Part shown: positions 1 to 64,000 of the stretch, one piece after another
Layout of the letters: each line of letters begins with the position of its first letter
How positions within the stretch are numbered: the stretch's first letter is position 1
Source of the DNA: an uncultured Candidatus Saccharibacteria bacterium
Lineage (GTDB): Bacteria > Patescibacteriota > Minisyncoccia > UBA6257 > 2-01-FULL-56-20
Length of the DNA: 64,000 bases
Reading direction: 5' to 3'
NCBI GenBank assembly: GCA_964484655.1
Contig: CAZAFA010000002.1
Coordinates: 123,860 to 187,859 of the forward strand
The notes under the pieces: model-generated
The model's input: the letters and a program-made list of their open reading frames with translations, nothing else
Database searches by the model: none
What the model was told of the DNA's origin: nothing
Program-made: the position numbers and the translations under genes

Positions 1-1
1 C

Positions 2-91
2 ATCCTCCCCTCGTTGCACGGCGGCTGGAAGGTGGCCGAGCTGCTCGCCGGCGCGACGCTGCCCCCGTCCATCTTTGACGTCCCGGCCTAG
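2..91 (+). CDS. 3' end of an unidentified protein-coding gene (partial, enters from upstream of the window)
   Basis: Open frame from the window edge to TAG at about 89-91 (...ILPSLHGGWKVAELLAGATLPPSIFDVPA*). It is too short to identify. Confidence 0.25.
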   Translation: MLPSLHGGWKVAELLAGATLPPSIFDVPA

Positions 92-177
92 CCGCATTGA
101 CCGCGGGCGGGAGCGGCTCTCTAATACGTGCAGCTAGGCTACCCCATAGCGAAAACTGATGAATAAGGAGACCCCGA

Positions 178-963
178 ATGAATAAGAAGCAATCGGGCGT
201 CCTGACGCCCGACGAGATACTTGAGCAGTACCGCTCCCAGCTCCGGTTCATCACGCCGGAATTCCTGGCGACGGTGGACTTCGGCAGCATGACCGGACTC
301 GGCGACGACATCGTCTTCGCCCTGACCTACATGCAACGCATCGAGGATGCCGTCTGGGGCGTGTATTTCAACGAGCTGATGTCCACGCCGACCGGCAAGA
401 ACCCGTGCGTCGCGGCATTCCTGGAGACGTGGAAGGAGGAGGAAGGGCGCCACGCCGCCGCCCTCGACCGCGTGCTCGCGCTCTACGAGCGTCCCCCGCT
501 CGTTCCCGGACGCAACCGCGACAGCGGCTGGGCGGCCCGCCTGACTGGCGAGCGGCTCTTCGGCGCCGTGCACATGGCGTTCGGCGCGACCAACGAGCTG
601 ATGACCGCATTCGGCTACCGGATGCTCGCGCAGCGGTGCGGCAACCCCGAGCTCGCGCGCCTCCTGCAGGCGATCGCGAAGGAGGAGGCGATCCATTACG
701 CGTTCTACTACCGGATGGCGCGCTACTACCTGGAGCGCTCCCGGGTCGCTCGCTGGCTCACGCTCCATCTGCTCAACCTGTTCGCGATCGGCGTCGGCAT
801 CGGCGTCGTCGCGGCGCGGGACGGGCACCAGGTCATGCGGATACTCTTCGCCGGCAAGCGGGACGAGTTCGTGCAGGCCGTGCAGAAGCCGATCGCGAAG
901 CTGCCGGGACTGGGAGGGTTCACTGCCATGCAGAGCCTCGTGGAACGGGCGCAGATCGCCTGA
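178..963 (+). CDS. ferritin-like diiron-carboxylate protein (hypothetical)
   Basis: Two E-x-x-H motifs (EEEGRH, KEEAIHY) spaced as in ferritin-like diiron proteins. The antisense ORF 139..1008 is Arg-rich, as is typical for GC-rich antisense frames. Confidence 0.5.
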   Translation: MNKKQSGVLTPDEILEQYRSQLRFITPEFLATVDFGSMTGLGDDIVFALTYMQRIEDAVWGVYFNELMSTPTGKNPCVAAFLETWKEEEGRHAAALDRVLALYERPPLVPGRNRDSGWAARLTGERLFGAVHMAFGATNELMTAFGYRMLAQRCGNPELARLLQAIAKEEAIHYAFYYRMARYYLERSRVARWLTLHLLNLFAIGVGIGVVAARDGHQVMRILFAGKRDEFVQAVQKPIAKLPGLGGFTAMQSLVERAQIA

Positions 964-1006
964 GAGAAAGGGACCGCGGAAGCGGTCCCTTTGGTACGAT
1001 TCCTCC

Positions 1007-1654
1007 ATGGAACCGCTGCAGCTGCAGGATATGAAGGCGATCGAGCGGAAGCTCTACCTGAAGCTGGTCATGAAGGGGCACCTGCACCTCGAGGGGTCGG
1101 CCTCACCGGAGGAGCTCCTCTATCTCTACGAGACCGCCCGTCGCGAAGGCGCGCGCCTCATAGGCGAGATCGGCTTCAACGCGGGATTCTCGAGCTACGC
1201 GCTCCTCGCCACGCATCCCGAGGCGCGGGTCGTCTCCTTCGACATCGGCGACCACGGCTACGTCGGCGACGCCAAGGCGCTCATTGACCGCGAGTTCCCG
1301 GGCAGGCACGAGCTCGTCTTCGGCGACTCCCGCGAGACGCTGCCGCGGTTCGCGGACGAGCGTCCGGAGCGCTTCGACTTTTTCTTCATCGACGGCGGGC
1401 ACGACTACGAGGTCGCCTCCGCGGACATACGGAACGCGCGATCGGTCTGCCGCGAGGGCGCGGCGATCGTCATGGACGACCTCGTCCCCTGGCTTCCCTG
1501 GGGCGCGGGACCGACGCGCGCCTGGGAGGAAGCGCTCGCCGCGGGGGCGATACGGCAGGAGGAGCTCGTGCAGGACGGCATGCGCGTCGAGAAGGTTACC
1601 GAGCCCGCGGGACGGGCCTGGGCGCTCGGGAGGTTCAACGGATCAGCAGGATAG
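1007..1654 (+). CDS. class I SAM-dependent methyltransferase (Methyltransf_24 / O-MTase family 3-like)
   Basis: IGEIGFNAGFSS (glycine-rich SAM motif I), VVSFDIG, DFFFIDGGHDYE; about 215 aa. Confidence 0.7.
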   Translation: MEPLQLQDMKAIERKLYLKLVMKGHLHLEGSASPEELLYLYETARREGARLIGEIGFNAGFSSYALLATHPEARVVSFDIGDHGYVGDAKALIDREFPGRHELVFGDSRETLPRFADERPERFDFFFIDGGHDYEVASADIRNARSVCREGAAIVMDDLVPWLPWGAGPTRAWEEALAAGAIRQEELVQDGMRVEKVTEPAGRAWALGRFNGSAG

Positions 1655-2207
1655 CCGCGATGCCCGCTGCGAGTACCAGCGCTTCCAAAAGAAGGAGCCG
1701 GAGGTAGGGCCGCTGCGGACGCAGGTACATGTCCCGCAACCAGTTAGGATTGCCATAGCGCGCCGCGGCCGCGCGCTGCTGCTCCGGCGTCCACACCGCG
1801 ACGAGATTATGGAGCGTGAGCGAGGCGTCTCCCACCGGCTCGCTGAGGAACTTGTAGTAGTTGCGCGAGAAGGGGCGCAGCCAGGCGATGCCCCACCCGA
1901 TGCCGATGCTGTCGTGGACGAAATGCGCAACTGAAAGGAACGCGAACAGCCCTGCGACCGCCGGCCCAGCGACCGCCCATGCGAGCGAGGTCCCGATCGG
2001 CACGTACAGGAGCGGGACGTGCAGGAGGTCGCGATGCTCCATGTCCATCCGGTGCAAGCTGCGACGGCGCACGGCCTGGATCACCGCGTCGAGGTCCGGC
2101 AGGAGCACGAACAGGACCGCCATGAGCTCGCTCGGCAGGAGCGGGATGCCGGTCAGGCGGTGAAAGAGGGCGCCTGCCAGGAGGCCGATGCCGATATCGA
2201 GAGGCAT
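1635..2207 (-). CDS. membrane-bound metal-dependent hydrolase-like protein (YdjM/DUF457-like)
   Basis: Multi-TM hydrophobic profile with His/Asp-rich loops (HRMDMEH, HFVHD). Confidence 0.4.
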   Translation of the reverse strand: MPLDIGIGLLAGALFHRLTGIPLLPSELMAVLFVLLPDLDAVIQAVRRRSLHRMDMEHRDLLHVPLLYVPIGTSLAWAVAGPAVAGLFAFLSVAHFVHDSIGIGWGIAWLRPFSRNYYKFLSEPVGDASLTLHNLVAVWTPEQQRAAAARYGNPNWLRDMYLRPQRPYLRLLLLEALVLAAGIAAILLIR

Positions 2208-2329
2208 AGGCGGAGTATAGGCGATTCTTTGACACCGGAGCCCGCAATACCTAGGATTCGCCCGAACCTGTAGTCATTACGACAGCCATTCAGAAGTATC
2301 GCGTTAACAGCCAGATCACCGCACCCGAA

Positions 2330-2800
2330 GTGCGGATCGTTGGAGAGGACGGCGAGAGCCTCGGGGTGTTCCCCCTGAAGGAGGCGCTCGCCAAGGCGGA
2401 CCCCGAGCGCGGGATTGACCTCATCGAGGTCGTCCCCCACGCGCGGCCGCCCGTCGCCAAGCTCATGAGCTTCGACAAGTTCCGCTACCTCCAGGACAAG
2501 GAGGAGAAGCGGCTGAAGCAGGCGGCGAAGGGTTCCTCCATCAAGCAGATCCAGGTGACCGCCCGTGCCGCCGAGCACGACTGGCTCACCAAGGTGAAGC
2601 AGCTGGACACGTTCCTCGAAGAGGGCCATCCCGTGGAAGTGCAGATGAAACTGCGCGGACGCGAGAAGAGCCCGGGCATGCAGGGATGGGTCAGGGAGCG
2701 CCTCGACGCGTTCCTCGGGATGATCTCCGTCGAGTTCAAGGTGATCATGCCCGCGCGGCCCGGAGGCCGAGGCGTGATCATGCAGATCGGCAAGAAGTAA
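2330..2800 (+). CDS. infC: translation initiation factor IF-3
   Basis: VRIVGEDGESLGVFPLKEALAKA...IDLIEV...AKLMSFDKFRY matches the IF-3 N- and C-domains. The track start is GTG at 2330. The true start is probably an upstream in-frame AUU/ATT near 2276-2288 (IAQKYRVNSQITAPE...), as in IF-3 genes. Confidence 0.85.
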   Translation: MRIVGEDGESLGVFPLKEALAKADPERGIDLIEVVPHARPPVAKLMSFDKFRYLQDKEEKRLKQAAKGSSIKQIQVTARAAEHDWLTKVKQLDTFLEEGHPVEVQMKLRGREKSPGMQGWVRERLDAFLGMISVEFKVIMPARPGGRGVIMQIGKK

Positions 2801-2819
2801 CCACCAAACCACCATCACC

Positions 2820-3008
2820 ATGGCAACGAAGGCAAAGACGAAGGACGCGGTCGGGGACCGCTTCAAGGTAACCAAGAACGGGAAGGTGCTCCGCCGGTCC
2901 ATGGGCATCGGCCATTCGCGCACCCGCCAGACGAAGAAGAGCCTCCTGGCAAAGCGCTCCCACAAGCCGGTCTCCGGCGTCACCCACAAGGAGCTGAAGG
3001 CCTACTAG
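2820..3008 (+). CDS. rpmI: 50S ribosomal protein L35
   Basis: 62 aa, MATKAKTK...GKVLRRSMGIGH...; immediately downstream of infC. Confidence 0.95.
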   Translation: MATKAKTKDAVGDRFKVTKNGKVLRRSMGIGHSRTRQTKKSLLAKRSHKPVSGVTHKELKAY

Positions 3009-3045
3009 CCAAGCGAAATAAGGCCTGTTAGAGTAACCGCCACCA

Positions 3046-3399
3046 ATGCCAAGAGTTAAGCGGGGTACCATAGCCCACAAGCGTCGCGAGAAGATCCTCA
3101 AGCTCACCAAGGGCTTCAAGTGGGGCCGCAAGAGCAAGGAGCGCGCGGCCAAGGAAGCCCTCCTCCACGCCGGCGTCCACGCCTTCCAGGGACGCAAGGA
3201 GAAGAAGCGGACCAACCGCGGCCTCTGGAACATCCGCATCAACGCCTCCCTCCGCGCCGGCGACGAGCCGATGAGCTACAGCGTCTTCATCAAGAAGCTG
3301 AAGGACGCCAACATCGGCCTCAATCGCAAGGTGCTCGCCGAGATGGCGGACAAGCGCCCCGAGGCCTTCGCCGAGGTGGTCGCGATGGTCCGGAAGTAA
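3046..3399 (+). CDS. rplT: 50S ribosomal protein L20
   Basis: MPRVKRGTIAHKRREKILKLTKGF...; 117 aa; canonical infC-rpmI-rplT order. Confidence 0.95.
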   Translation: MPRVKRGTIAHKRREKILKLTKGFKWGRKSKERAAKEALLHAGVHAFQGRKEKKRTNRGLWNIRINASLRAGDEPMSYSVFIKKLKDANIGLNRKVLAEMADKRPEAFAEVVAMVRK

Positions 3400-3414
3400 A
3401 CCCGACCGAGTGTC

Positions 3415-3450
3415 GCAACAGAGCCTGGGATTCCCAGGCTCTGTTGCTAA
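3415..3450 (+). terminator. rho-independent terminator-like hairpin after rplT
   Basis: 15-bp perfect stem GCAACAGAGCCTGGG / CCCAGGCTCTGTTGC with a 3-nt loop, followed by a T-containing tail (taattcg). Confidence 0.6.
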
Positions 3451-3511
3451 TTCGAGGAATTATCGTATAAGAAGGTCAGCTGTCATCCCTGATGACAGGA
3501 GGAAAATAAAT

Positions 3512-3997
3512 ATGAAAGAAAAAGAAGCTTCCATCGTGAAGCGAACGAAATTCAGCGGAAGCGTTCCTGCCCGGCACGGAGCGCGTACGATCAAGAACTG
3601 GCGGAGCGGCCTGCTGCACGAGGTCGTAGGCAGCATCGCCCTTCTTGGCAACGAGCCGGACTGGACGGAAACCGAGGCCGTCGCCGTCGAGGAATACGAG
3701 CTCGTCGGAAGCGGCACGTTCAAGGAAGTCTTCCGCGCCATCGGCAAAGTCTCGGGACTTATCTGGACCGAGGACCAGTTCATCGCGCTGCTCGAGCACA
3801 ACTGCGAGCAGCTCTACGGAGCGCAGTCGTATTTCGCGCTGGTATGGGCGGACGGCCACCAGGTCGCCGTCATGCGCTTCGACAAGGTCGGCGAGTACGC
3901 CTTCGACCACTGCGTATATCCGTGGGAGGATGCGACGAAATGGGATGCGCGCGGAATCCCGCCGCGCTATCTCGTGCCTGAAGTGTCGGCACGCTAG
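3512..3997 (+). CDS. hypothetical protein (161 aa)
   Basis: AGGAGG 8 nt upstream of ATG at about 3512. The upstream 34 codons of the track ORF run through the terminator hairpin and are unlikely to be coding. No recognisable motifs. Confidence 0.5.
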   Translation: MKEKEASIVKRTKFSGSVPARHGARTIKNWRSGLLHEVVGSIALLGNEPDWTETEAVAVEEYELVGSGTFKEVFRAIGKVSGLIWTEDQFIALLEHNCEQLYGAQSYFALVWADGHQVAVMRFDKVGEYAFDHCVYPWEDATKWDARGIPPRYLVPEVSAR

Positions 3998-4002
3998 GAA
4001 AT

Positions 4003-4027
4003 AAAGCAGCCCCGAGGGGCTGCTTTC
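4003..4027. terminator. bidirectional terminator hairpin between convergent genes
   Basis: AAAGCAGCCCC-GAG-GGGCTGCTTT, a perfect 10-bp stem flanked by A-runs and T-runs on both sides. Confidence 0.6.
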
Positions 4028-4029
4028 CG

Positions 4030-4629
4030 TTACTTCCCGTCAGGCGAATGCCGCTTCTGGCCGCCGCGCCGTCCCCGTCCGCGCCGCGAGCGCTTCCTGC
4101 CGGCCCCTGCCGGACGCGGACCCTCCGCGCGCTGCGGACCGCCCTCCTGCTTGCGGATGAAGTCGTGCGCCTGCTTGAGCACGCGCTTGGTGCCCACGTA
4201 CTTGGCGCCCACTACCTTCATCGCGTCCGCGAAGAGGAACCAGGCGTACCCGCTGTGCTCGCGGGGAGAGATCCGGACCTCCGCCTGCTCGGTGAGGGCC
4301 AGGTAGAGGATTACCGTGTCGTAGATGCGCTCGTCCCCGATCTTGAAGTTGTACCGCAGCTGCGTCTTGAAGTTCGGGACGATCGAGAGCTCCTCCTCCT
4401 TGAGCCCGGTCTCCTCGCGCAGCTCGCGCAACGCGGCCGAGAGGTCGTTCTCCCCTTCCTCGAACTTGCCCTTCGGGAAGTTCCAGTACGTGCCGCGCCG
4501 GTACAGGAGGAGGTACTTCGGACCCTCCTCGGTCTTGCGGCATACCACGAAACCGGCGACGGTCTGTCTCTTGACCGTCGCTTCTTTCTTCGTTGTGGGA
4601 GGGGCCTTGGGGCGCTCCTCAGGAGGCAT
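4030..4629 (-). CDS. NUDIX hydrolase with basic C-terminal tail
   Basis: Nudix box GKFEEGENDLSAALRELREETGL (G-x5-E-x7-REUxEExGU). Confidence 0.8.
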   Translation of the reverse strand: MPPEERPKAPPTTKKEATVKRQTVAGFVVCRKTEEGPKYLLLYRRGTYWNFPKGKFEEGENDLSAALRELREETGLKEEELSIVPNFKTQLRYNFKIGDERIYDTVILYLALTEQAEVRISPREHSGYAWFLFADAMKVVGAKYVGTKRVLKQAHDFIRKQEGGPQRAEGPRPAGAGRKRSRRGRGRRGGQKRHSPDGK

Positions 4630-4661
4630 GGGCAGAGTGTAGCATCCGCCCTATGGGCCGG

Positions 4662-5324
4662 CTACCGCGTCCGGTTGAAGTACGCGAGGAACGTGTCCCA
4701 GGGACGGCTCACCTTGCGCAGGCCGCTCGGCATCATGAACGTCGGGCCGTACGTGATGGCGACGACGGCGATCATGCAGAGCACGCCGGTGGCGATGAAG
4801 ACCGTCGGGAAGCCGTACGTGGCCGCAACGACGCCGCCGAGGAGGCCCGAGACGCCGGTGGCGATGCCGCCGACGGACCGGTCGATGGCCCACTCCATGG
4901 CCGTATGGTCCGGATCGACGTGGTGCGTGAAGAGCACGCTCCAGGACGGCACGTAGAGCGCGTAGCCGAGGCCGTTGAGGAACTGGAGCAGGTAGATGTG
5001 CTGCATGGTGGTCGCGAGCGGCGTGAGGAACGCCGCGACGGCCGAGAGGACGAGGCCGAGGACGAGCGCGTGGAAATCGCGCTGCTCGCCAGCCGTCCGG
5101 TCCAGGAACGAGGCGATGGGCACCTGCGCCAGGGCGCGCGTGAACCAGAACACGGCGACCGAGGCGCCGACCGCGCCGAGCGTCCCGCCCGGGATGTTCT
5201 CGAGGATGAAGACGCTCATGATCGGCGTGATCAGCCCCCACCCCGCGAGGAGGGCGAGGTCGGAGAAGATGAGGATCGAGACGATGCGGTTGAGCGTCAG
5301 CCGGTTGCTGGGCTTGGGATCCAT
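4662..5324 (-). CDS. integral membrane protein, MFS-transporter-like 6-TM half
   Basis: Start placed at the internal MDPKPSNR. The upstream 49 codons of the track ORF overlap the neighbouring gene and are Arg-rich. Roughly six hydrophobic helices. Confidence 0.4.
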   Translation of the reverse strand: MDPKPSNRLTLNRIVSILIFSDLALLAGWGLITPIMSVFILENIPGGTLGAVGASVAVFWFTRALAQVPIASFLDRTAGEQRDFHALVLGLVLSAVAAFLTPLATTMQHIYLLQFLNGLGYALYVPSWSVLFTHHVDPDHTAMEWAIDRSVGGIATGVSGLLGGVVAATYGFPTVFIATGVLCMIAVVAITYGPTFMMPSGLRKVSRPWDTFLAYFNRTR

Positions 5325-5329
5325 GGCGC

Positions 5330-7780
5330 TCAGTCTAGCAGAGCGAACGCGCCGTCCCGAGCGGTCAGGGTCACGTGCGCGCCGCGCGAGACCTTGCCCG
5401 CGATCAGGAGCGGCGCGAGCACGCCGTCGAGGGCGGTCTCCGCCGCGCGCCGGAGCGGGCGGGCACCCCACTGCGGGTCGTAGCCGCGCTTCACGATCTC
5501 CCCGAGCGCCGCGTCGTCCGCCTCGAGCGTGACGCCGTACTTCCCTTCGAGCAGGTTGCTGATCGCCGCGACCGTGAGCCCGGCGATGCGGCGCAACTGG
5601 TCAGGCGCGAGGTCCCTGAAGATGACGATGCGCGTGAAGCGGTTGAGGAGCTCCGTCGGGAACACGTCCGAGAGCTTCTCGCGCAGGTATCCCTCCATGC
5701 TCGCGACTCCCTCGCCGCTGCGGAGCGCGTCGCGGAGCAGGTCGGTGTGCGCGTTGCTCGTCGCGACCATGAGCGTGTCGGCGAACGAGACGAGCCTGCC
5801 GAGGCCGTCGGTGATGCGCCCGTCGCCGATCACCTGGAGGAGCAGCCGGATCGCTTCCGGGCTCGCCTTCTCGATCTCGTCGAGGAGCACCAGGCGATGC
5901 GGTGACTGGCGCACCGGCTCGGTGAGCGCGCCTTGGACCTCCTTGGTGCCCAGCAGGCGCGCGATGCTCCCCGCCTCGGCGAACTCGCTCATGTCCAGGC
6001 GCGTGAACGCCTCCTTCCCGTACACGGCGTCCGCGATCGCCTTCGCGAGCTCGGTCTTGCCGACGCCGGTCGGACCCACGAAGAGGAAGCTCGGCGGGTT
6101 GTCGGAGGCGACCAGGCCCGCGCGGTACGCGCGCACCGCCTCCGCGACCGCGGATACCGCCTCGTCCTGCCCGAGGACGCGCTCCTTGAGCATGCCCTCG
6201 AGGCCGAGCAGCACCTCGGCCTCCGCCTCCTGCGCCGCGCCGACCGGCACGTGCGTCTGCTTCTCGATCGCCTTCTCGACGTCGGCGGCGGTCACGCGGC
6301 TGCCGCCCAGGCCGCGGACCATCTGCGCCGTCTCCGCGACCAGGTCCAGCGCGCTTCCCGGCACCGGGCGCGCGGGCGCGAGGTAACGCGCCGCGAGCGA
6401 CGCGGCCTTCTGGAGCGCGCTCACCGAGATGCCGACGCCGTTCTGTCCCTCGATCTCGCGCGCGTGCAAGGCGAGCACTGCCATGGTGTCCTCGACCGAC
6501 AGCGGCTGCAGGCGGATGACCTCGAAGGTGCCGGCCACGTCGCCGCGCGTCTCGAGGATGCGCGCGTACGCCTCCGGCGTGGTCGCGGCGAGCACGGGGA
6601 AGGTGTCGGCGGTGAGGATCGGGAGGAGCACGTCGGCCGCCGCCACGTACGCGCCGGTCGCCTGCGCGAGATGCTCGAAGTCGGGGATGTAGAGCACGAT
6701 GTTGCCCGCGACCACGATCTCGTCCGCCACCGCCTTCACGGCGGAGGCGGGATCGGAGCCGCCCGAGGCGAGCAGGGACGCGACGTCGATCCGCACCAGG
6801 CGCCGGTCCAGGAGCGGCGCAGGCGCGGTGCCGCGCACGATCGCGCGCGCGATCTCCCCTGCCACCGTCTCCTTCCCGCCGGAGACGGGCGCCACCAGGA
6901 GCGCGTGCGGATGCGTCGCCTTGGCGAGCGCCGCGAGCGCGTTCTCGTACGCCTCGGCATGGCCCTGCAGCTCGGGGAGCAGGTCGAGACGCGCGAGGTC
7001 GGTGAGGTCGGAGGAGATCGCGTCGAGCGCCGGGGTCGGGCGGCTCGTCCACGCCTTGTTCATGACGTGGTGCGGCACGACGCGCGGCACGCGACGCGGG
7101 GACCGGGCATCGAGCGTCGCGGCCTTCGCCGCGTACGCGAGCTCGTACCGGTCGAGGCGCGCGCGGGCGGCCTCGCGCACGACGAGCGGGTCGTCCGCGG
7201 CGACGAGCCCGGCCAGGAGCGTCACCGGCGTGATCTCGTCAGCCCCGAGCGACACGGCGACGTCGGCGGCCGCGGCGGCGGTCGCGGCGAGGATCGTCCG
7301 CACCGCCTCGTCGGAGTGCGGCGCGGGCAGCTGCTCGACCGGCGGGTTGGCGAGCGCGTCGAGGTCCGCCTCGGTCCGCGCGAGCGCGCGGAGCACGCTC
7401 TTGTCGCGCATGAGCTGCGCGAGCAGGGCGAGCGGGAGCGGCGCGCGGAGCACGCGGGCGGCATCGTACGCCCGCTCGACGGCGCGGTACGCGGCGGGGG
7501 TGAAGGCGGGCGCCAGGTTGGGCGTGGCCGCGCCGAGGTCGGCGAGGCGCTTGTCCGCGTGGCCGCGGTAGGCGAAGCGCTCGAGGAGGATGAGGAAGGC
7601 GAAGACCGCGGCGCCGCGCACGAGCGGCACGTCGCTGAGGGCGCCCAGGAGCGCCGATGCGCCCAGGACCACGAGCGTGGCGCCGGAAGCTACGCGCACG
7701 AGCATGCGCCCCGGCACGGACAGGCCGAGGCGCGGGTCGGCGTAAACGGCCGCGCGTTCGCTAAAGGAGGCCGACTGCAT
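5330..7780 (-). CDS. membrane-anchored Clp/Hsp100-family AAA+ protein (Clp_N-like repeats, degenerate NBD1, intact NBD2)
   Basis: NBD2 carries Walker A FVGPTGVGKTELAKA, Walker B LVLLDEIEKA and sensor-2 GARPLRR. NBD1 is degenerate: Walker A-like SGGKET and Walker B-like LYIPDFEH. The N-terminus has two predicted TM helices. Confidence 0.8.
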   Translation of the reverse strand: MQSASFSERAAVYADPRLGLSVPGRMLVRVASGATLVVLGASALLGALSDVPLVRGAAVFAFLILLERFAYRGHADKRLADLGAATPNLAPAFTPAAYRAVERAYDAARVLRAPLPLALLAQLMRDKSVLRALARTEADLDALANPPVEQLPAPHSDEAVRTILAATAAAAADVAVSLGADEITPVTLLAGLVAADDPLVVREAARARLDRYELAYAAKAATLDARSPRRVPRVVPHHVMNKAWTSRPTPALDAISSDLTDLARLDLLPELQGHAEAYENALAALAKATHPHALLVAPVSGGKETVAGEIARAIVRGTAPAPLLDRRLVRIDVASLLASGGSDPASAVKAVADEIVVAGNIVLYIPDFEHLAQATGAYVAAADVLLPILTADTFPVLAATTPEAYARILETRGDVAGTFEVIRLQPLSVEDTMAVLALHAREIEGQNGVGISVSALQKAASLAARYLAPARPVPGSALDLVAETAQMVRGLGGSRVTAADVEKAIEKQTHVPVGAAQEAEAEVLLGLEGMLKERVLGQDEAVSAVAEAVRAYRAGLVASDNPPSFLFVGPTGVGKTELAKAIADAVYGKEAFTRLDMSEFAEAGSIARLLGTKEVQGALTEPVRQSPHRLVLLDEIEKASPEAIRLLLQVIGDGRITDGLGRLVSFADTLMVATSNAHTDLLRDALRSGEGVASMEGYLREKLSDVFPTELLNRFTRIVIFRDLAPDQLRRIAGLTVAAISNLLEGKYGVTLEADDAALGEIVKRGYDPQWGARPLRRAAETALDGVLAPLLIAGKVSRGAHVTLTARDGAFALLD

Positions 7781-8162
7781 AGGCGATCGTGAGGAGCGGG
7801 AACGCGGCCCAGAGGAGCCATCCGGCGAGGAAGAGGGATGCGATCAGCGCGTGCGCGGCGAGGCCGCCGGCGAGGCGGCCCATGCGGAAGATCGGGCCGA
7901 TGATCCGGCCGACGAACGAGTAGTCCCCGTACAGCGGGCGGAAGAGCAGGTGGAGCTGCGCGCGGCTCGCCACCGCGTCCTCGAGCGAGCGCGAGACGAG
8001 GCGGTACCGCGCGCGGAAGAACCGGGTCCCGTCGACGTACCAGTGCGCGAAGAACCCGGCGAGTCGGGCGAGGGCGAGCTGCACGAGGTACGAGAGCGCG
8101 AACGTGCCCTGCATGCCCTGAAGTGTAGCACCTAGCCGGATTCGCCCGCGCGTGCGCGGCAC
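7761..8162 (-). CDS. small hypothetical membrane protein
   Basis: Hydrophobic segments; overlaps the start of the Clp-like gene by about 20 nt, which suggests translational coupling. Confidence 0.35.
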
Positions 8163-8707
8163 GCCTCGAGCACCGCCGGCAGCTTCGTGAACGAGGCCTC
8201 GAACAGTCGCATCATCTCCGGGCTGCGGAGCGCGGCCGCAGGATGGAGCATCGGGCAGACGAACCGTCCGCCGATGCGGAACACGGTCCCCTGGTCGCGC
8301 GTGATCTTCGCGTCCGGCAGGAAATGGTTCATCGAGAAGCGCCCGAGCGGCACGACGAGCACGGGCGCGATGATCGCGAGCTGCTCGGCGAGGAACGGCT
8401 GGTACGCGCGGATCTCCTCGGGCAGCGGATCGCGGTTGCCCGGCGGGCGGCGCTTCACGATGTTGGTGATGTACACGTCCTCGCGGCGCCAGCCGATCCG
8501 CTCCAGGTTCCTGTTCAGCAGCTGCCCGCCGCGCCCGACGAACGGGCGCACGAGCTCGTCCTCCTTCGCGCCGGGCGCCTCGCCCACGAACACGACGTCG
8601 GCGTCCGCGCTCCCCTCGCCGAAGACCAGGCTCGCCTCGAGCGGCAGGGTGGCGGCGGCCATGCGGCGATGCAGCGCGTCGAGGTCGGACTGCTTGCTCA
8701 TGACCAC
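8132..8707 (-). CDS. uracil-DNA glycosylase, family 4
   Basis: [10 protein letters not shown] (GEGPG-type motif A) and C-terminal HPAAALR motif B; 191 aa. Confidence 0.8.
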
Positions 8708-8756
8708 AGTGTACAGAAGGACGGGCCGAAGCCCGTCCTTTCTTCCTTGTCGGCGT

Positions 8757-9275
8757 TCACGCCTGGGCTGCCGCGAAGGCGACGCTGCCCTCGCGGACGA
8801 CGGAAGCGAGCAGCGCCTCCTGGTCCCGGACCTGGTCGTCGCGGACGACGCGCATGCGGAGCACTGCCTTGCGGAGCGCGCGCTCTTCCTCGCGCCCGAG
8901 CTCGCGACAGCGGTCCTCGAGCTTGGCGATGAAGTGCCGGCGTTCGGTTCCCGTCATCGTGTCCCAGAGGACGTAGATGGCGCGCACGGTCTGATCCGTG
9001 ATGCCGAGCACCGCGGCGATCTCCTCGCGCAGCAGGTCCTCGTCCGCGGACAGGAACCGGTACAGCACCGACGGGTCAGGGGCGCCGAGCGCCGCCGCGG
9101 TCGCGACCGCCAGCAAGCAGCCGTGCGCGCTGTCGGGGCGGCACCATTCCCGCGTGACCAGGGTGCCGGACCGGCGCGCCTCGAGGATCGCGCGGAAGAC
9201 GACGATGGTCGCTGCGCGCGAAAGCTGGAACTTCCTGACGTGCTTCATCAGATACTTCGACTTATGTGACATTGA
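8757..9275 (-). CDS. hypothetical protein (about 172 aa)
   Basis: AGGAGG, then ATG ([12 protein letters not shown]). The long N-terminal extension in the track ORF lacks an RBS. Confidence 0.45.
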
Positions 9276-9354
9276 GTCACCTCCTTTATTTGGTTTCGAG
9301 CAACACGAGCTTCTAAAGCTGCCCGTAGTAAACCGCTTCCGGGGCCGAAACTCA

Positions 9355-9378
9355 AACGGAGCCCGAAGGCTCCGTTCA
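9355..9378. terminator. terminator-like hairpin
   Basis: AACGGAGCC-CGAA-GGCTCCGTT followed by CATTTTC; sits 3' of the minus-strand secreted-protein gene. Confidence 0.5.
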
Positions 9379-9381
9379 TTT

Positions 9382-9783
9382 TCAGCGGCGACCGCCGAGC
9401 ACGATGCGCGTGGTTCCATACCTGCCGATCCGGTGTCCGTAGTACCCGGAGGGATACGCGTACGTAGTGAGGTATCCCGAGAGCGTCGGGATGACTCCGT
9501 AGCGGACGTACGGGGCGTAGTAGGTCGTGTACCCGTAGCCGGGATCGCGCGGATACCAGACCGGGAAGTCCGGCTCGCGCCTGCGGGGACGTTCCCTGCG
9601 CTTCTGGCAGTCGCAGACGGAAGCGCTCGTGAGCTTCCGGACGGTCGCCTGGGCGACGATGAGCGGCGGAACGGTGTCCCGGTCCACGACGAGCGTGATG
9701 CCGTTGGAAAGCCGCTGTCCGGCGGCGCTCAGAGCGCACGCCAGGAGCAGACAGGCCAACGCCAGCAGCGATGGTCTTTTCAT
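9382..9783 (-). CDS. secreted Tyr/Gly-rich small protein
   Basis: Start at MKRPSLLALACLLLACALSAAG (signal peptide). The C-terminus is rich in Y, G and P (GYGYTTYYAPYVRYG). Confidence 0.5.
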   Translation of the reverse strand: MKRPSLLALACLLLACALSAAGQRLSNGITLVVDRDTVPPLIVAQATVRKLTSASVCDCQKRRERPRRREPDFPVWYPRDPGYGYTTYYAPYVRYGVIPTLSGYLTTYAYPSGYYGHRIGRYGTTRIVLGGRR

Positions 9784-9856
9784 ATCGGTTTTTCCTCGGC
9801 CGCCGGTTGCGGCTTCTGCCCGATATATAGCGCTCCCGGACCCTGTGCTCAAGCGG

Positions 9857-9928
9857 TGCCCCCGGATGGACTCGAACCATCGTTACGGGATTCGGAATCC
9901 CGCGTCCTATCCACTGAACGACAGGGGC
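9857..9928 (-). tRNA. tRNA-Arg (anticodon CCG)
   Basis: Cloverleaf folded by hand: acceptor GCCCCTG/CGGGGGC, anticodon loop TTCCGAA, T-arm GATGG-TTCGAGT-CCATC, discriminator A plus CC encoded. Confidence 0.8.
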
Positions 9929-9940
9929 GTCGGCGCAAGC

Positions 9941-11047
9941 CTAGCGCAGGCCCAGGGACGGCACAACGAAGCTCAGCGCATGGAGCACCGCGGCTGCGCC
10001 GAAGACGACGCTCACCAGGTCGGTCGCGACCTGGTGCCACCCGCGCAGCTTCAGCGCACGCTTGCATACCTGGAGGATGCCGACGTACTGCGCCGCGAGG
10101 AACACGCCGCCCGCTATCTCGACGCCGGCGAGGAAGCTGTTGAAGCCGGCGAGGACGAGCAAGTAGGGCAGGAACAGCGCGACCGTGAACGCGAGCGGGC
10201 GGCGCCAGTGGAGGCCGCTCCGGAACGCGTTCTTCAGCGCGAGATTCATCGGCAGGTAGGAGGTCAGGATCGCGAGTATGCCGGCGGCGAGCAGCGCGCC
10301 TACCTGCCAGTGCGGGAGGTAGAGGACGCCGGAGAGCGTATCGGTCGTCACGGGTCGCCCGGCGGAGCCGAACGCGAGCGCGAAGAGGAGGTAGAGGGCG
10401 GCCACCGAGACCGTGCCGAGCGCGAGGGACGGGATGCGATGCCCGCGCTCGCGCCGGACCACGGCGATCGCCGGCTCGACCGCCGTCCATCCCGCGAGCG
10501 CGAAGAGGATGGGACCGAACGGGAGGAGCAGACTACCCCAGGAGAAGAGCGGGAACGAGCCGAGGCGGATCGGCACGGTCAGGACGAGGATCGCGAAGAG
10601 CAGGGTCATCGCCGCGGTCGCGATCAGCTCGATCCTGATGAAGCGCTTCAGCCGGAACGCGAGCGGCAGCGAGCACACGACCCAGAACAGGAGCGTGGCG
10701 GTCGAGCGGGACATACCCGTGAGGCTCGTCAGGAAGGTCGCGCCGAGCACGAGGTACGCGGTCACGGCGAAGACGAGGCCGAATATGGTCGCGAGGTAGG
10801 TCCCCCGCGCCGCCAGCGGGCCGAGATGCCGCCGCGCCAGCCCGAGGAGGTGCGTCCCGTCCGGCTCGTCGCGCAGGACGCGCCAGTAGAGCGTGTGTGC
10901 GTAGATGACCGCCGCTGAGAGGCCGACGAGGTACGCGGCCGTCGGCAGTATCCCCGATACCGCGGCGAGGTACGGCAGCGCGAAGATGCCCGCGCCGAGC
11001 GTCGTCCCCGCGATCGTTCCGGCAGCGAGGTAGGTGGCTCGCGTCAT
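9941..11047 (-). CDS. amino acid permease-like polytopic membrane protein
   Basis: About 11 TM helices. The N-terminal GTIAGTTLGAGIFALPY resembles amino-acid/aromatic permease signatures. Confidence 0.5.
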   Translation of the reverse strand: MTRATYLAAGTIAGTTLGAGIFALPYLAAVSGILPTAAYLVGLSAAVIYAHTLYWRVLRDEPDGTHLLGLARRHLGPLAARGTYLATIFGLVFAVTAYLVLGATFLTSLTGMSRSTATLLFWVVCSLPLAFRLKRFIRIELIATAAMTLLFAILVLTVPIRLGSFPLFSWGSLLLPFGPILFALAGWTAVEPAIAVVRRERGHRIPSLALGTVSVAALYLLFALAFGSAGRPVTTDTLSGVLYLPHWQVGALLAAGILAILTSYLPMNLALKNAFRSGLHWRRPLAFTVALFLPYLLVLAGFNSFLAGVEIAGGVFLAAQYVGILQVCKRALKLRGWHQVATDLVSVVFGAAAVLHALSFVVPSLGLR

Positions 11048-11054
11048 GCGGTAA

Positions 11055-12401
11055 TTATAGCGTCACGGTCTGCGCCATCTCGGCCGCCGTGGCGGTGATG
11101 CCGTACTCCTCCTTGAGGAGCCCTGAGAGATGCGCCGCCTTGTCCGGCTCGGTATGCACGAGGAAGACGTGCTTCACCGTGTCCTTCGTCGCTGCCGCCC
11201 ACTTGAGGAGCTTCGGCAGGTCCGCGTGCGCGGAGTACGAGGTGATCTGGCGGATCTTGCAGCGCACGTCGATCTCCTCGCCGAAGATCGACACCTTCTT
11301 CTCCCCGTCGAGTATCTTCCGGCCGAGGCTCCCTGCCGCCTGGTACCCGATGATCAGCAGCGTGCTTTTCGGGTCGGAGAGATAGCGCTGCTCGTGATGG
11401 TTGATGCGCCCGCCGTGGCTCATGCCGCTGCCGGCGATGACCACCTTCGGCGGGGGCACGTGGTTGATGGCGCGGCTGAGCTCGGAGGTGAGGGTCAGGT
11501 GCAGCCCGGGGAAGTTGAAGATGTCGTCGCCGTCGGCGATGGCCGCGCGGGCCTGGTCGTTGAAGTAGCGGCGGTACTTGTGATAGACGCTCGTGAGCTT
11601 GATCGCGAGCGGGCTGTCCAGGAAGACCGGGACGCGCGGGATCTTCCCCTCGGCGAAGAGCTCGTTCATGAAGTAGAGGATCTCCTGCGTGCGCTCGAGC
11701 GCGAAGGCCGGGATCATGAGCACGCCGCCGTCCCTCACCGTCTCCTCGAGCACCTCGTGGAGCGCCTCCTTGCGGGTCGCGAGCGGCTGGTGCTCCTCGT
11801 TGCCGTACGTCGCTTCCATGACGACGTAGTCGACCGGCGGCGGCAGCTGCGTCGGCATGATGATCGGAGCCGGCCAGTTGCCGATGTCACCGGAGAAGAC
11901 CACCGTCTTCCCTTCCGCGCGGATCACGATGCTCGCGGAGCCGAGGATGTGGCCGGCGTCGATGAAGGTGACGAAGAAGTCGTTGTGCTGGAGCTCCTTC
12001 CCGTATTCCACGGGGTGCCAGAGCTTCATGAGCCGCTCCACCGTGCCCTCATTGCAGAACTCGCGGTGCCCGTGGCGCTCCGCCGCCTGGCACAGCAGCT
12101 TCTCCGAGTCGAGGAGGATGAGCTCGGCGCAGTCGCGCGTGGCCGGCGTCGAGTAGATCTTGCCGCGGAACCCCTCGTTATAGAGCTTCGGCAGGCGGCC
12201 GACGTGATCGAGGTGCGCGTGCGTGATGAACACCGCCTCGATCTCGCGCGGGTCGTACATGAAGTCCTTGAAGTTGTCGTCCTCGGCGATGCTGCTCCCC
12301 TGGAAGAGGCCGCAGTCGACCAGCACCTTGTGCCGCCCGGTCGTGAGCAGGTAGTTGCTCCCGGTCACCTGCCCGGCGGCGCCGCAGAAGGTAAGGTTCA
12401 T
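11055..12401 (-). CDS. MBL-fold beta-CASP RNA-metabolising hydrolase (RNase J/CPSF-like)
   Basis: HAHLDHVG (HxHxDH) and the metallo-beta-lactamase + beta-CASP architecture; 448 aa. Confidence 0.75.
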   Translation of the reverse strand: MNLTFCGAAGQVTGSNYLLTTGRHKVLVDCGLFQGSSIAEDDNFKDFMYDPREIEAVFITHAHLDHVGRLPKLYNEGFRGKIYSTPATRDCAELILLDSEKLLCQAAERHGHREFCNEGTVERLMKLWHPVEYGKELQHNDFFVTFIDAGHILGSASIVIRAEGKTVVFSGDIGNWPAPIIMPTQLPPPVDYVVMEATYGNEEHQPLATRKEALHEVLEETVRDGGVLMIPAFALERTQEILYFMNELFAEGKIPRVPVFLDSPLAIKLTSVYHKYRRYFNDQARAAIADGDDIFNFPGLHLTLTSELSRAINHVPPPKVVIAGSGMSHGGRINHHEQRYLSDPKSTLLIIGYQAAGSLGRKILDGEKKVSIFGEEIDVRCKIRQITSYSAHADLPKLLKWAAATKDTVKHVFLVHTEPDKAAHLSGLLKEEYGITATAAEMAQTVTL

Positions 12402-12509
12402 TCTGCGCTTAGTGTACAGGAAACGAGCGAAGAAAACCGCGGAATAGTGACAAATTCTATTTTTTGTGTTAATATTTCCGCAGATCTAGGACAAAGGAGG
12501 TTTGCAGAC

Positions 12510-12740
12510 ATGCCGATTACGAGGACGGCGCGTGCCGGCGAACGCTGGAAGCGCGCTATGCCGACCGACGAGGAGTTTGAGAAAATTATGAAAAGTGCGA
12601 AGGAAGCGCCCGCGGACATGATCCGCGAAGCGAACGTCGAGGACGACATGCGTCGTCGCGAGCATAATCCGCGATACTGCGGCAACTGTGGTGCGGACAA
12701 GGGGAACAAGCAGTACCCCTGTCCGAACTGCGATAACTAA
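12510..12740 (+). CDS. small zinc-ribbon protein (76 aa)
   Basis: AAAGGAGG RBS, then ATG (MPITRTARAG). C-terminal CGNCG...CPNC. Upstream promoter-like TGACAA-N16-TAATAT. Confidence 0.45.
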   Translation: MPITRTARAGERWKRAMPTDEEFEKIMKSAKEAPADMIREANVEDDMRRREHNPRYCGNCGADKGNKQYPCPNCDN

Positions 12741-12777
12741 TGACAAGAAGGGCCTCCGCGGAGGTCCTTCGGCTTGC

Positions 12778-13353
12778 CTAGCTCCTGCGCAGGTAGCGGA
12801 GCGCCGCCTTGAGCCGCTCCTCCACACCCTGAACCTCGTCGCCGACGAGCTTGAGCGCGTCCGCGACCTCCTCCCGCTTGTACCCGAGGGACTTGAGCGC
12901 CTCGGTGATGTCGCGGTCCGCGGAGATCTGCTCGCCGTGCGCCGATCCCGTGTACGCCTCGGCCTTGCCCTTGAGCTCGAGCACGATGCGCTCGGCGAGC
13001 TTCTTCCCGACGCCGGGGACCTGCATCACCACGTCCGCCTTCCCCTCCTCGATCGCCGCGGCGAGCGCCGGGATCGGGACCGCGTCCACGACGGTCAGGG
13101 CGAGCCGGGGCCCGATGCCCGATACCGAGATCAGGAGCTGGAAGAAGCCCCGGCTCTCCTCGTCCGCGAACCCGTACAGGTCCAGCACGCCCTCCGCGAC
13201 GTGGAGGTAGGTATGGAGCGCCGCGCTGTCCCCCTCCTGGAGCGAGGCGGCGTGCCGCTTCGGCACGGCGACGAGGTACCCGACGCCGCCGGTCATGAGG
13301 ACGACCCGCCCTTCCTCGGCGGCCGCGACGGTACCTTCGAGACGGGCGATCAC
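12778..13353 (-). CDS. ruvA: Holliday junction DNA helicase RuvA
   Basis: MIARLEGTV..GGVGYLV (OB domain), HhH motifs VSGIGPRLA / VPGVGKKLAERI, C-terminal domain III. Confidence 0.9.
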   Translation of the reverse strand: MIARLEGTVAAAEEGRVVLMTGGVGYLVAVPKRHAASLQEGDSAALHTYLHVAEGVLDLYGFADEESRGFFQLLISVSGIGPRLALTVVDAVPIPALAAAIEEGKADVVMQVPGVGKKLAERIVLELKGKAEAYTGSAHGEQISADRDITEALKSLGYKREEVADALKLVGDEVQGVEERLKAALRYLRRS

Positions 13354-13409
13354 GCCCAGAGGGTACCATTCCTTGCTTTTTCTCCCAATCTCCGTACGAT
13401 ACGCGCGTT

Positions 13410-13676
13410 ATGCCGAATACCTCGTCCGCCCGCAAGGCGATGCGCCAGGCCGCGACCCGCAAGTCGCGGAACATCGAGCGCAAGGAGACCTACAAGAAGG
13501 CGGTGAAGGACCTGCGCAAGCAGGTGGCCAAGGACGCGAACGAGGCCGGCGACAAGCTCAAGGACGCCTTCAAGGCGCTCGACAAGGCAGCGAAGACCGG
13601 CGTGATCAAGCCGAACAAGGCAAGCCGTCTTAAGAGCAGGGCAGCGAAAGCGATCGCCAGGGCGACCGCGAAGTAA
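13410..13676 (+). CDS. rpsT: 30S ribosomal protein S20
   Basis: MPNTSSARKAMRQAATRKSRN...; 88 aa. Confidence 0.9.
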   Translation: MPNTSSARKAMRQAATRKSRNIERKETYKKAVKDLRKQVAKDANEAGDKLKDAFKALDKAAKTGVIKPNKASRLKSRAAKAIARATAK

Positions 13677-13713
13677 GGAATGGGAGCCGGATGGCTCCCG
13701 TTCCTTTTTTTTA

Positions 13714-14499
13714 CTAGTACACCGCGAGCGCGACGAGCGCTTCCTCGTGATCCCAGCCGCCCGTCTTGATGGCGAGGTCCCCTGCCGCGGCGGCGGCCGG
13801 GTGCGCGCTGTACGCGGCCATGTTGAACAGCTTGGCGGCAGCCTCTCCCGAGGCCTCGAGGCGCACGAGTAGCGCGAGGCGTGCGGCCGGAGCGCCGATT
13901 CCGAGCTTCCGCAGGTCGGACCAGCTCGGCGCCCCCGCGCCGGCTCCGCGCGCGGTATGCGATATGCGCGATGCACGCATATCGCCAGGCATCGCGGCGA
14001 GCACGTCCAGCTCGGTCGCGACGCCCCAGCTGTCTCCCGGGAAAGCGTACGCCAGCTGCTGCAGCTGCTGACGGTCGAGCGCGAGGCCGCGCGTCTTCGC
14101 CTCGCGCGCAACGAACGTCGCCCACGCGCTGCCGGTCAAGACCGGGAAGGATTCCTGGATGACGTCCGCGGCGAGGAGGCGCGCGTACGCCTTCGTCGGC
14201 TTGTCCGCATCGGCGACGAGGATCAGGTGCAGGTTCTGGCTGTCCGCGGTCCTCGCGACGAGCGGCTCGAGCTGCCTCGCGTCGAGCTTGAGCGTGTCGG
14301 TGAGCACCAGGAGCGTGCGCGGCGAGAACAGCGAGGCGCTGCCCAGTATGTCCGCCGCTTTCCCCGCCGCGTCCTCGTCGAGTTCCGCGTCGAGGCGGCG
14401 GACACCCACGCCCGGATACTTCTTCAGGAACTGGTCGAGGAGAATGCGCAGGCGCTGGCTCCGCCGGTACCCGTCGCTGCCGTGGAGGAATATCGTCAC
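13714..14499 (-). CDS. DNA polymerase III delta subunit-like
   Basis: Size and position (overlaps the ruvB stop) and weak HolA-like N-terminal pattern (LHGSDGY...LLDQF). Low sequence certainty. Confidence 0.5.
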   Translation of the reverse strand: MTIFLHGSDGYRRSQRLRILLDQFLKKYPGVGVRRLDAELDEDAAGKAADILGSASLFSPRTLLVLTDTLKLDARQLEPLVARTADSQNLHLILVADADKPTKAYARLLAADVIQESFPVLTGSAWATFVAREAKTRGLALDRQQLQQLAYAFPGDSWGVATELDVLAAMPGDMRASRISHTARGAGAGAPSWSDLRKLGIGAPAARLALLVRLEASGEAAAKLFNMAAYSAHPAAAAAGDLAIKTGGWDHEEALVALAVY

Positions 14500-15497
14500 A
14501 GGAGCGGTCCCCGTTCCGGGTGCTGCAGGCCGAGATGCTGGTACGCGGCCGGAAGCAGGACGCGGCCGGCGGTCGTGCGCTGGAGGAAGCCCAGGGACAT
14601 GAGGAACGGCTCGTAGATCTCCTCGATGACGCCCCTATCCTCGGAAAGCGCGGCAGAGAGCGTGGCGATGCCGACCGGTCCCCCGTCGTACTTCTCCGCG
14701 ATCGTGCGCAGAAGCATCCGGTCCTGCGGCTCGAGGCCGCGGTGGTCGACGTCGAGGAGCTTGAGCGTCTCCTGCGCCGCCTCGAGATCGATGGCCGGCC
14801 GGCCGAGCACGTCGGCGTAGTCGCGCGCGCGGCGGAGCAGCCGGTTAGCGACGCGCGGCGTCGCGCGCGCGGCTCCCGCGAGGCATGCCGCCGCCTCGGG
14901 CGTGATTGCGGTGCCGAGCAGGCCGGCGTTGCGCTCGATGATCTGCTGGATCTCACCGGCGTCGTAGTAGTCGAGGCGGAGGATGGCGCCGAAGCGGGTG
15001 CGCAGCGGATGCGAGAGCAGGTTTTCGCGCGTGGTCGCGCCCAGGAGCGTGAACGGCGGCAGGTCGATCACGAGGCTGCGCGCGCTCGGCCCCTTGCCGA
15101 CGACAATCGGCAGCTTGCGCGATTCCATGGCGGGATAGAGGACCTCCTCGATCGCGCGGTTCATGCGATGGATCTCGTCGATGAAGAGGACGTCGCCCGG
15201 CTCGAGGTTGGTCAGTAACGCAGCGAGGTCGCCGGCGCGCTCGAGCGCGGGACCGCTCGTCAGGCGCAGCTGCGATCCCGTCGTCTTCGCGGCGAGGAGC
15301 GCGAGCGTCGTCTTGCCGAGGCCCGCGGGCCCGGCGAAGAGGAGATGGTCCATCGGCTCGCCGCGCTTGGCGGCCGCGTCGATCATCATGCGGAGGTTCC
15401 GCTTGGTCGTCGGCTGCCCGACGTACTCCTCCCAGGCGCCCGGCCGGAGGGCCTGGTCGAACTCTTCTGGCTGGGAGGTGCTGGAAACGGGCTCCAT
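14496..15497 (-). CDS. ruvB: Holliday junction branch migration helicase RuvB
   Basis: LLFAGPAGLGKTTLA Walker A, LFIDEIHR Walker B, RuvB C-terminal winged helix. Confidence 0.95.
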   Translation of the reverse strand: MEPVSSTSQPEEFDQALRPGAWEEYVGQPTTKRNLRMMIDAAAKRGEPMDHLLFAGPAGLGKTTLALLAAKTTGSQLRLTSGPALERAGDLAALLTNLEPGDVLFIDEIHRMNRAIEEVLYPAMESRKLPIVVGKGPSARSLVIDLPPFTLLGATTRENLLSHPLRTRFGAILRLDYYDAGEIQQIIERNAGLLGTAITPEAAACLAGAARATPRVANRLLRRARDYADVLGRPAIDLEAAQETLKLLDVDHRGLEPQDRMLLRTIAEKYDGGPVGIATLSAALSEDRGVIEEIYEPFLMSLGFLQRTTAGRVLLPAAYQHLGLQHPERGPLL

Positions 15498-15537
15498 ACG
15501 CGCGAAAAATACCAGTTTCTAGGCAGCTCCCACCATA

Positions 15538-15566
15538 TTGACAATTATCCACCGATGTACTAGGAT
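15538..15566 (+). promoter_or_regulatory. sigma70-like promoter (TTGACA-N17-TAGGAT)
   Basis: Located in an AT-richer intergenic region divergent from ruvB. Confidence 0.4.
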
Positions 15567-15572
15567 ACCGTT

Positions 15573-15850
15573 GTTCCGACCAGAACTACGTTCTTTCTGA
15601 CCTGGGGGCAGGATGTGGCCTTCAGTCCCTAGGATGATCCGGTTTCGGCTAGGTCATTCCTCGAGGCGCATCCATTTCTTCCGACCTGCTCGGAAGTTAC
15701 CACTCTTTCGCGTGTCCCCAGGTCAGAGGGAAAGTCATTGGAACAAGAACGCTCACCGCACGTTGCGTGAGCCCGAAATGAAATAAAGACTGACACCCGA
15801 ACACAATTGTGAAGAGCCCCCGCTGCGAAGCGGGGGCTCTTGTTCCTCTT
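15573..15850 (+). ncRNA. candidate structured ncRNA (about 280 nt, unidentified)
   Basis: Lies between the promoter-like element and a GC hairpin + U-tract (GAGCCCCCGC-TGCGAA-GCGGGGGCTC TTGTTCCTCTTT). Long-range 11-nt complementarity CTGACCTGGGG (about 15598) with CCCCAGGTCAG (about 15716). Several perfect local hairpins (CTTCCGA-CCTGC-TCGGAAG). No convincing start codon or RBS. Confidence 0.35.
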
Positions 15851-16159
15851 TATGCTCCCTTTATCGGTCTCCTGCAATGGTGCGCGGCACAGCTCATCGC
15901 CTACCTCGACCGGAAGTTCGCCTCTCTCGAGGATATCTTCGCGACCAAGGAAGAATTGCATGATCTTGAATCCTGGTTGATGCTCAGGTTTCGAAAGATC
16001 GATGAGAAATTCGACGCACTCACTGGCTATCTCGACAAGCAGACGACGGAGATGAAGACGTTCTATCAGGAGCTCGCGATGACGCAGGGCCGGGTGGACC
16101 GGCGTGAGCGCTGGCACCATGCGGTCGCCGACAAGCTCGGCATGAAGCTCGAAAGCTGA
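15809..16159 (+). CDS. small hypothetical coiled-coil protein (possibly only the distal about 59 codons, from MLRFRK at about 15980)
   Basis: The GTG start in the track lies inside the terminator hairpin. The distal part has protein-like charged/helical composition. Followed by a strong terminator. Confidence 0.3.
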   Translation: MKSPRCEAGALVPLYAPFIGLLQWCAAQLIAYLDRKFASLEDIFATKEELHDLESWLMLRFRKIDEKFDALTGYLDKQTTEMKTFYQELAMTQGRVDRRERWHHAVADKLGMKLES

Positions 16160-16160
16160 A

Positions 16161-16192
16161 GAAGCGGCGCTCGTGGCGCCGCTTCTTTCTCC
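16161..16192. terminator. bidirectional rho-independent terminator
   Basis: GAAGCGGCGC-TCGTG-GCGCCGCTTC followed by TTTCTCC; sits between convergent genes. Confidence 0.65.
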
Positions 16193-16195
16193 GTC

Positions 16196-16621
16196 TTACG
16201 CAATCATGCTCTCAGCGAGCAGGGCGCGGACAACATTCTCGGTAATCGCGGAAAGGGTCAGGTCGGTCCGGTGGGACCGATACCAGTGCATATCCGTTAT
16301 CTCGGCGCCGTAGCGTCCGAAGTTCCCCACCCTATGCGCCTCGTAGGGCAGCAGGTAGGTCCGCGAGGACATCGGACGGCCCGAGTGCGAGCCATTGCCG
16401 AGGAATGTCCGCCAGTACTGGGCTGATTCGGGATTCCAGGAGAAGTCGGGAAGCTCCTCGGATAGCTCGCGCTGCAGGCACGCTAGGTCGTCCTCGACCG
16501 CTTCGATCTTCCCGCCGGGAAGGATGCAGATACCTCCCTTCTCGACCAGGAGAAGGTTCCTGTGCCGGTCCGTGATAACCAGATGCGCGCACGGAACCGG
16601 TTCTGATGCTTGATTTTCCAT
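16196..16621 (-). CDS. NUDIX hydrolase
   Basis: Nudix box GGKIEAVEDDLACLQRELSEEL. Confidence 0.75.
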   Translation of the reverse strand: MENQASEPVPCAHLVITDRHRNLLLVEKGGICILPGGKIEAVEDDLACLQRELSEELPDFSWNPESAQYWRTFLGNGSHSGRPMSSRTYLLPYEAHRVGNFGRYGAEITDMHWYRSHRTDLTLSAITENVVRALLAESMIA

Positions 16622-16695
16622 ATTCGATTTTCCTCACACGTAGAAATTGAGCCTTAGCTGGCCTCATACAAGCGCTCGGGGAGCAGGCGGTCAAG

Positions 16696-18354
16696 CTAGA
16701 CGATCGGACCCGTCACGGAGACCACCTCGTCGATCGTCGTCAGTCCCAGGATCGCCTTGAGGAGCCCGTCGTACTGCATCGGTACCATCCCCTGCCTGCC
16801 GGCGATCTCCGTGATCTGGAGACCGGAGATCTCCTTGCCGATCGCCGCCTGGATCTCTGAAGTCACCTGGAGGAACTCGAAGATCGCCTTGCGACCCTTG
16901 TAGCCGAACCCGTTGCAGACGTCGCAGCCGACCGGCACGTACTCCACGCCTTTCGCGAGCGCTTCCTCGTAGGGCGCGCGATCCACGCGGGGCGGGAGCT
17001 TCTCGAGCACGGCCTTGAGCTTCTCCTGCATCGCGGGGTCGCGCGGCTGCTCCTTCTTGCAGGCGCAGAGGATGCGGACGAGACGCTGCGCGATGACGAC
17101 GTTGACCGCCGGCGCGATCGTCGCCGGACGCACGCCGAGGTCGACCAGGCGCGGGATCGCGCCTGCCGCGTCGTTGGTGTGCAGCGTCGAGAAGACGAGG
17201 TGTCCGGTGAGCGCTGCCTGGAGCGCGGTCTCCGCGGTCTCGCCGTCGCGGATCTCGCCGACGAGGATGACGTCAGGATCCTGGCGCAGGATGCTGCGCA
17301 GGCCGGACGCGAACGTGTAGCCGCCTTCGGGGTCGACCTGCGTCTGGTCGATGCCGGCCAGCTTGTACTCGATCGGATCCTCGATCGTGATGACCTTCAC
17401 CTCGGGCGAGTTGATGTGCTTGAGGAAGCTGTAGAGCGTCGTCGTCTTTCCGGATCCGGTCGGGCCCGTGTTGAGCACGATGCCGTTCGGCCGCCCGAGC
17501 TCCTGCAGGATGAGCTCCTCGTCGTCCTTGCGCAGGCCGAGGTTCGCGACCTCGACGGAGAGGGATTCCGGATCGAGGACGCGCATGACGATGACCTCGC
17601 CGTTGTCGGACGGGATGATCGAGACGCGCACTTCCGCGCTGGTTCCCGTCGCGAGGTTGATCGTGAAGCGCCCGTCCTGCGCTTCGCTGCGCACGTTGAG
17701 CTTGAGGCTACTCAGGAGCTTGATGCGGTTGGTCAGCGTGATGAAGGTATGGCGCGGCAGGGGCGCTACGTCGTGCAGGATGCCGTCGATGCGCAGACGC
17801 AGGAGCGCGCCCTCGTCCTTCGCCTCGAGGTGGATGTCGCTCGCCTTGCTCGCGAGCGCGCCGGAGGCGACCCACTGGAAGAGCTCGGTCGTGGAGAGGG
17901 TGGAGAAATCCGCGGCCTTGAGGCGATCCTGGAGGTCCTGGAACGAGGACGGCTGGTCCGGCCCGCCTACCTTCACGTCGCCTGTGATGTCCTCCACCTG
18001 CTTCGGGACGAACTTGTAGAACGCCTGCGCCTCGGCGATCGCGTCTTCCGAAGCCAGGAACAGCTTGGTGGTGAACCCCTCGCTCTTGAGCTGCGTCACG
18101 CGGGCCTGCACCTCCGCGCTCGTCGGATGCGAGGCGGCGAGCGCCACGACGCGGTCCTTGCGCTCGATCGCCACGAGTCCGAGCTTCTGCGAATCCGCCT
18201 CCGGGATGACGCCGAGCGCCTCGATGGATACCGGCGCCTTGCGGATGTCCACGTAGGGGACGCCGAGGTGCTCGGCGCGCTGCTGCGCGTCCCGCTCCTC
18301 GGAATCCCGCCTGATGGAGGCGAGCTTGCTCTGGATATCGTCCGGATCGGGCAT
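16696..18354 (-). CDS. pilB: GspE/PilB-family secretion/type IV pilus assembly ATPase
   Basis: N-terminal GSPII_E-like domain, Walker A LNTGPTGSGKTTTLYS, His/Asp boxes, C-terminal tetracysteine CxxC..CxxC; 552 aa. Confidence 0.85.
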   Translation of the reverse strand: MPDPDDIQSKLASIRRDSEERDAQQRAEHLGVPYVDIRKAPVSIEALGVIPEADSQKLGLVAIERKDRVVALAASHPTSAEVQARVTQLKSEGFTTKLFLASEDAIAEAQAFYKFVPKQVEDITGDVKVGGPDQPSSFQDLQDRLKAADFSTLSTTELFQWVASGALASKASDIHLEAKDEGALLRLRIDGILHDVAPLPRHTFITLTNRIKLLSSLKLNVRSEAQDGRFTINLATGTSAEVRVSIIPSDNGEVIVMRVLDPESLSVEVANLGLRKDDEELILQELGRPNGIVLNTGPTGSGKTTTLYSFLKHINSPEVKVITIEDPIEYKLAGIDQTQVDPEGGYTFASGLRSILRQDPDVILVGEIRDGETAETALQAALTGHLVFSTLHTNDAAGAIPRLVDLGVRPATIAPAVNVVIAQRLVRILCACKKEQPRDPAMQEKLKAVLEKLPPRVDRAPYEEALAKGVEYVPVGCDVCNGFGYKGRKAIFEFLQVTSEIQAAIGKEISGLQITEIAGRQGMVPMQYDGLLKAILGLTTIDEVVSVTGPIV

Positions 18355-18398
18355 GAAAGGGCGTTGTAGCGCAAACAGTACGTGGATAGTATACGGCC

Positions 18399-18929
18399 GT
18401 GGCAGGTCACTCGCACTGGGCCGGCATCAAGCACAAGAAGGCCCTCACGGACGCCAAGCGCGCCAAATCCTTCACCAAGCTCCTGAAGGCGGTCTCGACC
18501 GCGGCGCGCATCGAGCCGAATCCCGAGTTCAATCCCCGCCTGCGGACCGCGGTTGCCAAGGCGCGCGAGGCGCAGGTCCCCGCGGACACCATCCAGCGGA
18601 GCATCGACCGCGCGTCCGCCGAGGCGGAGAACCTCGAGGAGCTCACGTTCGAGGCGTACGGGCCGGGCGGCGTCGCCCTCGTCGTCGAGGCGACCACGGA
18701 CAACAGGAACCGCGCGATCGCGGAGGTGAAGAGCGCGCTCAACAAGAACGGCGGGAAGATAGCGAACCCGGGCAGCGTGCTCTGGGCGTTCTCGAAAGCC
18801 GAGGACGGCGGCTACGCGCCCCAGTTCCCCCAGGAGGTCTCCGAGGCGGACGCCGAGGCGCTCATGCGGCTCGTCGAGGCGCTCGAGTCCCTGGAAGACG
18901 TCCAGGAGGTCGTCACGTCCGCGGCATGA
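18399..18929 (+). CDS. yebC: YebC/PmpR-family transcriptional regulator (short form)
   Basis: MAGHSHWAGIKHKKALTDAKR... canonical YebC N-terminus; 176 aa. Confidence 0.8.
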   Translation: MAGHSHWAGIKHKKALTDAKRAKSFTKLLKAVSTAARIEPNPEFNPRLRTAVAKAREAQVPADTIQRSIDRASAEAENLEELTFEAYGPGGVALVVEATTDNRNRAIAEVKSALNKNGGKIANPGSVLWAFSKAEDGGYAPQFPQEVSEADAEALMRLVEALESLEDVQEVVTSAA

Positions 18930-19396
18930 GGGTCCTCGGGATCGATCCCGGATCCCGGCGCATCGGCTTCGGCCTCATCGAGAGCGGCGCGAAGCCGGCG
19001 CTGCTGGAGGCGGGCCTCGTGCCGATCACCGCGGGCGAGGACGCGCCGGCGCTCGCGGAGCTGCGGCAGCGCCTCGCCGCGTTCATCGCGCATCACGAGC
19101 CCGACCTGGTCGCCGTGGAGCGGCTCTTCTTCACGAAGAACCGCACGACCGGCATCGCGGTCGGCCAGGCGCGCGGCGTCGTGCTCGAATGCGCGGCGAG
19201 TGCCGGAATCCGCATTGCCGAATTGACGCCGAACGAGGTGAAGCAGGGCGTCACCGGTTCCGGCAACGCGGACAAGCAGGCGGTAGCGAAGATGGTGCGC
19301 CTCATACTCGGCAAACCCGAGCTGGCCCTCATCGACGACGCCATGGACGCCATCGCGATCGCGCTCGTCGCGGCGCAGCGCGCGCGTCTCGTTTGA
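18926..19396 (+). CDS. ruvC: crossover junction endodeoxyribonuclease RuvC
   Basis: MRVLGIDPGSRRIGFGLIE (catalytic Asp), ...VERLFF...; ATGA overlap with the yebC stop; conserved yebC-ruvC pairing. Confidence 0.9.
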   Translation: MRVLGIDPGSRRIGFGLIESGAKPALLEAGLVPITAGEDAPALAELRQRLAAFIAHHEPDLVAVERLFFTKNRTTGIAVGQARGVVLECAASAGIRIAELTPNEVKQGVTGSGNADKQAVAKMVRLILGKPELALIDDAMDAIAIALVAAQRARLV

Positions 19397-19447
19397 CAGC
19401 GCATGCGCGTGTCGTAAGGTACATCGCGTTACCAAGCTACACATCAC

Positions 19448-19681
19448 ATGGGACCACGTTCAGCAGGATTCGATGACTTGGAAGCGGGAGGGTTCCCGCA
19501 CGTGCAGGAGGAAGAGGAGCACGAGCCCTCGTACGACGACGAGGATGACGAGGACGAAGGCGACGAGGACCTGACGCCGCGCGACGCGGACGAGGACGAG
19601 CTGGCAGTAGCCGAGCGCGAGTACCTCAGCGAGATGCGGACCGGCATGCATATCGCCGAGGAGGACGGCATCGTCATCTGA
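19448..19681 (+). CDS. small highly acidic hypothetical protein
   Basis: 77 aa, D/E-rich (EEEEHEPSYDDEDDEDEGDED). Confidence 0.35.
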   Translation: MGPRSAGFDDLEAGGFPHVQEEEEHEPSYDDEDDEDEGDEDLTPRDADEDELAVAEREYLSEMRTGMHIAEEDGIVI

Positions 19682-19749
19682 GCCTTGGAAACCGGGAATA
19701 GGGGCCGCGATGCGTGGACAGGCATCGCGGCTCTTTCTACTATGCCGTC

Positions 19750-22227
19750 ATGCACAAGCTGTCCACAGACGGCGCGGACGACATACTCGACGAGTTCCGC
19801 GACAAGGGTCATAGGGTACGCCACTTCAAGCAGAACCGGCCCAAGAAGCGCCTCGCGGTGCGCATCCTGGCGTGGGTCGGCATCCTCGCGGGCGCGGGCA
19901 TCGTCGCGGGCGGCATCGCCGTGCTCGCCGTGGCGGCGACGCTCCCGAGCGACAGCGAGATAGCGAACCTCAAGATCCCGGACTCGACCAAGATCTACGA
20001 CCGCACCGGCGAGATCCTGCTGTACGACCTCTCCGGAAACGAGCAGCGCGTCACCGTGCCGCTCTCCGAGTTCCCCGAGGTCCTCAAGCAGGCGACGATC
20101 GCCATCGAGGACGAGCGGTTCTACTCCACGCCGGGCATCGACCCGGTCGGCATCGCGCGCGCGATGCTCAAGAACATCGCGGCAGGCGGCATCGTCGAGG
20201 GCGGGTCCACGATCACGCAGCAGCTCGCGAAGAAGGTCTTCCTCTCCGACGACCGCACCTTCACGCGCAAGGCCAAGGAGGCGCTCCTGGCTATCAAGCT
20301 CGCCCGGTACTACTCCAAGGACCAGATCCTCGAGATGTACCTCAACCAGATCCCCTACGGGCCGACGATCAACGGCGCGGAGACGGCGAGCCAGATGTAC
20401 TTCAACAAGCCGGTGCGCGAGATCTCCCTCGCCCAGGCAGCGCTGCTCGCCGCCCTGCCGCAGTCCCCGGTGCGCTACTCGCCGTGGGGAACCCACACGG
20501 ACGAGCTCTTCGCGCGTCAGAAGCTCATCCTCAAGGCGATGCTCGACCAGGGGAAGATCGACAAGCTCCAGTACGACCAGGCGGTCGCCGAGGAGATCTC
20601 GTTCCAGCCTCGCTTCAACAGCATCAAGGCGCCGCATTTCTCGCTCATGATCCAGGACTACATCACCGAGAAGTACGGCGAGGACGCCATCAACCGCGGC
20701 GGGCTGAAGGTGGTGACCACGCTCGACTGGAAGATGCAGGAGGCCGCCGAGAAGGCGGTCGCGGAAGGCGCGGCGCGCAACGAGAAGCTCTACGGCGGCA
20801 CCAACGCCGCGCTCATGGCTATCGATCCCAAGTCGGGCCAGGTCCTCGCGCTCGCCGGCAGCCGCGACTACTTCGATACCGAGCGCCAGGGCAACTACAA
20901 CGTGCCGATCCAGGCGCTCCGCCAGCCCGGATCCACGCTCAAGCCGTTCTTCTACATGCTCGCGTTCATGAAGGGCCTGACGCCGAACACGAAGATCTTC
21001 GACGTCCCGACCGAGTTCGTCTCAGGAGACCCGAACTGCCCGCCGGCGCCGAACTACGGATCCAGCGGAGGCGGCTGCTTCCATCCGCAGAACTTCGAGG
21101 GCAACTTCGCCGGGCCGATCACCATGCGCCAGGCGCTCGCCGAGTCGCGCAACGTCCCTGCAGTGAAGGTCCTCTACCTCGGCGGCCTCCGCGACGCGCT
21201 CAGTCTCGCCAACAGCCTGGGACTGACGACGCTCGGCTCGGCGGAGCGGCTCGGCCTCTCCCTGGTGCTCGGCGGCGGCGAGGTGCATCTCGCCGACCTC
21301 GTGCGCGCCTACGGCGTGTTCCCGGGCGACGGTTCCATCCGCGATTCGGCGACCATCCTGAAGGTCACCGACGCCCGCGGCCAGACGCTCGAGGAGTTCC
21401 GCGAGAAGGCGGTGAAGGTCGTCGATGCGGAGTACGCGCGGCAGGTCAACAGCATCCTCGCCGACACCCAGGCGCGCGCAGGCCTGCTCGGGTCGAGCCT
21501 GTCGTCGACGATCTTCCCGGGCTACGACGTCGCCCTGAAGACCGGCACCACGAACGACTACCGCGACGCCTGGGCCATCGGCTACACGCCGTCGATCGTC
21601 GCGGGCGTCTGGGCGGGCAACAACAGCAACAAGCCCATGATCTCGCAGGGCTCGTCGCTGGTAGCCGCCATCCCGATCTGGTCGCAGTTCATGCGCGAGG
21701 CGCTCCCGATGACGCCGACCGGCGAGTCGCTCAACAAGAGCAACGGCCCGACGACCGGAAAGGCGTTCCTCGACGGCGACTACGCGCCGGGAGGCGTCGT
21801 GCACAACGAGCTCCACTGGATAGACCGCAGCGACCCGAGAGGCGCGCCGCCCGGAAATCCCGCATCGGACGCGCAGTACCGCAACTGGGAGTACGGCGTC
21901 CAGGCATGGCTCGGCAGCGTCGTCGCCTCGTCCTCCGAGCCCGTAGGCGACGAGATCCGCATCGAGACGCCGCTGATCACCTCGAACGGGAACACCGTCG
22001 CTTTCAGCGGGAAGGTCTCCGTAGGTCCCGACGCCGGGGAGATCCAGGAGATCGGCGTGGAATGGGACGGGGAGACGGTGCGTACCTACAGCGGGTCCTT
22101 CGGGCTCAGCTACCAGTACGCGGACACCTTCGCCAATGACGCGGGTTCAGGTGATCATACCTTCCGCGTGACGGTGCGGACCGCGAACGGCAGCGGGAGC
22201 CAGTCCGTGCGGGTGACTACCCAGTAG
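19750..22227 (+). CDS. class A penicillin-binding protein (glycosyltransferase + transpeptidase), PBP1A-like
   Basis: N-terminal TM helix; GT51 motifs EDERFYSTPGID and GGSTITQQ; transpeptidase motifs SxxK (STLKPF), SxN, KTG (KTGTTND). About 150 aa C-terminal extension. Confidence 0.9.
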   Translation: MHKLSTDGADDILDEFRDKGHRVRHFKQNRPKKRLAVRILAWVGILAGAGIVAGGIAVLAVAATLPSDSEIANLKIPDSTKIYDRTGEILLYDLSGNEQRVTVPLSEFPEVLKQATIAIEDERFYSTPGIDPVGIARAMLKNIAAGGIVEGGSTITQQLAKKVFLSDDRTFTRKAKEALLAIKLARYYSKDQILEMYLNQIPYGPTINGAETASQMYFNKPVREISLAQAALLAALPQSPVRYSPWGTHTDELFARQKLILKAMLDQGKIDKLQYDQAVAEEISFQPRFNSIKAPHFSLMIQDYITEKYGEDAINRGGLKVVTTLDWKMQEAAEKAVAEGAARNEKLYGGTNAALMAIDPKSGQVLALAGSRDYFDTERQGNYNVPIQALRQPGSTLKPFFYMLAFMKGLTPNTKIFDVPTEFVSGDPNCPPAPNYGSSGGGCFHPQNFEGNFAGPITMRQALAESRNVPAVKVLYLGGLRDALSLANSLGLTTLGSAERLGLSLVLGGGEVHLADLVRAYGVFPGDGSIRDSATILKVTDARGQTLEEFREKAVKVVDAEYARQVNSILADTQARAGLLGSSLSSTIFPGYDVALKTGTTNDYRDAWAIGYTPSIVAGVWAGNNSNKPMISQGSSLVAAIPIWSQFMREALPMTPTGESLNKSNGPTTGKAFLDGDYAPGGVVHNELHWIDRSDPRGAPPGNPASDAQYRNWEYGVQAWLGSVVASSSEPVGDEIRIETPLITSNGNTVAFSGKVSVGPDAGEIQEIGVEWDGETVRTYSGSFGLSYQYADTFANDAGSGDHTFRVTVRTANGSGSQSVRVTTQ

Positions 22228-22900
22228 CCTCCGCCGCGCGATGCGCGCGGATATCGGCAACCAGCGCCGCCCAGGTCCCGTACCGGGCGGCGTTGCCGTA
22301 CTCCTTCCCGTGCACGCCGTGATCGAACACGTACTGCCGCCCCGCGTACCCTCTCGCGAGGAGTTCATCCATGAGCGCGGGCGCGTCGTCGACGATTCCC
22401 GTCACGTGCGGATGAAGGTTGCAGAGGACGTCCGCCTTCCAAGCGTGCATCGCGCGGTGCTCGCCGCCCGGGGGCCGCATGACCAGCGGCGCGGCGGGAA
22501 ATCCGTGCCGCCGGAGCCAGGAAGCGGTCGTGTCCGCGAGCGTCGCCGGACGCGCGGTGATATACGCCGCCAGGGGCACGGTCTCCGAGAGCTCGTTCAC
22601 CCCGGAGACGGCATCGGAGACAGGCTGGAACGTCTCGTGGAAGAGATCGTCATAGACGTATCCTAGGATGGCGGCATGGCCCTCGGGCGAATCCCAGTAC
22701 GGGACGGTGAAGACGTTCCGGTACCGCTCCAGGAGCTCGCGTCCGGTGAGCCCTTCCGGGTTGCTGTGACGCTCGGCCATGACCTCGAACCAGCGCAGGT
22801 CCGTCATGCAGAGCGTGTCGTCGATATCGAGCGCTATGCCGGAGCTGCCCGCAGCGGCGAGCCGCCTGCCGAGCTCGTCGGCCTCGAGCAGCTCGAACAT
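22217..22900 (-). CDS. HAD-superfamily hydrolase
   Basis: DIDDTL (HAD motif I, DxDxT). Start coupled to the dnaN stop. Confidence 0.55.
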   Translation of the reverse strand: MFELLEADELGRRLAAAGSSGIALDIDDTLCMTDLRWFEVMAERHSNPEGLTGRELLERYRNVFTVPYWDSPEGHAAILGYVYDDLFHETFQPVSDAVSGVNELSETVPLAAYITARPATLADTTASWLRRHGFPAAPLVMRPPGGEHRAMHAWKADVLCNLHPHVTGIVDDAPALMDELLARGYAGRQYVFDHGVHGKEYGNAARYGTWAALVADIRAHRAAEATG

Positions 22901-24006
22901 CAGGAGACGAGGGGCGCGAGCACGTAGCGGTACGTGCCCTCTCCCGCGCCGCGCAGGAGCGCCGGCTTGTCGGGATTTATGCCGAGCGTGACCCGCTCCG
23001 TAGGTACCGCGCGAAGGCCGTCCGCGAGCTGGCGCCAGTTGAAGGTCACGGACTGGAACGGTCCCGAGACTACCGCCGGAACGGTCGCCGTGTGCTCGCC
23101 GACCGCGTCGCTGCCGGCGGAGAGCGAGAGCTCCGCCTTGCTGCCTTCCCCCTCGGGGGCTAGGCGCACCTCGCTGCCCTTCGCGGCGAACACGCTGGCG
23201 AGCTTGAGCGCCGCCAGGAAAGCCTCGCGGTCCAGAGTGACCTCGGCGACGAAGCCCTTCGGGATGATCTGCTCGTAATCCGGGAAGTTCGCGGCGATCA
23301 GGCGCGTCACGACCTGCCAGCGGGAGGTCTCGAAGCTCGCCTGGTGCGCCTCGAAGTAGCAGGACACGTCCTCGTCGTCCCTGAGGACCCGTGAGAGCTC
23401 CGAAGCCACCTTCGCGGGGACGAGGGCCCGGACGGGATCTTCGGGCAGCACAGCGCCGTCTACGGCCGCCTCCGCGAGCCTGAAGGAGTCGGTCGCGACC
23501 AGCCGGAGGACGCCGCCCTCGGTGGAGAACAGGACCGAGGCCAGCTCGGGCGAGTAGTCGGCGGCGCCCTGCGCGGCGAAGGCGACTCTCCCGAGCGCCT
23601 CGCGCAGGAGCGCTCCGGGTACGGTCACCGCGGTGACGTCGGCGCCGCGCGTCGGGATAGCAGGGAAATCCTCGATCGAGGCGCCCGCGAGCGTCCCCTT
23701 GTAGTGATCGGTGGCTATGGCGAGGCTCGCGTCCTGAGCCTCGAGCGATACCCGCTCCCCCGTCAGCGCCGCCACCAGCTGCGCGAGCAGGGCGGAGGGG
23801 ACGGCGACCTTGCCGTGTCCCGAGACCTTCGCGGGAACCGACGCGCGGACCGCGAGCTCGAGGTTGGTGGCGGTGAGGACGAGCTGGTCCCCTTCGGTCT
23901 CGATGAGGACGTTGCGGAGCGCGGGGAGCTGGGCGCCCGAGCCGCTGGCGCGCTCCACCAGGGACAGCGCCGCGGAGAGCGTGTCACGGAGCGTCACGGC
24001 TTTCAT
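22900..24006 (-). CDS. dnaN: DNA polymerase III beta sliding clamp
   Basis: 368 aa, three-domain clamp pattern; immediately downstream of dnaA. Confidence 0.9.
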   Translation of the reverse strand: MKAVTLRDTLSAALSLVERASGSGAQLPALRNVLIETEGDQLVLTATNLELAVRASVPAKVSGHGKVAVPSALLAQLVAALTGERVSLEAQDASLAIATDHYKGTLAGASIEDFPAIPTRGADVTAVTVPGALLREALGRVAFAAQGAADYSPELASVLFSTEGGVLRLVATDSFRLAEAAVDGAVLPEDPVRALVPAKVASELSRVLRDDEDVSCYFEAHQASFETSRWQVVTRLIAANFPDYEQIIPKGFVAEVTLDREAFLAALKLASVFAAKGSEVRLAPEGEGSKAELSLSAGSDAVGEHTATVPAVVSGPFQSVTFNWRQLADGLRAVPTERVTLGINPDKPALLRGAGEGTYRYVLAPLVS

Positions 24007-24134
24007 GACGGTTACTATAACGTAGTAATAACTAGGAGTAGTAGGTGTAGGGCCTGGGGATTGTGGGGATAACCATGCCCTGCCGGGATTCCGCCCTTCA
24101 CCCGCAATTCATGCCGGATGCCCTGCCGCGTGGA
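24007..24134. promoter_or_regulatory. candidate oriC element (dnaA-dnaN intergenic)
   Basis: AT-rich stretch tactataacgtagtaataactagg followed by the DnaA-box-like TTGTGGGGATAA (reverse complement TTATCCCCACAA; one mismatch to TTATCCACA). A further TTTTCCACA box lies in the rpmH-dnaA intergenic region (about 25540). Confidence 0.35.
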
Positions 24135-25478
24135 TTACTTCTTGGAGAGCAGTTCGCGGACGCGGAATATCTTCTGGTTCAGGATGGCGTTCCGGTCGGC
24201 CTCGTGGTTGATCTTCTCGTAGGAATGGATCGCTGTCGTATGGTCCCTCCCCAGCTTTTCCCCGATGGTCGGGTACGAGAGGTCGAGCATGTCGCGCAGG
24301 AGGTACATCGCCACCTGCCGCGGCTCCACGACCTCCTTGCGCCGCGAGCGGCTGGCGAGGTCGCGCGGGCTGATGCCGTAGACCTCGGCCACGGCGGCGA
24401 GGACCTGGTCGTCGGTGACCGGCTTGGTGAGCGCGCGCATGGTCTTCTCGATGAGCTCGTCGGCGAGCGCCGCCGTGATCTCGTGGCCGCGCTTCTCCTG
24501 GTAGAACAGGAGCTTCGTGAGGATGCCTTCGAGCTCGCGGACGCTCTTCTTCATCTTCCGGGCGATGAGCTCGACGACGTCGTCGCCGAGGTGCGCCTTC
24601 CGTTCGTCGAGCTTGTTGCGGATGATCGCGACCCGCGTCTCGAAGTCGTACGCGGTGATGTCGGCGATCAGGCCCGCCTCGAAGCGGCTCCGGAGGCGCT
24701 CCTCGAGCGTCGGGATGGCCTGGGGCGGCCGGTCCGAGGAGATGATGATCTGCTTGCTCTGCTCGTGGAGCGCGTTGAAGGTGTGGAAGAACTCCTCCTC
24801 GGTGGAGTTCTTGCCGCCGATGAACTGGATGTCGTCGATGATGAGGACGTCGGTCTCGCGGTACTTCTTCTTGAGGTCCTCGGTGCGCTTGTTGCGGATG
24901 GCCCAGATGACGTCGTTGGTGAACTTCTCGCTGGTGACGTACTGCGTCCGGATGTTCGGCCGGCTCTTGCGGAGCTCGTTGCCGATTGCCTGGATCAGGT
25001 GCGTCTTGCCGAGTCCGACGCCGCCGTAGATGAAGAACGGGTTGTACTTCGTGCCGACCTCCTCGACGATCGCCGCCGCGGCAGCGGCCGCGAACTCGTT
25101 GGACTGGCCGACGACGAAGGAATCGAGCGTGTAGCGCGGGTTGAGGCCGGTTGCCGCGTCTATGCGGACCTCGAGCGGCACGGCCGCGGGCGCGGCAGGC
25201 GCGCGCGCCGGCTTCTTCGGCATGACGGCAACGCTGCTGCTGATGACCACCTCGATCCGCTTCACGGTCGGGTTGAAGGTCCGCACGATGCCGAGGATGT
25301 CCTTCTGGTACTTCTCCTCGACCCAGCTCTTGGCGAACGCGTTGTCCACGGCGACGCCCAGCGCGTCCCCGGACACGTGCGAGACCGACGTGCTCTTCAG
25401 CCACATGGAGAAGTTGGTGCGGGAGATGCGCTTTTCCATCTCCTTGAGTACCGCATTCCAGAGCTCCTGGTGTTCCAT
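24135..25478 (-). CDS. dnaA: chromosomal replication initiator DnaA
   Basis: Walker [11 protein letters not shown], Walker [11 protein letters not shown]-terminal DnaA-box binding HTH ([18 protein letters not shown]). Confidence 0.95.
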
Positions 25479-25625
25479 GTGAGGCGTGTTGATCAGAAGA
25501 GGAGGTCTCGTTGCGGAGGTATTGTACGGGCTGAAGGTCCCGCGTCAAAGTTTTCCACAGACCAGGAAACAGAACCCGCGAGCTGTCCATTTACATCCGG
25601 AAACCCCTCCTGTATGCTCGGCCCC

Positions 25626-25760
25626 ATGTCAGTGACCTACCAGCCCAAGAAGCGCAAGCGCGCCCGCACCCACGGGTTCCTTACGCGCAGCAGCACGCCG
25701 GGGGGTCGCCGCGTGCTCCAGCGCCGCCGGCGCAAGGGACGCGCCAAGCTCTCCGTCTAG
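25626..25760 (+). CDS. rpmH: 50S ribosomal protein L34
   Basis: [21 protein letters not shown]...; 44 aa. Confidence 0.9.
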
Positions 25761-25778
25761 GAGGGCTTTTTCGCCGTC

Positions 25779-26105
25779 ATGATACCGCGCGCCCTCCGAG
25801 CGGACGTTCCTGCCGTGCTCGCGGCGAATCCGCGGCCGCTGCGCCTCCCGTGGGCGAGCGTGCGCGTGCTCGGTACCGAAGGGGAGGGAGGCATCGCGGT
25901 CGTGGTTCCCAAGAAAGCCGCGCGCCTGGCGGTCGATCGCCACAGGGCGAAGCGCCGCGTGGCGGCGGCGCTCTTGGCTTCGCGGAAGCCAGGATATATG
26001 GTCGTGGTGACGCTCATGCCGCCCGGCACGCGCGTCCGCGGACCCCGTCTGCGGGCGTGGTGCGACGAGCTGTGGGCCCGTATACTCGACTCCACGCATG
26101 CTTGA
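25779..26105 (+). CDS. rnpA: RNase P protein component
   Basis: 108 aa, basic, VVPKKAARLAVDRHRAKRR (RNR motif region); canonical position after rpmH. Confidence 0.75.
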   Translation: MIPRALRADVPAVLAANPRPLRLPWASVRVLGTEGEGGIAVVVPKKAARLAVDRHRAKRRVAAALLASRKPGYMVVVTLMPPGTRVRGPRLRAWCDELWARILDSTHA

Positions 26106-26808
26106 GATCTATCACGCCGTCATCGCGGCGCCCCTCCTGAATATCCTCATCGGCCTCTACCAGACCGTGGCGTTCCGCGACCTGGGCCTCGCTATCGCCG
26201 CGCTCACCATCCTCATCCGTCTCGCGTTCTACCCGCTCTTCCAGCGCGGCCTCGAGCAGCAGGCGAAGATGCAGAAGCTGCAGCCGAAGATCAAGGAGAT
26301 CCAGGCCAAGCACAAGGGCAACCATCAGGCGCACTCCCAAGCGCTCATGGCCTTGTATAAGGAGCATGACTTCAACCCGTTCTCGGGCATCCTGATGATG
26401 CTCGTGCAGATCCCGATCCTCATCGCGCTCTACCATCTCTTCCTCGGCATCTTCAGCGCCGACGCGCTCACGCGGCTCTATTCCTTCATCCCGAGCCCGG
26501 GAAGCCTCGATTCCGTCTCCCTCGGACTGATCGATCTCGCGCATCCCTATCTCCCGCTCGTCCTCGTCACCGCGGTCCTGCAGTTCTTCCAGACCAAGCT
26601 CGCGCTCAGCGGGGCGAGGGTCACGGACAAGGCGCAGAGGGTCACCGGCCAGGTCATGTCGCTCGTGGCGCCGCTCATAACGCTCGTCATCTTCTGGAAG
26701 CTACCTGCGGCGGTTTCCGTGTACTGGTTCGTGACCACCGTATTCTCGCTGTTCCAGCAGTACGTCGCGAACAAGAAGATAGAACGGAGCGATGTCGCGG
26801 CCGCTTGA
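26098..26808 (+). CDS. yidC: membrane protein insertase YidC (short Gram-positive/CPR-type)
   Basis: Five TM helices, conserved PLFQRG...KMQKLQP...LYKEH...NP motifs; 236 aa. Confidence 0.85.
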   Translation: MLEIYHAVIAAPLLNILIGLYQTVAFRDLGLAIAALTILIRLAFYPLFQRGLEQQAKMQKLQPKIKEIQAKHKGNHQAHSQALMALYKEHDFNPFSGILMMLVQIPILIALYHLFLGIFSADALTRLYSFIPSPGSLDSVSLGLIDLAHPYLPLVLVTAVLQFFQTKLALSGARVTDKAQRVTGQVMSLVAPLITLVIFWKLPAAVSVYWFVTTVFSLFQQYVANKKIERSDVAAA

Positions 26809-27223
26809 GGAATTCGTCCGCGAGCTGGTAGCGCGGCTCGGCTTCCCCGAGGCCGGCGTCACGGCTGACGCGGAGACCCGCAAGGGCGAGGTGACCGTGC
26901 TCATCGAGCTCGAGGGACGCGATTTGCAGGAGGCGGTCGAGGCGCTCAACCACCTCGCGGCGCGCTACGCCGAGAAGATCGAGCTCCCCTCGGTGTTCTT
27001 CGATATCAACGGCTATCGCGCGGAACGCGAGCAGCTGATCCTCAAGCTCGCGGAGGCGGCGGCAGAGAAGGTCCGGCGCTCAGGCGGCGTCGTGGAGCTG
27101 CCGAGCATGAACTCGTACGAGCGCCGGCTCGTGCACGGCTTCATCGGCGACCAGGAAGGCGTCGAGAGCGAGAGCGCCGGCCTCGGCAAGGAGCGGCGCG
27201 TGACGATCCGGAAAGGCTCCTAG
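26792..27223 (+). CDS. Jag/KhpB-like R3H RNA-binding protein
   Basis: C-terminal R3H: YERRLVHGFIGDQEGVESESAGLGKERRVTIRK. Confidence 0.75.
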   Translation: MSRPLEEFVRELVARLGFPEAGVTADAETRKGEVTVLIELEGRDLQEAVEALNHLAARYAEKIELPSVFFDINGYRAEREQLILKLAEAAAEKVRRSGGVVELPSMNSYERRLVHGFIGDQEGVESESAGLGKERRVTIRKGS

Positions 27224-28359
27224 ATCTCCGACTTGTACAGCTTGTCGCTGACGCGGTCGGTGTAATAGATCGCATTCCCTACCACCTGCAGGCGCGTCGC
27301 GTCGAGGGCGAGCGGAGGCGCGATCGTGAAATCCACCTGCTTGGTATCCAGGTTCACGCCGACCAGGATGTCGTCGGTGAAGGCCTCATAGCGCAGCCAG
27401 GCGTCAGGCAGCTCGAGTCGCTGGAAGGCGTCCTGGTCGCGCGGCACCGCGCAGACGAGATAGGGCGTCGTCGAGGTACCGATGTTCGACAATGAGGCGA
27501 ATACGCACTTCTGCGGCACAGTCGCAAAAGCCAGCTTCGCGGTCGGGACGTAGTCTGAGATGATTCGCAGGATAGCGCCGCGGCCGGGAATCCTCCCTTC
27601 GATGGAGATGCCGTTCCTGCCAGTGCCGTCCCAGAGAGCGTCGAACCCGTTGCCGCCTCGCGCGGCGAGCGTGACGCGCTTGCTCGCGATGTCGATCGCC
27701 CATGCGCTTCCCTGCGAGAAGGCGTTCGGCTTGTCCGAGACGATGATCGTTCCCGCTGCCGGCCAGGAGATGGCAGCGTCCCCGAGCGCGAGGGACGTGA
27801 CGGTCTGCACGGCGCGTCCCGTGCCCGCGTCGTAGATGGCGATGGCCGTCTTGCCGTTCTTCTCGTTCGGGATCAGCGCGGCGATCTGCGAGCCGCGCGG
27901 AGACCAGGTCGCGCCGCGGAATCCGCCGGGAATCACGCGCCAGGAAGCGGTCACTATGTCGAATACGTTCACCTCGCTTCGGGGCTGTCCGCCGATGAGT
28001 ACCAGTATCTTGCTACCGTCGCTCGAGAAGGTCGCGGAGGCGAGATCGGCGATCGGGCTCGCCGAGAGGGAAATGACGCTTAATCCGTTAGTCCGCGTGA
28101 TCTTCCCTTCCCGGCTCATGGAGATGACCGTGCCGTCCTCGGAAGCATGGAATGCGATGACGGGATCAGAGGATACGGTAGACGAGGCAAGGCTGGACTC
28201 GTCAGGCTGTAGAGAGGCGAAATCGGCGCCGATCTCGGGAAGCGTGCCCGAGGTGTCCGTTTCCGATGATGAGCGGTTCTTGATGAGGTAGGCCGCGACA
28301 GCAATCAAGCCGATCAGGATGACGATTGCCAGCACGAGGAGGATCCGGCGGCGGTACAT
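27220..28359 (-). CDS. membrane-anchored TolB-like beta-propeller (PD40/WD40-like repeats)
   Basis: N-terminal TM (ILLVLAIVILIGLIAVAAYLI), then repeated strand-turn blocks rich in G/S/D/W typical of PD40 propellers. Last gene of the T4SS-like gene run. Confidence 0.5.
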   Translation of the reverse strand: MYRRRILLVLAIVILIGLIAVAAYLIKNRSSSETDTSGTLPEIGADFASLQPDESSLASSTVSSDPVIAFHASEDGTVISMSREGKITRTNGLSVISLSASPIADLASATFSSDGSKILVLIGGQPRSEVNVFDIVTASWRVIPGGFRGATWSPRGSQIAALIPNEKNGKTAIAIYDAGTGRAVQTVTSLALGDAAISWPAAGTIIVSDKPNAFSQGSAWAIDIASKRVTLAARGGNGFDALWDGTGRNGISIEGRIPGRGAILRIISDYVPTAKLAFATVPQKCVFASLSNIGTSTTPYLVCAVPRDQDAFQRLELPDAWLRYEAFTDDILVGVNLDTKQVDFTIAPPLALDATRLQVVGNAIYYTDRVSDKLYKSEI

Positions 28360-28380
28360 GGGTGAAGTATAAGCTATTGC

Positions 28381-28818
28381 CTAGAAGTCCTGGCTTTCTG
28401 CCAGTCTCTTGGCTATGTCCTCCGGCACGCCGACCTCGACGAGCAACTCGTATTCCCAGGCTCCGCCGGTATTGATGAGAAGCACCCAGCGACCCTTGTC
28501 GTCCTTGCGCATCAGGGCCTGGCCTCCGCCTACGCCATCGGACCAGTCTTGAAGCGCGTAGTTCCCGGCGATACGCGTTTTGCCATATTCGAATATGTTC
28601 GTATCGACATCATCCATCTGTATGCGGAGGTCGTCGATGACCCTGCCCGTCGGACTGAAGTCGGTCGCGGGAGGCTGGTTCAACGGAATCTCCGGCAACG
28701 CTCCCGCGTCGGGAGCGTCGACGATCGCAGGCTCCTTCTGCGAGAGGCGCACGTAGGCAGCGAGAGCGATGCCGATGAAGAGCAAGGCGAGGGCCGCGAT
28801 GAGGATGATTCTCTTCAT
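28381..28818 (-). CDS. small secreted/membrane-anchored hypothetical protein
   Basis: N-terminal hydrophobic signal (MKRIILIAALALLFIGIALAAYV). Confidence 0.45.
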   Translation of the reverse strand: MKRIILIAALALLFIGIALAAYVRLSQKEPAIVDAPDAGALPEIPLNQPPATDFSPTGRVIDDLRIQMDDVDTNIFEYGKTRIAGNYALQDWSDGVGGGQALMRKDDKGRWVLLINTGGAWEYELLVEVGVPEDIAKRLAESQDF

Positions 28819-28825
28819 GTGGATA

Positions 28826-29659
28826 TTATTTCAGGACGCGATAGATGCGGTAAGGGCCTCCTCTAGGGTAGGGTCCGCCATTGAAATAGAAATCAGGAGC
28901 GCTGCGCCAGACGAACTTTTTCTGGCCTGAGGAATTCGAGATGACGCTCGTACACCCCTGATTAAGGCAGATGCCGGTGTGATTCGACCTGGATCCGGTC
29001 ACGGCCACGATGTCTCCGCATTTGGCGTCCGATTGGGAGATCTCCTGGCCACGACCACCCCGGAATATGCTCTCCATGCCTCTGACGGTATTCCCCACGG
29101 GGATGAGACCCGCATTTTTCATGATATTGCTGACAGACCAAGCGCATGCCTGCCTCCCCCCTCCCGGTCCGGAACTGGTATCCGTCCCGTAATATGCATT
29201 CGCTGCATTGCAGATGAGTCCGGGGATATTGTCGGCTCCGCCGATCTGCTGGACCTGCTGGTCCGTGAATCCTGCCCGCATGTCCTTGATGGAGTATCCG
29301 CCGAACGAGCTCTCCACCTTCGAGTCCCGTATCCGGGGAAGCTCGAGGTAGTTGAGCCCGGGGTTGATGATCCCGAGGAGCGTCGCCGCCCCCACCAGCA
29401 GCAGGAGGCCGATGAGCGCCTGCACGATCCGGTCCCAGGCGTCGGCGAGCTTCCCCGGGTTCCCCCGCGAGGCCGTGTACTCCACCGCCCCGTAGACGAT
29501 CGAGGCCACCGCGAGGATCGAGGCCGCCCCGAGCGCCAGCAGGTACCCGTTCTGGATGAACCCGAGGATCCCGTACTGGTTGATGTCCACCGGGCCGGGC
29601 ACGGCGGTGATGACGCGGAAGGCGTCGGCGGCGTGCGCGGGAGAGACGAGCGATATCAC
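28826..29659 (-). CDS. CHAP-domain peptidoglycan hydrolase with N-terminal membrane segment
   Basis: Catalytic Cys in QACAWSVSNIM and His in SNHTGICLNQGC; spacing and context match the CHAP (Cys,His amidohydrolase/peptidase) fold. Confidence 0.6.
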   Translation of the reverse strand: MISLVSPAHAADAFRVITAVPGPVDINQYGILGFIQNGYLLALGAASILAVASIVYGAVEYTASRGNPGKLADAWDRIVQALIGLLLLVGAATLLGIINPGLNYLELPRIRDSKVESSFGGYSIKDMRAGFTDQQVQQIGGADNIPGLICNAANAYYGTDTSSGPGGGRQACAWSVSNIMKNAGLIPVGNTVRGMESIFRGGRGQEISQSDAKCGDIVAVTGSRSNHTGICLNQGCTSVISNSSGQKKFVWRSAPDFYFNGGPYPRGGPYRIYRVLK

Positions 29660-29661
29660 GA

Positions 29662-30351
29662 TCAGAACGTCGCCGCGGGAAGCACGCGCACGGATCCGCG
29701 CACGGATTCTTCCTTGTTCTGGGGATGCGTGATTGAGAGGCTTAGGAGGACGGCCTCAGGCGGACCTTCTACGGTGAGGACGAGCTGCTGGGGATTCTCG
29801 TTAGCGGAGGGGGGCTGGTTGTCCACGGACCAGCGGTAGATGAGGTCCGTGGCCCTGATGACATTGAATGCGTACGGCACCGCGACGAAGGTGTTCTCGC
29901 CCTCGCTCAGCCGCGGGCTGCTGATGGGGCGTATGACCGCCTTCGGTTTGGTCAGAGGCACGGATATGGACTTGAGCGTGTCCGTGAAAGGCGCGCCGAT
30001 GATCTCAACGCGGGCATCGAGGCTGTCTTGATGGAAGCGCTGGATCGGAACAGTGATCGCCTGCAGGCCGAAGCCGGTCTCGTAGAGCTCGTCGTTCACG
30101 TACCAGCGCACCTCGTATCGGGAAAGGTCAGCCGGCTGCCCGTTCACCAGGGCTTCTGCCAGGATGATGACCGTTCCTCCGCCAGCGGCGGCCACCCTGC
30201 CCTGATAGCTGGCCGGCGCGAAGCCGTTGCTGCGCCAGGACATCATGATCTCGCTGCTCGCGGACTGCCGGGCGACCGGGGTCTGGGCAAGCGCGGTCCG
30301 GATGCCCGCCAAGGACGCGACAAGCGCCAATAACGCGAGCAGCCTGTGCAT
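29662..30351 (-). CDS. secreted hypothetical protein
   Basis: Signal peptide MHRLLALLALVASLAGIRTALAQ. Confidence 0.45.
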   Translation of the reverse strand: MHRLLALLALVASLAGIRTALAQTPVARQSASSEIMMSWRSNGFAPASYQGRVAAAGGGTVIILAEALVNGQPADLSRYEVRWYVNDELYETGFGLQAITVPIQRFHQDSLDARVEIIGAPFTDTLKSISVPLTKPKAVIRPISSPRLSEGENTFVAVPYAFNVIRATDLIYRWSVDNQPPSANENPQQLVLTVEGPPEAVLLSLSITHPQNKEESVRGSVRVLPAATF

Positions 30352-30368
30352 GGGCGGATTATACCCGA

Positions 30369-31160
30369 TTACGAGGAGTTAGGCGTATTATGGGCCCTGC
30401 GTTCCGCCTCGCGCGTCGCCTGTTCGCCGGAGACGTCGATGTTGGCCAGGAGCTCAGTGAAGCCAGGATTGATCTCCCGCTCGACGTCGGCATATATGTC
30501 TGGGCCTGAGTCCCCGTCGGGGCGGTTACGGAGCTTGCCAGGGATGCGCTGGCTCTGCGTCGCGATCCGCTGACGATGCCGTTCAGGGAGGCCGCGGAGC
30601 TTCCCCGGAAGCTTCCGGTTGATACGGTTCCATTCGTGGTCGAACTGCTTGAGGCGTTCCTCTGACGCCGCCCCGAAGATCTTGTTCTTCGAGAGGCGGC
30701 TTCCCGGCTTGCCTCCTCCTGCAAGGGTCCCCTTCTGGGTCATCCTTCCGCGAGCTCCAGTCGGGACCTTGCCCTTCGGAGCCGGCACCTTCTCGGCAAC
30801 CCGCCGGAGCGTCTCGTTCCTGTCGATGGCGATAACTATGAGGATACCGAGCGTATAGAGCGGGAGGAGATCGACGATAGGAATCAGCTCAGCAAGCCAT
30901 GTAAGTACGTTGGCTGCGATCTGCCGGAACTGCGAAGCTCCGACGTAATAGAGATATCCGATGATGGCGATCTCGCAGATCCAGGCGATCGCATCGGTGA
31001 TCGGGATGCCGAGTTCCGCGTAGTTTATCGCGTCCAGGACTATCGTGAATATGAGCAGCGCGACTGCCCCGATCGTGCCGATCTTATGCTGCTTCGCCGC
31101 CGCGTGCTCACGATCGGCTTCGGATGGTATGCCCAGGGCCTTTTCCTGGTATGGGTCCAT
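30369..31160 (-). CDS. hypothetical integral membrane protein with basic C-terminal tail
   Basis: About 3 TM helices, then an R/K-rich region; T4SS-locus context. Confidence 0.45.
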   Translation of the reverse strand: MDPYQEKALGIPSEADREHAAAKQHKIGTIGAVALLIFTIVLDAINYAELGIPITDAIAWICEIAIIGYLYYVGASQFRQIAANVLTWLAELIPIVDLLPLYTLGILIVIAIDRNETLRRVAEKVPAPKGKVPTGARGRMTQKGTLAGGGKPGSRLSKNKIFGAASEERLKQFDHEWNRINRKLPGKLRGLPERHRQRIATQSQRIPGKLRNRPDGDSGPDIYADVEREINPGFTELLANIDVSGEQATREAERRAHNTPNSS

Positions 31161-31163
31161 CTT

Positions 31164-32885
31164 CTATATGAGCCCGGATTCCTCCAGGAGCTGCTGCGGG
31201 TTGGTGGTGATGAGCTTGTCCTCGTAGAACGAGGGGATGATCTGGATCGCGATATGCCGCTGTCCGGCGAAGAAGAGGCCGGTGCCGACCTCGGCGGTCA
31301 GCAGCAGGTTCTTCTCCGAGTCGGTCAGGTTGAAGGCCTTGCCGACGATGTCGATCGTCGCCGGAGCCTGCTTGAGGAGCAGCTGCGAGGACGAGTTCGT
31401 GATGATCGGGCGTCCGAACGGCGAGCGCAGGAAGTCTTCGACGTCCTGCGTGATTGTCGAGACGCCGAGATAGTACTTGCGCGCGCGCTTCACGAGCCCG
31501 AAGAGGAAGTTCGCCGAGTCCTCGTTCTTCATCATGATCCATGCCTCGTCGATGATGAGGATGCGCTTCTGGAACTGGGCTCGGATGAGGTTCCAGATGA
31601 AGTTCAGGATGACGTACATGGCGATCGGGCGGAGCTGCTCTTCGAGGTCGCGGATGCAGAAGACGATGAGGCGGTTGCTCAGGTCGATGTTGGTCGCCTT
31701 GTTCATGAAGCCGGCGAAGCTGCCCTCCGTGTACTTGTAGAGCCGCTCGGCGAGGGCGCGGCCGCCGTCGATGCTCCGCAGGACCGTCTCGAGGTCCTTA
31801 AGGACCGGCGGCTGGGCGTTGGCGAAGTCCTCGCCTGCGACGATCTCGCGGCTGGCGTAGGTCTCGGTGATGGCGCGGTCGATGAGCGCGTCCTCCTCGT
31901 TGGTGATGTTGCCGAGCATGAGGCGGACCAGGCCCGCGACGGAGACGATATGGCTGCGCAGCACGTCGGACGCCGCCTCGTCCTTCGGGATGATCGGGAT
32001 GTCGAACGGGTTGATCGTGTGCTCGCTCGTGAGCGAGATATTGAAGAAGCTGCCGCCGAACGCCTCCGTCAGGCGCTGGTACTCGTTCTCCGGATCGATG
32101 ACGATGACGTGCGTGCCCATCATCAGGGAGCGGATGATCTCGAGCTTGGTCGCGTAGCTCTTGCCGGAGCCGGACTTCGCGAAGACGACCTGGTTCGCGT
32201 TCTCGAGGCTGAAGCGGTCGAAGATGACGAGGCTGTTGTTGTGGCGGTTCACGCCGTACAGGATCCCCTCCTCGCTCATGAGGTCTTCCGAGACGAAGGG
32301 GTAGAAGCTGGAGAGCGGGCCCGAGTTCATCGGCGAGGTAACGTTGATCTTGTCCTGCGCGAGCGGGACCGTGCTCAGGAGTCCCTGCAGCTGCTGGAAG
32401 AGCGCCGGCTTCACGTAGACGAGCTTGGCCTCGAGGATCGAGACGACCTTGTTCTCGAGCTTGGCGAGCAGCTGCTCGGACTCGGCGTAGATCGTGATGT
32501 AGACGCCGACCGTGAAGAGGCGCTCCTCTGCCTGCTGGAGCGTGTCGCGGAGCGATTCCACGTTGTCGAGCGCGGTCTCGAGCATCGGGTCGCGGACCAG
32601 GCCCTTGTCCTGGTTGGTCGCGAGCTGGGCCTCGACCTGCGCCGCCTTCTTCCGGAGGTTCTTGAGCGCGAGGCCCGTATCGAACGGATTGACGAATATG
32701 GCGATGTCGAGCAGCTCGGCGAGGTTCACGATCGGCTCGAACCATCCCGTGACGAGGTAGTTCGGGTAGCCGAAGAAGAACAGGGTCTTGGCGTACTTCG
32801 TCCCGACCTTGAGGAACGAGGAATGCACCTCGACGCCTGCGGGCGAGATGATCGGCTTGGCAGCGTTGAAGGCGGAATCAGGCAT
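31164..32885 (-). CDS. type IV secretion system ATPase, VirB4/TrbE/CagE family
   Basis: Walker A FAKSGSGKSYATK, Walker B-like ILIIDEAW, VirB4 C-terminal ATPase domain pattern; 573 aa. Confidence 0.85.
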   Translation of the reverse strand: MPDSAFNAAKPIISPAGVEVHSSFLKVGTKYAKTLFFFGYPNYLVTGWFEPIVNLAELLDIAIFVNPFDTGLALKNLRKKAAQVEAQLATNQDKGLVRDPMLETALDNVESLRDTLQQAEERLFTVGVYITIYAESEQLLAKLENKVVSILEAKLVYVKPALFQQLQGLLSTVPLAQDKINVTSPMNSGPLSSFYPFVSEDLMSEEGILYGVNRHNNSLVIFDRFSLENANQVVFAKSGSGKSYATKLEIIRSLMMGTHVIVIDPENEYQRLTEAFGGSFFNISLTSEHTINPFDIPIIPKDEAASDVLRSHIVSVAGLVRLMLGNITNEEDALIDRAITETYASREIVAGEDFANAQPPVLKDLETVLRSIDGGRALAERLYKYTEGSFAGFMNKATNIDLSNRLIVFCIRDLEEQLRPIAMYVILNFIWNLIRAQFQKRILIIDEAWIMMKNEDSANFLFGLVKRARKYYLGVSTITQDVEDFLRSPFGRPIITNSSSQLLLKQAPATIDIVGKAFNLTDSEKNLLLTAEVGTGLFFAGQRHIAIQIIPSFYEDKLITTNPQQLLEESGLI

Positions 32886-33549
32886 CGGTCTTTTCGGGGG
32901 CGGCTACGGGGAGGTTGTCCCGCTCGACCGAGTCGGGATTGTAGAAGTTGTAGTAGAGCTCGATGAGCTCCTGGTCGCTCAGGACCGTCGTCTCGAGGCC
33001 GATCTGGTGGATTCCCTCCACCACTGCGTCAACGCGCTGCTGGAGCTGGCTCGCGTTCTCCTTGAACTGCTGCTCGGCGTTCGCCTTCCCCTGCTCGGGG
33101 TCCTTCTTGCGTCCGAAGAACGGCAGCGAGCTCGTGAGGGAGGTCGCCGAAGGCAGCGTCGTCGGATAGAACGGGACCACGACCAGGAAGATCTTGCGCA
33201 TGATGGCGAACTGCGCGACGAAGTCCCTGACGAACTTCTGGTACTCCGTGATCTGGTTGCGGAGGAGGCCGCTCGGCTCGTTGTTGCGACGGGATTCGAG
33301 CATGGCAAGGTAGCGCTCGATGTTGACCTTCCGGGAGTGCACGACGATCTGGAGCTGATAGTCGAGGCTGTTGAGGAATCCCTGGAAGGACTGGATCATG
33401 ACCCCCTGCTCCTCCTCGCTCTTGAGCGCGAAGTTCGTGCCGCCGACCATGACCACGCGGAGCAGGCCGCCGGCCTTGAGGATGACGATGCCGTCGCGGA
33501 TGTCCGCGATGTCGACCAGGTCCTGGGAATTCGCCGCGTTAGCCGCCAT
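32878..33549 (-). CDS. hypothetical protein (T4SS-locus)
   Basis: Coupled (8-nt overlap) to the VirB4 start; no recognisable motif. Confidence 0.4.
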   Translation of the reverse strand: MAANAANSQDLVDIADIRDGIVILKAGGLLRVVMVGGTNFALKSEEEQGVMIQSFQGFLNSLDYQLQIVVHSRKVNIERYLAMLESRRNNEPSGLLRNQITEYQKFVRDFVAQFAIMRKIFLVVVPFYPTTLPSATSLTSSLPFFGRKKDPEQGKANAEQQFKENASQLQQRVDAVVEGIHQIGLETTVLSDQELIELYYNFYNPDSVERDNLPVAAPEKTDA

Positions 33550-33583
33550 ATGCGCTCATTATTCGCGATAGAGTGCGGCCGCG

Positions 33584-34090
33584 CTAGGCGCTGAAGTCCA
33601 CGCGCTTGGCGGCGCGGAGCTCGCCGGTGACCTGGCGGAACACCTCGAAGCGGCTGGAAGGCGCTTCCGTGGCGAGCTGCTTCGCCTCGACCTTGCTGCC
33701 GGTCTCCACGTACTGCCAGGCCTTCTTCAGGCTCGTGCCCGAGATGATGCTCTCCAGGTTGAGCCCGCTTCCCGTCGTGCTCATGGTCTCAGGCGTCTTC
33801 GGCAGGTTCGGGCGCTCTGGCTGCCAGAGATAGAGCTGCGGGTTCCAGTAGAAGAAGAAGCCCAGGACGGCGATCTTCGAGAGCGGCTGTCCGTTGACCT
33901 TGAGGAAGGCCATGCTGCCTCCCGCTGCGCCAACGAGGATCGCGAATACGATGAAGAAGAAGCTCTGGAATACGAAATACAGGGCGAAGATGACGCCTGC
34001 CGTGATACAGAGATAGATGAACTGCCGGATCGTGAACGGTCCGGCGATCTTGTCCTCCGTGTCGATGAACTGGGGTACCTGGTACTGCAT
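33584..34090 (-). CDS. small two-TM membrane protein, possible VirB3/PrgI-like
   Basis: Two adjacent hydrophobic helices (FIYLCITAGVIFALYFVF / FFFIVFAILVGAAGGSMAF). Sits just upstream of the VirB4 module, as VirB3-like genes do. Confidence 0.45.
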   Translation of the reverse strand: MQYQVPQFIDTEDKIAGPFTIRQFIYLCITAGVIFALYFVFQSFFFIVFAILVGAAGGSMAFLKVNGQPLSKIAVLGFFFYWNPQLYLWQPERPNLPKTPETMSTTGSGLNLESIISGTSLKKAWQYVETGSKVEAKQLATEAPSSRFEVFRQVTGELRAAKRVDFSA

Positions 34091-34111
34091 GCGCCTTCTG
34101 GCGCAAGTCTA

Positions 34112-35104
34112 TCACGCCGCAGGCGGCGGCGAAGCGGGAGGAACGTCCTGGATCGGAGCGGGCGCCGGCATCGGCGGAGCGCTCGCAGGCTCGCTGTAGT
34201 TCACGGTCGGGAGCGGCTTGCGGCCGAAGCGGCGCGCGTGCCACGGAGCGATACGGTGCAGGAACGTGCCGAAGATTCCGCTCGCAGGGGGATCGTCGTT
34301 CGGGGGCGTCGCCTGCTGCGTGGTGACGACCTCGATGCTGGGTTGGACGGCGGGCGTGTCGAAGACGGGTGCCGGGGCAGCGGAAAGCGGGACGGGCGCC
34401 GGAATCTCCGCGGGGAGCGGCTGCGGCGGCACGTAGTCGACCGCGCTGATCTCCGGAAGCGGCGTGGCGCGCTCGACGAACACCGAGCGGAACTCCGCGT
34501 CCTTGCGCGGCGCGGCAGGGATGCCGAGGTCGATATGTGCTGCCCGCTGCGGGCCAGGGGTCGCCACAGTGCTGCGGGAGATGTCGCCGGTGTCCTTGAT
34601 GTCGAAGCGGGCGGTCGGCAGAGCGGTTTCCGAGGCTATCGTATCGCGATAGAGCGGGACGGGTGCCGGGATCCCGGAGGGCATCGGGAAGCCCTGCGGG
34701 GGCTTGATGTCCCCGACCGGAAGGGATGCGGGAACGACAGGCGATACCGGGACCGGCAGCGGGAGCTCGGTGGCGCCGCTCGGCTCGGTCGAGAGTTCGC
34801 CGACGCCGATGCCGAAGGCGACGAAGTCGCGCGCGAGCGGCATGAAGATGCGCGCCTTCACGTCCTCGTACAGCGCCGAGGCCTTCTCGCTGGGGAGGCC
34901 CAGCTCGTCCTCGATCACGTCGCGAAGGTCCGAGAAGTCGAGGTCCTTGATCTCGACGTCGAAGAGAATGACGGGGAGGTCCGTCTCGGATTCCGGAAGC
35001 CCGTACTTCTGCTCCAGGTCGGCGATGATCTGGTCCATCTCGTCGCTCCAGAACCAGTCGCGGATGCGACGGGGTACGGATTGGAATTTCTCCTCGATAG
35101 TCAT
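34112..35104 (-). CDS. proline-rich hypothetical protein
   Basis: Acidic N-terminal domain, then P/A/V-rich repeats (PLPVPVSPVVPASLPV, PAPVPL...). Confidence 0.45.
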   Translation of the reverse strand: MTIEEKFQSVPRRIRDWFWSDEMDQIIADLEQKYGLPESETDLPVILFDVEIKDLDFSDLRDVIEDELGLPSEKASALYEDVKARIFMPLARDFVAFGIGVGELSTEPSGATELPLPVPVSPVVPASLPVGDIKPPQGFPMPSGIPAPVPLYRDTIASETALPTARFDIKDTGDISRSTVATPGPQRAAHIDLGIPAAPRKDAEFRSVFVERATPLPEISAVDYVPPQPLPAEIPAPVPLSAAPAPVFDTPAVQPSIEVVTTQQATPPNDDPPASGIFGTFLHRIAPWHARRFGRKPLPTVNYSEPASAPPMPAPAPIQDVPPASPPPAA

Positions 35105-35113
35105 AGGAATCTT

Positions 35114-37465
35114 TTATTTTCCCTTCTCTTTACCCTTCGCTTTTTCCGCCCGGCTCTCACGGCGTGCTTTGCTAAGCTGTTCCATCTTGGCTGTATCAAT
35201 ACGACCAGTGAAATTCACATTATTTTTAAGTGTCTTATACATTGACGTGATGCGAGTCTTAGCATCCTTTATTGAGATACGGTTTGTTTTCTGCTCTGAA
35301 GTGAGATTGACATTGGAATCTTCGTTGTAGAAGAAATCACCAAAAAGGCCAATTTCTTTCTTCTTTTCTTCGGAAAGGGCTTCGAACTTCTGTATTTTCT
35401 GTCGAGCTCTTTCGATTACTTCCGTAATTCGCTCAATTTGTTCGATATTCATATCACCAATTTGCTTGAGCTGAGAATTATTGAGAGCTGTTGTACGTAG
35501 AACGACGCCCTGTCGGGTTTCCAATCCTTCATCCTTTTGATAGTCGAATAGCGAATCATCGAGTGCAAGAGTTGATATATCGTCCCCTTTCACCGAAGGA
35601 ATTTGTGCTGCGACTGCTTCCTGAGTCGTCATTGTACGACTCTTGTCTTTCGTCTTGCCGCGCGGGGCGAGGGCTGCAAGTTGCGGAGCCGAGGGAAGGA
35701 TTTCCTTCAGTACCCCGGAATCCTGGGCCCGCTTAAGTTGACGCTCGAGATCTTTCTTATAAGCTTCTTCGACTTTCTTATATTGCTCACTAGATTGCAG
35801 TCTTTTCTTCTCTTCCTTCACCGCCTTCTTGAGATCCTTACCTTTTAGGCCATCAGCCTTCGCTTTCTTCTCGTAGTCAGCTAGTGCTTTCTCGACTTCC
35901 GGGCTCGCAGATGTCGCGAGGCCGCCGAGCGCCTTCTTCTCCTTGAGGAGCTTGAAGATGGCCGCCTCGCGGTCGGGGTTCGCGGCGAGCTGGCCGGAAG
36001 CCAGCCGGCGCCGCTCCGCGAGCAACGCGCTGGTAGTGAGGTTCTTGAGGCTGTCCTGCTCGTCCTGCACGCGCTGCTCGACCGACTTCTTGTTCGCGAC
36101 GCCGGCGTCCGCCATGTAGCGTCCTACCGTACCCGCGCCTGCCATGCGCGCGATCCTGCTGTTAGAGGAGAGCGTGGAGAGCCTGCTGCCCATGCGCTGC
36201 AAGCGCGAGTTCCCATCCTTGTCCTTGCCCGACGTGCGCACGCGATCGAGCGTCCGCATGCCTGCCGCCGACGCTCTTCGCTTGACAGAGTTACCTACGG
36301 AAGCGAACGCAGCCTTGCCGGAGTCCATGAACTTGATGCCGAGCTTCGAGGAGAAGTACAGGCCGCCGTAGAGCGTCCCGGAGATGAGGATGAAATTGAG
36401 GCTGCTCGTGATGATCGGCTTCGCCGCCGCGCCGAAGGTCTTGAAGAGGAACCCGCTGATGCCGCCGCCAGCGGTATCGGCGCTGCCGAGACCCGTCAGC
36501 TGGGCGTCGTCGAGGACGTGGGCGCCATTGATGAAGGCCGCGGTCTTCATGCTCAGGTAGAGGAAGAACATCGCCATGGGGGCGAAGAAGGTCCACTTCA
36601 CGAACTTGTCCGACCAGTAGCTCACGAGGCCCCTGCCGAAGGGGAATATCCAGGCGAGCCATACCGCGGGCATGATGATGAGCAGGAGCGAGAGCGTCAC
36701 GTAGCGCGCGGCGAATGCGGCGAGCATGATGCCGAAGAAGATCACGAGCAGGATGCTCATGATGACGGTCATGTAGATGCCGGCGATCGCCGCGAACATG
36801 CCTGCGGTGTCGGCAGCGAACTTGCTCGTCGCGTCCGAGAAGATAGTCTCCTCCTTCACCTCGGTGCTGAATCCGGCGTTCAGGAAGGCCTTCTGGGGAT
36901 TGAAGGCTCCCGCGAGGTTGTCCGCGAATTCGAGGATGCCCACCCCGATATCCGCCGTGGGATTGGGGACGGAATTGTTGATGAAGAATTCCGTAAGCCT
37001 GTCCGAGAAGTTGATGGCGGTGCCTGCCAGGATGAGGCTGAAGTTCACGCCAATGGCGGCGATCACGATCTTCCAGAGCAGCTGCTTCGCGCCGTAGGTG
37101 TCGTACCGGATGATCGTCGCGACCGCCATGATGATCACCGCGGCGACGAAGGCAATGTTCGCGAAGGCGAGGACAATCGAGAATCCGAACTGGACCGAGG
37201 TTGAATTGACGAGGTCGAAGTTGAGCTTGAGGAGGAACTGGAAGAAGAAGACCTCGATGATCGTGATGATGTTCAGGAGGATGCCTATGAGGTAGGCGAT
37301 GTAGTAGGCAACCTTCTGGACGAGCGAGAAGGCGACATCGGATATGCCCGTGAGTTCGCCGACCCAGCCCAGGATGCCCGCGTGCGCTTCTTGAGGAACC
37401 AGAAAGGCAGCGCCTGCGAGGACCGCAGCCAGGACGAGAGAGACGGGTTTGATGCGCTTATTCAT
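35114..37465 (-). CDS. VirB6/TrbL-like polytopic membrane protein with long K/E-rich coiled-coil C-terminal domain
   Basis: About 8-9 TM helices in the N-terminal 420 aa. The C-terminal 360 aa are Lys/Glu-rich heptad-like; this AT-rich DNA is at 35150-35900. Confidence 0.65.
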   Translation of the reverse strand: MNKRIKPVSLVLAAVLAGAAFLVPQEAHAGILGWVGELTGISDVAFSLVQKVAYYIAYLIGILLNIITIIEVFFFQFLLKLNFDLVNSTSVQFGFSIVLAFANIAFVAAVIIMAVATIIRYDTYGAKQLLWKIVIAAIGVNFSLILAGTAINFSDRLTEFFINNSVPNPTADIGVGILEFADNLAGAFNPQKAFLNAGFSTEVKEETIFSDATSKFAADTAGMFAAIAGIYMTVIMSILLVIFFGIMLAAFAARYVTLSLLLIIMPAVWLAWIFPFGRGLVSYWSDKFVKWTFFAPMAMFFLYLSMKTAAFINGAHVLDDAQLTGLGSADTAGGGISGFLFKTFGAAAKPIITSSLNFILISGTLYGGLYFSSKLGIKFMDSGKAAFASVGNSVKRRASAAGMRTLDRVRTSGKDKDGNSRLQRMGSRLSTLSSNSRIARMAGAGTVGRYMADAGVANKKSVEQRVQDEQDSLKNLTTSALLAERRRLASGQLAANPDREAAIFKLLKEKKALGGLATSASPEVEKALADYEKKAKADGLKGKDLKKAVKEEKKRLQSSEQYKKVEEAYKKDLERQLKRAQDSGVLKEILPSAPQLAALAPRGKTKDKSRTMTTQEAVAAQIPSVKGDDISTLALDDSLFDYQKDEGLETRQGVVLRTTALNNSQLKQIGDMNIEQIERITEVIERARQKIQKFEALSEEKKKEIGLFGDFFYNEDSNVNLTSEQKTNRISIKDAKTRITSMYKTLKNNVNFTGRIDTAKMEQLSKARRESRAEKAKGKEKGK

Positions 37466-39785
37466 CGAGCAGAGTGAGCGGCAGGTTGCACGCCCTGTCC
37501 TTGAGGTTGTCCCGGGCGTCCTGGGCGAGCGACTGCATCTGGCCGTTCCGCGTGGTGGCGCGCGTCGCGAGAGTGGCGACCTGCGAATTGATGATGTCGA
37601 GGGAGCCGATGAGATCGGAGATCGCCATAGCGCTCGTCGCCGTATTGATGGCTTCCGTCGTGGAAGCGAGCTGCGCGATCACGGTCCCGATCGAGGTGCC
37701 GTCGGTGCTGACGCGCGGCGCGATCCGGTCTATGGCTCCGAGTCGCTGGCTCGCCGTCTCGGCGAGCGCAGGGCAGGTAGCGCCGACGGATATCAGGAGC
37801 GGCTGGGTCGAAGAGGCGTGCCCCGTCCAGGCCGCGATGTCGTTGCGGACGCTGCTCGCGCGACCCTGGTGGGCAGTAGCGAGCTGCAGGGCCTGCGCGC
37901 GGACCGAAGCGAGGCTCGACTGGTCCTCGCCGCCCCCGCTGGTGCTCGTGCCGTTGCCGTTCCCCGATCCGCCTCCGCTTCCGGACTCGCCGTTGAACAG
38001 GCCGAGCAACCCTCCTACCGCGAGATTGGTCAGTCGCGAGATCGCAGCATCCACTACCGCGGCGACGAGGCCGGCGAGATCGTTCGCGTTGACCACGTTG
38101 TCGAGCGTGCCGCCCAGCGACTTGGATACCTGGTCGGCGACAGCGCCGCCCGGAGTCGTCTGTTGCCAGCCGTCCGAGGCACACATCTCTACCTCGCAGG
38201 TCTGAAGATAGGGGTCACCGCCGTCGTAACAACGGATAAGCCTACGGAAGTTAGGGTCTCGCCTGAGCTCGTCAGCTTCGCGTTCATCAGCAGTTATAAC
38301 CTCCGTTTTAACGCACCGCCTCATACCCGTGTAGCCGCGGTTCGACTCCGCATTCGTTGAAGCGGATTCCTTCGCGCCGGCCGCTTCGTGCATGGCGGTC
38401 TCGCCGGCTACGACGATTGCGCCCCAGGCGTTGTTCTGCGGTTCGAGGATGAGAGTCGCGAATCCGATCCAGCCTCCTGACCTGAAGTCCTCGTAGAAAT
38501 CCTTCACGCTCGCGACGATCTGGTCCAGGGTGCAGGTGAATTGCTGATAGGGGTCGCGGGAGCCGCTGACGCTATTGGGGGCCGTAGCTCTGAGGAAGTC
38601 GGTCGTGAATGCGCGCAGGTTCTGGCAGAGCTTCGGCTCGATCTTGTTGATGAGCGTGTTGACCGCGCCTACCGCGCTGTCCTTAAGGAAGCCCTTCCAG
38701 TTGGTGATGAACTGCGGCTTACCGCCTCCTTGTACCCATTTGATCGTCTGTTGGATGAGACGGCCTACGATCTGGTTCTTGAGGATCTGCAGCGCGATGC
38801 TCTTAAGTTCCCTCACAATGAGCTGACCCCATGTGCCGTAGTCCGCGATGCCGTTGATGATCGTCTTGACGATGTGCCCGAAGTCGATGACCGGCCAGCC
38901 CGCGTTGGCGCGCGGGATACCAAGCAGCGAAGCCAGGAGGAGCGGCTTGTGCGCTCCTGAAGAGAGCGACTCGTACTGCAGCTGTTCGGCTTCCGCTTGG
39001 AGCTTGTTGCCCTCGTACGCGAGGAGCTCCGGATACTTCGTCGTGAAGACCACCGCCTTGAGCGGGTCGGTCGTGTAGTCGAGGTCGGTGAGCTTCCGGT
39101 TGAGCTCGAAGTAGGTCAGCGCCTGCTCGTGGAGCTTCTGCGCGGGAGCGGGCACGACCGCGTTGTAGAGCTTCTCCTGCGCCTGCGCGAGGAGGAAGTT
39201 GCTCGCCTCGATCGCCGCGGGCGTCGGCTGGCTCCCGCTCCGCGCCATCACTGCGCTCATGCCGCCGGACGTGGTGCTCGCCATGGAGAAGGTCTCCTCG
39301 AGCGTCGAGAGGTAAGCGTCGAGCTGCTCCTGGGTGTAGTTCTTGGCGACCTTCAGTCTGCTGCGGTCGATGGCGTACGTGGTCGGCGTGAGGGCAGCGT
39401 CGGTGACGTACTGGTCCACGACGTCCTGGAGGTTGTTCGGGAGGAGCACGCCGGTACCTTGGGTCAGGTCGGGGCCTTCAGGGTTGGCTTTGACGAAGTT
39501 GTAGGCGAGGCCCTTCGCGAGCTCGTCCGTGTAGTTCCCCTCGACATCGGTCCGCGGCGTGAACTCGGCTGCGAGGTCGTAGCCCTCGATGCGCGTCGTC
39601 GCGATATCCTCTACGAAAGCGCGGTCGCCGATCTTCGGGACCTGCTTCTGCGCCTGCTGCGTAGCGGCCGCAGGTCCCTCTCCTTTCTGCCGCGCGAGGC
39701 TCGTGAAGGCCAGGGACGCGGATCCGGCCAGGAGCGCGAGCACCAGGAACGTCGTGATGAGTTTACGGAGCTCGTGAGCCTGCAT
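37458..39785 (-). CDS. large secreted/surface protein of the T4SS-like locus
   Basis: Start placed at MQAHELRKLITTFLVLALLAGSASLA (signal/anchor). A G/S/N-rich linker (GESGSGGGSGNGNGTSTSGGGED) separates two domains; several conserved Cys residues. Confidence 0.55.
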   Translation of the reverse strand: MQAHELRKLITTFLVLALLAGSASLAFTSLARQKGEGPAAATQQAQKQVPKIGDRAFVEDIATTRIEGYDLAAEFTPRTDVEGNYTDELAKGLAYNFVKANPEGPDLTQGTGVLLPNNLQDVVDQYVTDAALTPTTYAIDRSRLKVAKNYTQEQLDAYLSTLEETFSMASTTSGGMSAVMARSGSQPTPAAIEASNFLLAQAQEKLYNAVVPAPAQKLHEQALTYFELNRKLTDLDYTTDPLKAVVFTTKYPELLAYEGNKLQAEAEQLQYESLSSGAHKPLLLASLLGIPRANAGWPVIDFGHIVKTIINGIADYGTWGQLIVRELKSIALQILKNQIVGRLIQQTIKWVQGGGKPQFITNWKGFLKDSAVGAVNTLINKIEPKLCQNLRAFTTDFLRATAPNSVSGSRDPYQQFTCTLDQIVASVKDFYEDFRSGGWIGFATLILEPQNNAWGAIVVAGETAMHEAAGAKESASTNAESNRGYTGMRRCVKTEVITADEREADELRRDPNFRRLIRCYDGGDPYLQTCEVEMCASDGWQQTTPGGAVADQVSKSLGGTLDNVVNANDLAGLVAAVVDAAISRLTNLAVGGLLGLFNGESGSGGGSGNGNGTSTSGGGEDQSSLASVRAQALQLATAHQGRASSVRNDIAAWTGHASSTQPLLISVGATCPALAETASQRLGAIDRIAPRVSTDGTSIGTVIAQLASTTEAINTATSAMAISDLIGSLDIINSQVATLATRATTRNGQMQSLAQDARDNLKDRACNLPLTLLDE

Positions 39786-39839
39786 AGTCTCTGATGAATT
39801 GTACGTTAAGCAGGCGCTACCGCACAACGAAAATGGGGA

Positions 39840-40613
39840 TTACGTCCAGAGACCGGTTCGGCCCAGCGCCTCGATCCGCTCGACGGACAGGTCGTGAGGC
39901 CGCGCCTGGTCGGGAAGTCCCGCTTCCCGGAGGATCTCGATGAGCCGTTCCTTCGTCATGCCAGGAAGGGCGAGGTTGTTCGCAAGCACTTTCCGGGGCT
40001 GCGAGAAGGCGGCGCGCGTCACGGCTTCGTACGCAGGCCGGTCCGCGACCTGCGTCCCCTTCCTTATAAAGGAGAGGATCGCCGACTCTACCTTGGGCGG
40101 GGGCGAGAACGCCGAGCGCGGCACCTTGGCGACGATCTCCGTCTCGGCCCAGAGGCCGGCGAACGCGGCGAGCTTGGTGAAGCGCCCCGGAGCCGCACTG
40201 ATGCGTTCGGCGACCTCGAGCTGCATCAGGAGCGCGGCTCGCGCCGGAGGGTTGGGCAGGTCGCCCATGAGGCGGACCAGGTAGCTGGTGAGGTAGTACG
40301 GGATGTTGCCAGCGAGCTTCCACGAGTCTCCCAGCGAAGCGGTCGTCTCGGCGAGCACCTCGCGCACGTCACCGTGCACGACGGTCACGCGGTCGTCGCT
40401 CTCGTAGCGGCGGACGAGCGAGGCCGCGAGGCGCACGTCGCGCTCGATGCAGATCAGGCGCGCGATCGGCGCCTCGGCGATGAAGCGCGTGAGCTCACCG
40501 TGGCCGGGGCCGACCTCGACGACCGTGTCCCCTTCCGTCAGCGCGAGCGCGCGCACGAGGGCCCGGGCGGGACCGGGCGTCGAGAGGAAATGCTGACCGA
40601 GCGGGGCGGGCAT
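39840..40613 (-). CDS. rsmA: 16S rRNA (adenine1518/1519-N6)-dimethyltransferase RsmA/KsgA
   Basis: LGQHFL, VVEVGPGHGELT (SAM motif), ...NIPYYLT. Confidence 0.85.
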   Translation of the reverse strand: MPAPLGQHFLSTPGPARALVRALALTEGDTVVEVGPGHGELTRFIAEAPIARLICIERDVRLAASLVRRYESDDRVTVVHGDVREVLAETTASLGDSWKLAGNIPYYLTSYLVRLMGDLPNPPARAALLMQLEVAERISAAPGRFTKLAAFAGLWAETEIVAKVPRSAFSPPPKVESAILSFIRKGTQVADRPAYEAVTRAAFSQPRKVLANNLALPGMTKERLIEILREAGLPDQARPHDLSVERIEALGRTGLWT

Positions 40614-40614
40614 G

Positions 40615-42384
40615 TCACCAGAGTACGTCAATGTAGCGCTCCTCGTCATCGAGCGAGAGGTTCCGCCGCCGCCCTTCCATGACGAGATACTCCTCGGGGA
40701 TCTCGAGGATGAAGCGGCTCGGCACGTGCACGAAGCTGATCGAGAGCTCGTGCCGCGCGCGCGTCATCGCGACGTAGAAGAGGCGGCGTTCCTCCTCGAG
40801 CTCCGCCTCGGTGACGAGCGCGCGGCTGTGCGGCATCGTCCCCTCGCTCGCGCCGGCGATGTGCACGCGGTCGAACTCGAGGCCCTTGGCCATGTGCGCC
40901 GTCATGAGCGTGACGCCCTGCGGCGCGTCCTGGCCGCGCGTGTCGGTCGCCTGCACGAGCGAGACGTGCTCGAGGAACTCGGCCACGTCGGCGAACGTTG
41001 CCGCGAACTTGCGCAGCTCGCCGACGTTCTCGATGCGGTCCTCGGCGTTGTCGAACGTCTCCTCAAGATGTTCCGCGTACCTGCTTTCCGCGAGGAAGGT
41101 GTCGATGATCCGTGCCGGCTCCGCCGGGCCGAGCGCGCGGAGAGCGTCGATAAGCGGCAGGCCGCGGCGCTTACGGAACGTCTTGAGGAGGCGGTCCGCG
41201 CCGAGCGTGTCCTGCGGATTCGCCGCGACGCGGATGGCGGCGAGCACGTCGCGCACCTCGAGGCGGTCGTAGAACTGCACGCCGCCGTAGACGTGATAGG
41301 GCACGCGCGCCCGGACCAGGGCGTGCTCGAGCGCCCGCGCCTGCGCGTTCGTTCGGTAGAGCACCGCCGCGGTCCCCTCGCCCCTCCTTATATAGGCGCC
41401 GAGCTCCTGCGCGATCCAGAGCGCTTCGTCGAGCTCCGTGTAGTGCTCGATCACCTTGATGGGAGGGCCCTGCTCCTTCGTGGAGACCAGGGTCTTCGGC
41501 AGCTGGTTGCGATTGTTCCCGATCACCGCGTTGCTCGCGTTGATGATCGTCTGGGTCGAGCGGTAGTTCTGCTCGAGACGCACGACCTTCGCGTTCGCGA
41601 AGTCGCGCTCGAATGCCATGAAGATCCCGATGTCGCTTCCCCGCCAGCTGTAGATGGTCTGATGGTCGTCGCCCACGACGGTCAGGTGCCCGCGCGGACC
41701 GACGAGCGCGCGCACCAGGCGGTACTGCGCCTCGTTGATGTCCTGGTACTCGTCGACGAGCACGTAGCCGATCTCCCCGCGGTAGCGGTCGCGCACATGC
41801 TCGTGCTCCTCGAGGATGCGCGCCGGCCAGATGATGAGGTCGTCGAAGTCGAACGCGTTGTTCTCGCGCAGCGCCTCCTCGTACTGCCGATAGGCCTGCA
41901 CCGTCGCGACCGCGGCGGAGGACATATCGCGCTCAAGCTCGGACAGCGGCGTCGCGCCGTTCTTGATCCCGCTGATCCGGTTGCGGAGCGTCGCCGGCGT
42001 GACCTTCCCGGGCATCGTCTTCGCGATGCGTCGGAAGAGGGTCATCATGTCCCCTTCGTCGTAGATGGTGAACTCGCGCGTGCGTCCGGCGAGCGGCGCG
42101 TGCTTGCGGAGGAAGCGGGCGCCGAAGCTGTGAAAGGTGCCGATCCAAGGCGTCATGCCCGGTCGGGCGCCATGGAGCGCGCGCTCGCGCATCTCCTTGG
42201 CAGCCTTGTTGGTGAACGTCACCGCGATGATGGTCGCTGGATCGACGCCGATCTCGAGCAGGTGCTTGATGCGCTCGGTGAGGGTGCGCGTCTTCCCCGT
42301 CCCGGCGCCCGCGATGATCAGGAGCGGGTCGGTGCCGGCTTCGACAGCCGCTTTCTGGGCGGGATTGAGGGGCGTCTGGCTCAT
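40615..42384 (-). CDS. uvrD: ATP-dependent DNA helicase, UvrD/PcrA/Rep family (compact 589 aa)
   Basis: Walker A AGAGTGKTRTLT, motif II VLVDEYQD, motif VI region; SF1 helicase. Confidence 0.9.
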   Translation of the reverse strand: MSQTPLNPAQKAAVEAGTDPLLIIAGAGTGKTRTLTERIKHLLEIGVDPATIIAVTFTNKAAKEMRERALHGARPGMTPWIGTFHSFGARFLRKHAPLAGRTREFTIYDEGDMMTLFRRIAKTMPGKVTPATLRNRISGIKNGATPLSELERDMSSAAVATVQAYRQYEEALRENNAFDFDDLIIWPARILEEHEHVRDRYRGEIGYVLVDEYQDINEAQYRLVRALVGPRGHLTVVGDDHQTIYSWRGSDIGIFMAFERDFANAKVVRLEQNYRSTQTIINASNAVIGNNRNQLPKTLVSTKEQGPPIKVIEHYTELDEALWIAQELGAYIRRGEGTAAVLYRTNAQARALEHALVRARVPYHVYGGVQFYDRLEVRDVLAAIRVAANPQDTLGADRLLKTFRKRRGLPLIDALRALGPAEPARIIDTFLAESRYAEHLEETFDNAEDRIENVGELRKFAATFADVAEFLEHVSLVQATDTRGQDAPQGVTLMTAHMAKGLEFDRVHIAGASEGTMPHSRALVTEAELEEERRLFYVAMTRARHELSISFVHVPSRFILEIPEEYLVMEGRRRNLSLDDEERYIDVLW

Positions 42385-42423
42385 GCTTGCGCGGATACTC
42401 GGGCCTGCTAACCTGGAGCCCTC

Positions 42424-43026
42424 GTGCTGACCCAGCCTAGCACTCCGGTCCCGATACGCCTAGCAAAACGGGCCCTCGCAGGAATCATCATCGTTTCCAG
42501 CGCCGCCGTGGCATCCGCCACGCTGAACAAGGGACTCCAGTTCGCCTATCAGGTGGACGTCAACACGTCGCTTTCTCGCGCGGTGGCCGCCGCAGCTCCT
42601 GCGAAGGCGCATGCCGCGGAGATAGAGAAGGAAAAGGAGCAGGAGAAGAAAAAGGAGGAGGCGAAGAAGAAGGCCGCAGCAGGACCATATTTTATCGTTC
42701 CTGCCAAGGGCATCGACTGGGGCATCATCCACTCGAACAACGGCGTCGATATCGCCAACAGCTGCGGTACCGCGATCAAGGCCGCCGCTGCGGGAACCGT
42801 CATTGAGGTCAGCGGCGGCTGGAATGGCGGCTACGGCAACGCCGTAGGAATCCGGCATGGAAACGGGACCGTCACCTACTACGCGCACCTGCAAACCATC
42901 GCTGTCGAATCTGGCGAGAAAGTCTCACAGGGAGAGAAGATCGGCACCATGGGCCAGACCGGGCAATCGACGGGATGCCACCTCCATTTCGAGGTTCATG
43001 GCGGCAGGAACCCATTCGGCAAATAG
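42424..43026 (+). CDS. M23-family (LytM) metallopeptidase
   Basis: HxxxD and HLH motifs (GIRHGNG...YAHLQ...GCHLHFEV); N-terminal anchor; K/E-rich linker. Confidence 0.8.
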   Translation: MLTQPSTPVPIRLAKRALAGIIIVSSAAVASATLNKGLQFAYQVDVNTSLSRAVAAAAPAKAHAAEIEKEKEQEKKKEEAKKKAAAGPYFIVPAKGIDWGIIHSNNGVDIANSCGTAIKAAAAGTVIEVSGGWNGGYGNAVGIRHGNGTVTYYAHLQTIAVESGEKVSQGEKIGTMGQTGQSTGCHLHFEVHGGRNPFGK

Positions 43027-43054
43027 GTAATAATCCGGCTATACGTCGCAAAAT

Positions 43055-43299
43055 CCTGACAAACATATTTGTCAGGATTTTTCGTAGATGTTTAGCGATA
43101 AACATCTAAAGTGCGAAAAATGTTTAGCGACAAACATTTTTTGCTCGATTTCAGACAATTTTGTTTAGCGACAAACATTTTTCCGCTGACAAACATGTTT
43201 GTCAGACAAAAATTTGTTTAGCGACAAACATTTTCTTGAAAAATACGCATAGGAATGTTTAGCGACAAACATTTTTCCTCTGACAAACATGTTTGTCAG
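43055..43299. repeat. AT-rich array of eight palindromic sites: five B-type and three A-type
   Basis: B-type: ATGTTTAGCGA[C/T]AAACAT, five direct copies at about 43087, 43119, 43161, 43213 and 43254. A-type: CTGACAAACAT[G/A]TTTGTCAG, two perfect 20-bp palindromes at about 43186 and 43280, plus the variant CCTGACAAACATATTTGTCAGG at 43055. Confidence 0.85.
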
Positions 43300-43426
43300 A
43301 TGTCGCAAAATATCAATCTGTATTCTCTTTATTCCGGAATGGCGCATCCGGATTGCCTCGGTTCGAAAGTGAAGGCAATAATAGGTGCGTACTAAAACCA
43401 AATAGGTACAACTCAATAACAATCTA

Positions 43427-44806
43427 ATGCTTAACATCAAAGACATCGGCAAGGCTCTCAAGCAGATCGCTGAGGAGAAGGGCCTTCCCCAGGAGAAGGT
43501 GCTCGAGGCTATCGAGTACGCCATCGCGACCGCTTATAAGCGCGAGTACGCGACCAAGAACGAGATCGTGAAGTCGACGCTCAACCTCGACACCGGCGCC
43601 CTCGAGTTCTGGAAGGAGAAGACCGTCGTGGACGAGACCCTCGTCCGTTTCGTCACGCCGGAGGAGGAGGCGGCCGAGGAGGAGGCTCGGCAGCAGATGC
43701 TCCAGCAGGGGCTCCGCCCGCCGCATCCCGACCAGGAGGTCGGCGAGGACGGCGAGCCCAAGCTCCCGCGCTTCAACCCGGAGCGGCATCTTCTGCTCGA
43801 CGAGGCGCGCGCCATCAAGAAGGATGCGCAGATCGGCGAGGTGCTCACCTTCCCGCTCGAGGTTCACGAGGACTTCGGCCGCATCGCGGCGCAGGCTGCC
43901 AAACAGGTGGTCATGCAGCGCCTCCGCGAGTCGGAGCGCTCGCTCATCCTCGACGAGTGGCGCGGCAAGGAGGGTCAGATCGTCAGCGGCATCGTCCAGC
44001 GCTACGAGCGCGGGCACGTGTACGTCGACTTCGGCCGCGCGACCGGCGTGATGTTCTACAACGAGTCGATCCCGAGCGAGCATTACCGCTCGGGGGACCG
44101 CCTGCGCTTCTACGTGCTCGCGGTGCAGGAGGACACGCGCATGCCGGGCATCATCCTGTCGCGCTCGCATCCGATGTTCGTGCAGAAGCTGTTCGACCTC
44201 GAGGTTCCTGAGCTTTCAGAGGGAGCGGTCGAGATCAAGGGCATCGCGCGCGAGGCGGGGAGCCGCACGAAGGTTGCGGTGCAGTCCCATGCGCCGGGCG
44301 TCGATCCGATCGGCTCGTTCGTCGGGCAGCGCGGCACGCGCGTCATGGCGGTGACCAACGAGCTCGGCCAGGAGAAGATCGACATCATCGAGTGGTCCGA
44401 CGAGCCGGAGGTGTTCATAGCGCACGCGCTCAGCCCTGCGCGCGTGAACGCGGTCGAGACGTACGACCGCCGCGAGGCGCGCGTCTTCGTCCCGGACGAC
44501 CAGCTGTCGCTCGCGATCGGCAAGGGAGGCCAGAACGTCCGCCTGGCCGCGAAGCTCACCGGCTGGAAGATCGACGTCCGCTCCAGCGCCGATCCTGAAG
44601 CGACCCAGGAAGGCGGCGTCGCCACGAGCGAGGGCGAGACGTTCGCCGAGGAGACGGCGCGCGAGATCGAGGACAGCCTCGAGCAGGTCGCCGAGGAGGT
44701 GGCCGTCGCGCCGGATGCGGGGGATACCCCCGAGGAGATGGCCGAGGATCGCGCCGGCGAGCCGGTCGACCTGACCGAGGAGGATTCAGTCACTACGTCA
44801 TCCTGA
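43427..44806 (+). CDS. nusA: transcription termination/antitermination factor NusA
   Basis: N-terminal domain, S1 and two KH domains, acidic C-terminal tail; 459 aa. Confidence 0.9.
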   Translation: MLNIKDIGKALKQIAEEKGLPQEKVLEAIEYAIATAYKREYATKNEIVKSTLNLDTGALEFWKEKTVVDETLVRFVTPEEEAAEEEARQQMLQQGLRPPHPDQEVGEDGEPKLPRFNPERHLLLDEARAIKKDAQIGEVLTFPLEVHEDFGRIAAQAAKQVVMQRLRESERSLILDEWRGKEGQIVSGIVQRYERGHVYVDFGRATGVMFYNESIPSEHYRSGDRLRFYVLAVQEDTRMPGIILSRSHPMFVQKLFDLEVPELSEGAVEIKGIAREAGSRTKVAVQSHAPGVDPIGSFVGQRGTRVMAVTNELGQEKIDIIEWSDEPEVFIAHALSPARVNAVETYDRREARVFVPDDQLSLAIGKGGQNVRLAAKLTGWKIDVRSSADPEATQEGGVATSEGETFAEETAREIEDSLEQVAEEVAVAPDAGDTPEEMAEDRAGEPVDLTEEDSVTTSS

Positions 44807-44808
44807 CC

Positions 44809-45348
44809 ATGAGCAGCCCTATCCATAATCTTCCCATCGGGAAGAAGGCTCCGGACGAGGTCTACGCCGTCATCGAGATCCCGCGCGGGAGCCACAACAA
44901 GTACGAGTACGACGAGGAGCTCGGCGTCTTCATGCTGGACCGCGTGCTGTACTCGCAGGTCCACTATCCGCTCGACTACGGATTCATCCCGGGCACGCGC
45001 TCGGAGGACGGCGACCACCTCGACATCATGGTCATCGGCAGCGACCCGCTCGCGCAGGGATCGGTCGCTGCAGCGCGCCCGGTCGCGATGCTCGAGATGA
45101 TCGACGGCGGCGAGAAGGACTACAAGATCCTCGCCGTGCAGGTGAAGAACCCGCGCCTGACGCACCTCCAGGATCTCAGGGACGTTGAGGCGTGGAACGG
45201 GCATCTCCTGAAGGAGATCCAGCACTTCATGGAGTCGTACAAGCATCTCGAAGGCAAGAGCACCGAGATAGCCGGCTGGAAGGACGCGGCCGCCGCGCGC
45301 GCCGAGATCGTGGCCGCGAAGGAGGCTTTCGAGAAAGAAAACAGCTAA
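44809..45348 (+). CDS. ppa: inorganic pyrophosphatase (family I)
   Basis: [22 protein letters not shown] (DxDxxD signature); 179 aa. Confidence 0.9.
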
Positions 45349-45358
45349 GCAGAAACAC

Positions 45359-45946
45359 ATGAACCTCATCCCAACCGTCATCGAGAAGTCGCCGTTCGGC
45401 GAGCGCGCGTACGACATCTACTCGCGCCTCCTCAACGAGCGCATCATCTTCCTGGGCGACGGCATCAACGACGACGTCGCGAACACGGTGATCGCGCAGC
45501 TCCTGTTCCTGGACTACCAGGACCCGAAGAAGGACATCCAGATGTACATCAACAGCCCGGGCGGCTCCGTGCCTGCCGGCCTCGCGATCTACGACGTCAT
45601 GCAGTACGTGAAGGCGGACGTCTCCACCATCTGCGTCGGCATGGCCGCGTCCATGGGCGCGCTGCTGCTCGCGGCGGGCAAGAAAGGGAAGCGCTTCGCG
45701 CTTCCGAACGCGGAAGTCATGATCCACCAGGTCCTCGGCGGCGCCGAAGGACAGGTGTCCGACATCGAGATCCGCGCGAACTTCCTCATCCGGACCAAGA
45801 ACAAGGTCAACGAGATCATCGCCAAGCACTCCGGCCAGCCTCTGGCGAAGGTCACCAAGGACACGGACCGCGACAACTTCATGACCGCCGAGGAGGCGAA
45901 GAAGTACGGCATCATCGACGGAATAGTGAAGCCGAACGGAAAGTAG
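45359..45946 (+). CDS. clpP: ATP-dependent Clp protease proteolytic subunit
   Basis: Catalytic triad context [11 protein letters not shown] (Ser), MIHQVLGG (His), ...D; 195 aa. Confidence 0.9.
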
Positions 45947-45995
45947 TCCATTGATGGATCTAAGAAGACCCCGGCCAAGCCGGGGCCTTCTTAGG

Positions 45996-46412
45996 TCAGC
46001 GCGGCAGGACGTACAGGTAGTCGTAGACGTGCGGCCCGAAGACGAGGAAAGCTACGACGAGCGCCGTGATCGCGGAGAGCAGCACGGCGCCCGCGGCCAC
46101 GTCCTTCGTGTCGCGCGCGAACGGGTGATGGTCCGGCGAGGTGAGGTTGATGTCGATCTCGATGGCGGTGTTGATGGCCTCCGCGGTCAGAACGAGTCCG
46201 GAGGCGAGGACGAGCGCGAGCCACTCCGTGCGCGAGATGTCGAAGGCGATGCCGCCGATGACGGCGATGATCAGGATCGCGATCTGGACCCAGGCGTTGT
46301 GCGTGGTCGCGAAGAAGATCCGGAGACCGCGGCCTGCGTGCACGAAGCTCTTCGCTCTCCTGACGATCGAGAAGCGCTCGCGCTCGGGAAGGGTGTGCTC
46401 GGCGATCCGCAT
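45996..46412 (-). CDS. diacylglycerol/undecaprenol kinase (DgkA family)
   Basis: 138 aa, 3 TM, EAINTAIE (DgkA signature). Confidence 0.7.
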   Translation of the reverse strand: MRIAEHTLPERERFSIVRRAKSFVHAGRGLRIFFATTHNAWVQIAILIIAVIGGIAFDISRTEWLALVLASGLVLTAEAINTAIEIDINLTSPDHHPFARDTKDVAAGAVLLSAITALVVAFLVFGPHVYDYLYVLPR

Positions 46413-47623
46413 CAGGCCGTGAATGTCGCGAACCGGTGCTTGCCGACCTTCACCGTGATTGAGCCGGAAACCGGCGTTCCGGGATCGCCGATCTTCGCTC
46501 CGCTGCCCAGGTCGGTGACCGCTCCTTGGTCGAAGAGGCGCCTGCCGTCGGTCTTGGAATCGACGAGCGCGTGCATGACGAGCGCGTCGAGGAGCGCCGT
46601 CCCGGCGGGAACCGGGTATGACGGGATATCCGTCGGGATGCCACGCTCGCTGAAGGCTGCGATCCAGGATTCCTTCGCATGCTCCGCTGCCGCATCGTCG
46701 TGATACATGCGGACGATCTCCGTAGCGAGCTCGAGCTTGAGGTCCTTCGGGTTCGCGCCCTCGTCGAGTCGGCGCTTGATCGCCTCGACCTCGGCGACCG
46801 GCAGGCGCGTGCAGTCCAGGAAGACCTGCACGATGCCCTCGTCGGGAAGCGCCATGACCTTGCCGAACATGTCGGCAGGGGATTCGCCGAGTCCGACGCC
46901 CGTTCCCTTGCTCTTGCTCATGAGCGCCTCGCCGGTCGCGGGATTCTCCAGCAGCGTGGTCGCGAGGACGAACTTCTCGCGGTCCTGGTATCGCTTCACG
47001 AGCGTCCGGCCGGCCAGCATGTTGAAGGTCTGGTCGGTTCCGCCGATCTCCAGGTCCACCTCGAGCGCCACAGAGTCGTATCCTTGCATGAGCGGGTACA
47101 TGAATTCATGGACGTACAGCGGCTTCCGCTCTTTCAGCCGGCGCTCGAAGAGGTCGCGCTCGATCATGTGCTGGACCGTGAAGTTCGAGGCCAGGTCGAG
47201 CAGTTCCTCGAAGCCGAGCTTCGAGAGCCACTCGCTGTTGAAGCGGAACTCGATGGGGTTCTCCTGGTCGTCGAAGGGGAGTACCTTGCCGATCTGCTGC
47301 TTGAACGTCGCGAGGTTCTCCTGGACCTGCTCCTTGGTCAGGCGCGTGCGGACCGCGCCCTTGTCCGGGTCGCCGATCATGGCCGTGAAGTCGCCGACGA
47401 GCACGATGATGCGGTGACCGAGCTTGTGGAGCCGCTCGAGGAGGAGATAGTTCGTGGAGTGCCCCAGGTGGACGTAGGTGGAGGTCGGGTCGATGCCGAC
47501 GTAGGCCGTCAGGCGGCGTCCCGTGAGGAGCTCGGTCCTGAGCGCGTCGGCGCCCGGATAGACTGCTGCCACGGAGCGGGTGAGCAGCTCGTCGATCAGG
47601 GCGGGGTCGGTGACGGTCTTCAT
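46412..47623 (-). CDS. tyrS: tyrosyl-tRNA synthetase
   Basis: YVGIDPTSTYVHLGH (HIGH-type), KMSKS as EALMSKSKG; start at MKTVTD. Confidence 0.9.
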   Translation of the reverse strand: MKTVTDPALIDELLTRSVAAVYPGADALRTELLTGRRLTAYVGIDPTSTYVHLGHSTNYLLLERLHKLGHRIIVLVGDFTAMIGDPDKGAVRTRLTKEQVQENLATFKQQIGKVLPFDDQENPIEFRFNSEWLSKLGFEELLDLASNFTVQHMIERDLFERRLKERKPLYVHEFMYPLMQGYDSVALEVDLEIGGTDQTFNMLAGRTLVKRYQDREKFVLATTLLENPATGEALMSKSKGTGVGLGESPADMFGKVMALPDEGIVQVFLDCTRLPVAEVEAIKRRLDEGANPKDLKLELATEIVRMYHDDAAAEHAKESWIAAFSERGIPTDIPSYPVPAGTALLDALVMHALVDSKTDGRRLFDQGAVTDLGSGAKIGDPGTPVSGSITVKVGKHRFATFTA

Positions 47624-47670
47624 GAAGCAGAGTGTACCAGGCGTTGGCGGCTGCCTCACGCCGATTCCCG

Positions 47671-47733
47671 GGAATGTTTAGCGCCAAACATTCCTGACAA
47701 ACATGTTTGTCGCCCGGATTTGCTCGATTTCTG
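47671..47733. promoter_or_regulatory. second copy of the B+A palindrome module plus the shared 12-mer TTGCTCGATTTC
   Basis: GGAATGTTTAGCGCCAAACATTCC immediately followed by CTGACAAACATGTTTGTCG and TTTGCTCGATTTC; same arrangement as at 43119-43152 and 43254-43299. Confidence 0.8.
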
Positions 47734-47805
47734 AGCGGGTAAGGGGAGTCGAACCCCTGCCTTCTCCTTGGAAGGGAGACGCACTACCGCTATGCAATAC
47801 CCGCG
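47734..47805 (-). tRNA. tRNA-Gly (anticodon TCC)
   Basis: Folded by hand: acceptor GCGGGTA/TACCCGC, anticodon stem-loop TCTCC-CTTCCAA-GGAGA, T-arm GGGGT-TCGACTC-CCCCT. Confidence 0.8.
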
Positions 47806-47897
47806 GATGCCCGGTAATACTAGGGAGGCAGGAGGGCGCCTACAACCCGGTTCCGGAGGCTTCCCGCCTCCCGGGTCCAGGCCTACAATCCCTGTGC

Positions 47898-47971
47898 GGC
47901 ACCCATAGCTCAACGGTTAGAGCAGTCGTCTTATACACGACCGGTTCCTGGTTCGAGTCCAGGTGGGTGCA
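47898..47971 (+). tRNA. tRNA with anticodon TAT (Ile-UAU type)
   Basis: Acceptor GCACCCA/TGGGTGC, D-arm GCTC-AACGGTTA-GAGC, anticodon arm GTCGT-CTTATAC-ACGAC, T-arm CCTGG-TTCGAGT-CCAGG, discriminator A; CCA not encoded. Confidence 0.7.
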
Positions 47972-47974
47972 CAG

Positions 47975-48751
47975 CTAGGCGGCCTCGGAGGCCTCCCAGA
48001 TGAACATGAACCAGCTGCGGAGCATGCCCGCGAGCATCTCGTTCTCGACGAGTATCCCGAAGAGCTGGCGGTCCTTCAGCGCGTAGAAGGCGACCTGGTC
48101 GTCCCAGATCATGAGGTTGGACCAGAGGCGGATCGTCCCCTCAGGCTTCACCCGGATCTCGCGCAGGTACGTCGCGTCGTCGTTGAACTCGGCGCCCGGC
48201 AGCCGCTTCGGGCCGGGACGCAGCGCGAGGAGCCGCGTACCGAACTTCCTGCGGTACGCGTGATACTCGCGGAGGAAGGGCGTGCCGATCGACTTGTGTA
48301 TGTCGTACTCGGACCCTGCCACGAGCACTTCCTTAGAGCCGGCGTTCACGCTTCGCCAGAGCATCTTCTTGATGTTCTCCGCGCCGTCGAAGTACGAGAC
48401 GCGCGAGAAAGGGGAGGGTCCCGCGTCCAGCGCGGCGAACGCAGGGAGCAGCTCCTCGAGATCCTTCTCGAGCGAGCGCGTGGCTTCCACGCGCTCGCGT
48501 ATCAGAGCCTTGAGCTCGCCGGGCGGGTTCGCCTTGATGCGTCGCCCGTAGGCGGCGCCGACCTGATGGACGAAGCCCTTCTCCTCGAGCTTGCGGACGA
48601 CGTCGTACGCGTTCGTGCGGGTGAGGCCGAGCCTCTTCGCGAGCTGGCTCACGGCCACGGGCCCGGCCTTAAGGCAGAAGAGGTAGGTCTCCGATTCTCG
48701 TCCGGAGAGTCCCATGCGATCGAGGAAGGCAGCGAGGCCGCGGGCTGACAT
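47975..48751 (-). CDS. TrmB-family-like transcriptional regulator (N-terminal wHTH + C-terminal domain)
   Basis: Start at MSARGL; HTH region VAVSQLAKRLGLTRTNAYDVVRKLEEKGFV. Confidence 0.55.
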   Translation of the reverse strand: MSARGLAAFLDRMGLSGRESETYLFCLKAGPVAVSQLAKRLGLTRTNAYDVVRKLEEKGFVHQVGAAYGRRIKANPPGELKALIRERVEATRSLEKDLEELLPAFAALDAGPSPFSRVSYFDGAENIKKMLWRSVNAGSKEVLVAGSEYDIHKSIGTPFLREYHAYRRKFGTRLLALRPGPKRLPGAEFNDDATYLREIRVKPEGTIRLWSNLMIWDDQVAFYALKDRQLFGILVENEMLAGMLRSWFMFIWEASEAA

Positions 48752-48830
48752 GTTGTCGAAATTATATCGACACATATACGGATAGGAAGGAGTGCGGTTA
48801 CCTGTCCGCAGTCATGGAGGACAACCAAAT

Positions 48831-49376
48831 ATGAATATGAATATGAATACATACGAACTTAGAAAAGTATCGCCGTATACGAAGGAGCCCTGGCTGAGCC
48901 TCGTCGAGGTCATGGGTGAGATGACGACGGAGCTGACGAGGAAGTTCCGCTCGGAAGGCCTGCTGCCGTTCCTCGACCTGTGGGGAATGGACGTGTACCG
49001 CACGAGCTTCCGGCGCGTGCCGATCTGGCAGCGCGAGCTCAAGCGGTGGGCGGATCGCATCAACCTGGACGAGATGGCTGCCGAGGTCATCTGGACGCTC
49101 GATGACAGCGCCGAGGTGCACTGGCACGACAACGCGTACGCGCTGCTGACCGTTCTCGGTCCGCATGAAGGCGTCGCGGAGCCGGAGGGCACGATCTACT
49201 TCAAGGAGCTCGCGATCCCGGCCGTGTCAGGCATCACGCTCGACGTGCCGCCGGGCACGAAGCACGGGTTCAGCGTCCCCAGCGGCGATCCGCTCCAGGG
49301 TGACGAGCCGGAGAACCCGATCGTCTTCCTGAGCATCCAGTCGCGGAAGATCGGCGACGACTTCCACGTCGCGTGA
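48831..49376 (+). CDS. hypothetical protein, possible cupin fold
   Basis: GGAGGA RBS, then ATG at the (ATGAAT)x3 repeat. Two His-containing motifs (VHWHDNAY, PPGTKHGF) hint at a cupin fold. Confidence 0.4.
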   Translation: MNMNMNTYELRKVSPYTKEPWLSLVEVMGEMTTELTRKFRSEGLLPFLDLWGMDVYRTSFRRVPIWQRELKRWADRINLDEMAAEVIWTLDDSAEVHWHDNAYALLTVLGPHEGVAEPEGTIYFKELAIPAVSGITLDVPPGTKHGFSVPSGDPLQGDEPENPIVFLSIQSRKIGDDFHVA

Positions 49377-49413
49377 TTGAGAAAGAAGCCAGGCGCATGC
49401 CTGGCTTCTTCGC

Positions 49414-50145
49414 TTAGAACGTGACGATGGTCGTCGTCGGCGTTGCGCTCGTTCCCGGAAGCGTCAGGGTCGAGGTCGTGCCGTCGACCGTCGAGGTCGT
49501 CGACGTGGTGACCAGCGGAGGCTCGAAGAAGATGCGGCGCGAGTCGGAACGGCTCCTGCCGAGGAACTTCGTCGCCTGCACGGTGAAGTCGTTCGGCACG
49601 TTCGGCTGGAGCGTGACCTCCTTGCTCCACGCGCCGTCGCTCGTGAGCGGCACCGCCTCGCCGTTGATCGTGACGCGCGATCCCGGCGTCGCGGTTCCCG
49701 CGAGCGTGGCAGGGCTCTCCGTCATGACGACGCCGTCGCGGTCAGGGGTGACTATCGCGAGCTCGGGCAGCCCGATGATGGCCGCGAAGCGGAACGCGAG
49801 GTAGGCGAGCGCGGCGAGCAGGAGCGGGATGCCCCAGAGCACCCAGCCGGGGATGCGGTTGCGCGAGAAGCGGTTGCGCGGCATGCGGTCCGCGGTTCCC
49901 GAGCTCGGGACCGGGGCGGTACGCTTGAGCTGCTGCCACCAGGACTCGCCGTCGAACTGGAGGTACTCGCCCAGCTTCACGAGGTAGCCGTGCATGTAGG
50001 GCGCGGCAGGAAGGCCCGCCGGATCGCCCGCGACGAGCTGCTCGAGGACGTGCTCGGGGATGCCCGTCGCATGGGCCGTCCGGTGGACGGTCTCCTTGCG
50101 CTCGCGCAGCTGGCTGTTCAGGAAGGCGGCGAATTCGTCGTACAT
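49414..50145 (-). CDS. RodZ-like protein (N-terminal HTH, single TM, Thr/Ser-rich C-terminal domain)
   Basis: N-terminal helix-turn-helix-like segment (TVHRTAHATGIPEHVLEQLVAGD), TM WVLWGIPLLLAALAYLAF, then a periplasmic region ending in a T/S-rich stretch. Confidence 0.45.
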   Translation of the reverse strand: MYDEFAAFLNSQLRERKETVHRTAHATGIPEHVLEQLVAGDPAGLPAAPYMHGYLVKLGEYLQFDGESWWQQLKRTAPVPSSGTADRMPRNRFSRNRIPGWVLWGIPLLLAALAYLAFRFAAIIGLPELAIVTPDRDGVVMTESPATLAGTATPGSRVTINGEAVPLTSDGAWSKEVTLQPNVPNDFTVQATKFLGRSRSDSRRIFFEPPLVTTSTTSTVDGTTSTLTLPGTSATPTTTIVTF

Positions 50146-50149
50146 GCCG

Positions 50150-52321
50150 CTATCCTTCCAGATAGTCCTCTATCTTGTCCATGTAGACCTCCCGGGGCTT
50201 GGCGCCCTCGCCCGGGCCTATGAAATCCTTGGCCTCCATGATGTCCAGGAGACGCGCCGCGCGGGCGTAGCCCACCTTGAGCCTGCGCTGGAGCAGGGAG
50301 GCAGAGGCCTTCTGAGCCATGGCAACGGTCGTCACGGCCTCCTTCAGGAGCTCGTCCTCCTCTTCGCCGTCCTCGAGGAAGGTGTCGAGGTCCTCGAGCG
50401 AGTTCGCGGCAGGCCGCTCCTCGCCCTCCTCGACGTCGGCGCCCGAAGGGATGATGTCGTTGTGCTCCTTCACGTAGTCGGTGACCTTCTGGATCTCCTC
50501 CTCGGAGACGAAGGCGCCCTGGATGCGCTTCGGCTGCGTGTGCTGCGGGGAGAGGAAGAGGAGGTCGCCGCCGCCGAGGAGGCGCTCGGCGCCGGACGCG
50601 TCGAGGATGGTGCGCGAGTCGATCTGGCTCGCGACCTGGAGCGCGACGCGGTTGGTGATGTTCGCCTTGATGAGGCCCGTGATGACCTCCACGCTCGGGC
50701 GCTGGGTCGCGAGTATGAGGTGGATGCCGGTCGCGCGCGCCATCTGCGCGAGGCGGATGATGTAGCCCTCGACCTCGCGGCCGAAGGTGGCCATGAGGTC
50801 CGCCATCTCGTCGATGACGATGACGATGTAGGGCATGGACGAGTCCTTGTGCTTGGCGTTGTACGAGCCGATGTCGCGGCTGCCGACCTGCGCGAAGAGC
50901 TCGTAGCGCTGCTCCATCTCCTGGATCGCCCAGCGGAGCACCGCGAGCGCCTTCTTGTTCTCGGTCACCACCGGAAGCGCGAGGTGCGGCAGGCTCGCGT
51001 ACATGGACAGCTCCACGCGCTTGGGGTCGACGAGGACCAGGCGAAGGGTTGCCGGCGAGTTCTTGAACAGCAGCGAGGTGAGCACGGTGTGCACGAAGAT
51101 GGACTTGCCCGACCCGGTGGCGCCCGCGATCAGCAGATGCGGCATCTTCGCGATGTTGGCGAAGATCGGCTCGCCGCTGACGTCGCGGCCGAGCGGTACG
51201 CCGAGCGGGCCGCTCGCCATGAACTCCGGATAGTTGAGCAGGTTGCCGAGGCGCACCGTCGCGGCGGACTTGTTCGGGACCTCGATGCCGACGAGGCTCT
51301 TGCCCGGGATAGGCGCCTCGATGCGGATCGGATGCGCGGCCAGAGCGAGCGAGAGATCCTGGTTGAGGCCCGTGATGCGGGCGAGCTTCACGCCATCCGC
51401 GGGCTTGAGCGCGTACCGGGTGACCTTCGGGCCGACGGTGATCTCGCCCATGTCGACGGCGATGCCGAAGCTCTCGAGCGTGCGCTTGATGATGTTCGCG
51501 TTCGCGCGCAGGTCCTCCGTGCCCGGCTTCTCCGAGGCCGATACCAGCAGCGAGATCGGCGGCGGGTTGTAGTCCGCGGGGAGGCCCTGGAGCACCTCGC
51601 CCTTCTTCGGCTTCACGTCAGCCGCGGCCTTGCGGCTGCCGCGGCGGGGCGCCTCTTCCTCCTCGTCTTCCTCGATTTCCTCGCCGTCCGCCGCGATCGT
51701 CGGGTCCTCCTCGATCTCTTCCTCCTCGTCGATCGGGAAGTCCTCGTACTCGTCGACGAACGGCTCGGCGCCATCCTCCGGCTCCGTCTCTGCCCGCGGG
51801 GCGCGGAACGAGGCCCAGAGGCCGGACAGGTGCAGCGGGCGGTTCGCGGCGATGAGGATGCCCGCGATCAGGAAGATCGCGTTGAGGATGCCCGCGGCGA
51901 GGCGGCCGAAGGGGAACACGAGGAAGCCGAACGTGAGCCCCAGGTAGCCGCCCGCGAGATGCGCGTAGACCTCGAGGAGGCCGAGGCTCGCGAAGAGCGC
52001 GAGCGCCGCGCCGGCGAGGACGGTCTTGAGGATGCCGCGCTTCCGCGAGAGCAGGAGCAGGGTCGCCGCGCCCACGAGGATCAGCGGGAAGATCATGTAG
52101 CCGAGGCCGAAGAGCGCCGTGAGGACCGCGGCGATCCACGCGCCCGCCGGGCCCGCCTTCCCGAACTTCGCGAGGAGCAGGATCACGGCGATGCCGAAGA
52201 GGAGCACGCCGGCGACGTTCGCGCGCGTGTCAGGGTGCAGGTCGGCGTAGACGCCCTTGATCGGGGCGACCGCGCGTGCGCCGAGCTTCCGCTCGGTCTC
52301 GGGGGCTTTCTTCCTCGCCAT
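50150..52321 (-). CDS. ftsK: DNA translocase FtsK/SpoIIIE
   Basis: Four N-terminal TM helices, acidic linker, motor domain with Walker A LIAGATGSGKS and Walker B VIVIDEMADL, C-terminal gamma winged helix. Confidence 0.9.
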   Translation of the reverse strand: MARKKAPETERKLGARAVAPIKGVYADLHPDTRANVAGVLLFGIAVILLLAKFGKAGPAGAWIAAVLTALFGLGYMIFPLILVGAATLLLLSRKRGILKTVLAGAALALFASLGLLEVYAHLAGGYLGLTFGFLVFPFGRLAAGILNAIFLIAGILIAANRPLHLSGLWASFRAPRAETEPEDGAEPFVDEYEDFPIDEEEEIEEDPTIAADGEEIEEDEEEEAPRRGSRKAAADVKPKKGEVLQGLPADYNPPPISLLVSASEKPGTEDLRANANIIKRTLESFGIAVDMGEITVGPKVTRYALKPADGVKLARITGLNQDLSLALAAHPIRIEAPIPGKSLVGIEVPNKSAATVRLGNLLNYPEFMASGPLGVPLGRDVSGEPIFANIAKMPHLLIAGATGSGKSIFVHTVLTSLLFKNSPATLRLVLVDPKRVELSMYASLPHLALPVVTENKKALAVLRWAIQEMEQRYELFAQVGSRDIGSYNAKHKDSSMPYIVIVIDEMADLMATFGREVEGYIIRLAQMARATGIHLILATQRPSVEVITGLIKANITNRVALQVASQIDSRTILDASGAERLLGGGDLLFLSPQHTQPKRIQGAFVSEEEIQKVTDYVKEHNDIIPSGADVEEGEERPAANSLEDLDTFLEDGEEEDELLKEAVTTVAMAQKASASLLQRRLKVGYARAARLLDIMEAKDFIGPGEGAKPREVYMDKIEDYLEG

Positions 52322-52449
52322 GGATATCTGAATTAAATAGGAAAACGGACGCTACGGGAAGGACGCATCCGTACGCGCTATGGACACGGCATTGGGTGCG
52401 TGTCATAAGGTGAGCGCTCTGAGACAACTGAAGAAAGGAGGACAAGGAC

Positions 52450-53010
52450 TTGAAGAGAGCGATAATCACGGTGACCGGCCTCGCGGGCACGGGCACCTCG
52501 ACGGCGGCGAAGAACGCCGCGCAGAAGCTGCTGCTGAGCTACTGGTCGTCCGGGGACCACTTCCGGAAGATCGCGCAGGAACGCGGGATCAGCCTTCCCG
52601 AGCTCGTCGAGCTCGCGAAGACGGACGCCTCCGTGGACGACCTGATAGACGGCACGATCAAGGAACTAGGGAAGGGGCGCGGATACGCGATCGATTCGCG
52701 TATCGCGTACCACTTCATCCCGGACTCGTTCAAGGTGCGGCTGCACGCGTCTCCCGAGGCGACGGCGCAGCGCATCTACGCGCAGCTCGTCGCGAAGGAC
52801 CGCATCAGCGAGAGCGCGGAGAGCCTCGAGGAGGTGCTCGCCGCGAACGAGCGGCGGCGCGTCAGCGACCGCGAGCGGTATCTCGGGAAGTACGGCGTGG
52901 ACCTCGAGGACGTGTCCGGGTTCGATCTCGAGATCGATACCGGGGTCGTCGGCATCGAGGAGATGACCGAGCTGATATGCGCGCGCTACCGCGCATGGCT
53001 GCAGGCCTGA
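52450..53010 (+). CDS. cmk: cytidylate kinase, short archaeal-type
   Basis: P-loop TGLAGTGTSTAAK; overall similarity to archaeal-type CMP kinases (...SSGDHFRKIAQERGISLPEL...); 186 aa. Confidence 0.65.
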   Translation: MKRAIITVTGLAGTGTSTAAKNAAQKLLLSYWSSGDHFRKIAQERGISLPELVELAKTDASVDDLIDGTIKELGKGRGYAIDSRIAYHFIPDSFKVRLHASPEATAQRIYAQLVAKDRISESAESLEEVLAANERRRVSDRERYLGKYGVDLEDVSGFDLEIDTGVVGIEEMTELICARYRAWLQA

Positions 53011-53074
53011 GGAGGAAAAGGAGGCGTGAAAGCGCCTCTTTTGCATTTCGCGAGCGGGCGCCTAGAGTGTCCCT

Positions 53075-53674
53075 ATGGCAGTGCAGGGGGACACGGTCGT
53101 CTTCGACATCGAGACGAGCAACTTCTTCACCAGCCCCGAGGTGGGCTGGGGCAACTTCGCCGCGCTCAAGGTCTCGGTCGTGGGCATGTACTCCTACGAC
53201 CGTGACGAGTACCGCTGCGTGGGTCCGGACGATCAGGACGTCCTCCGGGAGTGGTTCGGCGCTGCGCGGCGCATCGTCGGGTTCGCCTCGAACCGGTACG
53301 ACGTGCCCGTGATGAACCTCCTCTTCAAGGAATGGGGCGCCGAGGCGGGCGGATCGCTCGACCTCTGGCGCAAGGACCGCGTCGACCTCCTCGAGGAGAT
53401 CGAGCTCGCGACCGGGCGGCGCGTCGGCCTCGGGCGTCTCGCCGAGGCGAACCTGGGCGAGGCGAAGTCGGGCCACGGCAGCGAGGCGATCGCGCTCTAC
53501 GAGCAGGGCCGCATCGAGGAGCTCAAGGCGTACTGCCTCAAGGACGTGGAGCTCACCAAGCGCCTCTACGACCAGTTCCTCGCCGAGCGCGCCTTCCTGG
53601 TGCCCGACCCCTACACCGACGAGCCGAAACGGATCACCTTCGATGCGCCTTCCCTCCAGCTACCGCTATTTTGA
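53075..53674 (+). CDS. DEDD-type 3'-5' exonuclease-like protein (RNase H-like fold)
   Basis: Exo I-like VFDIETS and Exo III-like YCLKDVELTKRLY motifs. Confidence 0.5.
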   Translation: MAVQGDTVVFDIETSNFFTSPEVGWGNFAALKVSVVGMYSYDRDEYRCVGPDDQDVLREWFGAARRIVGFASNRYDVPVMNLLFKEWGAEAGGSLDLWRKDRVDLLEEIELATGRRVGLGRLAEANLGEAKSGHGSEAIALYEQGRIEELKAYCLKDVELTKRLYDQFLAERAFLVPDPYTDEPKRITFDAPSLQLPLF

Positions 53675-54797
53675 TCACGCGGCCGGATGGCCCGTGCGCG
53701 AGGAGGCGCTGACCGCCTATGTCGCGGCGGCGCGCGCTTTCGGCAACCCGGGCTCGGTGCACCGCGCGGGGCAGCGCGCGCTCGCGCTGCTCGACGCGGC
53801 CCGCGAGGAGCTCGCCGGCGCGATCGGGTGCGAGCCGGGAGAGGTCGTCTTCGCCGCCACCGCGACCGAGGCGGACAACCTCGCCGTGCTCGGCACGGTG
53901 AAGGCTTGGAAGCGGCTGCACCCGGGAAGGAAGCCGAAGGTCGTCATCTCGGCGCTCGAGCATGACGCGGTGCGCGTGCCCGCGGAGCGTCTCGCCGAAG
54001 CCGGCGCGATCGAGCTCGTCGTGATCCCGGTGGACCAGGAGCGCGGCCTCGACCTCAAGGAGCTCGAGGCGCATCTCGGCGACGACGCTGCGCTGGTCTC
54101 CGTCATGCACGCGAGCAACGAGACCGGCACGCTCCTTCCGATAGCGCGCGTCGCGCGCCTCGTCGCGGACTACCGGGACGGGGACGCATGGCCGCGCTTC
54201 CACGTCGACGCGGCGCAGGCGCTCGCGTACGTTCCCGAGCTCGCGACCGCGCACGCCGATCTCGTGACCTACTCCGGGTACAAGGTCGGCGGCGTCGCGG
54301 GAAGCGCCTGCCTGGTCGTGAAGGACCGCAGCCTCCTCGACGCAACGGTCGTCGGCGGGGGACAGGAGCGCGGCATGCGCGCGGGGACGGAAGACGTCGC
54401 TGCCGCTGCGGCGTTCGCGCGCGCCGCGACGCTGGTGCGGAAGGACGTAGCTCATGAGACGAAGCGGTTGGAGAAGCTGAAGACGCTCCTTATAAAGGAG
54501 CTCGCGGATAAGTCGCCGCGCATCGAGCAGAACGCTGCTGAGATGGAGAGCGCGCCGCATATCTCGAGCTTGTGGGTGCCGGGCACGCACGCGCAGCAGA
54601 CCGTCGCGCGCCTCGATCTCGCAGGATTCGCGCTCGGCGCTGGGTCGGCATGCAGCGCGCGGAGCCTCGAGCCGAGCAAGGCGCTGCTGGCCCTGGGATA
54701 CGGAAAGGCTCGCGCGGAGGAATCCGTGCGCGTCAGCTTCGGGCCTGAGACGAGCGATGACGACGTGCGGGCGCTTGCCGAGGCGTTGGGGCAGTAG
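53643..54797 (+). CDS. cysteine desulfurase (class V aminotransferase, NifS/IscS family)
   Basis: PLP-lysine region SGYKVGG, catalytic Cys loop GSACSARS; 384 aa. Confidence 0.85.
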   Translation: MRLPSSYRYFDHAAGWPVREEALTAYVAAARAFGNPGSVHRAGQRALALLDAAREELAGAIGCEPGEVVFAATATEADNLAVLGTVKAWKRLHPGRKPKVVISALEHDAVRVPAERLAEAGAIELVVIPVDQERGLDLKELEAHLGDDAALVSVMHASNETGTLLPIARVARLVADYRDGDAWPRFHVDAAQALAYVPELATAHADLVTYSGYKVGGVAGSACLVVKDRSLLDATVVGGGQERGMRAGTEDVAAAAAFARAATLVRKDVAHETKRLEKLKTLLIKELADKSPRIEQNAAEMESAPHISSLWVPGTHAQQTVARLDLAGFALGAGSACSARSLEPSKALLALGYGKARAEESVRVSFGPETSDDDVRALAEALGQ

Positions 54798-54820
54798 CGA
54801 TCAGCCGGTATAGTGCTTGC

Positions 54821-55219
54821 ATGACCAAGCAACCGAACCGGGAGAAGTACGTGGATGGATTCGTTTTCTCGGTGCCCGAGAAGAACGTGGCCGCATACAA
54901 GAAGATGGCGCGCGAAGGAGCGCGGATCTGGAAGCAGTTCGGCGCTCTCGATTACAAGGAGTGCAAGGGAGATGAGCTCGTTCCCAAGAAGGCGCCGGGC
55001 ATGCCCGTGCCGCTCACGTTCACGAAGATCGCCGGCGCGAAGAAGGGAGAGACCGTGTGGTTCTCGTTCATCACGTTCAAGAGCAAGGCGCACCGCAATC
55101 AGGTGAACAAGAAGGTCATGCAGTACTTCAACGAGAAGTACGCGGACAAGAAGGACGAGCCGATGCCGTTCGACGTTAGGCGGATGGCGTACGGAGGATT
55201 CTCGGTCGAGGTCGATTGA
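54821..55219 (+). CDS. DUF1428-family protein
   Basis: EKYVDGFVFSVPEKNVAAYKKMAREGARIWKQFGAL resembles the DUF1428 family; 132 aa. Confidence 0.65.
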   Translation: MTKQPNREKYVDGFVFSVPEKNVAAYKKMAREGARIWKQFGALDYKECKGDELVPKKAPGMPVPLTFTKIAGAKKGETVWFSFITFKSKAHRNQVNKKVMQYFNEKYADKKDEPMPFDVRRMAYGGFSVEVD

Positions 55220-55241
55220 GGAAGAGGCCAGGCCAGAAATC

Positions 55242-55272
55242 TTGACTTACAACATATAAGTCAGCATTATCC
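55242..55272 (+). promoter_or_regulatory. sigma70-like promoter (TTGACT-N17-CATTAT) inside a near-palindrome
   Basis: CTTGACTTACAACATATAAGTCAGCATTAT. Confidence 0.4.
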
Positions 55273-55625
55273 TCCTCGGTAGATTGGTAACTCAAAGCAA
55301 GGGTCGCGAAGACGGCTTGGCGTCTCGGGGTTCGATCCCCCGTGGAGAACGGTTCCAGCTGACTGATGCGAGGGTGTGAGCAGTAGATAAGGAGGGAGAG
55401 TATGAAACCCGGAAACGAACCGGTGTGGACTCGCCACTGAAAAACCTCCTCTCACATCTGCGTCAGCTCATCGGTATCAGGGACGAGTATACGCGGTGCG
55501 TGCCGGTCCAGGTTATCGGCAGCTCTTACGAGCATTCGCTACTGCAGGCCACGGTCTGATGCAGATATCGCAGGGAACCCCAACTATGGAACAGGCTCAC
55601 CGCACGGTGAGCCTGTTTTCGTTTC
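55273..55625 (+). ncRNA. candidate structured RNA with tRNA-like T-arm and an SD/uORF/anti-SD unit (unidentified)
   Basis: T-arm-like CGGGG-TTCGATC-CCCCG at about 55326-55342. AAGGAGGG, then ATG opening a 12-codon ORF (MKPGNEPVWTRH*). The downstream CCUCCU is complementary to the SD. Terminal hairpin CAGGCTCACCG-CAC-GGTGAGCCTG + TTTTCGTTT (about 55591-55625). No plus-strand gene downstream. Confidence 0.35.
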
Positions 55626-55632
55626 CGCCAGC

Positions 55633-56982
55633 CTAGAAGTCCTCGGCGACCTCGCGCTGCGGCACGCGGCGCTGGTCCGTCGCAAGCGTGAACCAGAACG
55701 TCGAGCCGCGCCCGACCTCCGATCCGACGCCCATCTGGCCGCCGTGCGCGCGGACGATGTTGCTCGCGATGAAGAGGCCGAGGCCCGTGCCGCCCGCCAC
55801 CGCCTTGCGCGCGTTCTCGGCGCGGAAGAACTTCGTGAAGAGCTTGCCGACATCCTTCGCGTCGATGCCGATGCCGGTGTCGCGGACGGAGATCTTCACG
55901 TACGGCTCGTTCGGGACAGCCTCCGCTTTCACCGTGATCTCGCCGCCCCTCACGTTGTAGCGCATCGCGTTCTCGATGAGATTGTTGATGACCATCGAGA
56001 TCTTCCCCTTGTCGAGGAACGCTGGCGGAAGCTGGACGGTCGGGCGGTCGAAGTAGAGCTTGAGCCCGGCCGCCTCGACCACCGGCATCGCCCTGCCGAG
56101 CTCCTCGTCGAGCATGGCCACGACGTCCGTCGGCGCGAAGGCGTAGCCGAAGCGGCCCTCCTCGATCTTGGCGACGCCGAGCAGGTCTTCGGCAGTGCGG
56201 ATGAGGCTGCGCACCGAGGAGAGCGTCTGGTCCGCGAGCGACTTGTCGTCCGGCCCGAGGGTAGCGCTGCTCGCGAGCGACTCGAGCGCCCAGCTGATCT
56301 CGGTGAGCGGCGTGCGGATCTGATGGCTCGCGACGGTGACGAACTCGCCCTTGCTGCGGATGAGCTCGATCTGGCGCGTGCGGTCGCGGACGATCTTGAG
56401 GAAGCCCCGGTGCTCGGGAAGCGTGATCGTGCTGACCCGGTAGTGGAGCTCCGGGTCGGAGAAGGTGAGGTCGACGACCTGCACGCCCTGGCCGGTCGTC
56501 TCGCGCGGGATCGCGAGCGGCGCGAGCGAGGGATACACGATCTGCACGAGACGGACGTACCGCGCGTCCTTCTGGGTGAGTTGCGGCGTGATGAGGAAGT
56601 TGCCGAGCTCCTCGCGCGGGATGCCGAGGAGTGCGACCGCCGCCTCGTTGGCGAACGTGATGCGGAAGAGGCCGTCGTACGCGAAGGCCGCGTCGTCGAG
56701 CGCGTTGAGTATGGCGTCGGCGTCGCCGAGATGGCCGCCGAGGCTTCCGGTCGCGTGCGATTCGGCCGGAGCGCTCGCGGACGAGGCCGGGGAGGAGAAG
56801 TACCGCTCGAGGAGCGCTCCCACGAGCACGAGCGTCGCGAACGCGGCGAGCGGCACGGCGAACAGGCCGAGCTGGAAGCCGACGGTCAGCCAGATGGCGA
56901 CCGAGGCTGCGGCGACGAGGCCGATGCGGACGAGAAGAGCAGGAGTGGGACGGATCATGCGAATCGTTCCAGCGATCCCCAA
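55633..56982 (-). CDS. two-component sensor histidine kinase (2 TM, PAS-like, HisKA, HATPase_c)
   Basis: H-box HQIRTPLTEI; N, G1 and G2 boxes (NLIENAMRY, DTGIGI, GGTGLGL). Confidence 0.85.
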   Translation of the reverse strand: MGIAGTIRMIRPTPALLVRIGLVAAASVAIWLTVGFQLGLFAVPLAAFATLVLVGALLERYFSSPASSASAPAESHATGSLGGHLGDADAILNALDDAAFAYDGLFRITFANEAAVALLGIPREELGNFLITPQLTQKDARYVRLVQIVYPSLAPLAIPRETTGQGVQVVDLTFSDPELHYRVSTITLPEHRGFLKIVRDRTRQIELIRSKGEFVTVASHQIRTPLTEISWALESLASSATLGPDDKSLADQTLSSVRSLIRTAEDLLGVAKIEEGRFGYAFAPTDVVAMLDEELGRAMPVVEAAGLKLYFDRPTVQLPPAFLDKGKISMVINNLIENAMRYNVRGGEITVKAEAVPNEPYVKISVRDTGIGIDAKDVGKLFTKFFRAENARKAVAGGTGLGLFIASNIVRAHGGQMGVGSEVGRGSTFWFTLATDQRRVPQREVAEDF

Positions 56983-59423
56983 CGGGATCCGGCGCGCACG
57001 TCGACCGAGAGCGGCACGCCGAGCTCCGGCATCACCCCCTCCATCGCCGCGCGGATGCGCGGAACGAGCTCCTTCATGCTACCCGTCCGCACCTCGAGCA
57101 GCAATTCGTCATGGATCGTGAGGAGGATATGCGCGTCGTCGCCGGCGCTCACGAGGTCGCGTACCGCGATCATGGCCAGCTTGGCGATGTCGCCGCCGAG
57201 GCCCTGCACGGGCTGGTTGATGGCTGCGCGCTCGATCTCGGCCATGCGCCACGAGGGCGCGCTGCTCGCGAGCTCGGGGAAGTAGCGCCGCCTGCCCGTG
57301 CGCGTCTCGGTGTAGCCGGTCTTCCGCGCGGCGGCGAGGATCTCCTCCTGCCAGCGCTTCACGGCACCGAACCGCTCGAAGTAGCGCGCGATGAACGTGG
57401 CCGCCTCGTTCTTGGGAAGGCCGCTCGCCTTCGCGAACGCGGTAACGCCCATGCCGTAGACGAGGCCGAAGTTCAGCGTCTTGGCGATGCGCCGCTCCTC
57501 CTTGGTGACGGCGTCCTGGTCCTTGCCGAGCACGACCGCCGCGGTGGCCGCGTGGATGTCCTCACCGTTGCGGAACGCGCGCGTCATGGCCTCGTCGCCC
57601 GAGAGCGCCGCGACGATGCGCAGCTCCAGCTGCGAGTAGTCGAACGAGACGAGGCGGTAGCCGCGGCGCGCCACGAAGCAGTCGCGCAGGGGACGGCTCC
57701 ACGCGCTCTCCTGGGGGATGTTCTGGAGGTTGGGGTTGCGCGAGGAGAGGCGTCCCGTCGCCGCGCCGGTCTGGACGTACTCGGTGCGGAGCGTGCCTGC
57801 CTCGTCGACGCGCTCGAGGAGCGGCTCGACGAACGCGGTGCGGATCTTGAAGTGCTCGCGGTACGCGAGGATGAGCGGCACGACCGGATGCTGGTCGGTG
57901 ATCTCCTCGAGGATCTCCGCGCGCGTGGACTCCTTCCGCTTGCCCTTAACCTGGAGGTTGAGCGTGCGGAAGAGCACGTCGCCGACCTGCTTGGGGGAGT
58001 TGAGGTTGAACGTGCTGCCGGCGAGCGCGTAGACCTGCTGCTCGACCGAGGCGCAGGTTGCCGCGATCTCGCCCGCGAGCTTCTCGAGCGCCGCGCGGTC
58101 GACCTGGATGCCGCGCATCTCGGTCTCGGCGAGCACGCGGAGGACCGGCAGCTCGATATCCTCGTAGACGCGCGTCATGCCTTCGCGCTCGAGCGCGGCG
58201 CGCAGCTGGTGGCGCAGCGCGGCCGTATCCGCGTCATCGCCCGAGGCCACGACGCTGCGTACCGCATCCTCGCCGTACGCCTTCAGGTCCGGGTAGAGGA
58301 GCCAGGTGATGATGCCGAGGTCGTCGTAAGGCGGCAGGAGGTCGCGGCCGTTCGCCCAGAGCTCCTGCAGCGCTTCCTTGAGCGCGTAGCCCGCGACCGG
58401 CATGTCCGCTGGCCGCGAGTCCGGGTTCTCGAGATAGCTGTCGAGGTCGCAGACGGGCGCGGCATCGCCGCCAGCTTCCGCCTCCGTGCGCGCGAAAGAG
58501 CTCACGCGCGGCGCGGATTTCCGCGCGGCCTTCTTCGGCGCGACCGGCTTCGCGAGCGGATCCTTGGAGGCGAGCGCGGCGGCGAGGCTCTGGAAGCCGA
58601 CCTCGAAGAAGTAGTCGCGGAGGCCGCGGCGGTCCAGCTCGGTGACCGCCATCTCGTCGAAGCTCGGGAGCTCCACGTCGACGTTGGGCTCGAGGGTCGC
58701 GAGGACCAGCGACGCCCGCAGCTGCGTGCCGTCGTCGGGAAGCTTCGCCTTGAGCTTCGGCAGCTCGTCGAGGTGCGCGAGCAGCTCCTCGACCGTCGGA
58801 TACGTGTTCAGGAGCTGCGCCGCGGTCTTCGGGCCGATGCCCGGCACGCCCGGGATGTTGTCCGAAGTGTCGCCGACGAGCGCCTTGTAGTCGGGGATCT
58901 GCTTGGGGCGGATGCCGTACTTCTCGATGACGCCCGCCGTGTCCATCACGGCCGTGTCGGTCACGCCCTTCCTGAGGGTCCGCGCGACCACGGTGCCGTC
59001 GTCGACCAGCTGCAGCAGGTCCGAGTCGCTCGAGAGCATCTCGATGCGCAGGTCGGGCGTGCCGCGCAGGCGCGTCACGATCGTCGCGATCACGTCGTCC
59101 GCCTCGTAGCCGGCCATCTCCCGGAGCGGCACGCCGTATCGCGCGAAGAGCTCCTTGGCTTCGTCCATCTGGCTCGCGAGGTCGTCAGGCATCGGCGCGC
59201 GGTGCGCCTTGTAGCGGTCGTCGAGCGTCTTGCGGAAGGTAGGCGCCGGCGTGTCGGATGCCGCGACGACGTAGTCGGGGCCGGTGCGCAGGATCGCGAG
59301 GAGCAGCCGCGCGAGGCCGTATACCGCCTGGATGGGGCGGCCGTCGGGCGTGGTCAGCGGCGGCAGCGCGTGATAGGCGCGGTGGATGATCGAATGCGCG
59401 TCGATGATTAGGAGCTTCTTCAT
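56955..59423 (-). CDS. polA: DNA polymerase I (5'-3' exonuclease + polymerase; no recognisable 3'-5' proofreading motifs)
   Basis: Start at MKKLLIIDAHSIIHRAYHAL (FEN domain). Polymerase motifs A (DYSQLELR), B (RRIAKTLNFGLVYG) and C (HDELLLE). Length 822 aa. Confidence 0.9.
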   Translation of the reverse strand: MKKLLIIDAHSIIHRAYHALPPLTTPDGRPIQAVYGLARLLLAILRTGPDYVVAASDTPAPTFRKTLDDRYKAHRAPMPDDLASQMDEAKELFARYGVPLREMAGYEADDVIATIVTRLRGTPDLRIEMLSSDSDLLQLVDDGTVVARTLRKGVTDTAVMDTAGVIEKYGIRPKQIPDYKALVGDTSDNIPGVPGIGPKTAAQLLNTYPTVEELLAHLDELPKLKAKLPDDGTQLRASLVLATLEPNVDVELPSFDEMAVTELDRRGLRDYFFEVGFQSLAAALASKDPLAKPVAPKKAARKSAPRVSSFARTEAEAGGDAAPVCDLDSYLENPDSRPADMPVAGYALKEALQELWANGRDLLPPYDDLGIITWLLYPDLKAYGEDAVRSVVASGDDADTAALRHQLRAALEREGMTRVYEDIELPVLRVLAETEMRGIQVDRAALEKLAGEIAATCASVEQQVYALAGSTFNLNSPKQVGDVLFRTLNLQVKGKRKESTRAEILEEITDQHPVVPLILAYREHFKIRTAFVEPLLERVDEAGTLRTEYVQTGAATGRLSSRNPNLQNIPQESAWSRPLRDCFVARRGYRLVSFDYSQLELRIVAALSGDEAMTRAFRNGEDIHAATAAVVLGKDQDAVTKEERRIAKTLNFGLVYGMGVTAFAKASGLPKNEAATFIARYFERFGAVKRWQEEILAAARKTGYTETRTGRRRYFPELASSAPSWRMAEIERAAINQPVQGLGGDIAKLAMIAVRDLVSAGDDAHILLTIHDELLLEVRTGSMKELVPRIRAAMEGVMPELGVPLSVDVRAGSRWGSLERFA

Positions 59424-59875
59424 GACTCGTCCCAGGTCAGCGTGATGCGGCGCTCGCGCTCGTGCGCGCCGTGCTCGATCCGCACGTCGAGCTGCGGACC
59501 GAAGAGCTCGCCGCCGATCTCCGGCCATTCGACGACGACCAGGTTCTTCCGCTCGGCGAGGACCTCCTCCAGTCCGAGGCTCGCGAGCTCCTCGACGCTC
59601 CGCAGGCGGTACGCGTCGACGTGGTACGCATCGCGGAACGGGCCTCCCGCGAGCGGGTAGCGGTGCATGAGCAGGAAGGTCGGGCTCGCGATGGTCCCCT
59701 GGACGCCGAGCGCTCCCAGGAGGCCCTGCGTGAACGCCGTCTTCCCGGCGCCGAGCTCGCCGCGGAGCGTGACCAGGAAGGCGCGCTCACGCGGCATGCG
59801 CGCCAGGCGCTCCGCCGCGGCTGCGGCGAGCGCTTCGGTCTCCTCCGGCGCGTTCGTGATGACGGTCTCGTGCAT
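59420..59875 (-). CDS. tsaE: tRNA threonylcarbamoyladenosine biosynthesis protein TsaE
   Basis: P-loop GELGAGKTAFTQGL, conserved N-terminal ...EEATEALAAA...; stop overlaps the polA start. Confidence 0.8.
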   Translation of the reverse strand: MHETVITNAPEETEALAAAAAERLARMPRERAFLVTLRGELGAGKTAFTQGLLGALGVQGTIASPTFLLMHRYPLAGGPFRDAYHVDAYRLRSVEELASLGLEEVLAERKNLVVVEWPEIGGELFGPQLDVRIEHGAHERERRITLTWDES

Positions 59876-60338
59876 GGCGGAAAGCCGCGATGGCTAGCGC
59901 GGTCAGGATACCAGCCGTGCAGACGGCTGTCCCCAGAAGCCCGGGAATCATGCTTCCGCGCTCGAGCGGCGGCAGCGGCGGGATGGCGAAGCCGGGCCCG
60001 GCCGCGATGCCCGGCGTGGAACTCGCCCAGTAGCCGGCGTCGCCGACATGGAAGCCGTATCCCTCAGGCGCGGATCCGGCCCCGCGGACGGCCTGGACCG
60101 CCACATCCTTATAAAGGAGGGAGATCTCAGGCTCGCGGTTGCGGATCGAGGCGGTGCCGGCATAGGCGAGGCTGCAGCCGCCCGCCTGCAGGGAGCCCGA
60201 GAGCGCGAGCGTGCGCGGGCCGACCGTGAGCGCGTAGCCGTCGAGAAGGACGGGCGCATCTGTGCAGAACTCGACCCATTCCTTCCCTCGGTCGGTGCCG
60301 GGCGGGTTCGGGAGGATCTCGGTGATGCGCGGGTGCAT
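59787..60338 (-). CDS. lamin-tail-domain (LTD) protein with C-terminal TM + Arg-rich tail
   Basis: ITEILPNPPGTDRGKEWVEF (LTD signature). The C-terminal PPLPPLERG + hydrophobic helix + RHARDRHHER resembles a sorting-signal-like tail. Overlaps tsaE by about 88 nt. Confidence 0.55.
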   Translation of the reverse strand: MHPRITEILPNPPGTDRGKEWVEFCTDAPVLLDGYALTVGPRTLALSGSLQAGGCSLAYAGTASIRNREPEISLLYKDVAVQAVRGAGSAPEGYGFHVGDAGYWASSTPGIAAGPGFAIPPLPPLERGSMIPGLLGTAVCTAGILTALAIAAFRHARDRHHERAGGDRSARRSRGGAPGAHAA

Positions 60339-60382
60339 GACGGCAGTGTGACTGCGCGCATGCCGAGGCGTATGCTTCAGGC

Positions 60383-60598
60383 ATGAACGAGCTGCAGGAG
60401 ATCAGGGACCGCCTCGCGCGTCTCGAGGAGAGAACGGAGGCGATCTTCGCATCGGCGGAGAAGACGCGGAAGTACCTCAAGGCCGCCTTCTACGTCACCG
60501 TGATCACGGTCGTGCTCCCGCTGCTCGGCGTCCTGTTGCTGGTCCCGTACCTGATGCGGACGCTCGGCGCGTACGGCGACCTGCTCAACGGATTGTGA
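60383..60598 (+). CDS. small coiled-coil/TM hypothetical protein (71 aa)
   Basis: Charged helix followed by TM VTVITVVLPLLGVLLLVPYL; ends at a strong terminator. Confidence 0.4.
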   Translation: MNELQEIRDRLARLEERTEAIFASAEKTRKYLKAAFYVTVITVVLPLLGVLLLVPYLMRTLGAYGDLLNGL

Positions 60599-60613
60599 GA
60601 GCGGGCCGTTGAG

Positions 60614-60647
60614 AAAGGGACAGGCGCGAGCCTGTCCCTTTCTCCTC
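60614..60647. terminator. bidirectional rho-independent terminator
   Basis: AAAGGGACAGGC-GCGA-GCCTGTCCCTTT + CTCCTCT; also lies 3' of the minus-strand tRNA-His. Confidence 0.65.
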
Positions 60648-60649
60648 TG

Positions 60650-60722
60650 GGTGTCCGACCGGATTCGAACCGGCAACCGCCAGAGCCACAATCTGGAGCT
60701 CTACCATTAAGCTACGGACACC
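60650..60722 (-). tRNA. tRNA-His (anticodon GTG) with encoded G-1
   Basis: G(-1) + acceptor GTGTCCG/CGGACAC, anticodon arm CCAGA-TTGTGGC-TCTGG, T-arm GCCGG-TTCGAAT-CCGGT, discriminator C. Confidence 0.8.
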
Positions 60723-60792
60723 ATGCCGCGGAACTGTAGCATGCGTCCCAAATAGTGACAACAACAAACATACGTGGTATGGTTGCGCGCAC

Positions 60793-61299
60793 ATGCCTGA
60801 ATACGCGGCGGATATCCTCACCCAGGTCGAAGCGACCCGAGCCGTCTCGCCGGTCGCGTTCGCTCTCGTGGCGTTCGGGACCACCTTCTTCGGCAACCTG
60901 GTCGCGATTCCTGCGATGGTCCTCGGCTTCAGCGGCAAGCTCGGGCACAACGGCTGGTTCATGGCGCCACTTGCGGTCCTCAGCGGGCATTACTTCGGCG
61001 ACGCGAGCTGGTACACGATTGGCCGCGGCCTCTCCGAGACGCGCGCCGGTGACTGGATCCGCCGCAAGCTCCCCCGCCACAAGCGCATCGAGCGGTTCTT
61101 CGAGACGGGGAGCGTGACGATCCTCGCGGTCTCGAAGCTCCTCGCGGGCACGACCATGCCGATCCTCTTCCTCCTCGGCTGGTACCGGACGCGCCCGGAG
61201 CGGTACCTGCGGCTCTCGTTCCTGACCGGCCTCCTCTGGTTCGTGGTCGCGCTGACGGCAGCGCTGCTCGTCTATTCGGGCATCCGCCTCGTGTTCTGA
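60793..61299 (+). CDS. DedA/VTT-family membrane protein
   Basis: 168 aa, about 4 TM, conserved G-x-x-x-[GA]-containing VTT-like core (SGHYFGDASWYTIGRGL). Confidence 0.5.
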   Translation: MPEYAADILTQVEATRAVSPVAFALVAFGTTFFGNLVAIPAMVLGFSGKLGHNGWFMAPLAVLSGHYFGDASWYTIGRGLSETRAGDWIRRKLPRHKRIERFFETGSVTILAVSKLLAGTTMPILFLLGWYRTRPERYLRLSFLTGLLWFVVALTAALLVYSGIRLVF

Positions 61300-61359
61300 G
61301 GACCATGAAGAGAGCGATAGTCTATACTGTCCGTATTACCCCGTAACCTCCCTCCGCCC

Positions 61360-64000
61360 ATGCCAAACCCCGATCAGATCCCCCCGGTAGATCCTCAGGA
61401 GAAGAACGAACTTCCTGCTTCTGAGCCGACGCCGGCGCCCGAGCTCATCCGCATCACTGACGACGAGCCCGTCATAGAGAGCGAGGCGCAGCGGCAGGCA
61501 CGACTCAGCGAGCTGCGCTCAGAACTCAAGGGCGGCTTGGGCGACGAGGAGATCGACAGTATGGTCGAGGGCATCGGGGCCCAGAAGGAGGGCCCGGTCC
61601 GCGACATAGCGGCGATCGAATCCGACCTCCGCCGCGCGAGCGAGGAGTCGCAACGGATCCTCCAGGAGCAGGGGAAGGAGGCTTTCGAAAAGTACGTCGC
61701 CGCGAACGAGCATCTCATCGACGAGTACAAGGCCGCCGGCGGCCAGCGTCAGAACGCGCAGATCGACATGGGCGAGCGGGTCGGATACAAGGGCGCGGAG
61801 CAGCCGACTCAGGAGCCGCAGAAGGGCGAGGTCGTCAGCGACCAGGATCTGGAGAAGGCCGTCCGGAAGGAGATGGGAAGCGAGGCCGGCCTTCTGCCGC
61901 ACGAGCAGGCGGAGATCGTCCATCGCGCGGCCGACGAGATCATCGAGAACGTCGGCGACGTCCTGGCGTTCATCCAGGATCCGAAGGCCGTGCAGCGGTT
62001 CGGCAACCTCATGGCAGGCAAGATGGATCTCCCGACCGGCGCCATCGGGATGAAGGAACTCGACGAGGTGCTCTATAACAGCCTTCAGGAAGTGAAGCAG
62101 CGCCTTCCGGAAGTCCGCCGCCAGCTTCTGGCAGAACCGGCGATTGGGACTGTGGAGCGGGATCTCAGGGACAGCAAGCTCCAGCAGCTCGCCAATCTCG
62201 AGCAGATCATCGACGCCAAGAGCGCTGCCGCCGCGAAGCCGCTGGATCTCGAGGGAATCAGTGAGCAGGAATTGAATAAGGCCTTCCCTGGAGATGCGAA
62301 GGATGCGATGCCGGACGCGACGCCCCCGACCCATCTGAATGAGAAGGGCGAATGGGATGCCCAGGGCTCTGCTCGCGCGGGTGCGCCGGAGAGCGCGAGC
62401 TCGGAGGAGCAGGCCCTCCAATCAGCGATCGAGCGCCTGGATGCCGAGGCATCCGAGCAACATGCGAGGTATCTTGAGCTGAAGGACGCCGGCGACCTCG
62501 ACGGCGCTGAAGCTGCCAAGAATCGGGCGATAGAGCTGCTGAACCAGAAATACGGCGAGGAGGATCGCCTCAAGGAGCTCAGGGACAAGGAAGCTACGGC
62601 TCCCGGCAGCGCTCCGCTCCCAGGTGAGCCCGAGCTGGTGCGCATCACCGACGAGGACGAGCCGATGGAGGACGGCTCGTGGAAGATGCCCGCGCCTAGG
62701 TTCGTGTCGACGCCGGGAGAGAATCCGGCCGACAAGGCGAAGGAAAGCGCCCCACAGGCCGACGCGCTCCCGGATAAGTTCGAGGAAGAGGCTCCGCAAG
62801 CCATTACGGATTACGCAGAATGGGCGAAGGGTGAGATCTCCGTGCGCGACGGCGGCGATTATCTCAACCAGCTCCAGGAGCAGATGTTCCGCGAGACGGA
62901 CGAGGATAAGAAGCTCGATCTCGCGCAGAAGATCAGCGCCGGCGAGGCTCGGTTGAACGAGCTGCGTGCTGAAGCGCAGGCCATCGCGAACAACGCCGCG
63001 ACGCCGGAGACGACGCCGGCAGGAGAGCCGCCGGTCGAGCCTCTGGAAGCTGCCGCGGCCGAGCAGGCGCCAGAGCTCAAGACGCTCCGCAACGCGAAGG
63101 TCGACGCTGCCGATCGCCTGACCGCCTGGTTCCGCGGGCAGGACAAGGAATCCGAGTTCCGCGGGAAGTTCGGCAACCTGAAGCAGAAGCTCTACAGCGG
63201 CATCAACGCGCTCACGAAGTCGGAGTGGCAGGGCCGCCCCGCGAACCAGGCGCAAGCCGTGGTCAAGGAGCTTGTCGCGAAGATGATCGAGGACCCGACG
63301 CTCGACCCGAAGGCCGCGCTCGCGGAGAAGCTCGCCGAGAACCCCAAGGGCATCGAGAACATCGATCCGGAATCGGAATCGGCCCGCATCATCCTGGACG
63401 CCGTCCGCGCGGAGCACGCGTACAAGGCGCAGCGCGCCGAGCTCGTCTCAGAGTTCCGCGCAGGGTATCCGGCCGGCATCGACGCGTACAATAAGGCGCA
63501 TCGCGAGGAGGACCTCTTCAAGAAGTTCGTACTCGCCGAGCTCGACCGCGAGCAGGATTACCGCGAGCAGAAGCTCGAAGCGGAGCGCAGCAAGGCAGGG
63601 AAGCTCGCGCGGAAGGCCGCGGGCGTCATGGGCCGTGCCTACAAGGGGACGTTCGGCAAGCTCACGCCTGCCCAGCGCATCGCCGTCGGCGTGGTCGTCG
63701 GTTCCGCGATCGGTATCGCCCTCACCGGTGGCGTCGCGGGAGCTGGCGCGATCATCGGATACCGCGCGTTCCGCGGTGCCGGATCGTACCTGACCGCCAA
63801 GGGTTCGGCTTCCATCTACGAGAAGGTTGCCGGCTTCTTCCACGGCACGAAGGACAGCCGCGAGATGGCGGCGGACGCAGCGAAGGACCTTGAGAAGGCC
63901 GAGGACAAGCTCGAGCTCTTCCAGGCTATCGAGAAGGCTACCGCCGAGGCCGCGCGTGCGCGGAGCGTCGAGGCGAAGATAAACCGCCGGAAGGGCATCG
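61360..64000 (+). CDS. very large coiled-coil protein, E/K/A/D-rich, with C-terminal TM region (partial: runs off the window end; more than 880 codons)
   Basis: Manual translation from ATG at about 61360 (MPNPDQIPPVDPQEKNELPASEPTPAPELIRITDDEPVIE...) stays open to the window edge. The composition is consistently protein-like. A hydrophobic stretch IAVGVVVGSAIGIALTGGVAGAGAIIGYRAF lies near 63660-63760. It is not in the ORF track, which lists only stop-delimited ORFs; the track ORFs over this span are all antisense. Confidence 0.6.
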   Translation, partial: MPNPDQIPPVDPQEKNELPASEPTPAPELIRITDDEPVIESEAQRQARLSELRSELKGGLGDEEIDSMVEGIGAQKEGPVRDIAAIESDLRRASEESQRILQEQGKEAFEKYVAANEHLIDEYKAAGGQRQNAQIDMGERVGYKGAEQPTQEPQKGEVVSDQDLEKAVRKEMGSEAGLLPHEQAEIVHRAADEIIENVGDVLAFIQDPKAVQRFGNLMAGKMDLPTGAIGMKELDEVLYNSLQEVKQRLPEVRRQLLAEPAIGTVERDLRDSKLQQLANLEQIIDAKSAAAAKPLDLEGISEQELNKAFPGDAKDAMPDATPPTHLNEKGEWDAQGSARAGAPESASSEEQALQSAIERLDAEASEQHARYLELKDAGDLDGAEAAKNRAIELLNQKYGEEDRLKELRDKEATAPGSAPLPGEPELVRITDEDEPMEDGSWKMPAPRFVSTPGENPADKAKESAPQADALPDKFEEEAPQAITDYAEWAKGEISVRDGGDYLNQLQEQMFRETDEDKKLDLAQKISAGEARLNELRAEAQAIANNAATPETTPAGEPPVEPLEAAAAEQAPELKTLRNAKVDAADRLTAWFRGQDKESEFRGKFGNLKQKLYSGINALTKSEWQGRPANQAQAVVKELVAKMIEDPTLDPKAALAEKLAENPKGIENIDPESESARIILDAVRAEHAYKAQRAELVSEFRAGYPAGIDAYNKAHREEDLFKKFVLAELDREQDYREQKLEAERSKAGKLARKAAGVMGRAYKGTFGKLTPAQRIAVGVVVGSAIGIALTGGVAGAGAIIGYRAFRGAGSYLTAKGSASIYEKVAGFFHGTKDSREMAADAAKDLEKAEDKLELFQAIEKATAEAARARSVEAKINRRKGI

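Follow-up and report, generated by a model that had tools for sequence, protein, structure and literature searches.

Two palindromes lie between tRNA-Gly and tyrS

The 64-kb stretch of DNA that we analysed, here called the window, carries two adjoining palindromes between the 3′ end of a tRNA-Gly(UCC) gene (gene anticodon tcc) and the promoter of tyrS, whose upstream side faces them (Table 1). A gene for a TrmB-HTH protein (PF01978, E = 3e-12) is close by, with the palindromes on its 3′ side and two tRNA genes between. The flanking genes tRNA-Gly, tyrS, TrmB-HTH and nusA were as given in a preliminary description of this DNA.

We call the palindromes B and A. From 47671 to 47731 the order is GGAATGTTTAGCGCCAAACATTCC (an extended palindrome around B), TGACAAACATGTTTGTCG, a 6-nt spacer (cccgga) and TTTGCTCGATTTC. 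The preliminary description had the sequence of this module right, but it had placed the parts directly one after another; A shares one C with the end of B, and the CCCGGA spacer precedes the final word. Both palindromes use the 8-bp arm TGTTT(A/G)(G/T)C twice: head to head around a central CG in B (here TGTTTAGC and GCCAAACA, with 15/16 positions symmetric) and tail to tail in A (GACAAACA and TGTTTGTC), in this copy with zero spacer. A also contains TTGACA/TTGATA-like hexamers.

Table 1. Positions of genes and sequence elements in the window
Feature	Position	Strand	Remark
dnaN	22900-24006		beside dnaA
dnaA	24135-25478	-	array starts 17.6 kb away, satellite 22 kb
rpmH-rnpA-yidC-jag	25627-27223		beside dnaA
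Array upstream of nusA	43056-43297		5 B and 3 A copies
A1, GACAAACATATTTGTC	43058-43073	.	distal array edge; one mismatch to A core
B1, TGTTTAGCGATAAACA	43089-43104	+	main array
B2, TGTTTAGCGACAAACA	43121-43136	+	followed by 13-mer
13-mer, array copy	43140-43152		identical to the copy at tRNA-Gly
B3, TGTTTAGCGACAAACA	43162-43177	+	repeat family D10
A2, GACAAACATGTTTGTC	43188-43203	.	A core
B4, TGTTTAGCGACAAACA	43215-43230	+	main array
B5, TGTTTAGCGACAAACA	43256-43271	+	main array
A3, GACAAACATGTTTGTC	43282-43297	.	A core
nusA	43427-44806	+	downstream of main array
tyrS	46412-47623	-	upstream side faces module
Putative extended -10 of tyrS, TGGTACACT	47631-47639	-	7 nt upstream of ATG
Extended palindrome around satellite B, GGAATGTTTAGCGCCAAACATTCC	47671-47694		
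Satellite B, TGTTTAGCGCCAAACA	47675-47690	.	candidate variant parS-like 16-mer, arms AGC and GGC
Satellite A, GACAAACATGTTTGTC	47696-47711	.	perfect 16-bp palindrome
13-mer, TTTGCTCGATTTC	47719-47731	+	abuts tRNA-Gly 3′ end
tRNA-Gly(UCC)	47733-47804	-	module between its 3′ end and tyrS promoter
TrmB-HTH protein gene	47975-48775	-	PF01978

The putative extended -10 element of tyrS is identical in the relatives L116 and L112, and L113 has TGGTAGAAT at the same place. Its closeness to the ATG implies that the tyrS mRNA is leaderless or has a very short leader. Since the distance from B to this element is 35 nt in the window, 27 nt in L116 and 24 nt in L112, B holds no fixed promoter position. A scan of the module region (47660-47735) for promoters and terminators returned weak CTGACA-type -35 matches only and no terminator; in contrast to an intrinsic terminator, the stems are rich in A and T and lack a following T run on the minus strand. 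An Rfam search of the window returned tRNAs only.

The palindromes recur in an array upstream of nusA

The preliminary description had reported the B-then-A module and its shared word as the second copy of an arrangement upstream of nusA. Both the window sequence and a motif census confirmed this. The first copy is an array of five B and three A palindromes, 4.4 kb from the module, which we therefore call the satellite. The B word TGTTTAGCG occurs six times in the window, at the start of each B copy in Table 1 and always on the plus strand, and the A core GACAAACATGTTTGTC occurs at 43188, 43282 and 47696, with the one-mismatch copy A1 in addition. No further copies of A or B were found in the 64 kb or in another ~15 kb from this organism (L125-L128). 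By calculation, the chance recurrence of a perfect 16-mer in 64 kb is ~3e-5.

The B copies of the array fit TGTTTAGCG[A/C][C/T]AAACA and are of the same type as the satellite B. All six B copies are asymmetric and share one polarity, although nusA is on the plus strand and tyrS on the minus strand. Spacings between B copies in the array are 32, 41, 53 and 41 bp, and on the plus strand these copies are followed by T runs. AT content in the window is highest at the array, with 33% GC over 300 bp against ~65% overall.

The exact word shared by the two loci proved to be 13 nt long rather than the 12 nt first described. The 12-mer TTGCTCGATTTC within it occurs exactly twice in the window (43141 and 47720); allowing one mismatch, we found 3 matches against 0.33 expected, a number reached in 0/100 shuffles. 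In L116, 9/12 positions of the word are conserved, and it is not present in the nusA arrays of L112 and L114. Its identity at both loci of this genome looks like the result of exchange between them.

The satellite is conserved in close relatives

Close relatives of the window were gathered through TyrS homologues. The satellite is kept at 76-79% TyrS identity and absent at 67-73%. In L116/L117 (TyrS 79%) the gap between tRNA-Gly and tyrS contains GATAAACATGTTTATC-aggaa-TGTTTAGCGCTAAACA, and in L112 (76%) it contains GATAAACATGTTGATC-gggga-TGTTTGCCGCACAACA; in L113 (73%) and L114 (67%) the module is absent and the tRNA lies 27 and 3 nt from tyrS, respectively. Arrays upstream of nusA are present in L112 and L114, and L112 carries an unusual TGTTGATC arm in both its loci. 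Three further loci found with TyrS (L118-L120) have unrelated gene contexts.

The 5-nt gap between A and B is constant in all three module-bearing genomes (window, L116 and L112), and both arms of A changed together, from GAC..GTC to GAT..ATC, in the GATAAACATGTTTATC of L116/L117. The spacing was kept and the arms changed symmetrically while the flanks diverged, a pattern that indicates purifying selection on the tyrS copy. Most plausibly, the module is a protein-binding DNA site under selection.

Arrays of the B motif precede yraN across Patescibacteria

B fits a motif family found throughout the phylum, TGTTT-NNC-GNN-AAACA, which forms arrays of 2-11 copies at ~40 Patescibacteria loci. In the sequence available, each genome has a single array locus; it immediately precedes yraN, and nusA usually comes next. 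We scanned one genome per species (185,579 species) with TGTTTAGCGNCAAACAT, a pattern narrower than the motif family, and recovered 110 stretches. Single matches were scattered over all phyla, as chance predicts. Clustered matches occurred exclusively in Patescibacteria (Paceibacterota, Liptonbacteria, Saccharibacteria and others), with one cluster locus seen per genome. The L005 contig has a lone extra site, which is probably a coding coincidence.

Nearly all loci from the scan share the gene order uvrD - M23 peptidase - array - nusA - ppa - clpP - tyrS, with a small gene between the array and nusA that encodes a YraN/UPF0102 nuclease (PF02021). yraN follows the array even where nusA is not a neighbour, as in L007 (ruvA, array, yraN-yebC-ruvC-pbp-dnaN) and in L019, where array and yraN lie near ftsK and a class I tRNA synthetase gene. 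Divergent genes upstream of the arrays often include comM and a gene for a DksA/TraR zinc-finger protein. YraN and ComM form a nuclease-helicase pair that resolves transformation D-loops (bioRxiv 10.1101/2024.02.06.579203). We rejected a sequence preference of YraN itself as the explanation for the motif, since YraN nicks DNA with relaxed specificity (bioRxiv 10.1101/2024.02.06.579203). The 64-kb window contains no yraN, comM or dksA-like gene; its family keeps the array directly upstream of nusA.

For a sample independent of the motif, we collected 80 metagenomic loci by NusA alignment, 54 of which had at least 1.2 kb upstream of nusA. Where yraN was present, 22/31 loci had one or more sites in the 900 bp upstream of it, while 0/23 loci without yraN had a site upstream of nusA. 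The array thus tracks yraN, not nusA. This result, together with the variable distance from B to the tyrS -10 element, speaks against the idea that the module is a promoter motif of translation and transcription genes, in whose promoter regions the preliminary description had placed both loci.

Among 183 sites, variation is confined to the two inner positions of each arm, with the outer TGTTT/AAACA and the central CG unchanged throughout. Arms in various lineages are AGC, GTC, TAC, TCC and ATC, and other full sites include TGTTTTACGGAAAACA, TGTTTTTCGTAAAACA and TGTTTATCGTTAAACA. Spacing between B copies is irregular across arrays (27-138 bp), with no helical phasing; unit lengths include a 36-bp period in L079 and 45-bp units in L005. 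Complementarity of the flanks beyond the 16-mer averages 1.68 bases, compared with 0.79 ± 0.10 in shuffles, and 53/99 sites have no flank extension. Our search of the literature on the motif, and on parS/ParB or oriC in Patescibacteria, found nothing specific.

A and B arms covary

In most lineages the distal edge of the array carries one or two A-type palindromes, with a 4-bp spacer (GAYAAACA-N4-TGTTTRTC). In the window's family the spacer is 0 and A copies are more numerous. The arms of A covary with those of the local B sites: 59% match, compared with 34 ± 5% after shuffling between loci, and 0/2000 shuffles reached the observed value. This covariation suggests that the same arm is read, or was copied, in both arrangements. 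We know of no counterpart of the A-type palindrome described in ParABS systems.

Canonical parS sites occupy the array position in three lineages

The chromosome-partition protein ParB loads on a 16-bp centromere site called parS. We found perfect copies of the canonical chromosomal parS, TGTTTCACGTGAAACA, at the position of the array, upstream of yraN(-nusA), in three lineages. L207 has 4 perfect copies, L174 has 3 together with variants (11 sites in all) and L168 has 2. L174 also carries an A-type palindrome, GTGAAACA-N3-TGTTTCAC.

B has the architecture of parS, being a 16-bp inverted repeat with contiguous 8-bp arms, a central CG and TGTT-type ends, and it lies in an origin-proximal region. 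It is identical to the canonical TGTTT-CAC-GTG-AAACA at 12/16 positions, including all outer bases and the central CG, and departs from it at positions 6, 7, 10 and 11; it therefore does not match the canonical consensus TGTTNCACGTGAAACA. A search of the 64-kb window, which contains dnaA, for canonical parS with as many as 3 mismatches found none. Since the match is only 12/16 and no site lies within 3 mismatches, we class B as a variant and not as a canonical parS. In a published description of diverged parS families, each site is a 16-bp palindrome whose 5′ end is rich in T and whose 6-bp core contains 2 C, 2 G, 1 A and 1 T, with CG at its centre (PMC5450999). The cores AGCGCT and GTCGAC fit this description exactly, each with 2 C, 2 G, 1 A and 1 T and a central CG.

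ParA and ParB are encoded in a cultivated Saccharibacterium, where they scored as essential or growth-defective in Tn-seq (supplement of PMC10633639). Scanned for the GERRxRA motif, the window, ~15 kb of flanking sequence and ~1 Mb from related loci yielded no ParB gene, and those ~15 kb also contain no ParA gene and no more motif copies. ParB binding is suggested by the sequence architecture of the sites and by orthologous replacement between canonical and variant arrays. Most likely, the B/A pair by tyrS consists of variant centromere sites and is neither a TrmB operator nor a mobile repeat. More specifically, the module probably combines a variant parS, on which ParB would load, with an everted-arm palindrome, and would be a satellite of the chromosomal centromere cluster.

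Several observations fit this interpretation less well. B departs from canonical parS at the four positions given above, the DNA scanned yielded no ParB gene, the A-type palindrome lacks a counterpart in described ParABS systems, and the tightness of the arrays suits plasmid centromeres better. The coupling to yraN, with the array extending up to the yraN start codon, also fits a role as promoter or operator, and the flank complementarity at some sites is unexplained by ParB binding.

The array probably lies at or near the replication origin

parS is usually near the origin and often adjoins oriC. The presence of dnaA, dnaN and rpmH-rnpA-yidC-jag marks the window as origin-proximal, and the array is near dnaA/dnaN in both loci where this was visible (17.6 kb from dnaA in the window and ~4.5 kb from dnaN in L007). 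We considered whether the palindromes are part of the origin itself, as iteron-like sites for an initiation factor in an AT-rich oriC detached from dnaA.

Several observations fit such a role. The array exceeds every other part of the window in AT content, dnaA is flanked by short, GC-rich intergenic regions that contain one near-box each, and gene orientation diverges from the array. DnaA boxes accompany the arrays of several other lineages: four to five lie beside or inside that of L010, L161 has three by its array (two perfect), L015, L030 and L104 each have a perfect box 2 nt from a palindrome and L207 has a near-box, TTTTCCACA, 2 nt after two parS sites. Skew inflections have been reported to "typically contain a small repeat array" (PMC7111523). 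In our data, the pooled GC3-skew shift peaks at the array (side effect 0.070 ± 0.023 over the first 18 array loci), right-side skew exceeds left-side skew in 15/17 array loci and clear sign flips occur in L019, L103 and L010.

Other results speak against such a role. No DnaA box lies within 400 bp of the window's array. L007 has strongly negative GC3 skew on both sides of its array and six loci with longer flanks show no flip, which weakens the case, built on pooled skew, that the array equals oriC. In L119, which has a canonical oriC between dnaA and dnaN, there is no array within 21 kb. There GC3 skew moves from ~-0.3 to +0.3 at the DnaA-box-rich dnaA-dnaN gap regardless of gene strand, indicating that the method works in this phylum. 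In the window, raw GC skew is positive throughout and GC3 analysis showed it to be driven by gene strand, with a replication term of ~0; skew therefore does not locate the origin of this genome. The satellite, between a tRNA gene and the tyrS promoter, has no obvious origin role. An identity of the palindromes as origin elements is unlikely in our judgement. Relatives differ in whether they show boxes and skew flips, and we conclude that the array, which lies at or near oriC, does not itself constitute oriC in every lineage. A function in oriC, or as a local operator, would be compatible with parS function.

Operator, RNA and repeat explanations

The preliminary description had proposed the TrmB-like regulator as the cognate binder of the module. 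More generally, the palindromes might be conventional operators for a transcription factor (TrmB-like or another HTH dimer) that controls yraN/nusA and, here, tyrS. The sites do lie between genes and close to promoters: the yraN ATG of relatives comes 8-50 nt after the last B, and from the coordinates the centres of B and A are at about -59 and -80 relative to the putative tyrS start. The hexamers in A, and the TrmB-HTH gene 250 bp from the module, would also suit an operator. This gene, however, does not adjoin the module in L112, nor does it adjoin tyrS in L113 or L114. An operator would also have to account for canonical parS arrays at the same position in three lineages, for 3-11 irregularly spaced sites at the single array locus seen per genome, for the sliding of B over 24-35 nt relative to the -10 element and for a B polarity that tracks the chromosome, not the gene. 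TrmB control in particular finds no support in these comparisons, and we hold the operator explanation to be quite improbable.

The palindromes could alternatively act as RNA or single-strand hairpins, serving as processing or stability signals or as terminators in the tRNA-Gly-tyrS and nusA leader transcripts. Transcription may extend through the spacer, given that tRNA-Gly is only 3-27 nt from tyrS in L114 and L113. At some sites the flanks, of differing sequence, are complementary; both hairpins of the window can be closed by CCGGG/CCCGG, and T runs follow B in the nusA array. On the minus strand, which is the sense strand of tyrS, neither hairpin is followed by a U tract, in keeping with the empty terminator scan, and Rfam yielded no match. 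More than half of the sites (the 53/99 noted above) have no flank extension. The outer 5+5 bases are invariant across the phylum without covariation, which points to base-specific recognition of duplex DNA. Function as RNA hairpins is in our judgement highly improbable.

We rejected the idea that the module is a small mobile or dispersed repeat (REP/BIME/MITE-like, the alternative raised in the preliminary description) or a TIGR-type guide-RNA array, which we regard as scarcely credible: the module is a mosaic of short palindromes that appears inserted relative to L113/L114, and the 36-bp period of L079 matches the TIGR unit length (PMC12045711), but there are just two loci in ~79 kb, no target-site duplication or other direct flanking repeat is common to the window, L116 and L112, arrays occupy orthologous positions throughout the phylum, a scan of viral contigs yielded only 4 single, chance-level matches (no enrichment), and in most arrays the spacing is irregular (32, 41, 53 and 41 bp in the window, not a strict 36 nt), with a single repeat type, conserved rather than variable "spacers" and no Nop-domain tas gene nearby. 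Neither dozens of randomly placed copies with flanking repeats nor a lack of any other copy, the two outcomes that the preliminary description had set against its own proposal, was found.

Discussion

A model that accommodates most of these observations is that B is a lineage-variant parS. The array upstream of nusA (43056-43297) would then be the main parS cluster of this Patescibacteria chromosome, and the module at 47675-47711 would be an extra site, gained in recent family ancestry between tRNA-Gly and the tyrS promoter. ParB dimers would nucleate on each B, with one helix-turn-helix per 8-bp arm, and would then spread as CTP-dependent clamps, such that the satellite could serve as an added loading point within the same partition complex. 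The irregular, unphased spacing of B copies suits independent loading sites. In the weakest step of the model, A may be bound by the same arm-reading domain, in a different geometry or as two half-sites.

The sites resemble known centromeres in several respects. The Spo0J parS of Bacillus subtilis, TGTTNCACGTGAAACA, is likewise a 16-bp palindrome with outer TGTTT/AAACA and a central CG, and is likewise origin-proximal and present in several copies. The arrays described here differ from chromosomal parS in having AGC, GTC or GGC arms instead of CAC, in their tight packing (3-11 sites in 200-800 bp), in being fixed to the 5′ side of yraN and in their everted-arm palindrome. Packing of this kind is commoner in plasmid centromeres than in chromosomal parS. 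The sopC centromere of the F plasmid is a tandem array of ~43-bp units, each with a 16-bp palindrome, comparable to the 36-bp and 45-bp units of L079 and L005. The KorB operator of RK2, TTTAGCSGCTAAA, shares the TTTAGC arm with B; unlike B, it has an odd central base. Both sopC and KorB belong to plasmid systems with adjacent parA/parB or korB, whereas the arrays here adjoin none of these genes. In Pseudomonas aeruginosa, ParB binds half-parS sites scattered genome-wide. These would be a precedent for ParB reading isolated 7-8-bp arms, as A would require; they do not form a conserved everted pair with a fixed spacer like A.

Such divergence has a parallel in the Bsr parS families of secondary replicons and plasmids in Burkholderiales, which have the same 16-bp form, T-rich 5′ end and 2C 2G 1A 1T core, and in which the core diverges while the architecture is kept (PMC5450999). 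Bsr sites are on secondary replicons beside a canonical parS on the main chromosome, while the variant here is on a dnaA-bearing chromosome with no canonical parS within 64 kb. Since canonical parS has been described as shared by all primary chromosomes (PMC5450999), variant sites in Patescibacteria would be an exception to that universality.

Extending these ideas, we tentatively propose that the primary chromosomes of Patescibacteria may have abandoned the "universal" parS core for lineage-specific 16-bp variants. These would be held in a compact array, like that of a plasmid centromere, fused to yraN, a transformation nuclease gene, on its 5′ side and often accompanied by DnaA boxes. The arm-everted second element in each array might then reflect a second mode of ParB binding or a partner protein that reads the same arm, and the whole could be a composite control region for origin, centromere and competence gene. 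We see this broader proposal as a possibility that is less probable than not.

Canonical parS is treated as a faithful marker of primary chromosomes (PMC5450999), and a phylum in which its core drifts, with canonical and variant arrays occupying one locus, would, if our interpretation is true, be a natural experiment in ParB-parS co-evolution. The arrays would also provide a simple sequence landmark for the centromere/origin region in the many fragmentary Patescibacteria genomes, where such palindromes should not be annotated as operators of regulators or as mobile repeats. The everted-arm palindrome and the unexplained linkage to yraN raise questions that can be tested in these newly genetically tractable organisms.

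DNA motifs beside the palindrome arrays

In four separate lineages, DnaA boxes and parS-type palindromes occurred at a fixed distance from one another: exactly 2 nt separated a DnaA box (TTATCCACA or TTTTCCACA) from the end of the palindrome. The paired motifs suggest a composite site. We also examined the surroundings of dnaA in the window. Both flanking intergenic regions were short and GC-rich, each contained only one near-consensus DnaA box, and the usual oriC signature was absent from both.

Immediately distal to the palindrome arrays, we detected up to 14 repeats of the hexamer CGGCAA/TTGCCG, frequently as ATCCGGCAAT. Quantitation across the array regions of 40 loci revealed a density of 3.99 per kb, compared to 1.34 per kb elsewhere. 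At two loci of relatives, L010 and L161, copies were interleaved with DnaA boxes.

Some of the B-type sites themselves (16-bp palindromes) extend beyond the 16-mer. Among 99 sites at 28 loci, about one quarter carried 3-10 additional complementary bases, and the mean complementary extension was 1.68 bases versus 0.79 ± 0.10 in shuffles. The sequences of these extended flanks differ from site to site (for example, ggggaTGTTT..AAACAtcccc). A protein that reads only the core would not account for the flank complementarity.

Coordinates of features in the window and in the loci of relatives (L-numbers)
Feature	Window	Relatives	Remarks
DnaA box + parS-type palindrome		L015 1884-1911, 2115-2142; L030 5821-5847; L104 6137-6163; L207 2524-2549, 2617-2642	
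CGGCAA/TTGCCG repeats (examples)		L005 6750-6958; L161 4450-4600; L010 1500-1700	
Intergenic regions flanking dnaA	24007-24134; 25479-25626		128 bp; 148 bp
Type IV secretion-like apparatus genes	27220-39827		- strand; 12-kb run
tRNA-Ile, anticodon UAU (TAT)	47899-47972	L112 3361-3434; L113 5372-5447; L114 9498-9571	
Mis-called tyrS N-terminal stretch		L116 557-616; L112 3617-3676	
Promoter-hairpin-T run before nusA	43326-43390 (counterpart)	L005, L016, L044, L062, L079, L104, L108, L111, L135	10-40 nt before nusA

Neighboring genes and the nusA leader

The origin-proximal region of the window also contains, between jag and rsmA/uvrD, the type IV secretion-like run. Matches in this run were to a T4SS pilin, PrgI, and TraC-like proteins; it also encodes large proteins that lacked a Pfam match.

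Adjoining tRNA-Gly, a tRNA-Ile(UAU) was conserved in this family, in the window and in three close relatives. The UAU anticodon is rare on tRNA-Ile among bacteria, which usually decode AUA using a CAU tRNA with lysidine modification. In L116 and L112, gene callers placed the tyrS start at an ATG within the B palindrome (ATGTTTAGC...), resulting in ~20 spurious N-terminal residues (422-423 aa versus 403 aa); the conserved start is 60 nt downstream.

In nine relatives, a consensus TTGACA..TATAAT promoter upstream of nusA was followed immediately by a GC-rich hairpin and then a T run (for example, gtccgcccgcaggcggacTTTTTT). At the equivalent place in the window are two hairpins, TCCGGAATGGCGCATCCGGA and TTGCCT..AGGCAA, with no T run after them. 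The element in the relatives looks like a leader terminator, which suggests that NusA autoregulates through attenuation.

Follow-up and report, generated by a model that had tools for sequence, protein, structure and literature searches.

A chromosomal tRNA-Ile with an encoded UAU anticodon as the probable AUA decoder of a GC-rich Patescibacterium

We found that a 64-kb stretch of bacterial DNA (hereafter, the window) carries a tRNA-Ile gene in which the anticodon is encoded directly as UAU. The reading that we favour, with a probability of roughly 70%, is that this chromosomal tRNA-Ile(UAU) gene is functional, has been inherited vertically and serves as the AUA decoder of a high-GC Patescibacterium, where it replaces tRNA-Ile2(CAU) and TilS. 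In the pathway that we propose, the tRNA would be transcribed and receive its 3'-CCA from an enzyme, A37 would probably be converted to t6A, the IleRS of the cell would charge the tRNA with isoleucine, and AUA would be read by Watson–Crick pairing between U34 and A. The tRNA would stand in for tRNA-Ile2(CAU) and TilS in the same way that UAU isoleucine tRNAs replace lysidine in Mycoplasma (M. mobile), Bifidobacterium and Neorickettsia (PMC3575796).

ARAGORN called four tRNAs in the window, one of which was Ile(tat), a 74-nt molecule with a cloverleaf of 7, 4, 5 and 5 bp and A73 as its discriminator base (Table 1). Rfam RF00005 matched this gene at 47899–47971 over the full length of the model (1–71 of 71) with 69.7 bits (E = 3.8e-13), against a gathering threshold of 29 bits. 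The minimum-free-energy structure of the 74 nt was a clean cloverleaf (−29.3 kcal/mol, z = −3.47), and none of 200 shuffled sequences was as stable. Together, the ARAGORN call and the Rfam match bear out the first-pass annotation, which had described an Ile-type tRNA with an encoded UAU anticodon. The loop that it had folded by hand, CTTATAC, was correct, as the same loop is present in the sequence and in the cmscan alignment, with the anticodon TAT at 47932–47934. Its span of 47898–47971 located the gene but started one base too early; base 47898 is a G that lies beyond the acceptor stem and is not paired. The gene does not encode CCA (the 3' end reads ...TGGGTGC-A-CAG), which implies that the 3'-CCA is added enzymatically. 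A scan for promoter and terminator consensus sequences around the gene returned no match. Genes for tRNA-Ile(UAU) carry the name tRNA-Ile3 in the paper describing tRNAscan-SE 2.0.

Table 1. Positions of the tRNA-Ile(UAU) gene and of other features of the window
Feature	Position	Strand	Basis
tRNA-Ile gene, anticodon TAT (UAU)	47899..47972	+	ARAGORN; Rfam RF00005; cloverleaf MFE; family covariation
Anticodon loop CTTATAC (C32 U33 U34 A35 U36 A37 C38)	47930..47936	+	Sequence and cmscan alignment
tRNA-Gly(UCC), divergent neighbour, 94 nt from the 5' end of tRNA-Ile(UAU)	47733..47804	-	ARAGORN; Rfam, 68 bits
tyrS, tyrosyl-tRNA synthetase	46412..47659	-	ORF and translation
TsaE, component of the t6A37 pathway	59420..59875	-	Pfam PF02367, E = 4e-32
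T4SS pilin-like protein, type IV secretion-like stretch	28826-29659		
VirB4/TraG-type ATPase, type IV secretion-like stretch	31164-32885		
PrgI-family protein, type IV secretion-like stretch	33584-34090		
Two proteins of ~785 aa, type IV secretion-like stretch	35114-37465, 37458-39827		No Pfam match

The body of the tRNA also has features of an isoleucine tRNA. The E. coli isoleucine identity set, reportedly defined by Nureki et al. in 1994, consists of A35, U36, A37, A38, A73, C4:G69, U12:A23 and C29:G41, and the window tRNA has every one of these elements except at position 38, which is C, not A. The IleRS of E. coli favours A38. Across 5,426 genomes, the best E. coli match of the window tRNA was the tRNA-Ile gene located between mug and nfeF (77% over 61–67 nt). 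This gene has the anticodon CAT, which identifies it as ileX, the lysidine-dependent tRNA-Ile2. The window tRNA and ileX have D-arm, variable-region and T-arm features in common, and ileX and ileY, acting with TilS, perform the job that we propose here, dedicated AUA decoding. By contrast, the window tRNA has T34 rather than C34, and C38 rather than A38. Encoded C34, the mark of a tRNA-Ile2(CAU) and TilS substrate, is therefore replaced by a T, and lysidine is neither needed nor possible on this tRNA. The designation 'Ile2-type' in the first-pass annotation was thus well founded as regards kinship, given A73, U12:A23, C4:G69, C29:G41, the U36-A37 context and ileX as the nearest E. coli relative. 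Judged by its sequence, the window tRNA probably derives from a tRNA-Ile2-type gene without itself being a member of that class. The combination of an Ile2-like body with T34 agrees with an origin in a CAU-type gene through a C34-to-T change, a route proposed by Taniguchi et al. (PMC3575796).

The host is apparently a CPR bacterium of unusually high GC content, and the GTDB species genomes seem to include no close relative of it (top TyrRS identity, 51%). When the TyrRS encoded in the window was compared with 185,579 species genomes, the best 80 matches all came from Patescibacteria-type MAGs, at 43–51% identity, with labels that included Paceibacterota and Taylor-, Zambryski-, Nomura-, Uhr- and Moranii-bacteria. 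These matches indicate a Paceibacteria-like CPR bacterium without a close sequenced representative. Among the related loci we found no near relative of the window; the best tRNA identity was about 85%, and synteny was limited to cmk and tyrS. The GC content of the window is 65.5%, a little under the value of about 67% given by the first-pass annotation, with a GC3 of about 0.9 in coding regions, and the 80 related loci span 30–59%. Bifidobacterium, one of the tilS-less genera, is also GC-rich.

The same tRNA was present in other members of this group. In five of the 80 related loci (L008, L014, L019, L023 and L035; GC 40–56%), a tRNA-Ile(tat) lies 5–9 kb upstream of tyrS. The linkage to tyrS in five genomes whose TyrRS proteins are 46–50% identical indicates vertical inheritance. 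The loop CTTATAC, including C38, is conserved in all six copies (the window and the five loci), as are A73, C4:G69 and U12:A23, and these copies were found without the loop as a search pattern. Searching metagenomes with a pattern composed of the conserved D arm, anticodon loop and T arm yielded at least 120 contigs with the same tRNA type (GC 30–73%), 118 of which were called Ile(tat) by ARAGORN. Over 116 aligned tRNA-Ile(UAU) sequences, 99.8% of cells in the cloverleaf were paired and 15 of the 21 pairs showed compensatory changes. In the acceptor and anticodon stems, where no pair was fixed by the search pattern, compensatory changes were seen at 12 of 12 pairs. The covariation score of these 116 sequences was 0.73, compared with 0.17 for shuffled sequences and at most 0.14 when partners were slid. 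A73 was present in 100% of the sequences and C4:G69 in 71%. The pairing, the covariation and the invariant A73 demonstrate a conserved, selected tRNA family, not a chance fold.

Further features of these loci were apparent. C1:G72, which is unusual among bacterial elongator tRNAs, forms the first pair in about 40% of cellular tRNA-Ile(UAU) copies (L008, L019, L023 and about 40 metagenome loci) and in none of 33 viral copies. A small high-GC subgroup (L098, L114, L134 and L161) combines G1:U72 with an encoded CCA. We also observed a tRNA-Ser(ACT), with A34, adjoining tRNA-Ser(GCT) in four related loci (L005, 4272–4359; L011, 991–1078; L014, 7242–7329; L019, 7190–7277) and in two metagenome loci; apart from Arg-ACG, bacteria very rarely have anticodons that start with A (PMC4013482).

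We then considered the codon that such a tRNA would read. In 57 curated ORFs of the window (17,810 codons), we counted 67 ATA, 26 ATT and 889 ATC codons. AUA thus amounts to 3.8 per 1000 codons and is used 2.6 times as often as AUU, contrary to the expectation of the first-pass annotation that it must be rare at high GC. The codon is found in 32 of the 57 genes, including dnaA, dnaN, ftsK, cmk, nusA, ppa, clpP and the gene for a class A PBP. Its presence in core genes such as dnaA, nusA and clpP means that AUA is needed for essential proteins. A type IV secretion-like stretch at 27220–39827 holds 22 of the 67 ATA codons. We considered and rejected the idea that the surplus of AUA relative to AUU is a signal in its own right, as the GGA/GGU ratio is similar and A3 is approximately equal to T3 overall. 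In a tblastn comparison with Patescibacteria homologues, the residues aligned to 20 ATA sites were I (34%), F (22%), L (21%), V (19%) and M (2%), whereas M made up 43% of the residues aligned to ATG sites. In these alignments AUA behaves as an Ile-like codon and not as a Met codon.

To our knowledge, TilS and lysidine are usually held to be essential and near-universal in bacteria, the exceptions being a handful of Mollicutes, Bifidobacterium and Neorickettsia. ARAGORN detected no CAU tRNA in the 64-kb window, which also contained no ORF with a PP-loop motif (SGGxDS) and gave no match to E. coli TilS in tblastn. That this genome follows an alternative AUA strategy, without TilS and tRNA-Ile2(CAU), is likely but unproven; both genes are absent from the window. 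When the window and about 2 Mb of related loci were searched by PP-loop motif and tblastn, no TilS was found where about one match was expected, and the only PP-loop ORF was one GuaA. Likewise, about 0.9 Mb of UAU-bearing contigs contained neither TilS nor an Ile2-like CAU tRNA, in a low-power search for which 0.6–1.5 TilS genes were expected, so that finding none (P = 0.22–0.55) is not significant.

Published tRNA counts offer a wider view of the lysidine system in this phylum. Table S2 of a study of Patescibacteria tRNAs (PMC13011429), which does not mention UAU, lists tRNA numbers per amino acid, not per anticodon, for 95 complete Patescibacteria genomes. Because ARAGORN labels every CAU tRNA as Met, the Met column is the sum of fMet, Met and any Ile2(CAU). 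The second 'Ile' tRNA in these counts would be the UAU species, which matches the UAU tRNAs that we saw directly in related loci. Two or more Ile tRNAs together with no more than two CAU tRNAs were recorded for 39 of the 95 genomes, comprising Dojkabacteria (7 of 7), Microgenomatia (12 of 12), Paceibacteria (13 of 20), two ABY1, two Gracilibacteria and single members of Doudnabacteria, UBA1384 and WWE3. The reverse arrangement, at most one Ile tRNA and at least three CAU tRNAs, was recorded for 45, comprising Saccharimonadia (29 of 36), JAEDAM01 (7 of 7), Kazan-3B-28, five Paceibacteria and three Gracilibacteria. Ten genomes had both Ile ≥2 and CAU ≥3, and one had neither. Among the 20 Paceibacteria, the remaining two genomes comprised one with both and one with neither. 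The split between Ile and CAU counts was strong (odds ratio 175, Fisher p = 7e-16, ignoring phylogeny). These counts also bear on the view of the first-pass annotation that an encoded UAU is rare. This view holds for surveyed bacteria, where the figures run from 9 to 19 (tilS is lacking from 9 species, a TAT gene is recorded for 19 species, and the tRNAscan-SE 2.0 survey counts 17 genomes; PMC3575796, PMC8450103, PMC4013482), but it does not hold for Patescibacteria, where the direct finds in five of 80 related loci and at least 120 metagenome contigs are joined by published counts that imply about half of 95 genomes.

One alternative is that TilS and tRNA-Ile2(CAU) are retained elsewhere in the genome, and that the UAU tRNA is a redundant, second reader of AUA. 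We consider this unlikely, although it is the strongest of the competing explanations. Coexistence does occur, as the 10 genomes with both signatures suggest, including one of the 20 Paceibacteria, and Taniguchi et al. inferred coexistence of UAU and TilS for Lactobacillus casei and L. plantarum, Cyanothece and Ferrimonas (PMC3575796). The window, 64 kb from a roughly 220-kb contig, is a minor part of the genome, and tilS, tRNA-Ile2(CAU) and ileS may lie outside it. Against redundancy, of the 14 Paceibacteria in which Ile-anticodon tRNAs number at least two, 13 carry just two CAU tRNAs, and the searches of the window and, at low power, of the UAU-bearing contigs point in the same direction. 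We therefore favour replacement of the lysidine system over its duplication, in which case TilS and tRNA-Ile2(CAU) would be missing from the whole genome.

The surroundings of the gene are those of a core chromosomal locus. On one side lie genes for UvrD/PcrA, an M23 peptidase, NusA, inorganic pyrophosphatase (ppa), ClpP, diacylglycerol kinase and TyrRS, followed by tRNA-Gly(UCC), and on the other side are genes for a TrmB-family regulator, a RodZ-like protein, FtsK, cytidylate kinase (cmk) and cysteine desulfurase. Farther away, the window contains dnaA, dnaN, yidC, ruvAB, infC-rpmI-rplT and the genes for Pol I and TsaE. No integrase, phage gene or tRNA array was found around the tRNA in the window by ORF annotation, Pfam and ARAGORN.

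This context bears on a second alternative, that the gene is an accessory tRNA acquired from a phage or mobile element to help a GC-rich host read a rare codon ending in A. Our search pattern also matched 33 IMG/VR contigs (L207–L239), some of up to 398 kb, in which Ile(tat) often lies in phage-type tRNA arrays that also contain Arg(tct), Leu(taa) and Gly(tcc), and some of the metagenome matches may therefore be viral. The phage-encoded copies share the D-arm, loop and T-arm pattern of the window copy, including C38; moreover, the window tRNA adjoins a tRNA-Gly(tcc), and the type IV secretion-like island is 8 kb away. In contrast to the phage copies, which stand in arrays alongside Arg(tct) and Leu(taa), the window copy is single and flanked by core genes, with tyrS, the TrmB-family regulator, the RodZ-like gene and ftsK nearby and nusA and clpP on the tyrS side. 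The recurrence of the tyrS linkage in divergent genomes argues further against a phage origin, as does the use of AUA in essential core genes and not just in the island, and we regard such an origin as highly improbable. Less probable again is that the tRNA does not act as an isoleucine tRNA in practice, because it is a pseudogene, is charged by another synthetase or reads an AUA codon that has taken on another meaning (Met, for instance, as it has in mitochondria): C38 does depart from the preference of the E. coli IleRS, and altered codes are known in other Patescibacteria, namely Absconditabacteria and Gracilibacteria (PMC8629427), but the Rfam score and perfect cloverleaf, the strong family covariation with its invariant A73, the alignment of AUA sites with Ile, Val, Leu and Phe and so rarely with Met, and the E. 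coli tRNA-Ile as best match all speak against it.

Several other features of the window were recorded. A dnaN-dnaA cluster at 22900–26808 is accompanied by yidC and an R3H (Jag-like) gene, so that the window probably includes the region of the chromosomal replication origin; the cumulative GC skew rises monotonically over the whole window, with no visible switch. The stretch at 27220–39827 has a lower GC content (58–63%) and a type IV secretion-like or conjugation-like gene set (Table 1). In an AT-rich gap upstream of nusA (43030–43310), we observed an array of inverted-repeat motifs consisting of five copies of TGTTTAGCGACAAACAT and three copies of the palindrome ACAAACATGTTTGT. The two motifs are related, and the pair is found once more at 47674–47710, in the 74-nt gap that separates tRNA-Gly(UCC) from the start of tyrS, next to the tRNA-Ile(UAU) locus. 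The number of copies expected by chance is about 0.01–0.02. Probably, the motifs either serve one DNA-binding regulator as operators or make up a promoter element specific to this lineage.

Decoding by tRNA-Ile(UAU) would depend on a suitable synthetase and on modification of the anticodon loop. Acceptance of U34 would call for Arg or Lys at the position of Trp905 in a type-1 IleRS, or else for a type-2 enzyme. We did not find ileS in the 64-kb window, and the related loci contained one true IleRS (L049, 1,058 aa), the other matches being ValRS-like. The L049 enzyme is of type 2, matching IleRS2 of P. megaterium (8c8u) at 1e-224 compared with 2e-92 for IleRS1 of S. aureus (1ffy); its matches to the P. 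megaterium, T. thermophilus and eukaryotic cytoplasmic enzymes all fall at about 1e-215 to 1e-224. It is MupA/MupB-like and lacks the C-terminal zinc-binding domain. Type-2 IleRS is present in the tilS-less Bifidobacterium and Neorickettsia (PMC3575796) but also in many bacteria that contain TilS, so this enzyme, which comes from one relative and not from this genome, is only compatible with tilS-less decoding. As for modification, the TsaE gene in the window indicates a t6A pathway. The t6A modification is expected on tRNAs that decode ANN codons, and the U36-A37 context is a substrate. By these established rules, the TsaE pathway should modify A37 of tRNA-Ile(UAU). The tRNA-Ile(UAU) of M. 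mobile has t6A37 and an unmodified U34 (PMC3575796). Candidate means by which misreading of AUG might be avoided are an unmodified U34 combined with ribosomal discrimination, modification of U34, or the conserved C32/C38 loop.

The tRNA has counterparts in several known systems. In M. mobile (Taniguchi et al. 2013, PMC3575796), as we propose here, an encoded UAU reads AUA in a reduced genome, on a tRNA with an Ile2-like body and a U36-A37 (t6A) context, and the UAU tRNA was likewise proposed to replace TilS and lysidine. M. mobile, unlike the window, is AT-rich; its IleRS is of type 1 with Arg865 in place of a conserved Trp, its U34 is unmodified and AUG is rejected by its ribosome (PMC3575796); the window loop, for its part, has C38, and the one related Patescibacteria IleRS is of type 2. 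Bifidobacterium and Neorickettsia are tilS-less, encode UAU and have a eukaryote-type (type-2) IleRS, but they belong to unrelated phyla (PMC3575796, PMC8450103). Outside bacteria, the tRNA-Ile3(UAU) of Nanoarchaeum, an ultra-small symbiont, and of Korarchaeum is encoded with UAU in place of a modified-C system (PMC8450103). The eukaryotic tRNA-Ile(UAU) has an encoded UAU too, but it depends on pseudouridylation, with pseudouridine at positions 34 and 36 (PMC8450103).

The class of mechanism is therefore known, and what is new here is the host lineage, in which tRNA-Ile(UAU) is probably the ordinary AUA tRNA. The literature that we searched, which covered few subscription journals, contained nothing relevant on UAU, tilS or lysidine in CPR, Patescibacteria, Parcubacteria or Saccharibacteria. 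On a larger scale, we tentatively suggest, as a proposal whose chances we put somewhat below even, that TilS and lysidine have been given up by Dojkabacteria, Microgenomatia, most Paceibacteria and parts of ABY1 and Gracilibacteria, which would decode AUA by means of a tRNA with an encoded UAU anticodon, a conserved C32...C38 loop and, in many cases, C1:G72, whereas Saccharimonadia and Absconditabacteria would keep CAU and TilS. If this is true, these lineages would form a tilS-less radiation far larger than any other in bacteria and would provide a natural test of ancestral UAU decoding, as proposed by Taniguchi et al. 2013 (PMC3575796). At the scale of the phylum, such a loss would add to the bacteria known to decode AUA with a plain UAU anticodon, would raise the question of how AUG escapes being read as isoleucine, and would supply many independent lineages in which to follow how tRNA-Ile, IleRS type and the ribosome have evolved together. 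It would also affect marker sets for genome completeness that include TilS. The TilS marker TIGR02432 is part of the GTDB bac120 set. The wider interest of the finding lies in this apparent phylum-level split between UAU and CAU systems.

Follow-up and report, generated by a model that had tools for sequence, protein, structure and literature searches.

The described systems closest to the locus analysed here are small-ORF genes and dual-function sRNAs such as SgrS/SgrT, RNAIII/hld and SR1/SR1P. Leader-peptide attenuators of the trpL/hisL type and permuted tmRNAs (RF04321/RF01849-51) provide two further points of comparison. The locus is the 413-nt gap between converging DUF1428 and kinase genes, at positions 55220-55632 of a 64-kb window (the whole stretch of DNA that was analysed). 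The explanation preferred here, held tentatively and at slightly under even confidence from features of the sequence, is that a genuine unit of ~350 nt, specific to this lineage and transcribed on its own, occupies the gap and has the layout of a small protein-coding gene. It resembles loci of the SgrS/SgrT type in being a promoter-terminator unit of a few hundred nucleotides with no downstream gene, in which a very short ORF stands behind a real Shine-Dalgarno (SD) sequence within structure. Unlike them, it has no sequence or structure homology to any described Rfam family and, as a single-genome orphan, is a candidate only.

The window is 92.5% coding (non-coding share, 7.3%) with a median gap of 34 nt, and this is its only gap of more than 100 nt between convergent genes. 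The upstream gene (54821-55219, plus strand) encodes a 132-aa protein of the DUF1428 family (Pfam PF07237, E=9e-28) whose nearest relatives are at most 76% identical. The convergent gene downstream (55633-56982, minus strand) encodes a histidine kinase with PAS, HisKA and HATPase_c domains according to Pfam; its stop codon is at 55633-35 and it forms an operon with polA (56955-59528). No gene is called inside the gap by the public contig's gene caller. The first 50 nt of the gap have a GC content of 42%, versus 65% for the genome. Repeat or MITE identity was rejected, as the region is single-copy and has no repeat or MITE copies within the window. Elsewhere in the same window, positions 15538-15845 hold another promoter-to-terminator unit with no Rfam match.

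The unit would begin at a sigma-70-type promoter-like site, TTGACT-17-CATTAT, on the plus strand at 55242-55270. Its -35 box (TTGACT) occupies 55242-47 and its -10 box (CATTAT, a match at 4/6 positions only) occupies 55265-70, which places the predicted transcription start at ~55277-55279. When both strands of the 64 kb are scanned, the pattern TTGAC[AT]-N16-18-NANNNT occurs four times, always in intergenic sequence, and the remaining three sites point at downstream plus-strand genes. A general promoter scan yields 2 sites in 2 kb, compared with 0.4 expected. The site is thus predicted to be a promoter of the genome's own type, located upstream of the unit and co-oriented with it. Its -35 box and spacer are overlapped by an AT-rich palindrome (55238-55268), an inverted repeat whose half-sites, TGACTTA-N7-TAAGTCA, are perfect at 55243-63. 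The promoter-like palindrome ending in CATTAT that had been described in the first-pass annotation is therefore present as claimed. No further exact or near copy of the palindrome exists in the window, where the sole other match within three mismatches carries all three, and the element may be a candidate operator.

At the opposite end of the gap lies an intrinsic terminator (55590-55626, plus strand) that consists of a perfect, GC-rich 12-13-bp stem with a GCAC loop followed by UUUUCGUUU (hairpin at 55590-55617, then TTCGTTT). Its predicted stability is -23.8 kcal/mol (z = -5.4), and strong hairpins followed by T residues are found at just five loci in the window. The U tract is present on the plus strand only, with none on the minus strand, and the terminator ends 15 nt from the kinase stop codon. 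The DUF1428 gene has no terminator of its own ahead of 55590. These results bear out two earlier claims, namely that a strong terminator co-oriented with the unit closes it and that no plus-strand gene follows, the next gene being the minus-strand kinase. The same geometry bears on attenuation. Like trpL/hisL leaders, the locus combines a short ORF with alternative helices (55358-69, 55456-67 and 55556-66) and with a downstream intrinsic terminator on the same strand. It differs in that the peptide lacks a regulatory codon run, and in that the alternative helix, less stable by 5.9 kcal/mol, touches neither the terminator nor the SD. Because the next gene is convergent, no attenuation target exists past the terminator, and a leader-peptide attenuator was ruled out for want of a same-strand gene beyond it.

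Between these boundaries, a strong SD sequence, AAGGAGGG (55389-55396, plus strand), lies 5-6 nt ahead of an ATG at 55402. The arrangement AAGGAGG-N4-9-ATG occurs three times in the window against an expectation of 0.46, both of the others open real ORFs, and a strong SD-ATG combination is rare in shuffled gaps (p = 0.0038). The ATG opens a 12-codon ORF, MKPGNEPVWTRH (55402-55440, plus strand; TGA stop at 55438-40), with a neutral codon-usage score of +0.4 and an AUG that is predicted to be 97% unpaired. Five nucleotides past the ORF stop is an anti-SD, CCUCCU (CCTCCT in the DNA; 55445-55450, plus strand), which pairs with AGGAGG at 55390-95 with a predicted probability of 0.62-0.71 and retains this pairing in the alternative fold. 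Both motifs of the cage that had been proposed around the ORF are accordingly found, at that pairing probability. The SD, ORF and anti-SD are held within an imperfect hairpin of 115 nt (55356-55470, plus strand) with a minimum free energy of -40.9 kcal/mol (z = -2.57), which was equalled in stability by 1 of 200 shuffles. A second predicted stem-loop domain (55471-55566, plus strand) is not significant (z ~ -1.6 to -1.7), and the fold of the whole transcript is marginal (z = -1.9).

The same structures can be read differently, as parts of a lineage-specific non-coding regulatory RNA of ~350 nt in which the SD/anti-SD hairpin and the CCUCCU/GGAGG motifs would serve in RNA-RNA or ribosome contacts and the ORF would not be a functional product. 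This reading, considered unlikely, is favored by the unit's own promoter and terminator with no gene downstream, by the significant 115-nt hairpin, by the two CCUCCU and two GGAG(G) motifs carried by the gap and by the second Rfam-unmatched unit at 15538-15845. A mutually exclusive helix between 55456-66 and 55556-66 would also suit it. However, this helix carries a penalty of +5.9 kcal/mol, has virtually no predicted occupancy and leaves the SD paired, and it was rejected as a riboswitch-like alternative for the same reasons. Furthermore, neither the 5' domain nor the second domain is more stable than shuffled sequences, covariation is not assessable because there are no homologues, and a perfect AAGGAGG-N6-AUG is more simply explained as a translation start.

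The element that had drawn attention to translation-related RNAs is a T-arm-like hairpin, CGGGG-TTCGATC-CCCCG (55326-55342, plus strand), with a 5-bp stem and a total length of 17 nt. The canonical T-stem-loop described in the first-pass annotation is present at these positions, but its frequency is no higher than chance. Shuffled windows are expected to contain 0.31 hairpins with a 5-bp stem and a TTCRANN loop if only Watson-Crick pairs are allowed, or 1.5 if G-U pairs are included, and the window holds one further non-tRNA example at 43245. Since chance alone would produce one such hairpin in roughly every 200 kb of this genome, a T-arm alone is not diagnostic of a tRNA or tmRNA relic. In the predicted transcript the hairpin forms with a pair probability of 0.2-0.3, and the fold of the segment 55270-55352 is unremarkable (z = -0.6). 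The hairpin was therefore judged incidental.

A divergent, circularly permuted two-piece tmRNA, or some other tRNA-derived translational RNA, had been suggested by the combination of a T-arm with a short frame, and is now regarded as extremely improbable. Its attractions are that the order of T-arm and then ORF fits the permuted layout within one transcript of ~350 nt, that the T-arm corresponds to model positions 36-52 of 213 in RF04321, and that no ssrA is seen within the 64-kb window. Covariance models for tmRNA, permuted tmRNA and tRNA-type RNAs nevertheless give 5.6-13.5 bits against gathering thresholds of 42-84 and align the 17-nt hairpin alone. In a 101-nt search, tmRNA_permuted (RF04321) reaches 8.4 bits versus a threshold of 47 and beta_tmRNA reaches 5.6 versus 84. 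No tmRNA family is detected by Rfam at gathering thresholds, nor at E<=10 in a 651-nt search. ARAGORN calls no tRNA or tmRNA in the gap at default settings, and when relaxed to 70% its sole tmRNA call is a minus-strand ‘permuted’ one that runs into the kinase gene.

The anatomy of the gap agrees with the model scores. There is no acceptor stem, D arm, anticodon arm, CCA end or G3:U70 pair around the T-arm. The sequence following the T stem (UGGAGAACGGUUCCA / UGGAGAACGG) offers neither NCCA nor a 7-bp acceptor that contains G3:U70, and the sole CCA is located 12 nt past the T stem where tmRNA or tRNA geometry expects 8. The only candidate 5' acceptor strand is eliminated by the predicted transcription start. 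As in the first-pass annotation, no complete acceptor stem can be built. Compared with permuted tmRNAs, the gap also lacks a pseudoknot signal, the layout of resume codon and tag, and conservation at the loci compared, the element being absent from every locus retrieved. As had been stated, the ORF carries no ALAA-type tag: it has an SD and an AUG rather than a resume-codon entry, and its peptide ends in ...TRH rather than in a hydrophobic (A/L)AA degron. No smpB is present in the window. A housekeeping-RNA role is hard to reconcile with the absence of the element at the closest relative's locus and with a sole 22-mer match elsewhere that is unrelated. On the sequence evidence, a tmRNA or permuted tmRNA was rejected by Rfam, ARAGORN and this anatomy, and Rfam gave no match in the gap for 6S, SRP, RNase P, Y-RNA or group I/II introns, so these identities were dropped as well.

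A related alternative is a decayed tRNA or integration scar at 55270-55350, possibly the att duplicate of an element that brought in DUF1428. Besides the perfect T-arm, it can call on a AUUGGUAA stretch that resembles a D loop, on UCCUCCU (55270-76), which pairs with UGGAGAA (55343-49) at 5/7 positions, and on a pseudo-tRNA that ARAGORN reports at 55272-55350 with a 60% threshold. DUF1428 also adjoins tRNA genes in several relatives, with tRNA-Gln at L002, L013, L028, L029 and L042 and, at L023, tRNA-Gly 75 nt downstream. A tRNA in the genome with the 3' end ...CGGGGTTCGATCCCCCGTGGAGAAC would be supportive. Against these points, the stems of the pseudo-tRNA are mismatched and its anticodon loop is 8 nt long, and the same threshold yields three further calls of equally poor quality in the 550 nt searched. 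Relaxed ARAGORN calls in general appear only at thresholds of 60-90%, and they have to assume either an 8-nt anticodon loop or a 92-nt ‘intron’ that extends into the coding sequence of DUF1428. The Rfam alignments limited to the 17-nt hairpin and the chance-level frequency of the T-arm argue against a scar too. No tRNA in the window has the same T-arm, there is no matching direct repeat, and the 1.3 kb upstream contain no 5' strand that could pair as acceptor and is accompanied by a D arm. The relaxed ARAGORN output is best treated as noise, and a tRNA pseudogene or att scar is very improbable.

One less conventional arrangement merited a check. [quoted passage not shown] These genes escape both ARAGORN and RF00028; their 5' exon holds the acceptor strand, the D arm and the anticodon stem up to position 35, and their T-arm is carried by the 3' exon, downstream of an intron with the length usual for group I (PMC13011429); a lone T-arm in an unexplained gap of a genome from the same phylum could therefore have signaled such a gene. 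The RF00028 model, which is known to miss such introns (PMC13011429), has no match in the gap. With a T-arm that starts just 106 nt past the stop codon of DUF1428, a 5' exon plus intron could be accommodated only within the DUF1428 coding sequence, and the 1.3 kb upstream hold no suitable 5' exon; an intron-split tRNA was rejected as geometrically impossible. Taken together, the model scores and anatomy indicate that the T-arm resemblance is due to chance and that the locus is neither a tmRNA nor a tRNA relic.

The small-gene explanation was also examined at the protein level. Adjoining the 12-codon ORF is a frame of 44 codons (55425-55559, plus strand) that runs from GTG to TGA, has weakly coding-like composition (GC by codon position,.62/.38/.73), possesses no SD of its own and stops 31 nt ahead of the terminator. 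Its codon score of +8.2 is near the 95th percentile of non-coding frames (10.0) and under the mean of true genes. When the two frames are joined by a frameshift, the resulting ORF scores +9.4 over 51 codons, a value at the low end of the distribution of true genes. The unit may be the remnant of an orphan gene of ~51 codons, in which the frame opened by the ATG and the 55425-55559 frame have been split by a 2-nt TG slippage at 55423-27.

An exhaustive phmmer search of the gap frames against 1.84 billion representative proteins finds no real homologues. The search returned two giant RCC1-repeat proteins, in each of which ~20-25 or more near-identical repeats match IGIRDEYTRCVPVQVIGSS weakly. 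Their summed score is an artefact: no single repeat exceeds 24.6 bits, and the gap is not hit when the two proteins are run against the window by tblastn. In Pfam the sole match, to Ribosomal_S11 (E = 0.06), is weak, concerns another frame of 46 aa and is not relevant. A hidden protein gene or pseudogene gained no support from these searches, given the lack of a relevant Pfam match and the repeat artefact.

Comparison with relatives places the unit in a variable slot. The closest relative (L043) has a kinase that is 88% identical, yet other genes occupy the slot between the aminotransferase and kinase genes (a 183-aa protein and an AbrB/MazE-RelE-like pair), the unit is missing and homology ends 4 nt past the kinase stop codon. 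The comparison anchored on the kinase flank covers relatives at 88, 79, 79 and 73% identity, and the slot content differs in each (Pyr_excise in L044 and acetate kinase in L046, for example); conservation by this flank was rejected across all four. Conservation by the DUF1428 flank was likewise rejected, as nothing similar to the gap is found across 41 GTDB DUF1428 loci or the three closest relatives. DUF1428 and the gap thus share a slot whose content differs in all sampled relatives. A 49-aa ‘member’ of the kinase cluster (P0243) was traced to an unrelated contig and set aside. One exact 22-mer scan of the JGI metagenomes gave one match, to an unrelated phage-like tRNA array (L049) that shares the 22-mer only; four exact-pattern scans of IMG/VR and a blastn search against phages and plasmids gave none. 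On these comparisons the unit is a single-genome orphan, lineage-specific and situated in a variable slot.

This variability lends weight to the possibility that the gap is non-functional spacer, debris left by gene turnover in a slot prone to recombination. Any transcription would then belong to the DUF1428 3' UTR and run to a shared terminator, and the promoter-like, SD-like and T-arm-like motifs would be leftovers or chance occurrences. Such an origin would fit an aminotransferase-kinase slot that differs in every relative, a gap that is conserved nowhere, the missing DUF1428 terminator before 55590 and the weak folding z-scores outside the terminator. It fits less well with three independent and rare gene-boundary motifs that are ordered on the same strand. 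Compact genomes of this type, moreover, seldom carry junk as long as 400 nt, and all other convergent gaps in the window are 100 nt or shorter. Because DUF1428 genes in relatives meet a neighbor (within 36-110 nt) or a terminator at once, a 3' UTR of 370 nt is not the norm for the family. Spacer debris is on balance somewhat unlikely, while signals left behind by a gene that died recently would be compatible with it and with the preferred explanation alike.

The preferred explanation, an independently transcribed small-gene unit, draws on three kinds of motif (promoter, SD-ATG and terminator), each of which is uncommon in the window and tied there to real gene boundaries, and which here are both ordered and co-oriented. 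The stand-alone transcription unit proposed in the first-pass annotation is supported to this extent, and we infer its transcription and translation from these motifs. A sigma-70-type promoter at 55242-55270, overlapped by a possible operator palindrome, would start an RNA near 55278. The transcript would have a leader of ~125 nt with small hairpins, one of them T-arm-like by chance, after which a genome-typical strong SD and AUG (55389-55404) would open the 12-codon ORF. The CCUCCU located 5 nt past the stop would sequester the SD within the 115-nt hairpin, so that translation would require the helix to open. The terminator at 55590-55626 would end the RNA just short of the converging kinase gene and may also protect the polA-kinase operon against antisense read-through. 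In its present form, the unit would encode a 12-aa peptide only, and is possibly what remains of a longer gene.

A more elaborate proposal gives a role to the T-arm. TruB, TrmA, RNase P/Z and the CCA-adding enzyme accept isolated T-arm minihelices. The ~350-nt RNA of this Patescibacteria lineage could conceivably be both a riboregulator and the mRNA of a 12-aa peptide, with the T-arm as a handle by which tRNA enzymes process or stabilize the transcript and the SD/anti-SD helix gating the micro-ORF, a scheme that we consider quite improbable.

A perfect T-arm alone is poor evidence for a tRNA or tmRNA relic, whereas promoter, SD and terminator motifs become informative once they have been calibrated on the genome in question. 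Regulation by RNA or by micropeptides has hardly been described in Patescibacteria. If expressed, the unit would be among the very few candidate small-ORF/sRNA genes described in these ultra-small bacteria and would provide an example of the birth or decay of an orphan mini-gene in variable genomic slots.

The 413-nt non-coding gap at 55220-55632 makes up the entire span of the finding. It is flanked by a DUF1428 gene on the plus strand (54821-55219) and a convergent, minus-strand PAS-HisKA-HATPase histidine kinase gene (55633-56982), which polA precedes on the same strand. The window is 65% GC and 92.5% coding with a median intergenic gap of 34 nt, and its nearest protein relatives are Parcubacteria/Paceibacteria-type Patescibacteria. 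The Logan assembly of run SRR11845633 carries the same DNA, with the gap 100% identical, and the DUF1428 protein is also present on a 219,649-bp NCBI contig. No other convergent gap in the window exceeds 100 nt; convergent genes need no promoter region.

The plus strand of the gap carries a promoter-like TTGACT-17-CATTAT (55242-70) overlapping the palindrome TGACTTA-N7-TAAGTCA, an SD AAGGAGGG (55389-96) upstream of the ATG at 55402, a 12-codon ORF MKPGNEPVWTRH with its TGA stop at 55438-40, an anti-SD CCTCCT (55445-50) and a terminator (55590-55617) consisting of a perfect 12-13-bp hairpin followed by TTCGTTT. Every motif listed by the first-pass annotation was found where it had been placed, and the rarity of each was calibrated against the window itself. 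TTGAC[AT]-N16-18-NANNNT occurs four times on both strands, in all cases within the 7.3% that is non-coding by a crude gene map, and the other three sites point toward plus-strand genes downstream. AAGGAGG-N4-9-ATG is observed three times against 0.46 expected, with the remaining two sites at the starts of obvious genes, and has a probability of 0.0038 in the shuffled gap (5,000 shuffles). Strong hairpins with a T tract are limited to five loci in the window, and the gap terminator has a folding z of -5.4. Given these calibrated motifs and the singular size of the gap, it is statistically well supported as a candidate stand-alone transcription unit.

A second unit arranged in the same way is located at 15498-15979, within a gap between divergent genes. 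Its promoter-like TTGACA-17-TAGGAT starts at 15538, with a strong terminator on the plus strand ~270 nt later (15812-15841; a 13-bp stem and T tract). It contains GAGGGAAAGTC, which recalls the RNase P P4 strand, and Rfam returns terminator noise only; the unit could be a leader, riboswitch or sRNA of a new type.

Conservation was evaluated from both flanks. Searches with blastn, nhmmer and tblastx detect no similarity to the gap at DUF1428 loci, comprising 41 GTDB species-representative loci (42-72% identity) and the three closest known relatives (73-76%). The relatives' DUF1428 genes are followed by the next gene within 36-110 nt or directly by a terminator. For the kinase flank, the comparison covered four relatives (88, 79, 79 and 73% identity). 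The closest of them (L043, Logan SRR17578869) shares synteny with the window for the polA-kinase and aminotransferase genes; nucleotide homology ends 4 nt past the kinase stop and, on the other side, tails off where the aminotransferase gene ends. The L043 interval (3238-3860) holds an AbrB/MazE-like antitoxin gene, an unannotated RelE/ParE-like ORF and a secreted-looking 183-aa protein in place of DUF1428 and the gap, and the aminotransferase-kinase interval is therefore an accessory-gene hotspot. In the other kinase relatives, Pyr_excise or acetate kinase comes next after the kinase. Since slot content differs among relatives and the gap is without similarity, the DUF1428 gene and the 413 nt form, by these comparisons, a genome-specific block within a slot subject to turnover. 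Inert debris or a 3' UTR is a rather unlikely rival reading of the gap.

Exact-pattern scans of IMG/VR and blastn against phage and plasmid collections yield no match to the gap, and the scan of JGI metagenomes yields one, an unrelated phage-like tRNA array sharing a 22-mer alone. This 3.8-kb contig (L049, JGI Ga0307374_10059237, 1-3812), probably a phage tRNA array, is crowded with eight tRNA genes together with one tmRNA-like gene, whose tag is 27 aa long. The exact 22-mer CGGGGTTCGATCCCCCGTGGAG falls in an uncalled tRNA-like stretch (~2250-2310) with the complementary 5' strand ACUCCGU present and the D arm seemingly absent. DUF1428 genes themselves adjoin tRNA genes in several Patescibacteria MAGs (loci L002, L013, L023, L028, L029 and L042), with tRNA-Gln(CTG) upstream in 5/6 and, in L023, tRNA-Gly(TCC) 75 nt downstream, a pattern hinting that the family moves with tRNA loci or inserts next to them.

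The gap also contains a T-arm-like hairpin, CGGGG-TTCGATC-CCCCG (55326-42, plus strand), which together with the short reading frame had been likened to tmRNA or a tRNA-derived regulatory RNA. Hairpins with a 5-bp stem and TTCRANN loop number six in the window, namely four real tRNAs, the gap hairpin and one at 43245 (minus strand). Because dinucleotide-shuffled windows yield 0.31 (Watson-Crick only) to 1.5 (G-U allowed) such hairpins, the T-arm hairpin by itself is evidence of nothing. ARAGORN with default settings calls four tRNAs elsewhere in the window and none in the gap, Rfam at gathering thresholds matches only those four, and a 651-nt Rfam search at E<=10 returns noise on the terminator hairpin only. 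When 101 nt around the T-arm are searched at E<=10, plus-strand matches to mascRNA (13.5 bits vs gathering 42.5), tmRNA_permuted (8.4 vs 47) and beta_tmRNA (5.6 vs 84) each align exactly the 17-nt hairpin and no further bases; a minus-strand plastid leader match (12.2 vs 65.7) is noise. Relaxed ARAGORN calls are likewise noise: a 90% 'tRNA-Ala' has its 5' half within the DUF1428 coding sequence and a 92-nt intron, a 60% pseudo-tRNA (55272-55350) has an 8-nt anticodon loop and is accompanied by three equally poor calls elsewhere in the same 550 nt, and a 70% minus-strand 'permuted tmRNA' extends into the kinase gene.

The bases after the T stem, UGGAGAACGG, provide no NCCA at the proper distance and no possible G3:U70 pair. 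No complementary 5' acceptor strand occurs in the 1.3 kb upstream. The sole partial partner, UCCUCCU at 55270-76 (5/7 pairs), overlaps the -10 box and precedes the predicted transcription start, and promoter and acceptor stem are therefore mutually exclusive. The 55270-55352 fold does not exceed shuffles in stability (z = -0.6), from the predicted start the segment falls below them (z = +0.9), and the T-arm has a pair probability of 0.2-0.3 in the predicted transcript. Unlike a tmRNA tag, the ORF starts at an AUG behind an SD and ends in TRH. With the bare hairpin on one side and the missing acceptor, CCA and model support on the other, a tRNA scar is highly improbable and a tmRNA scarcely credible. 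In the intron-split Patescibacteria tRNA genes of PMC13011429, the T-arm is in the 3' exon, downstream of the intron; this geometry does not fit, since the distance from the DUF1428 stop to the T-arm is only 106 nt.

The gap was also examined for a hidden protein. By codon score, the 12-codon ORF is neutral. A second plus-strand frame (GTG 55425 to TGA 55559) has coding-like GC by codon position (.62/.38/.73) and a score of +8.2, near the non-coding 95th percentile (10.0) and well under the true-gene mean; it lacks an SD, and the terminator begins 31 nt past its end. Deleting one TG of the GTGTG tract (55423-27) would fuse it to the ATG frame (51 aa, score +9.4); such a frameshift history is speculative. 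When the stop-to-stop frame is searched exhaustively with phmmer against 1.84 billion representatives, the only matches are two giant RCC1-repeat proteins, whose summed score is an artefact of roughly at least 20-25 near-identical repeats, each matching 19 residues weakly (<=24.6 bits apiece). Neither giant recovers the gap by tblastn against the window, and Pfam yields nothing relevant in the gap frames; its sole match, to Ribosomal_S11, is weak (E = 0.06) and falls in a separate frame of 46 aa.

In the predicted transcript, the terminator forms with a probability of ~1, and the proposed pairing of AGGAGG (55390-95) with CCUCCU (55445-50) is upheld by the model at 0.62-0.71, while the AUG is 97% unpaired. 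The 115-nt hairpin around the SD, ORF and anti-SD has z = -2.57. There is no evidence for a switch, because the rival helix 55456-66/55556-66 is less stable by 5.9 kcal/mol and leaves the SD sequestered. A non-coding regulatory RNA is an unlikely reading of the gap.

Several further features were observed in the window. A 400-nt gap at 43027-43426 (GC 36%) is made of palindromes, CTGACAAACAT(A/G)TTTGTCAG three times and ATGTTTAGCGACAAACAT about five times, and looks like an iteron/operator array or a replication/partition site; a near-copy of the former at 47694-47713 adjoins tRNA-Gly. A tRNA-Ile with anticodon TAT (UAU) at 47899-47972 matches the Rfam tRNA model at 69.7 bits; AUA is normally read in bacteria by a lysidine-modified CAU tRNA, making tRNA-Ile(UAU) unusual. 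The 507-nt 'gap' at 59876-60382 (GC 70%) is probably a gene overlooked by the crude caller. Adjoining this area, 60733-60783 holds back-to-back promoter-like sites, with TTGTCA-17-TACAGT (extended TG) facing tRNA-His (60649-60721).

The most coherent reading, to which we give a little under an even chance, is that the gap holds a genuine mini-unit, mRNA-like and lineage-specific. Its promoter, with a possible operator, would lead into a 125-nt leader and a structure-masked SD ahead of the 12-codon ORF, possibly the stump of a ~51-codon orphan gene. The terminator would close the unit and also insulate the converging polA-kinase operon. Such a mini-unit would be a candidate member of an already-known class, that of small-ORF or sRNA units.
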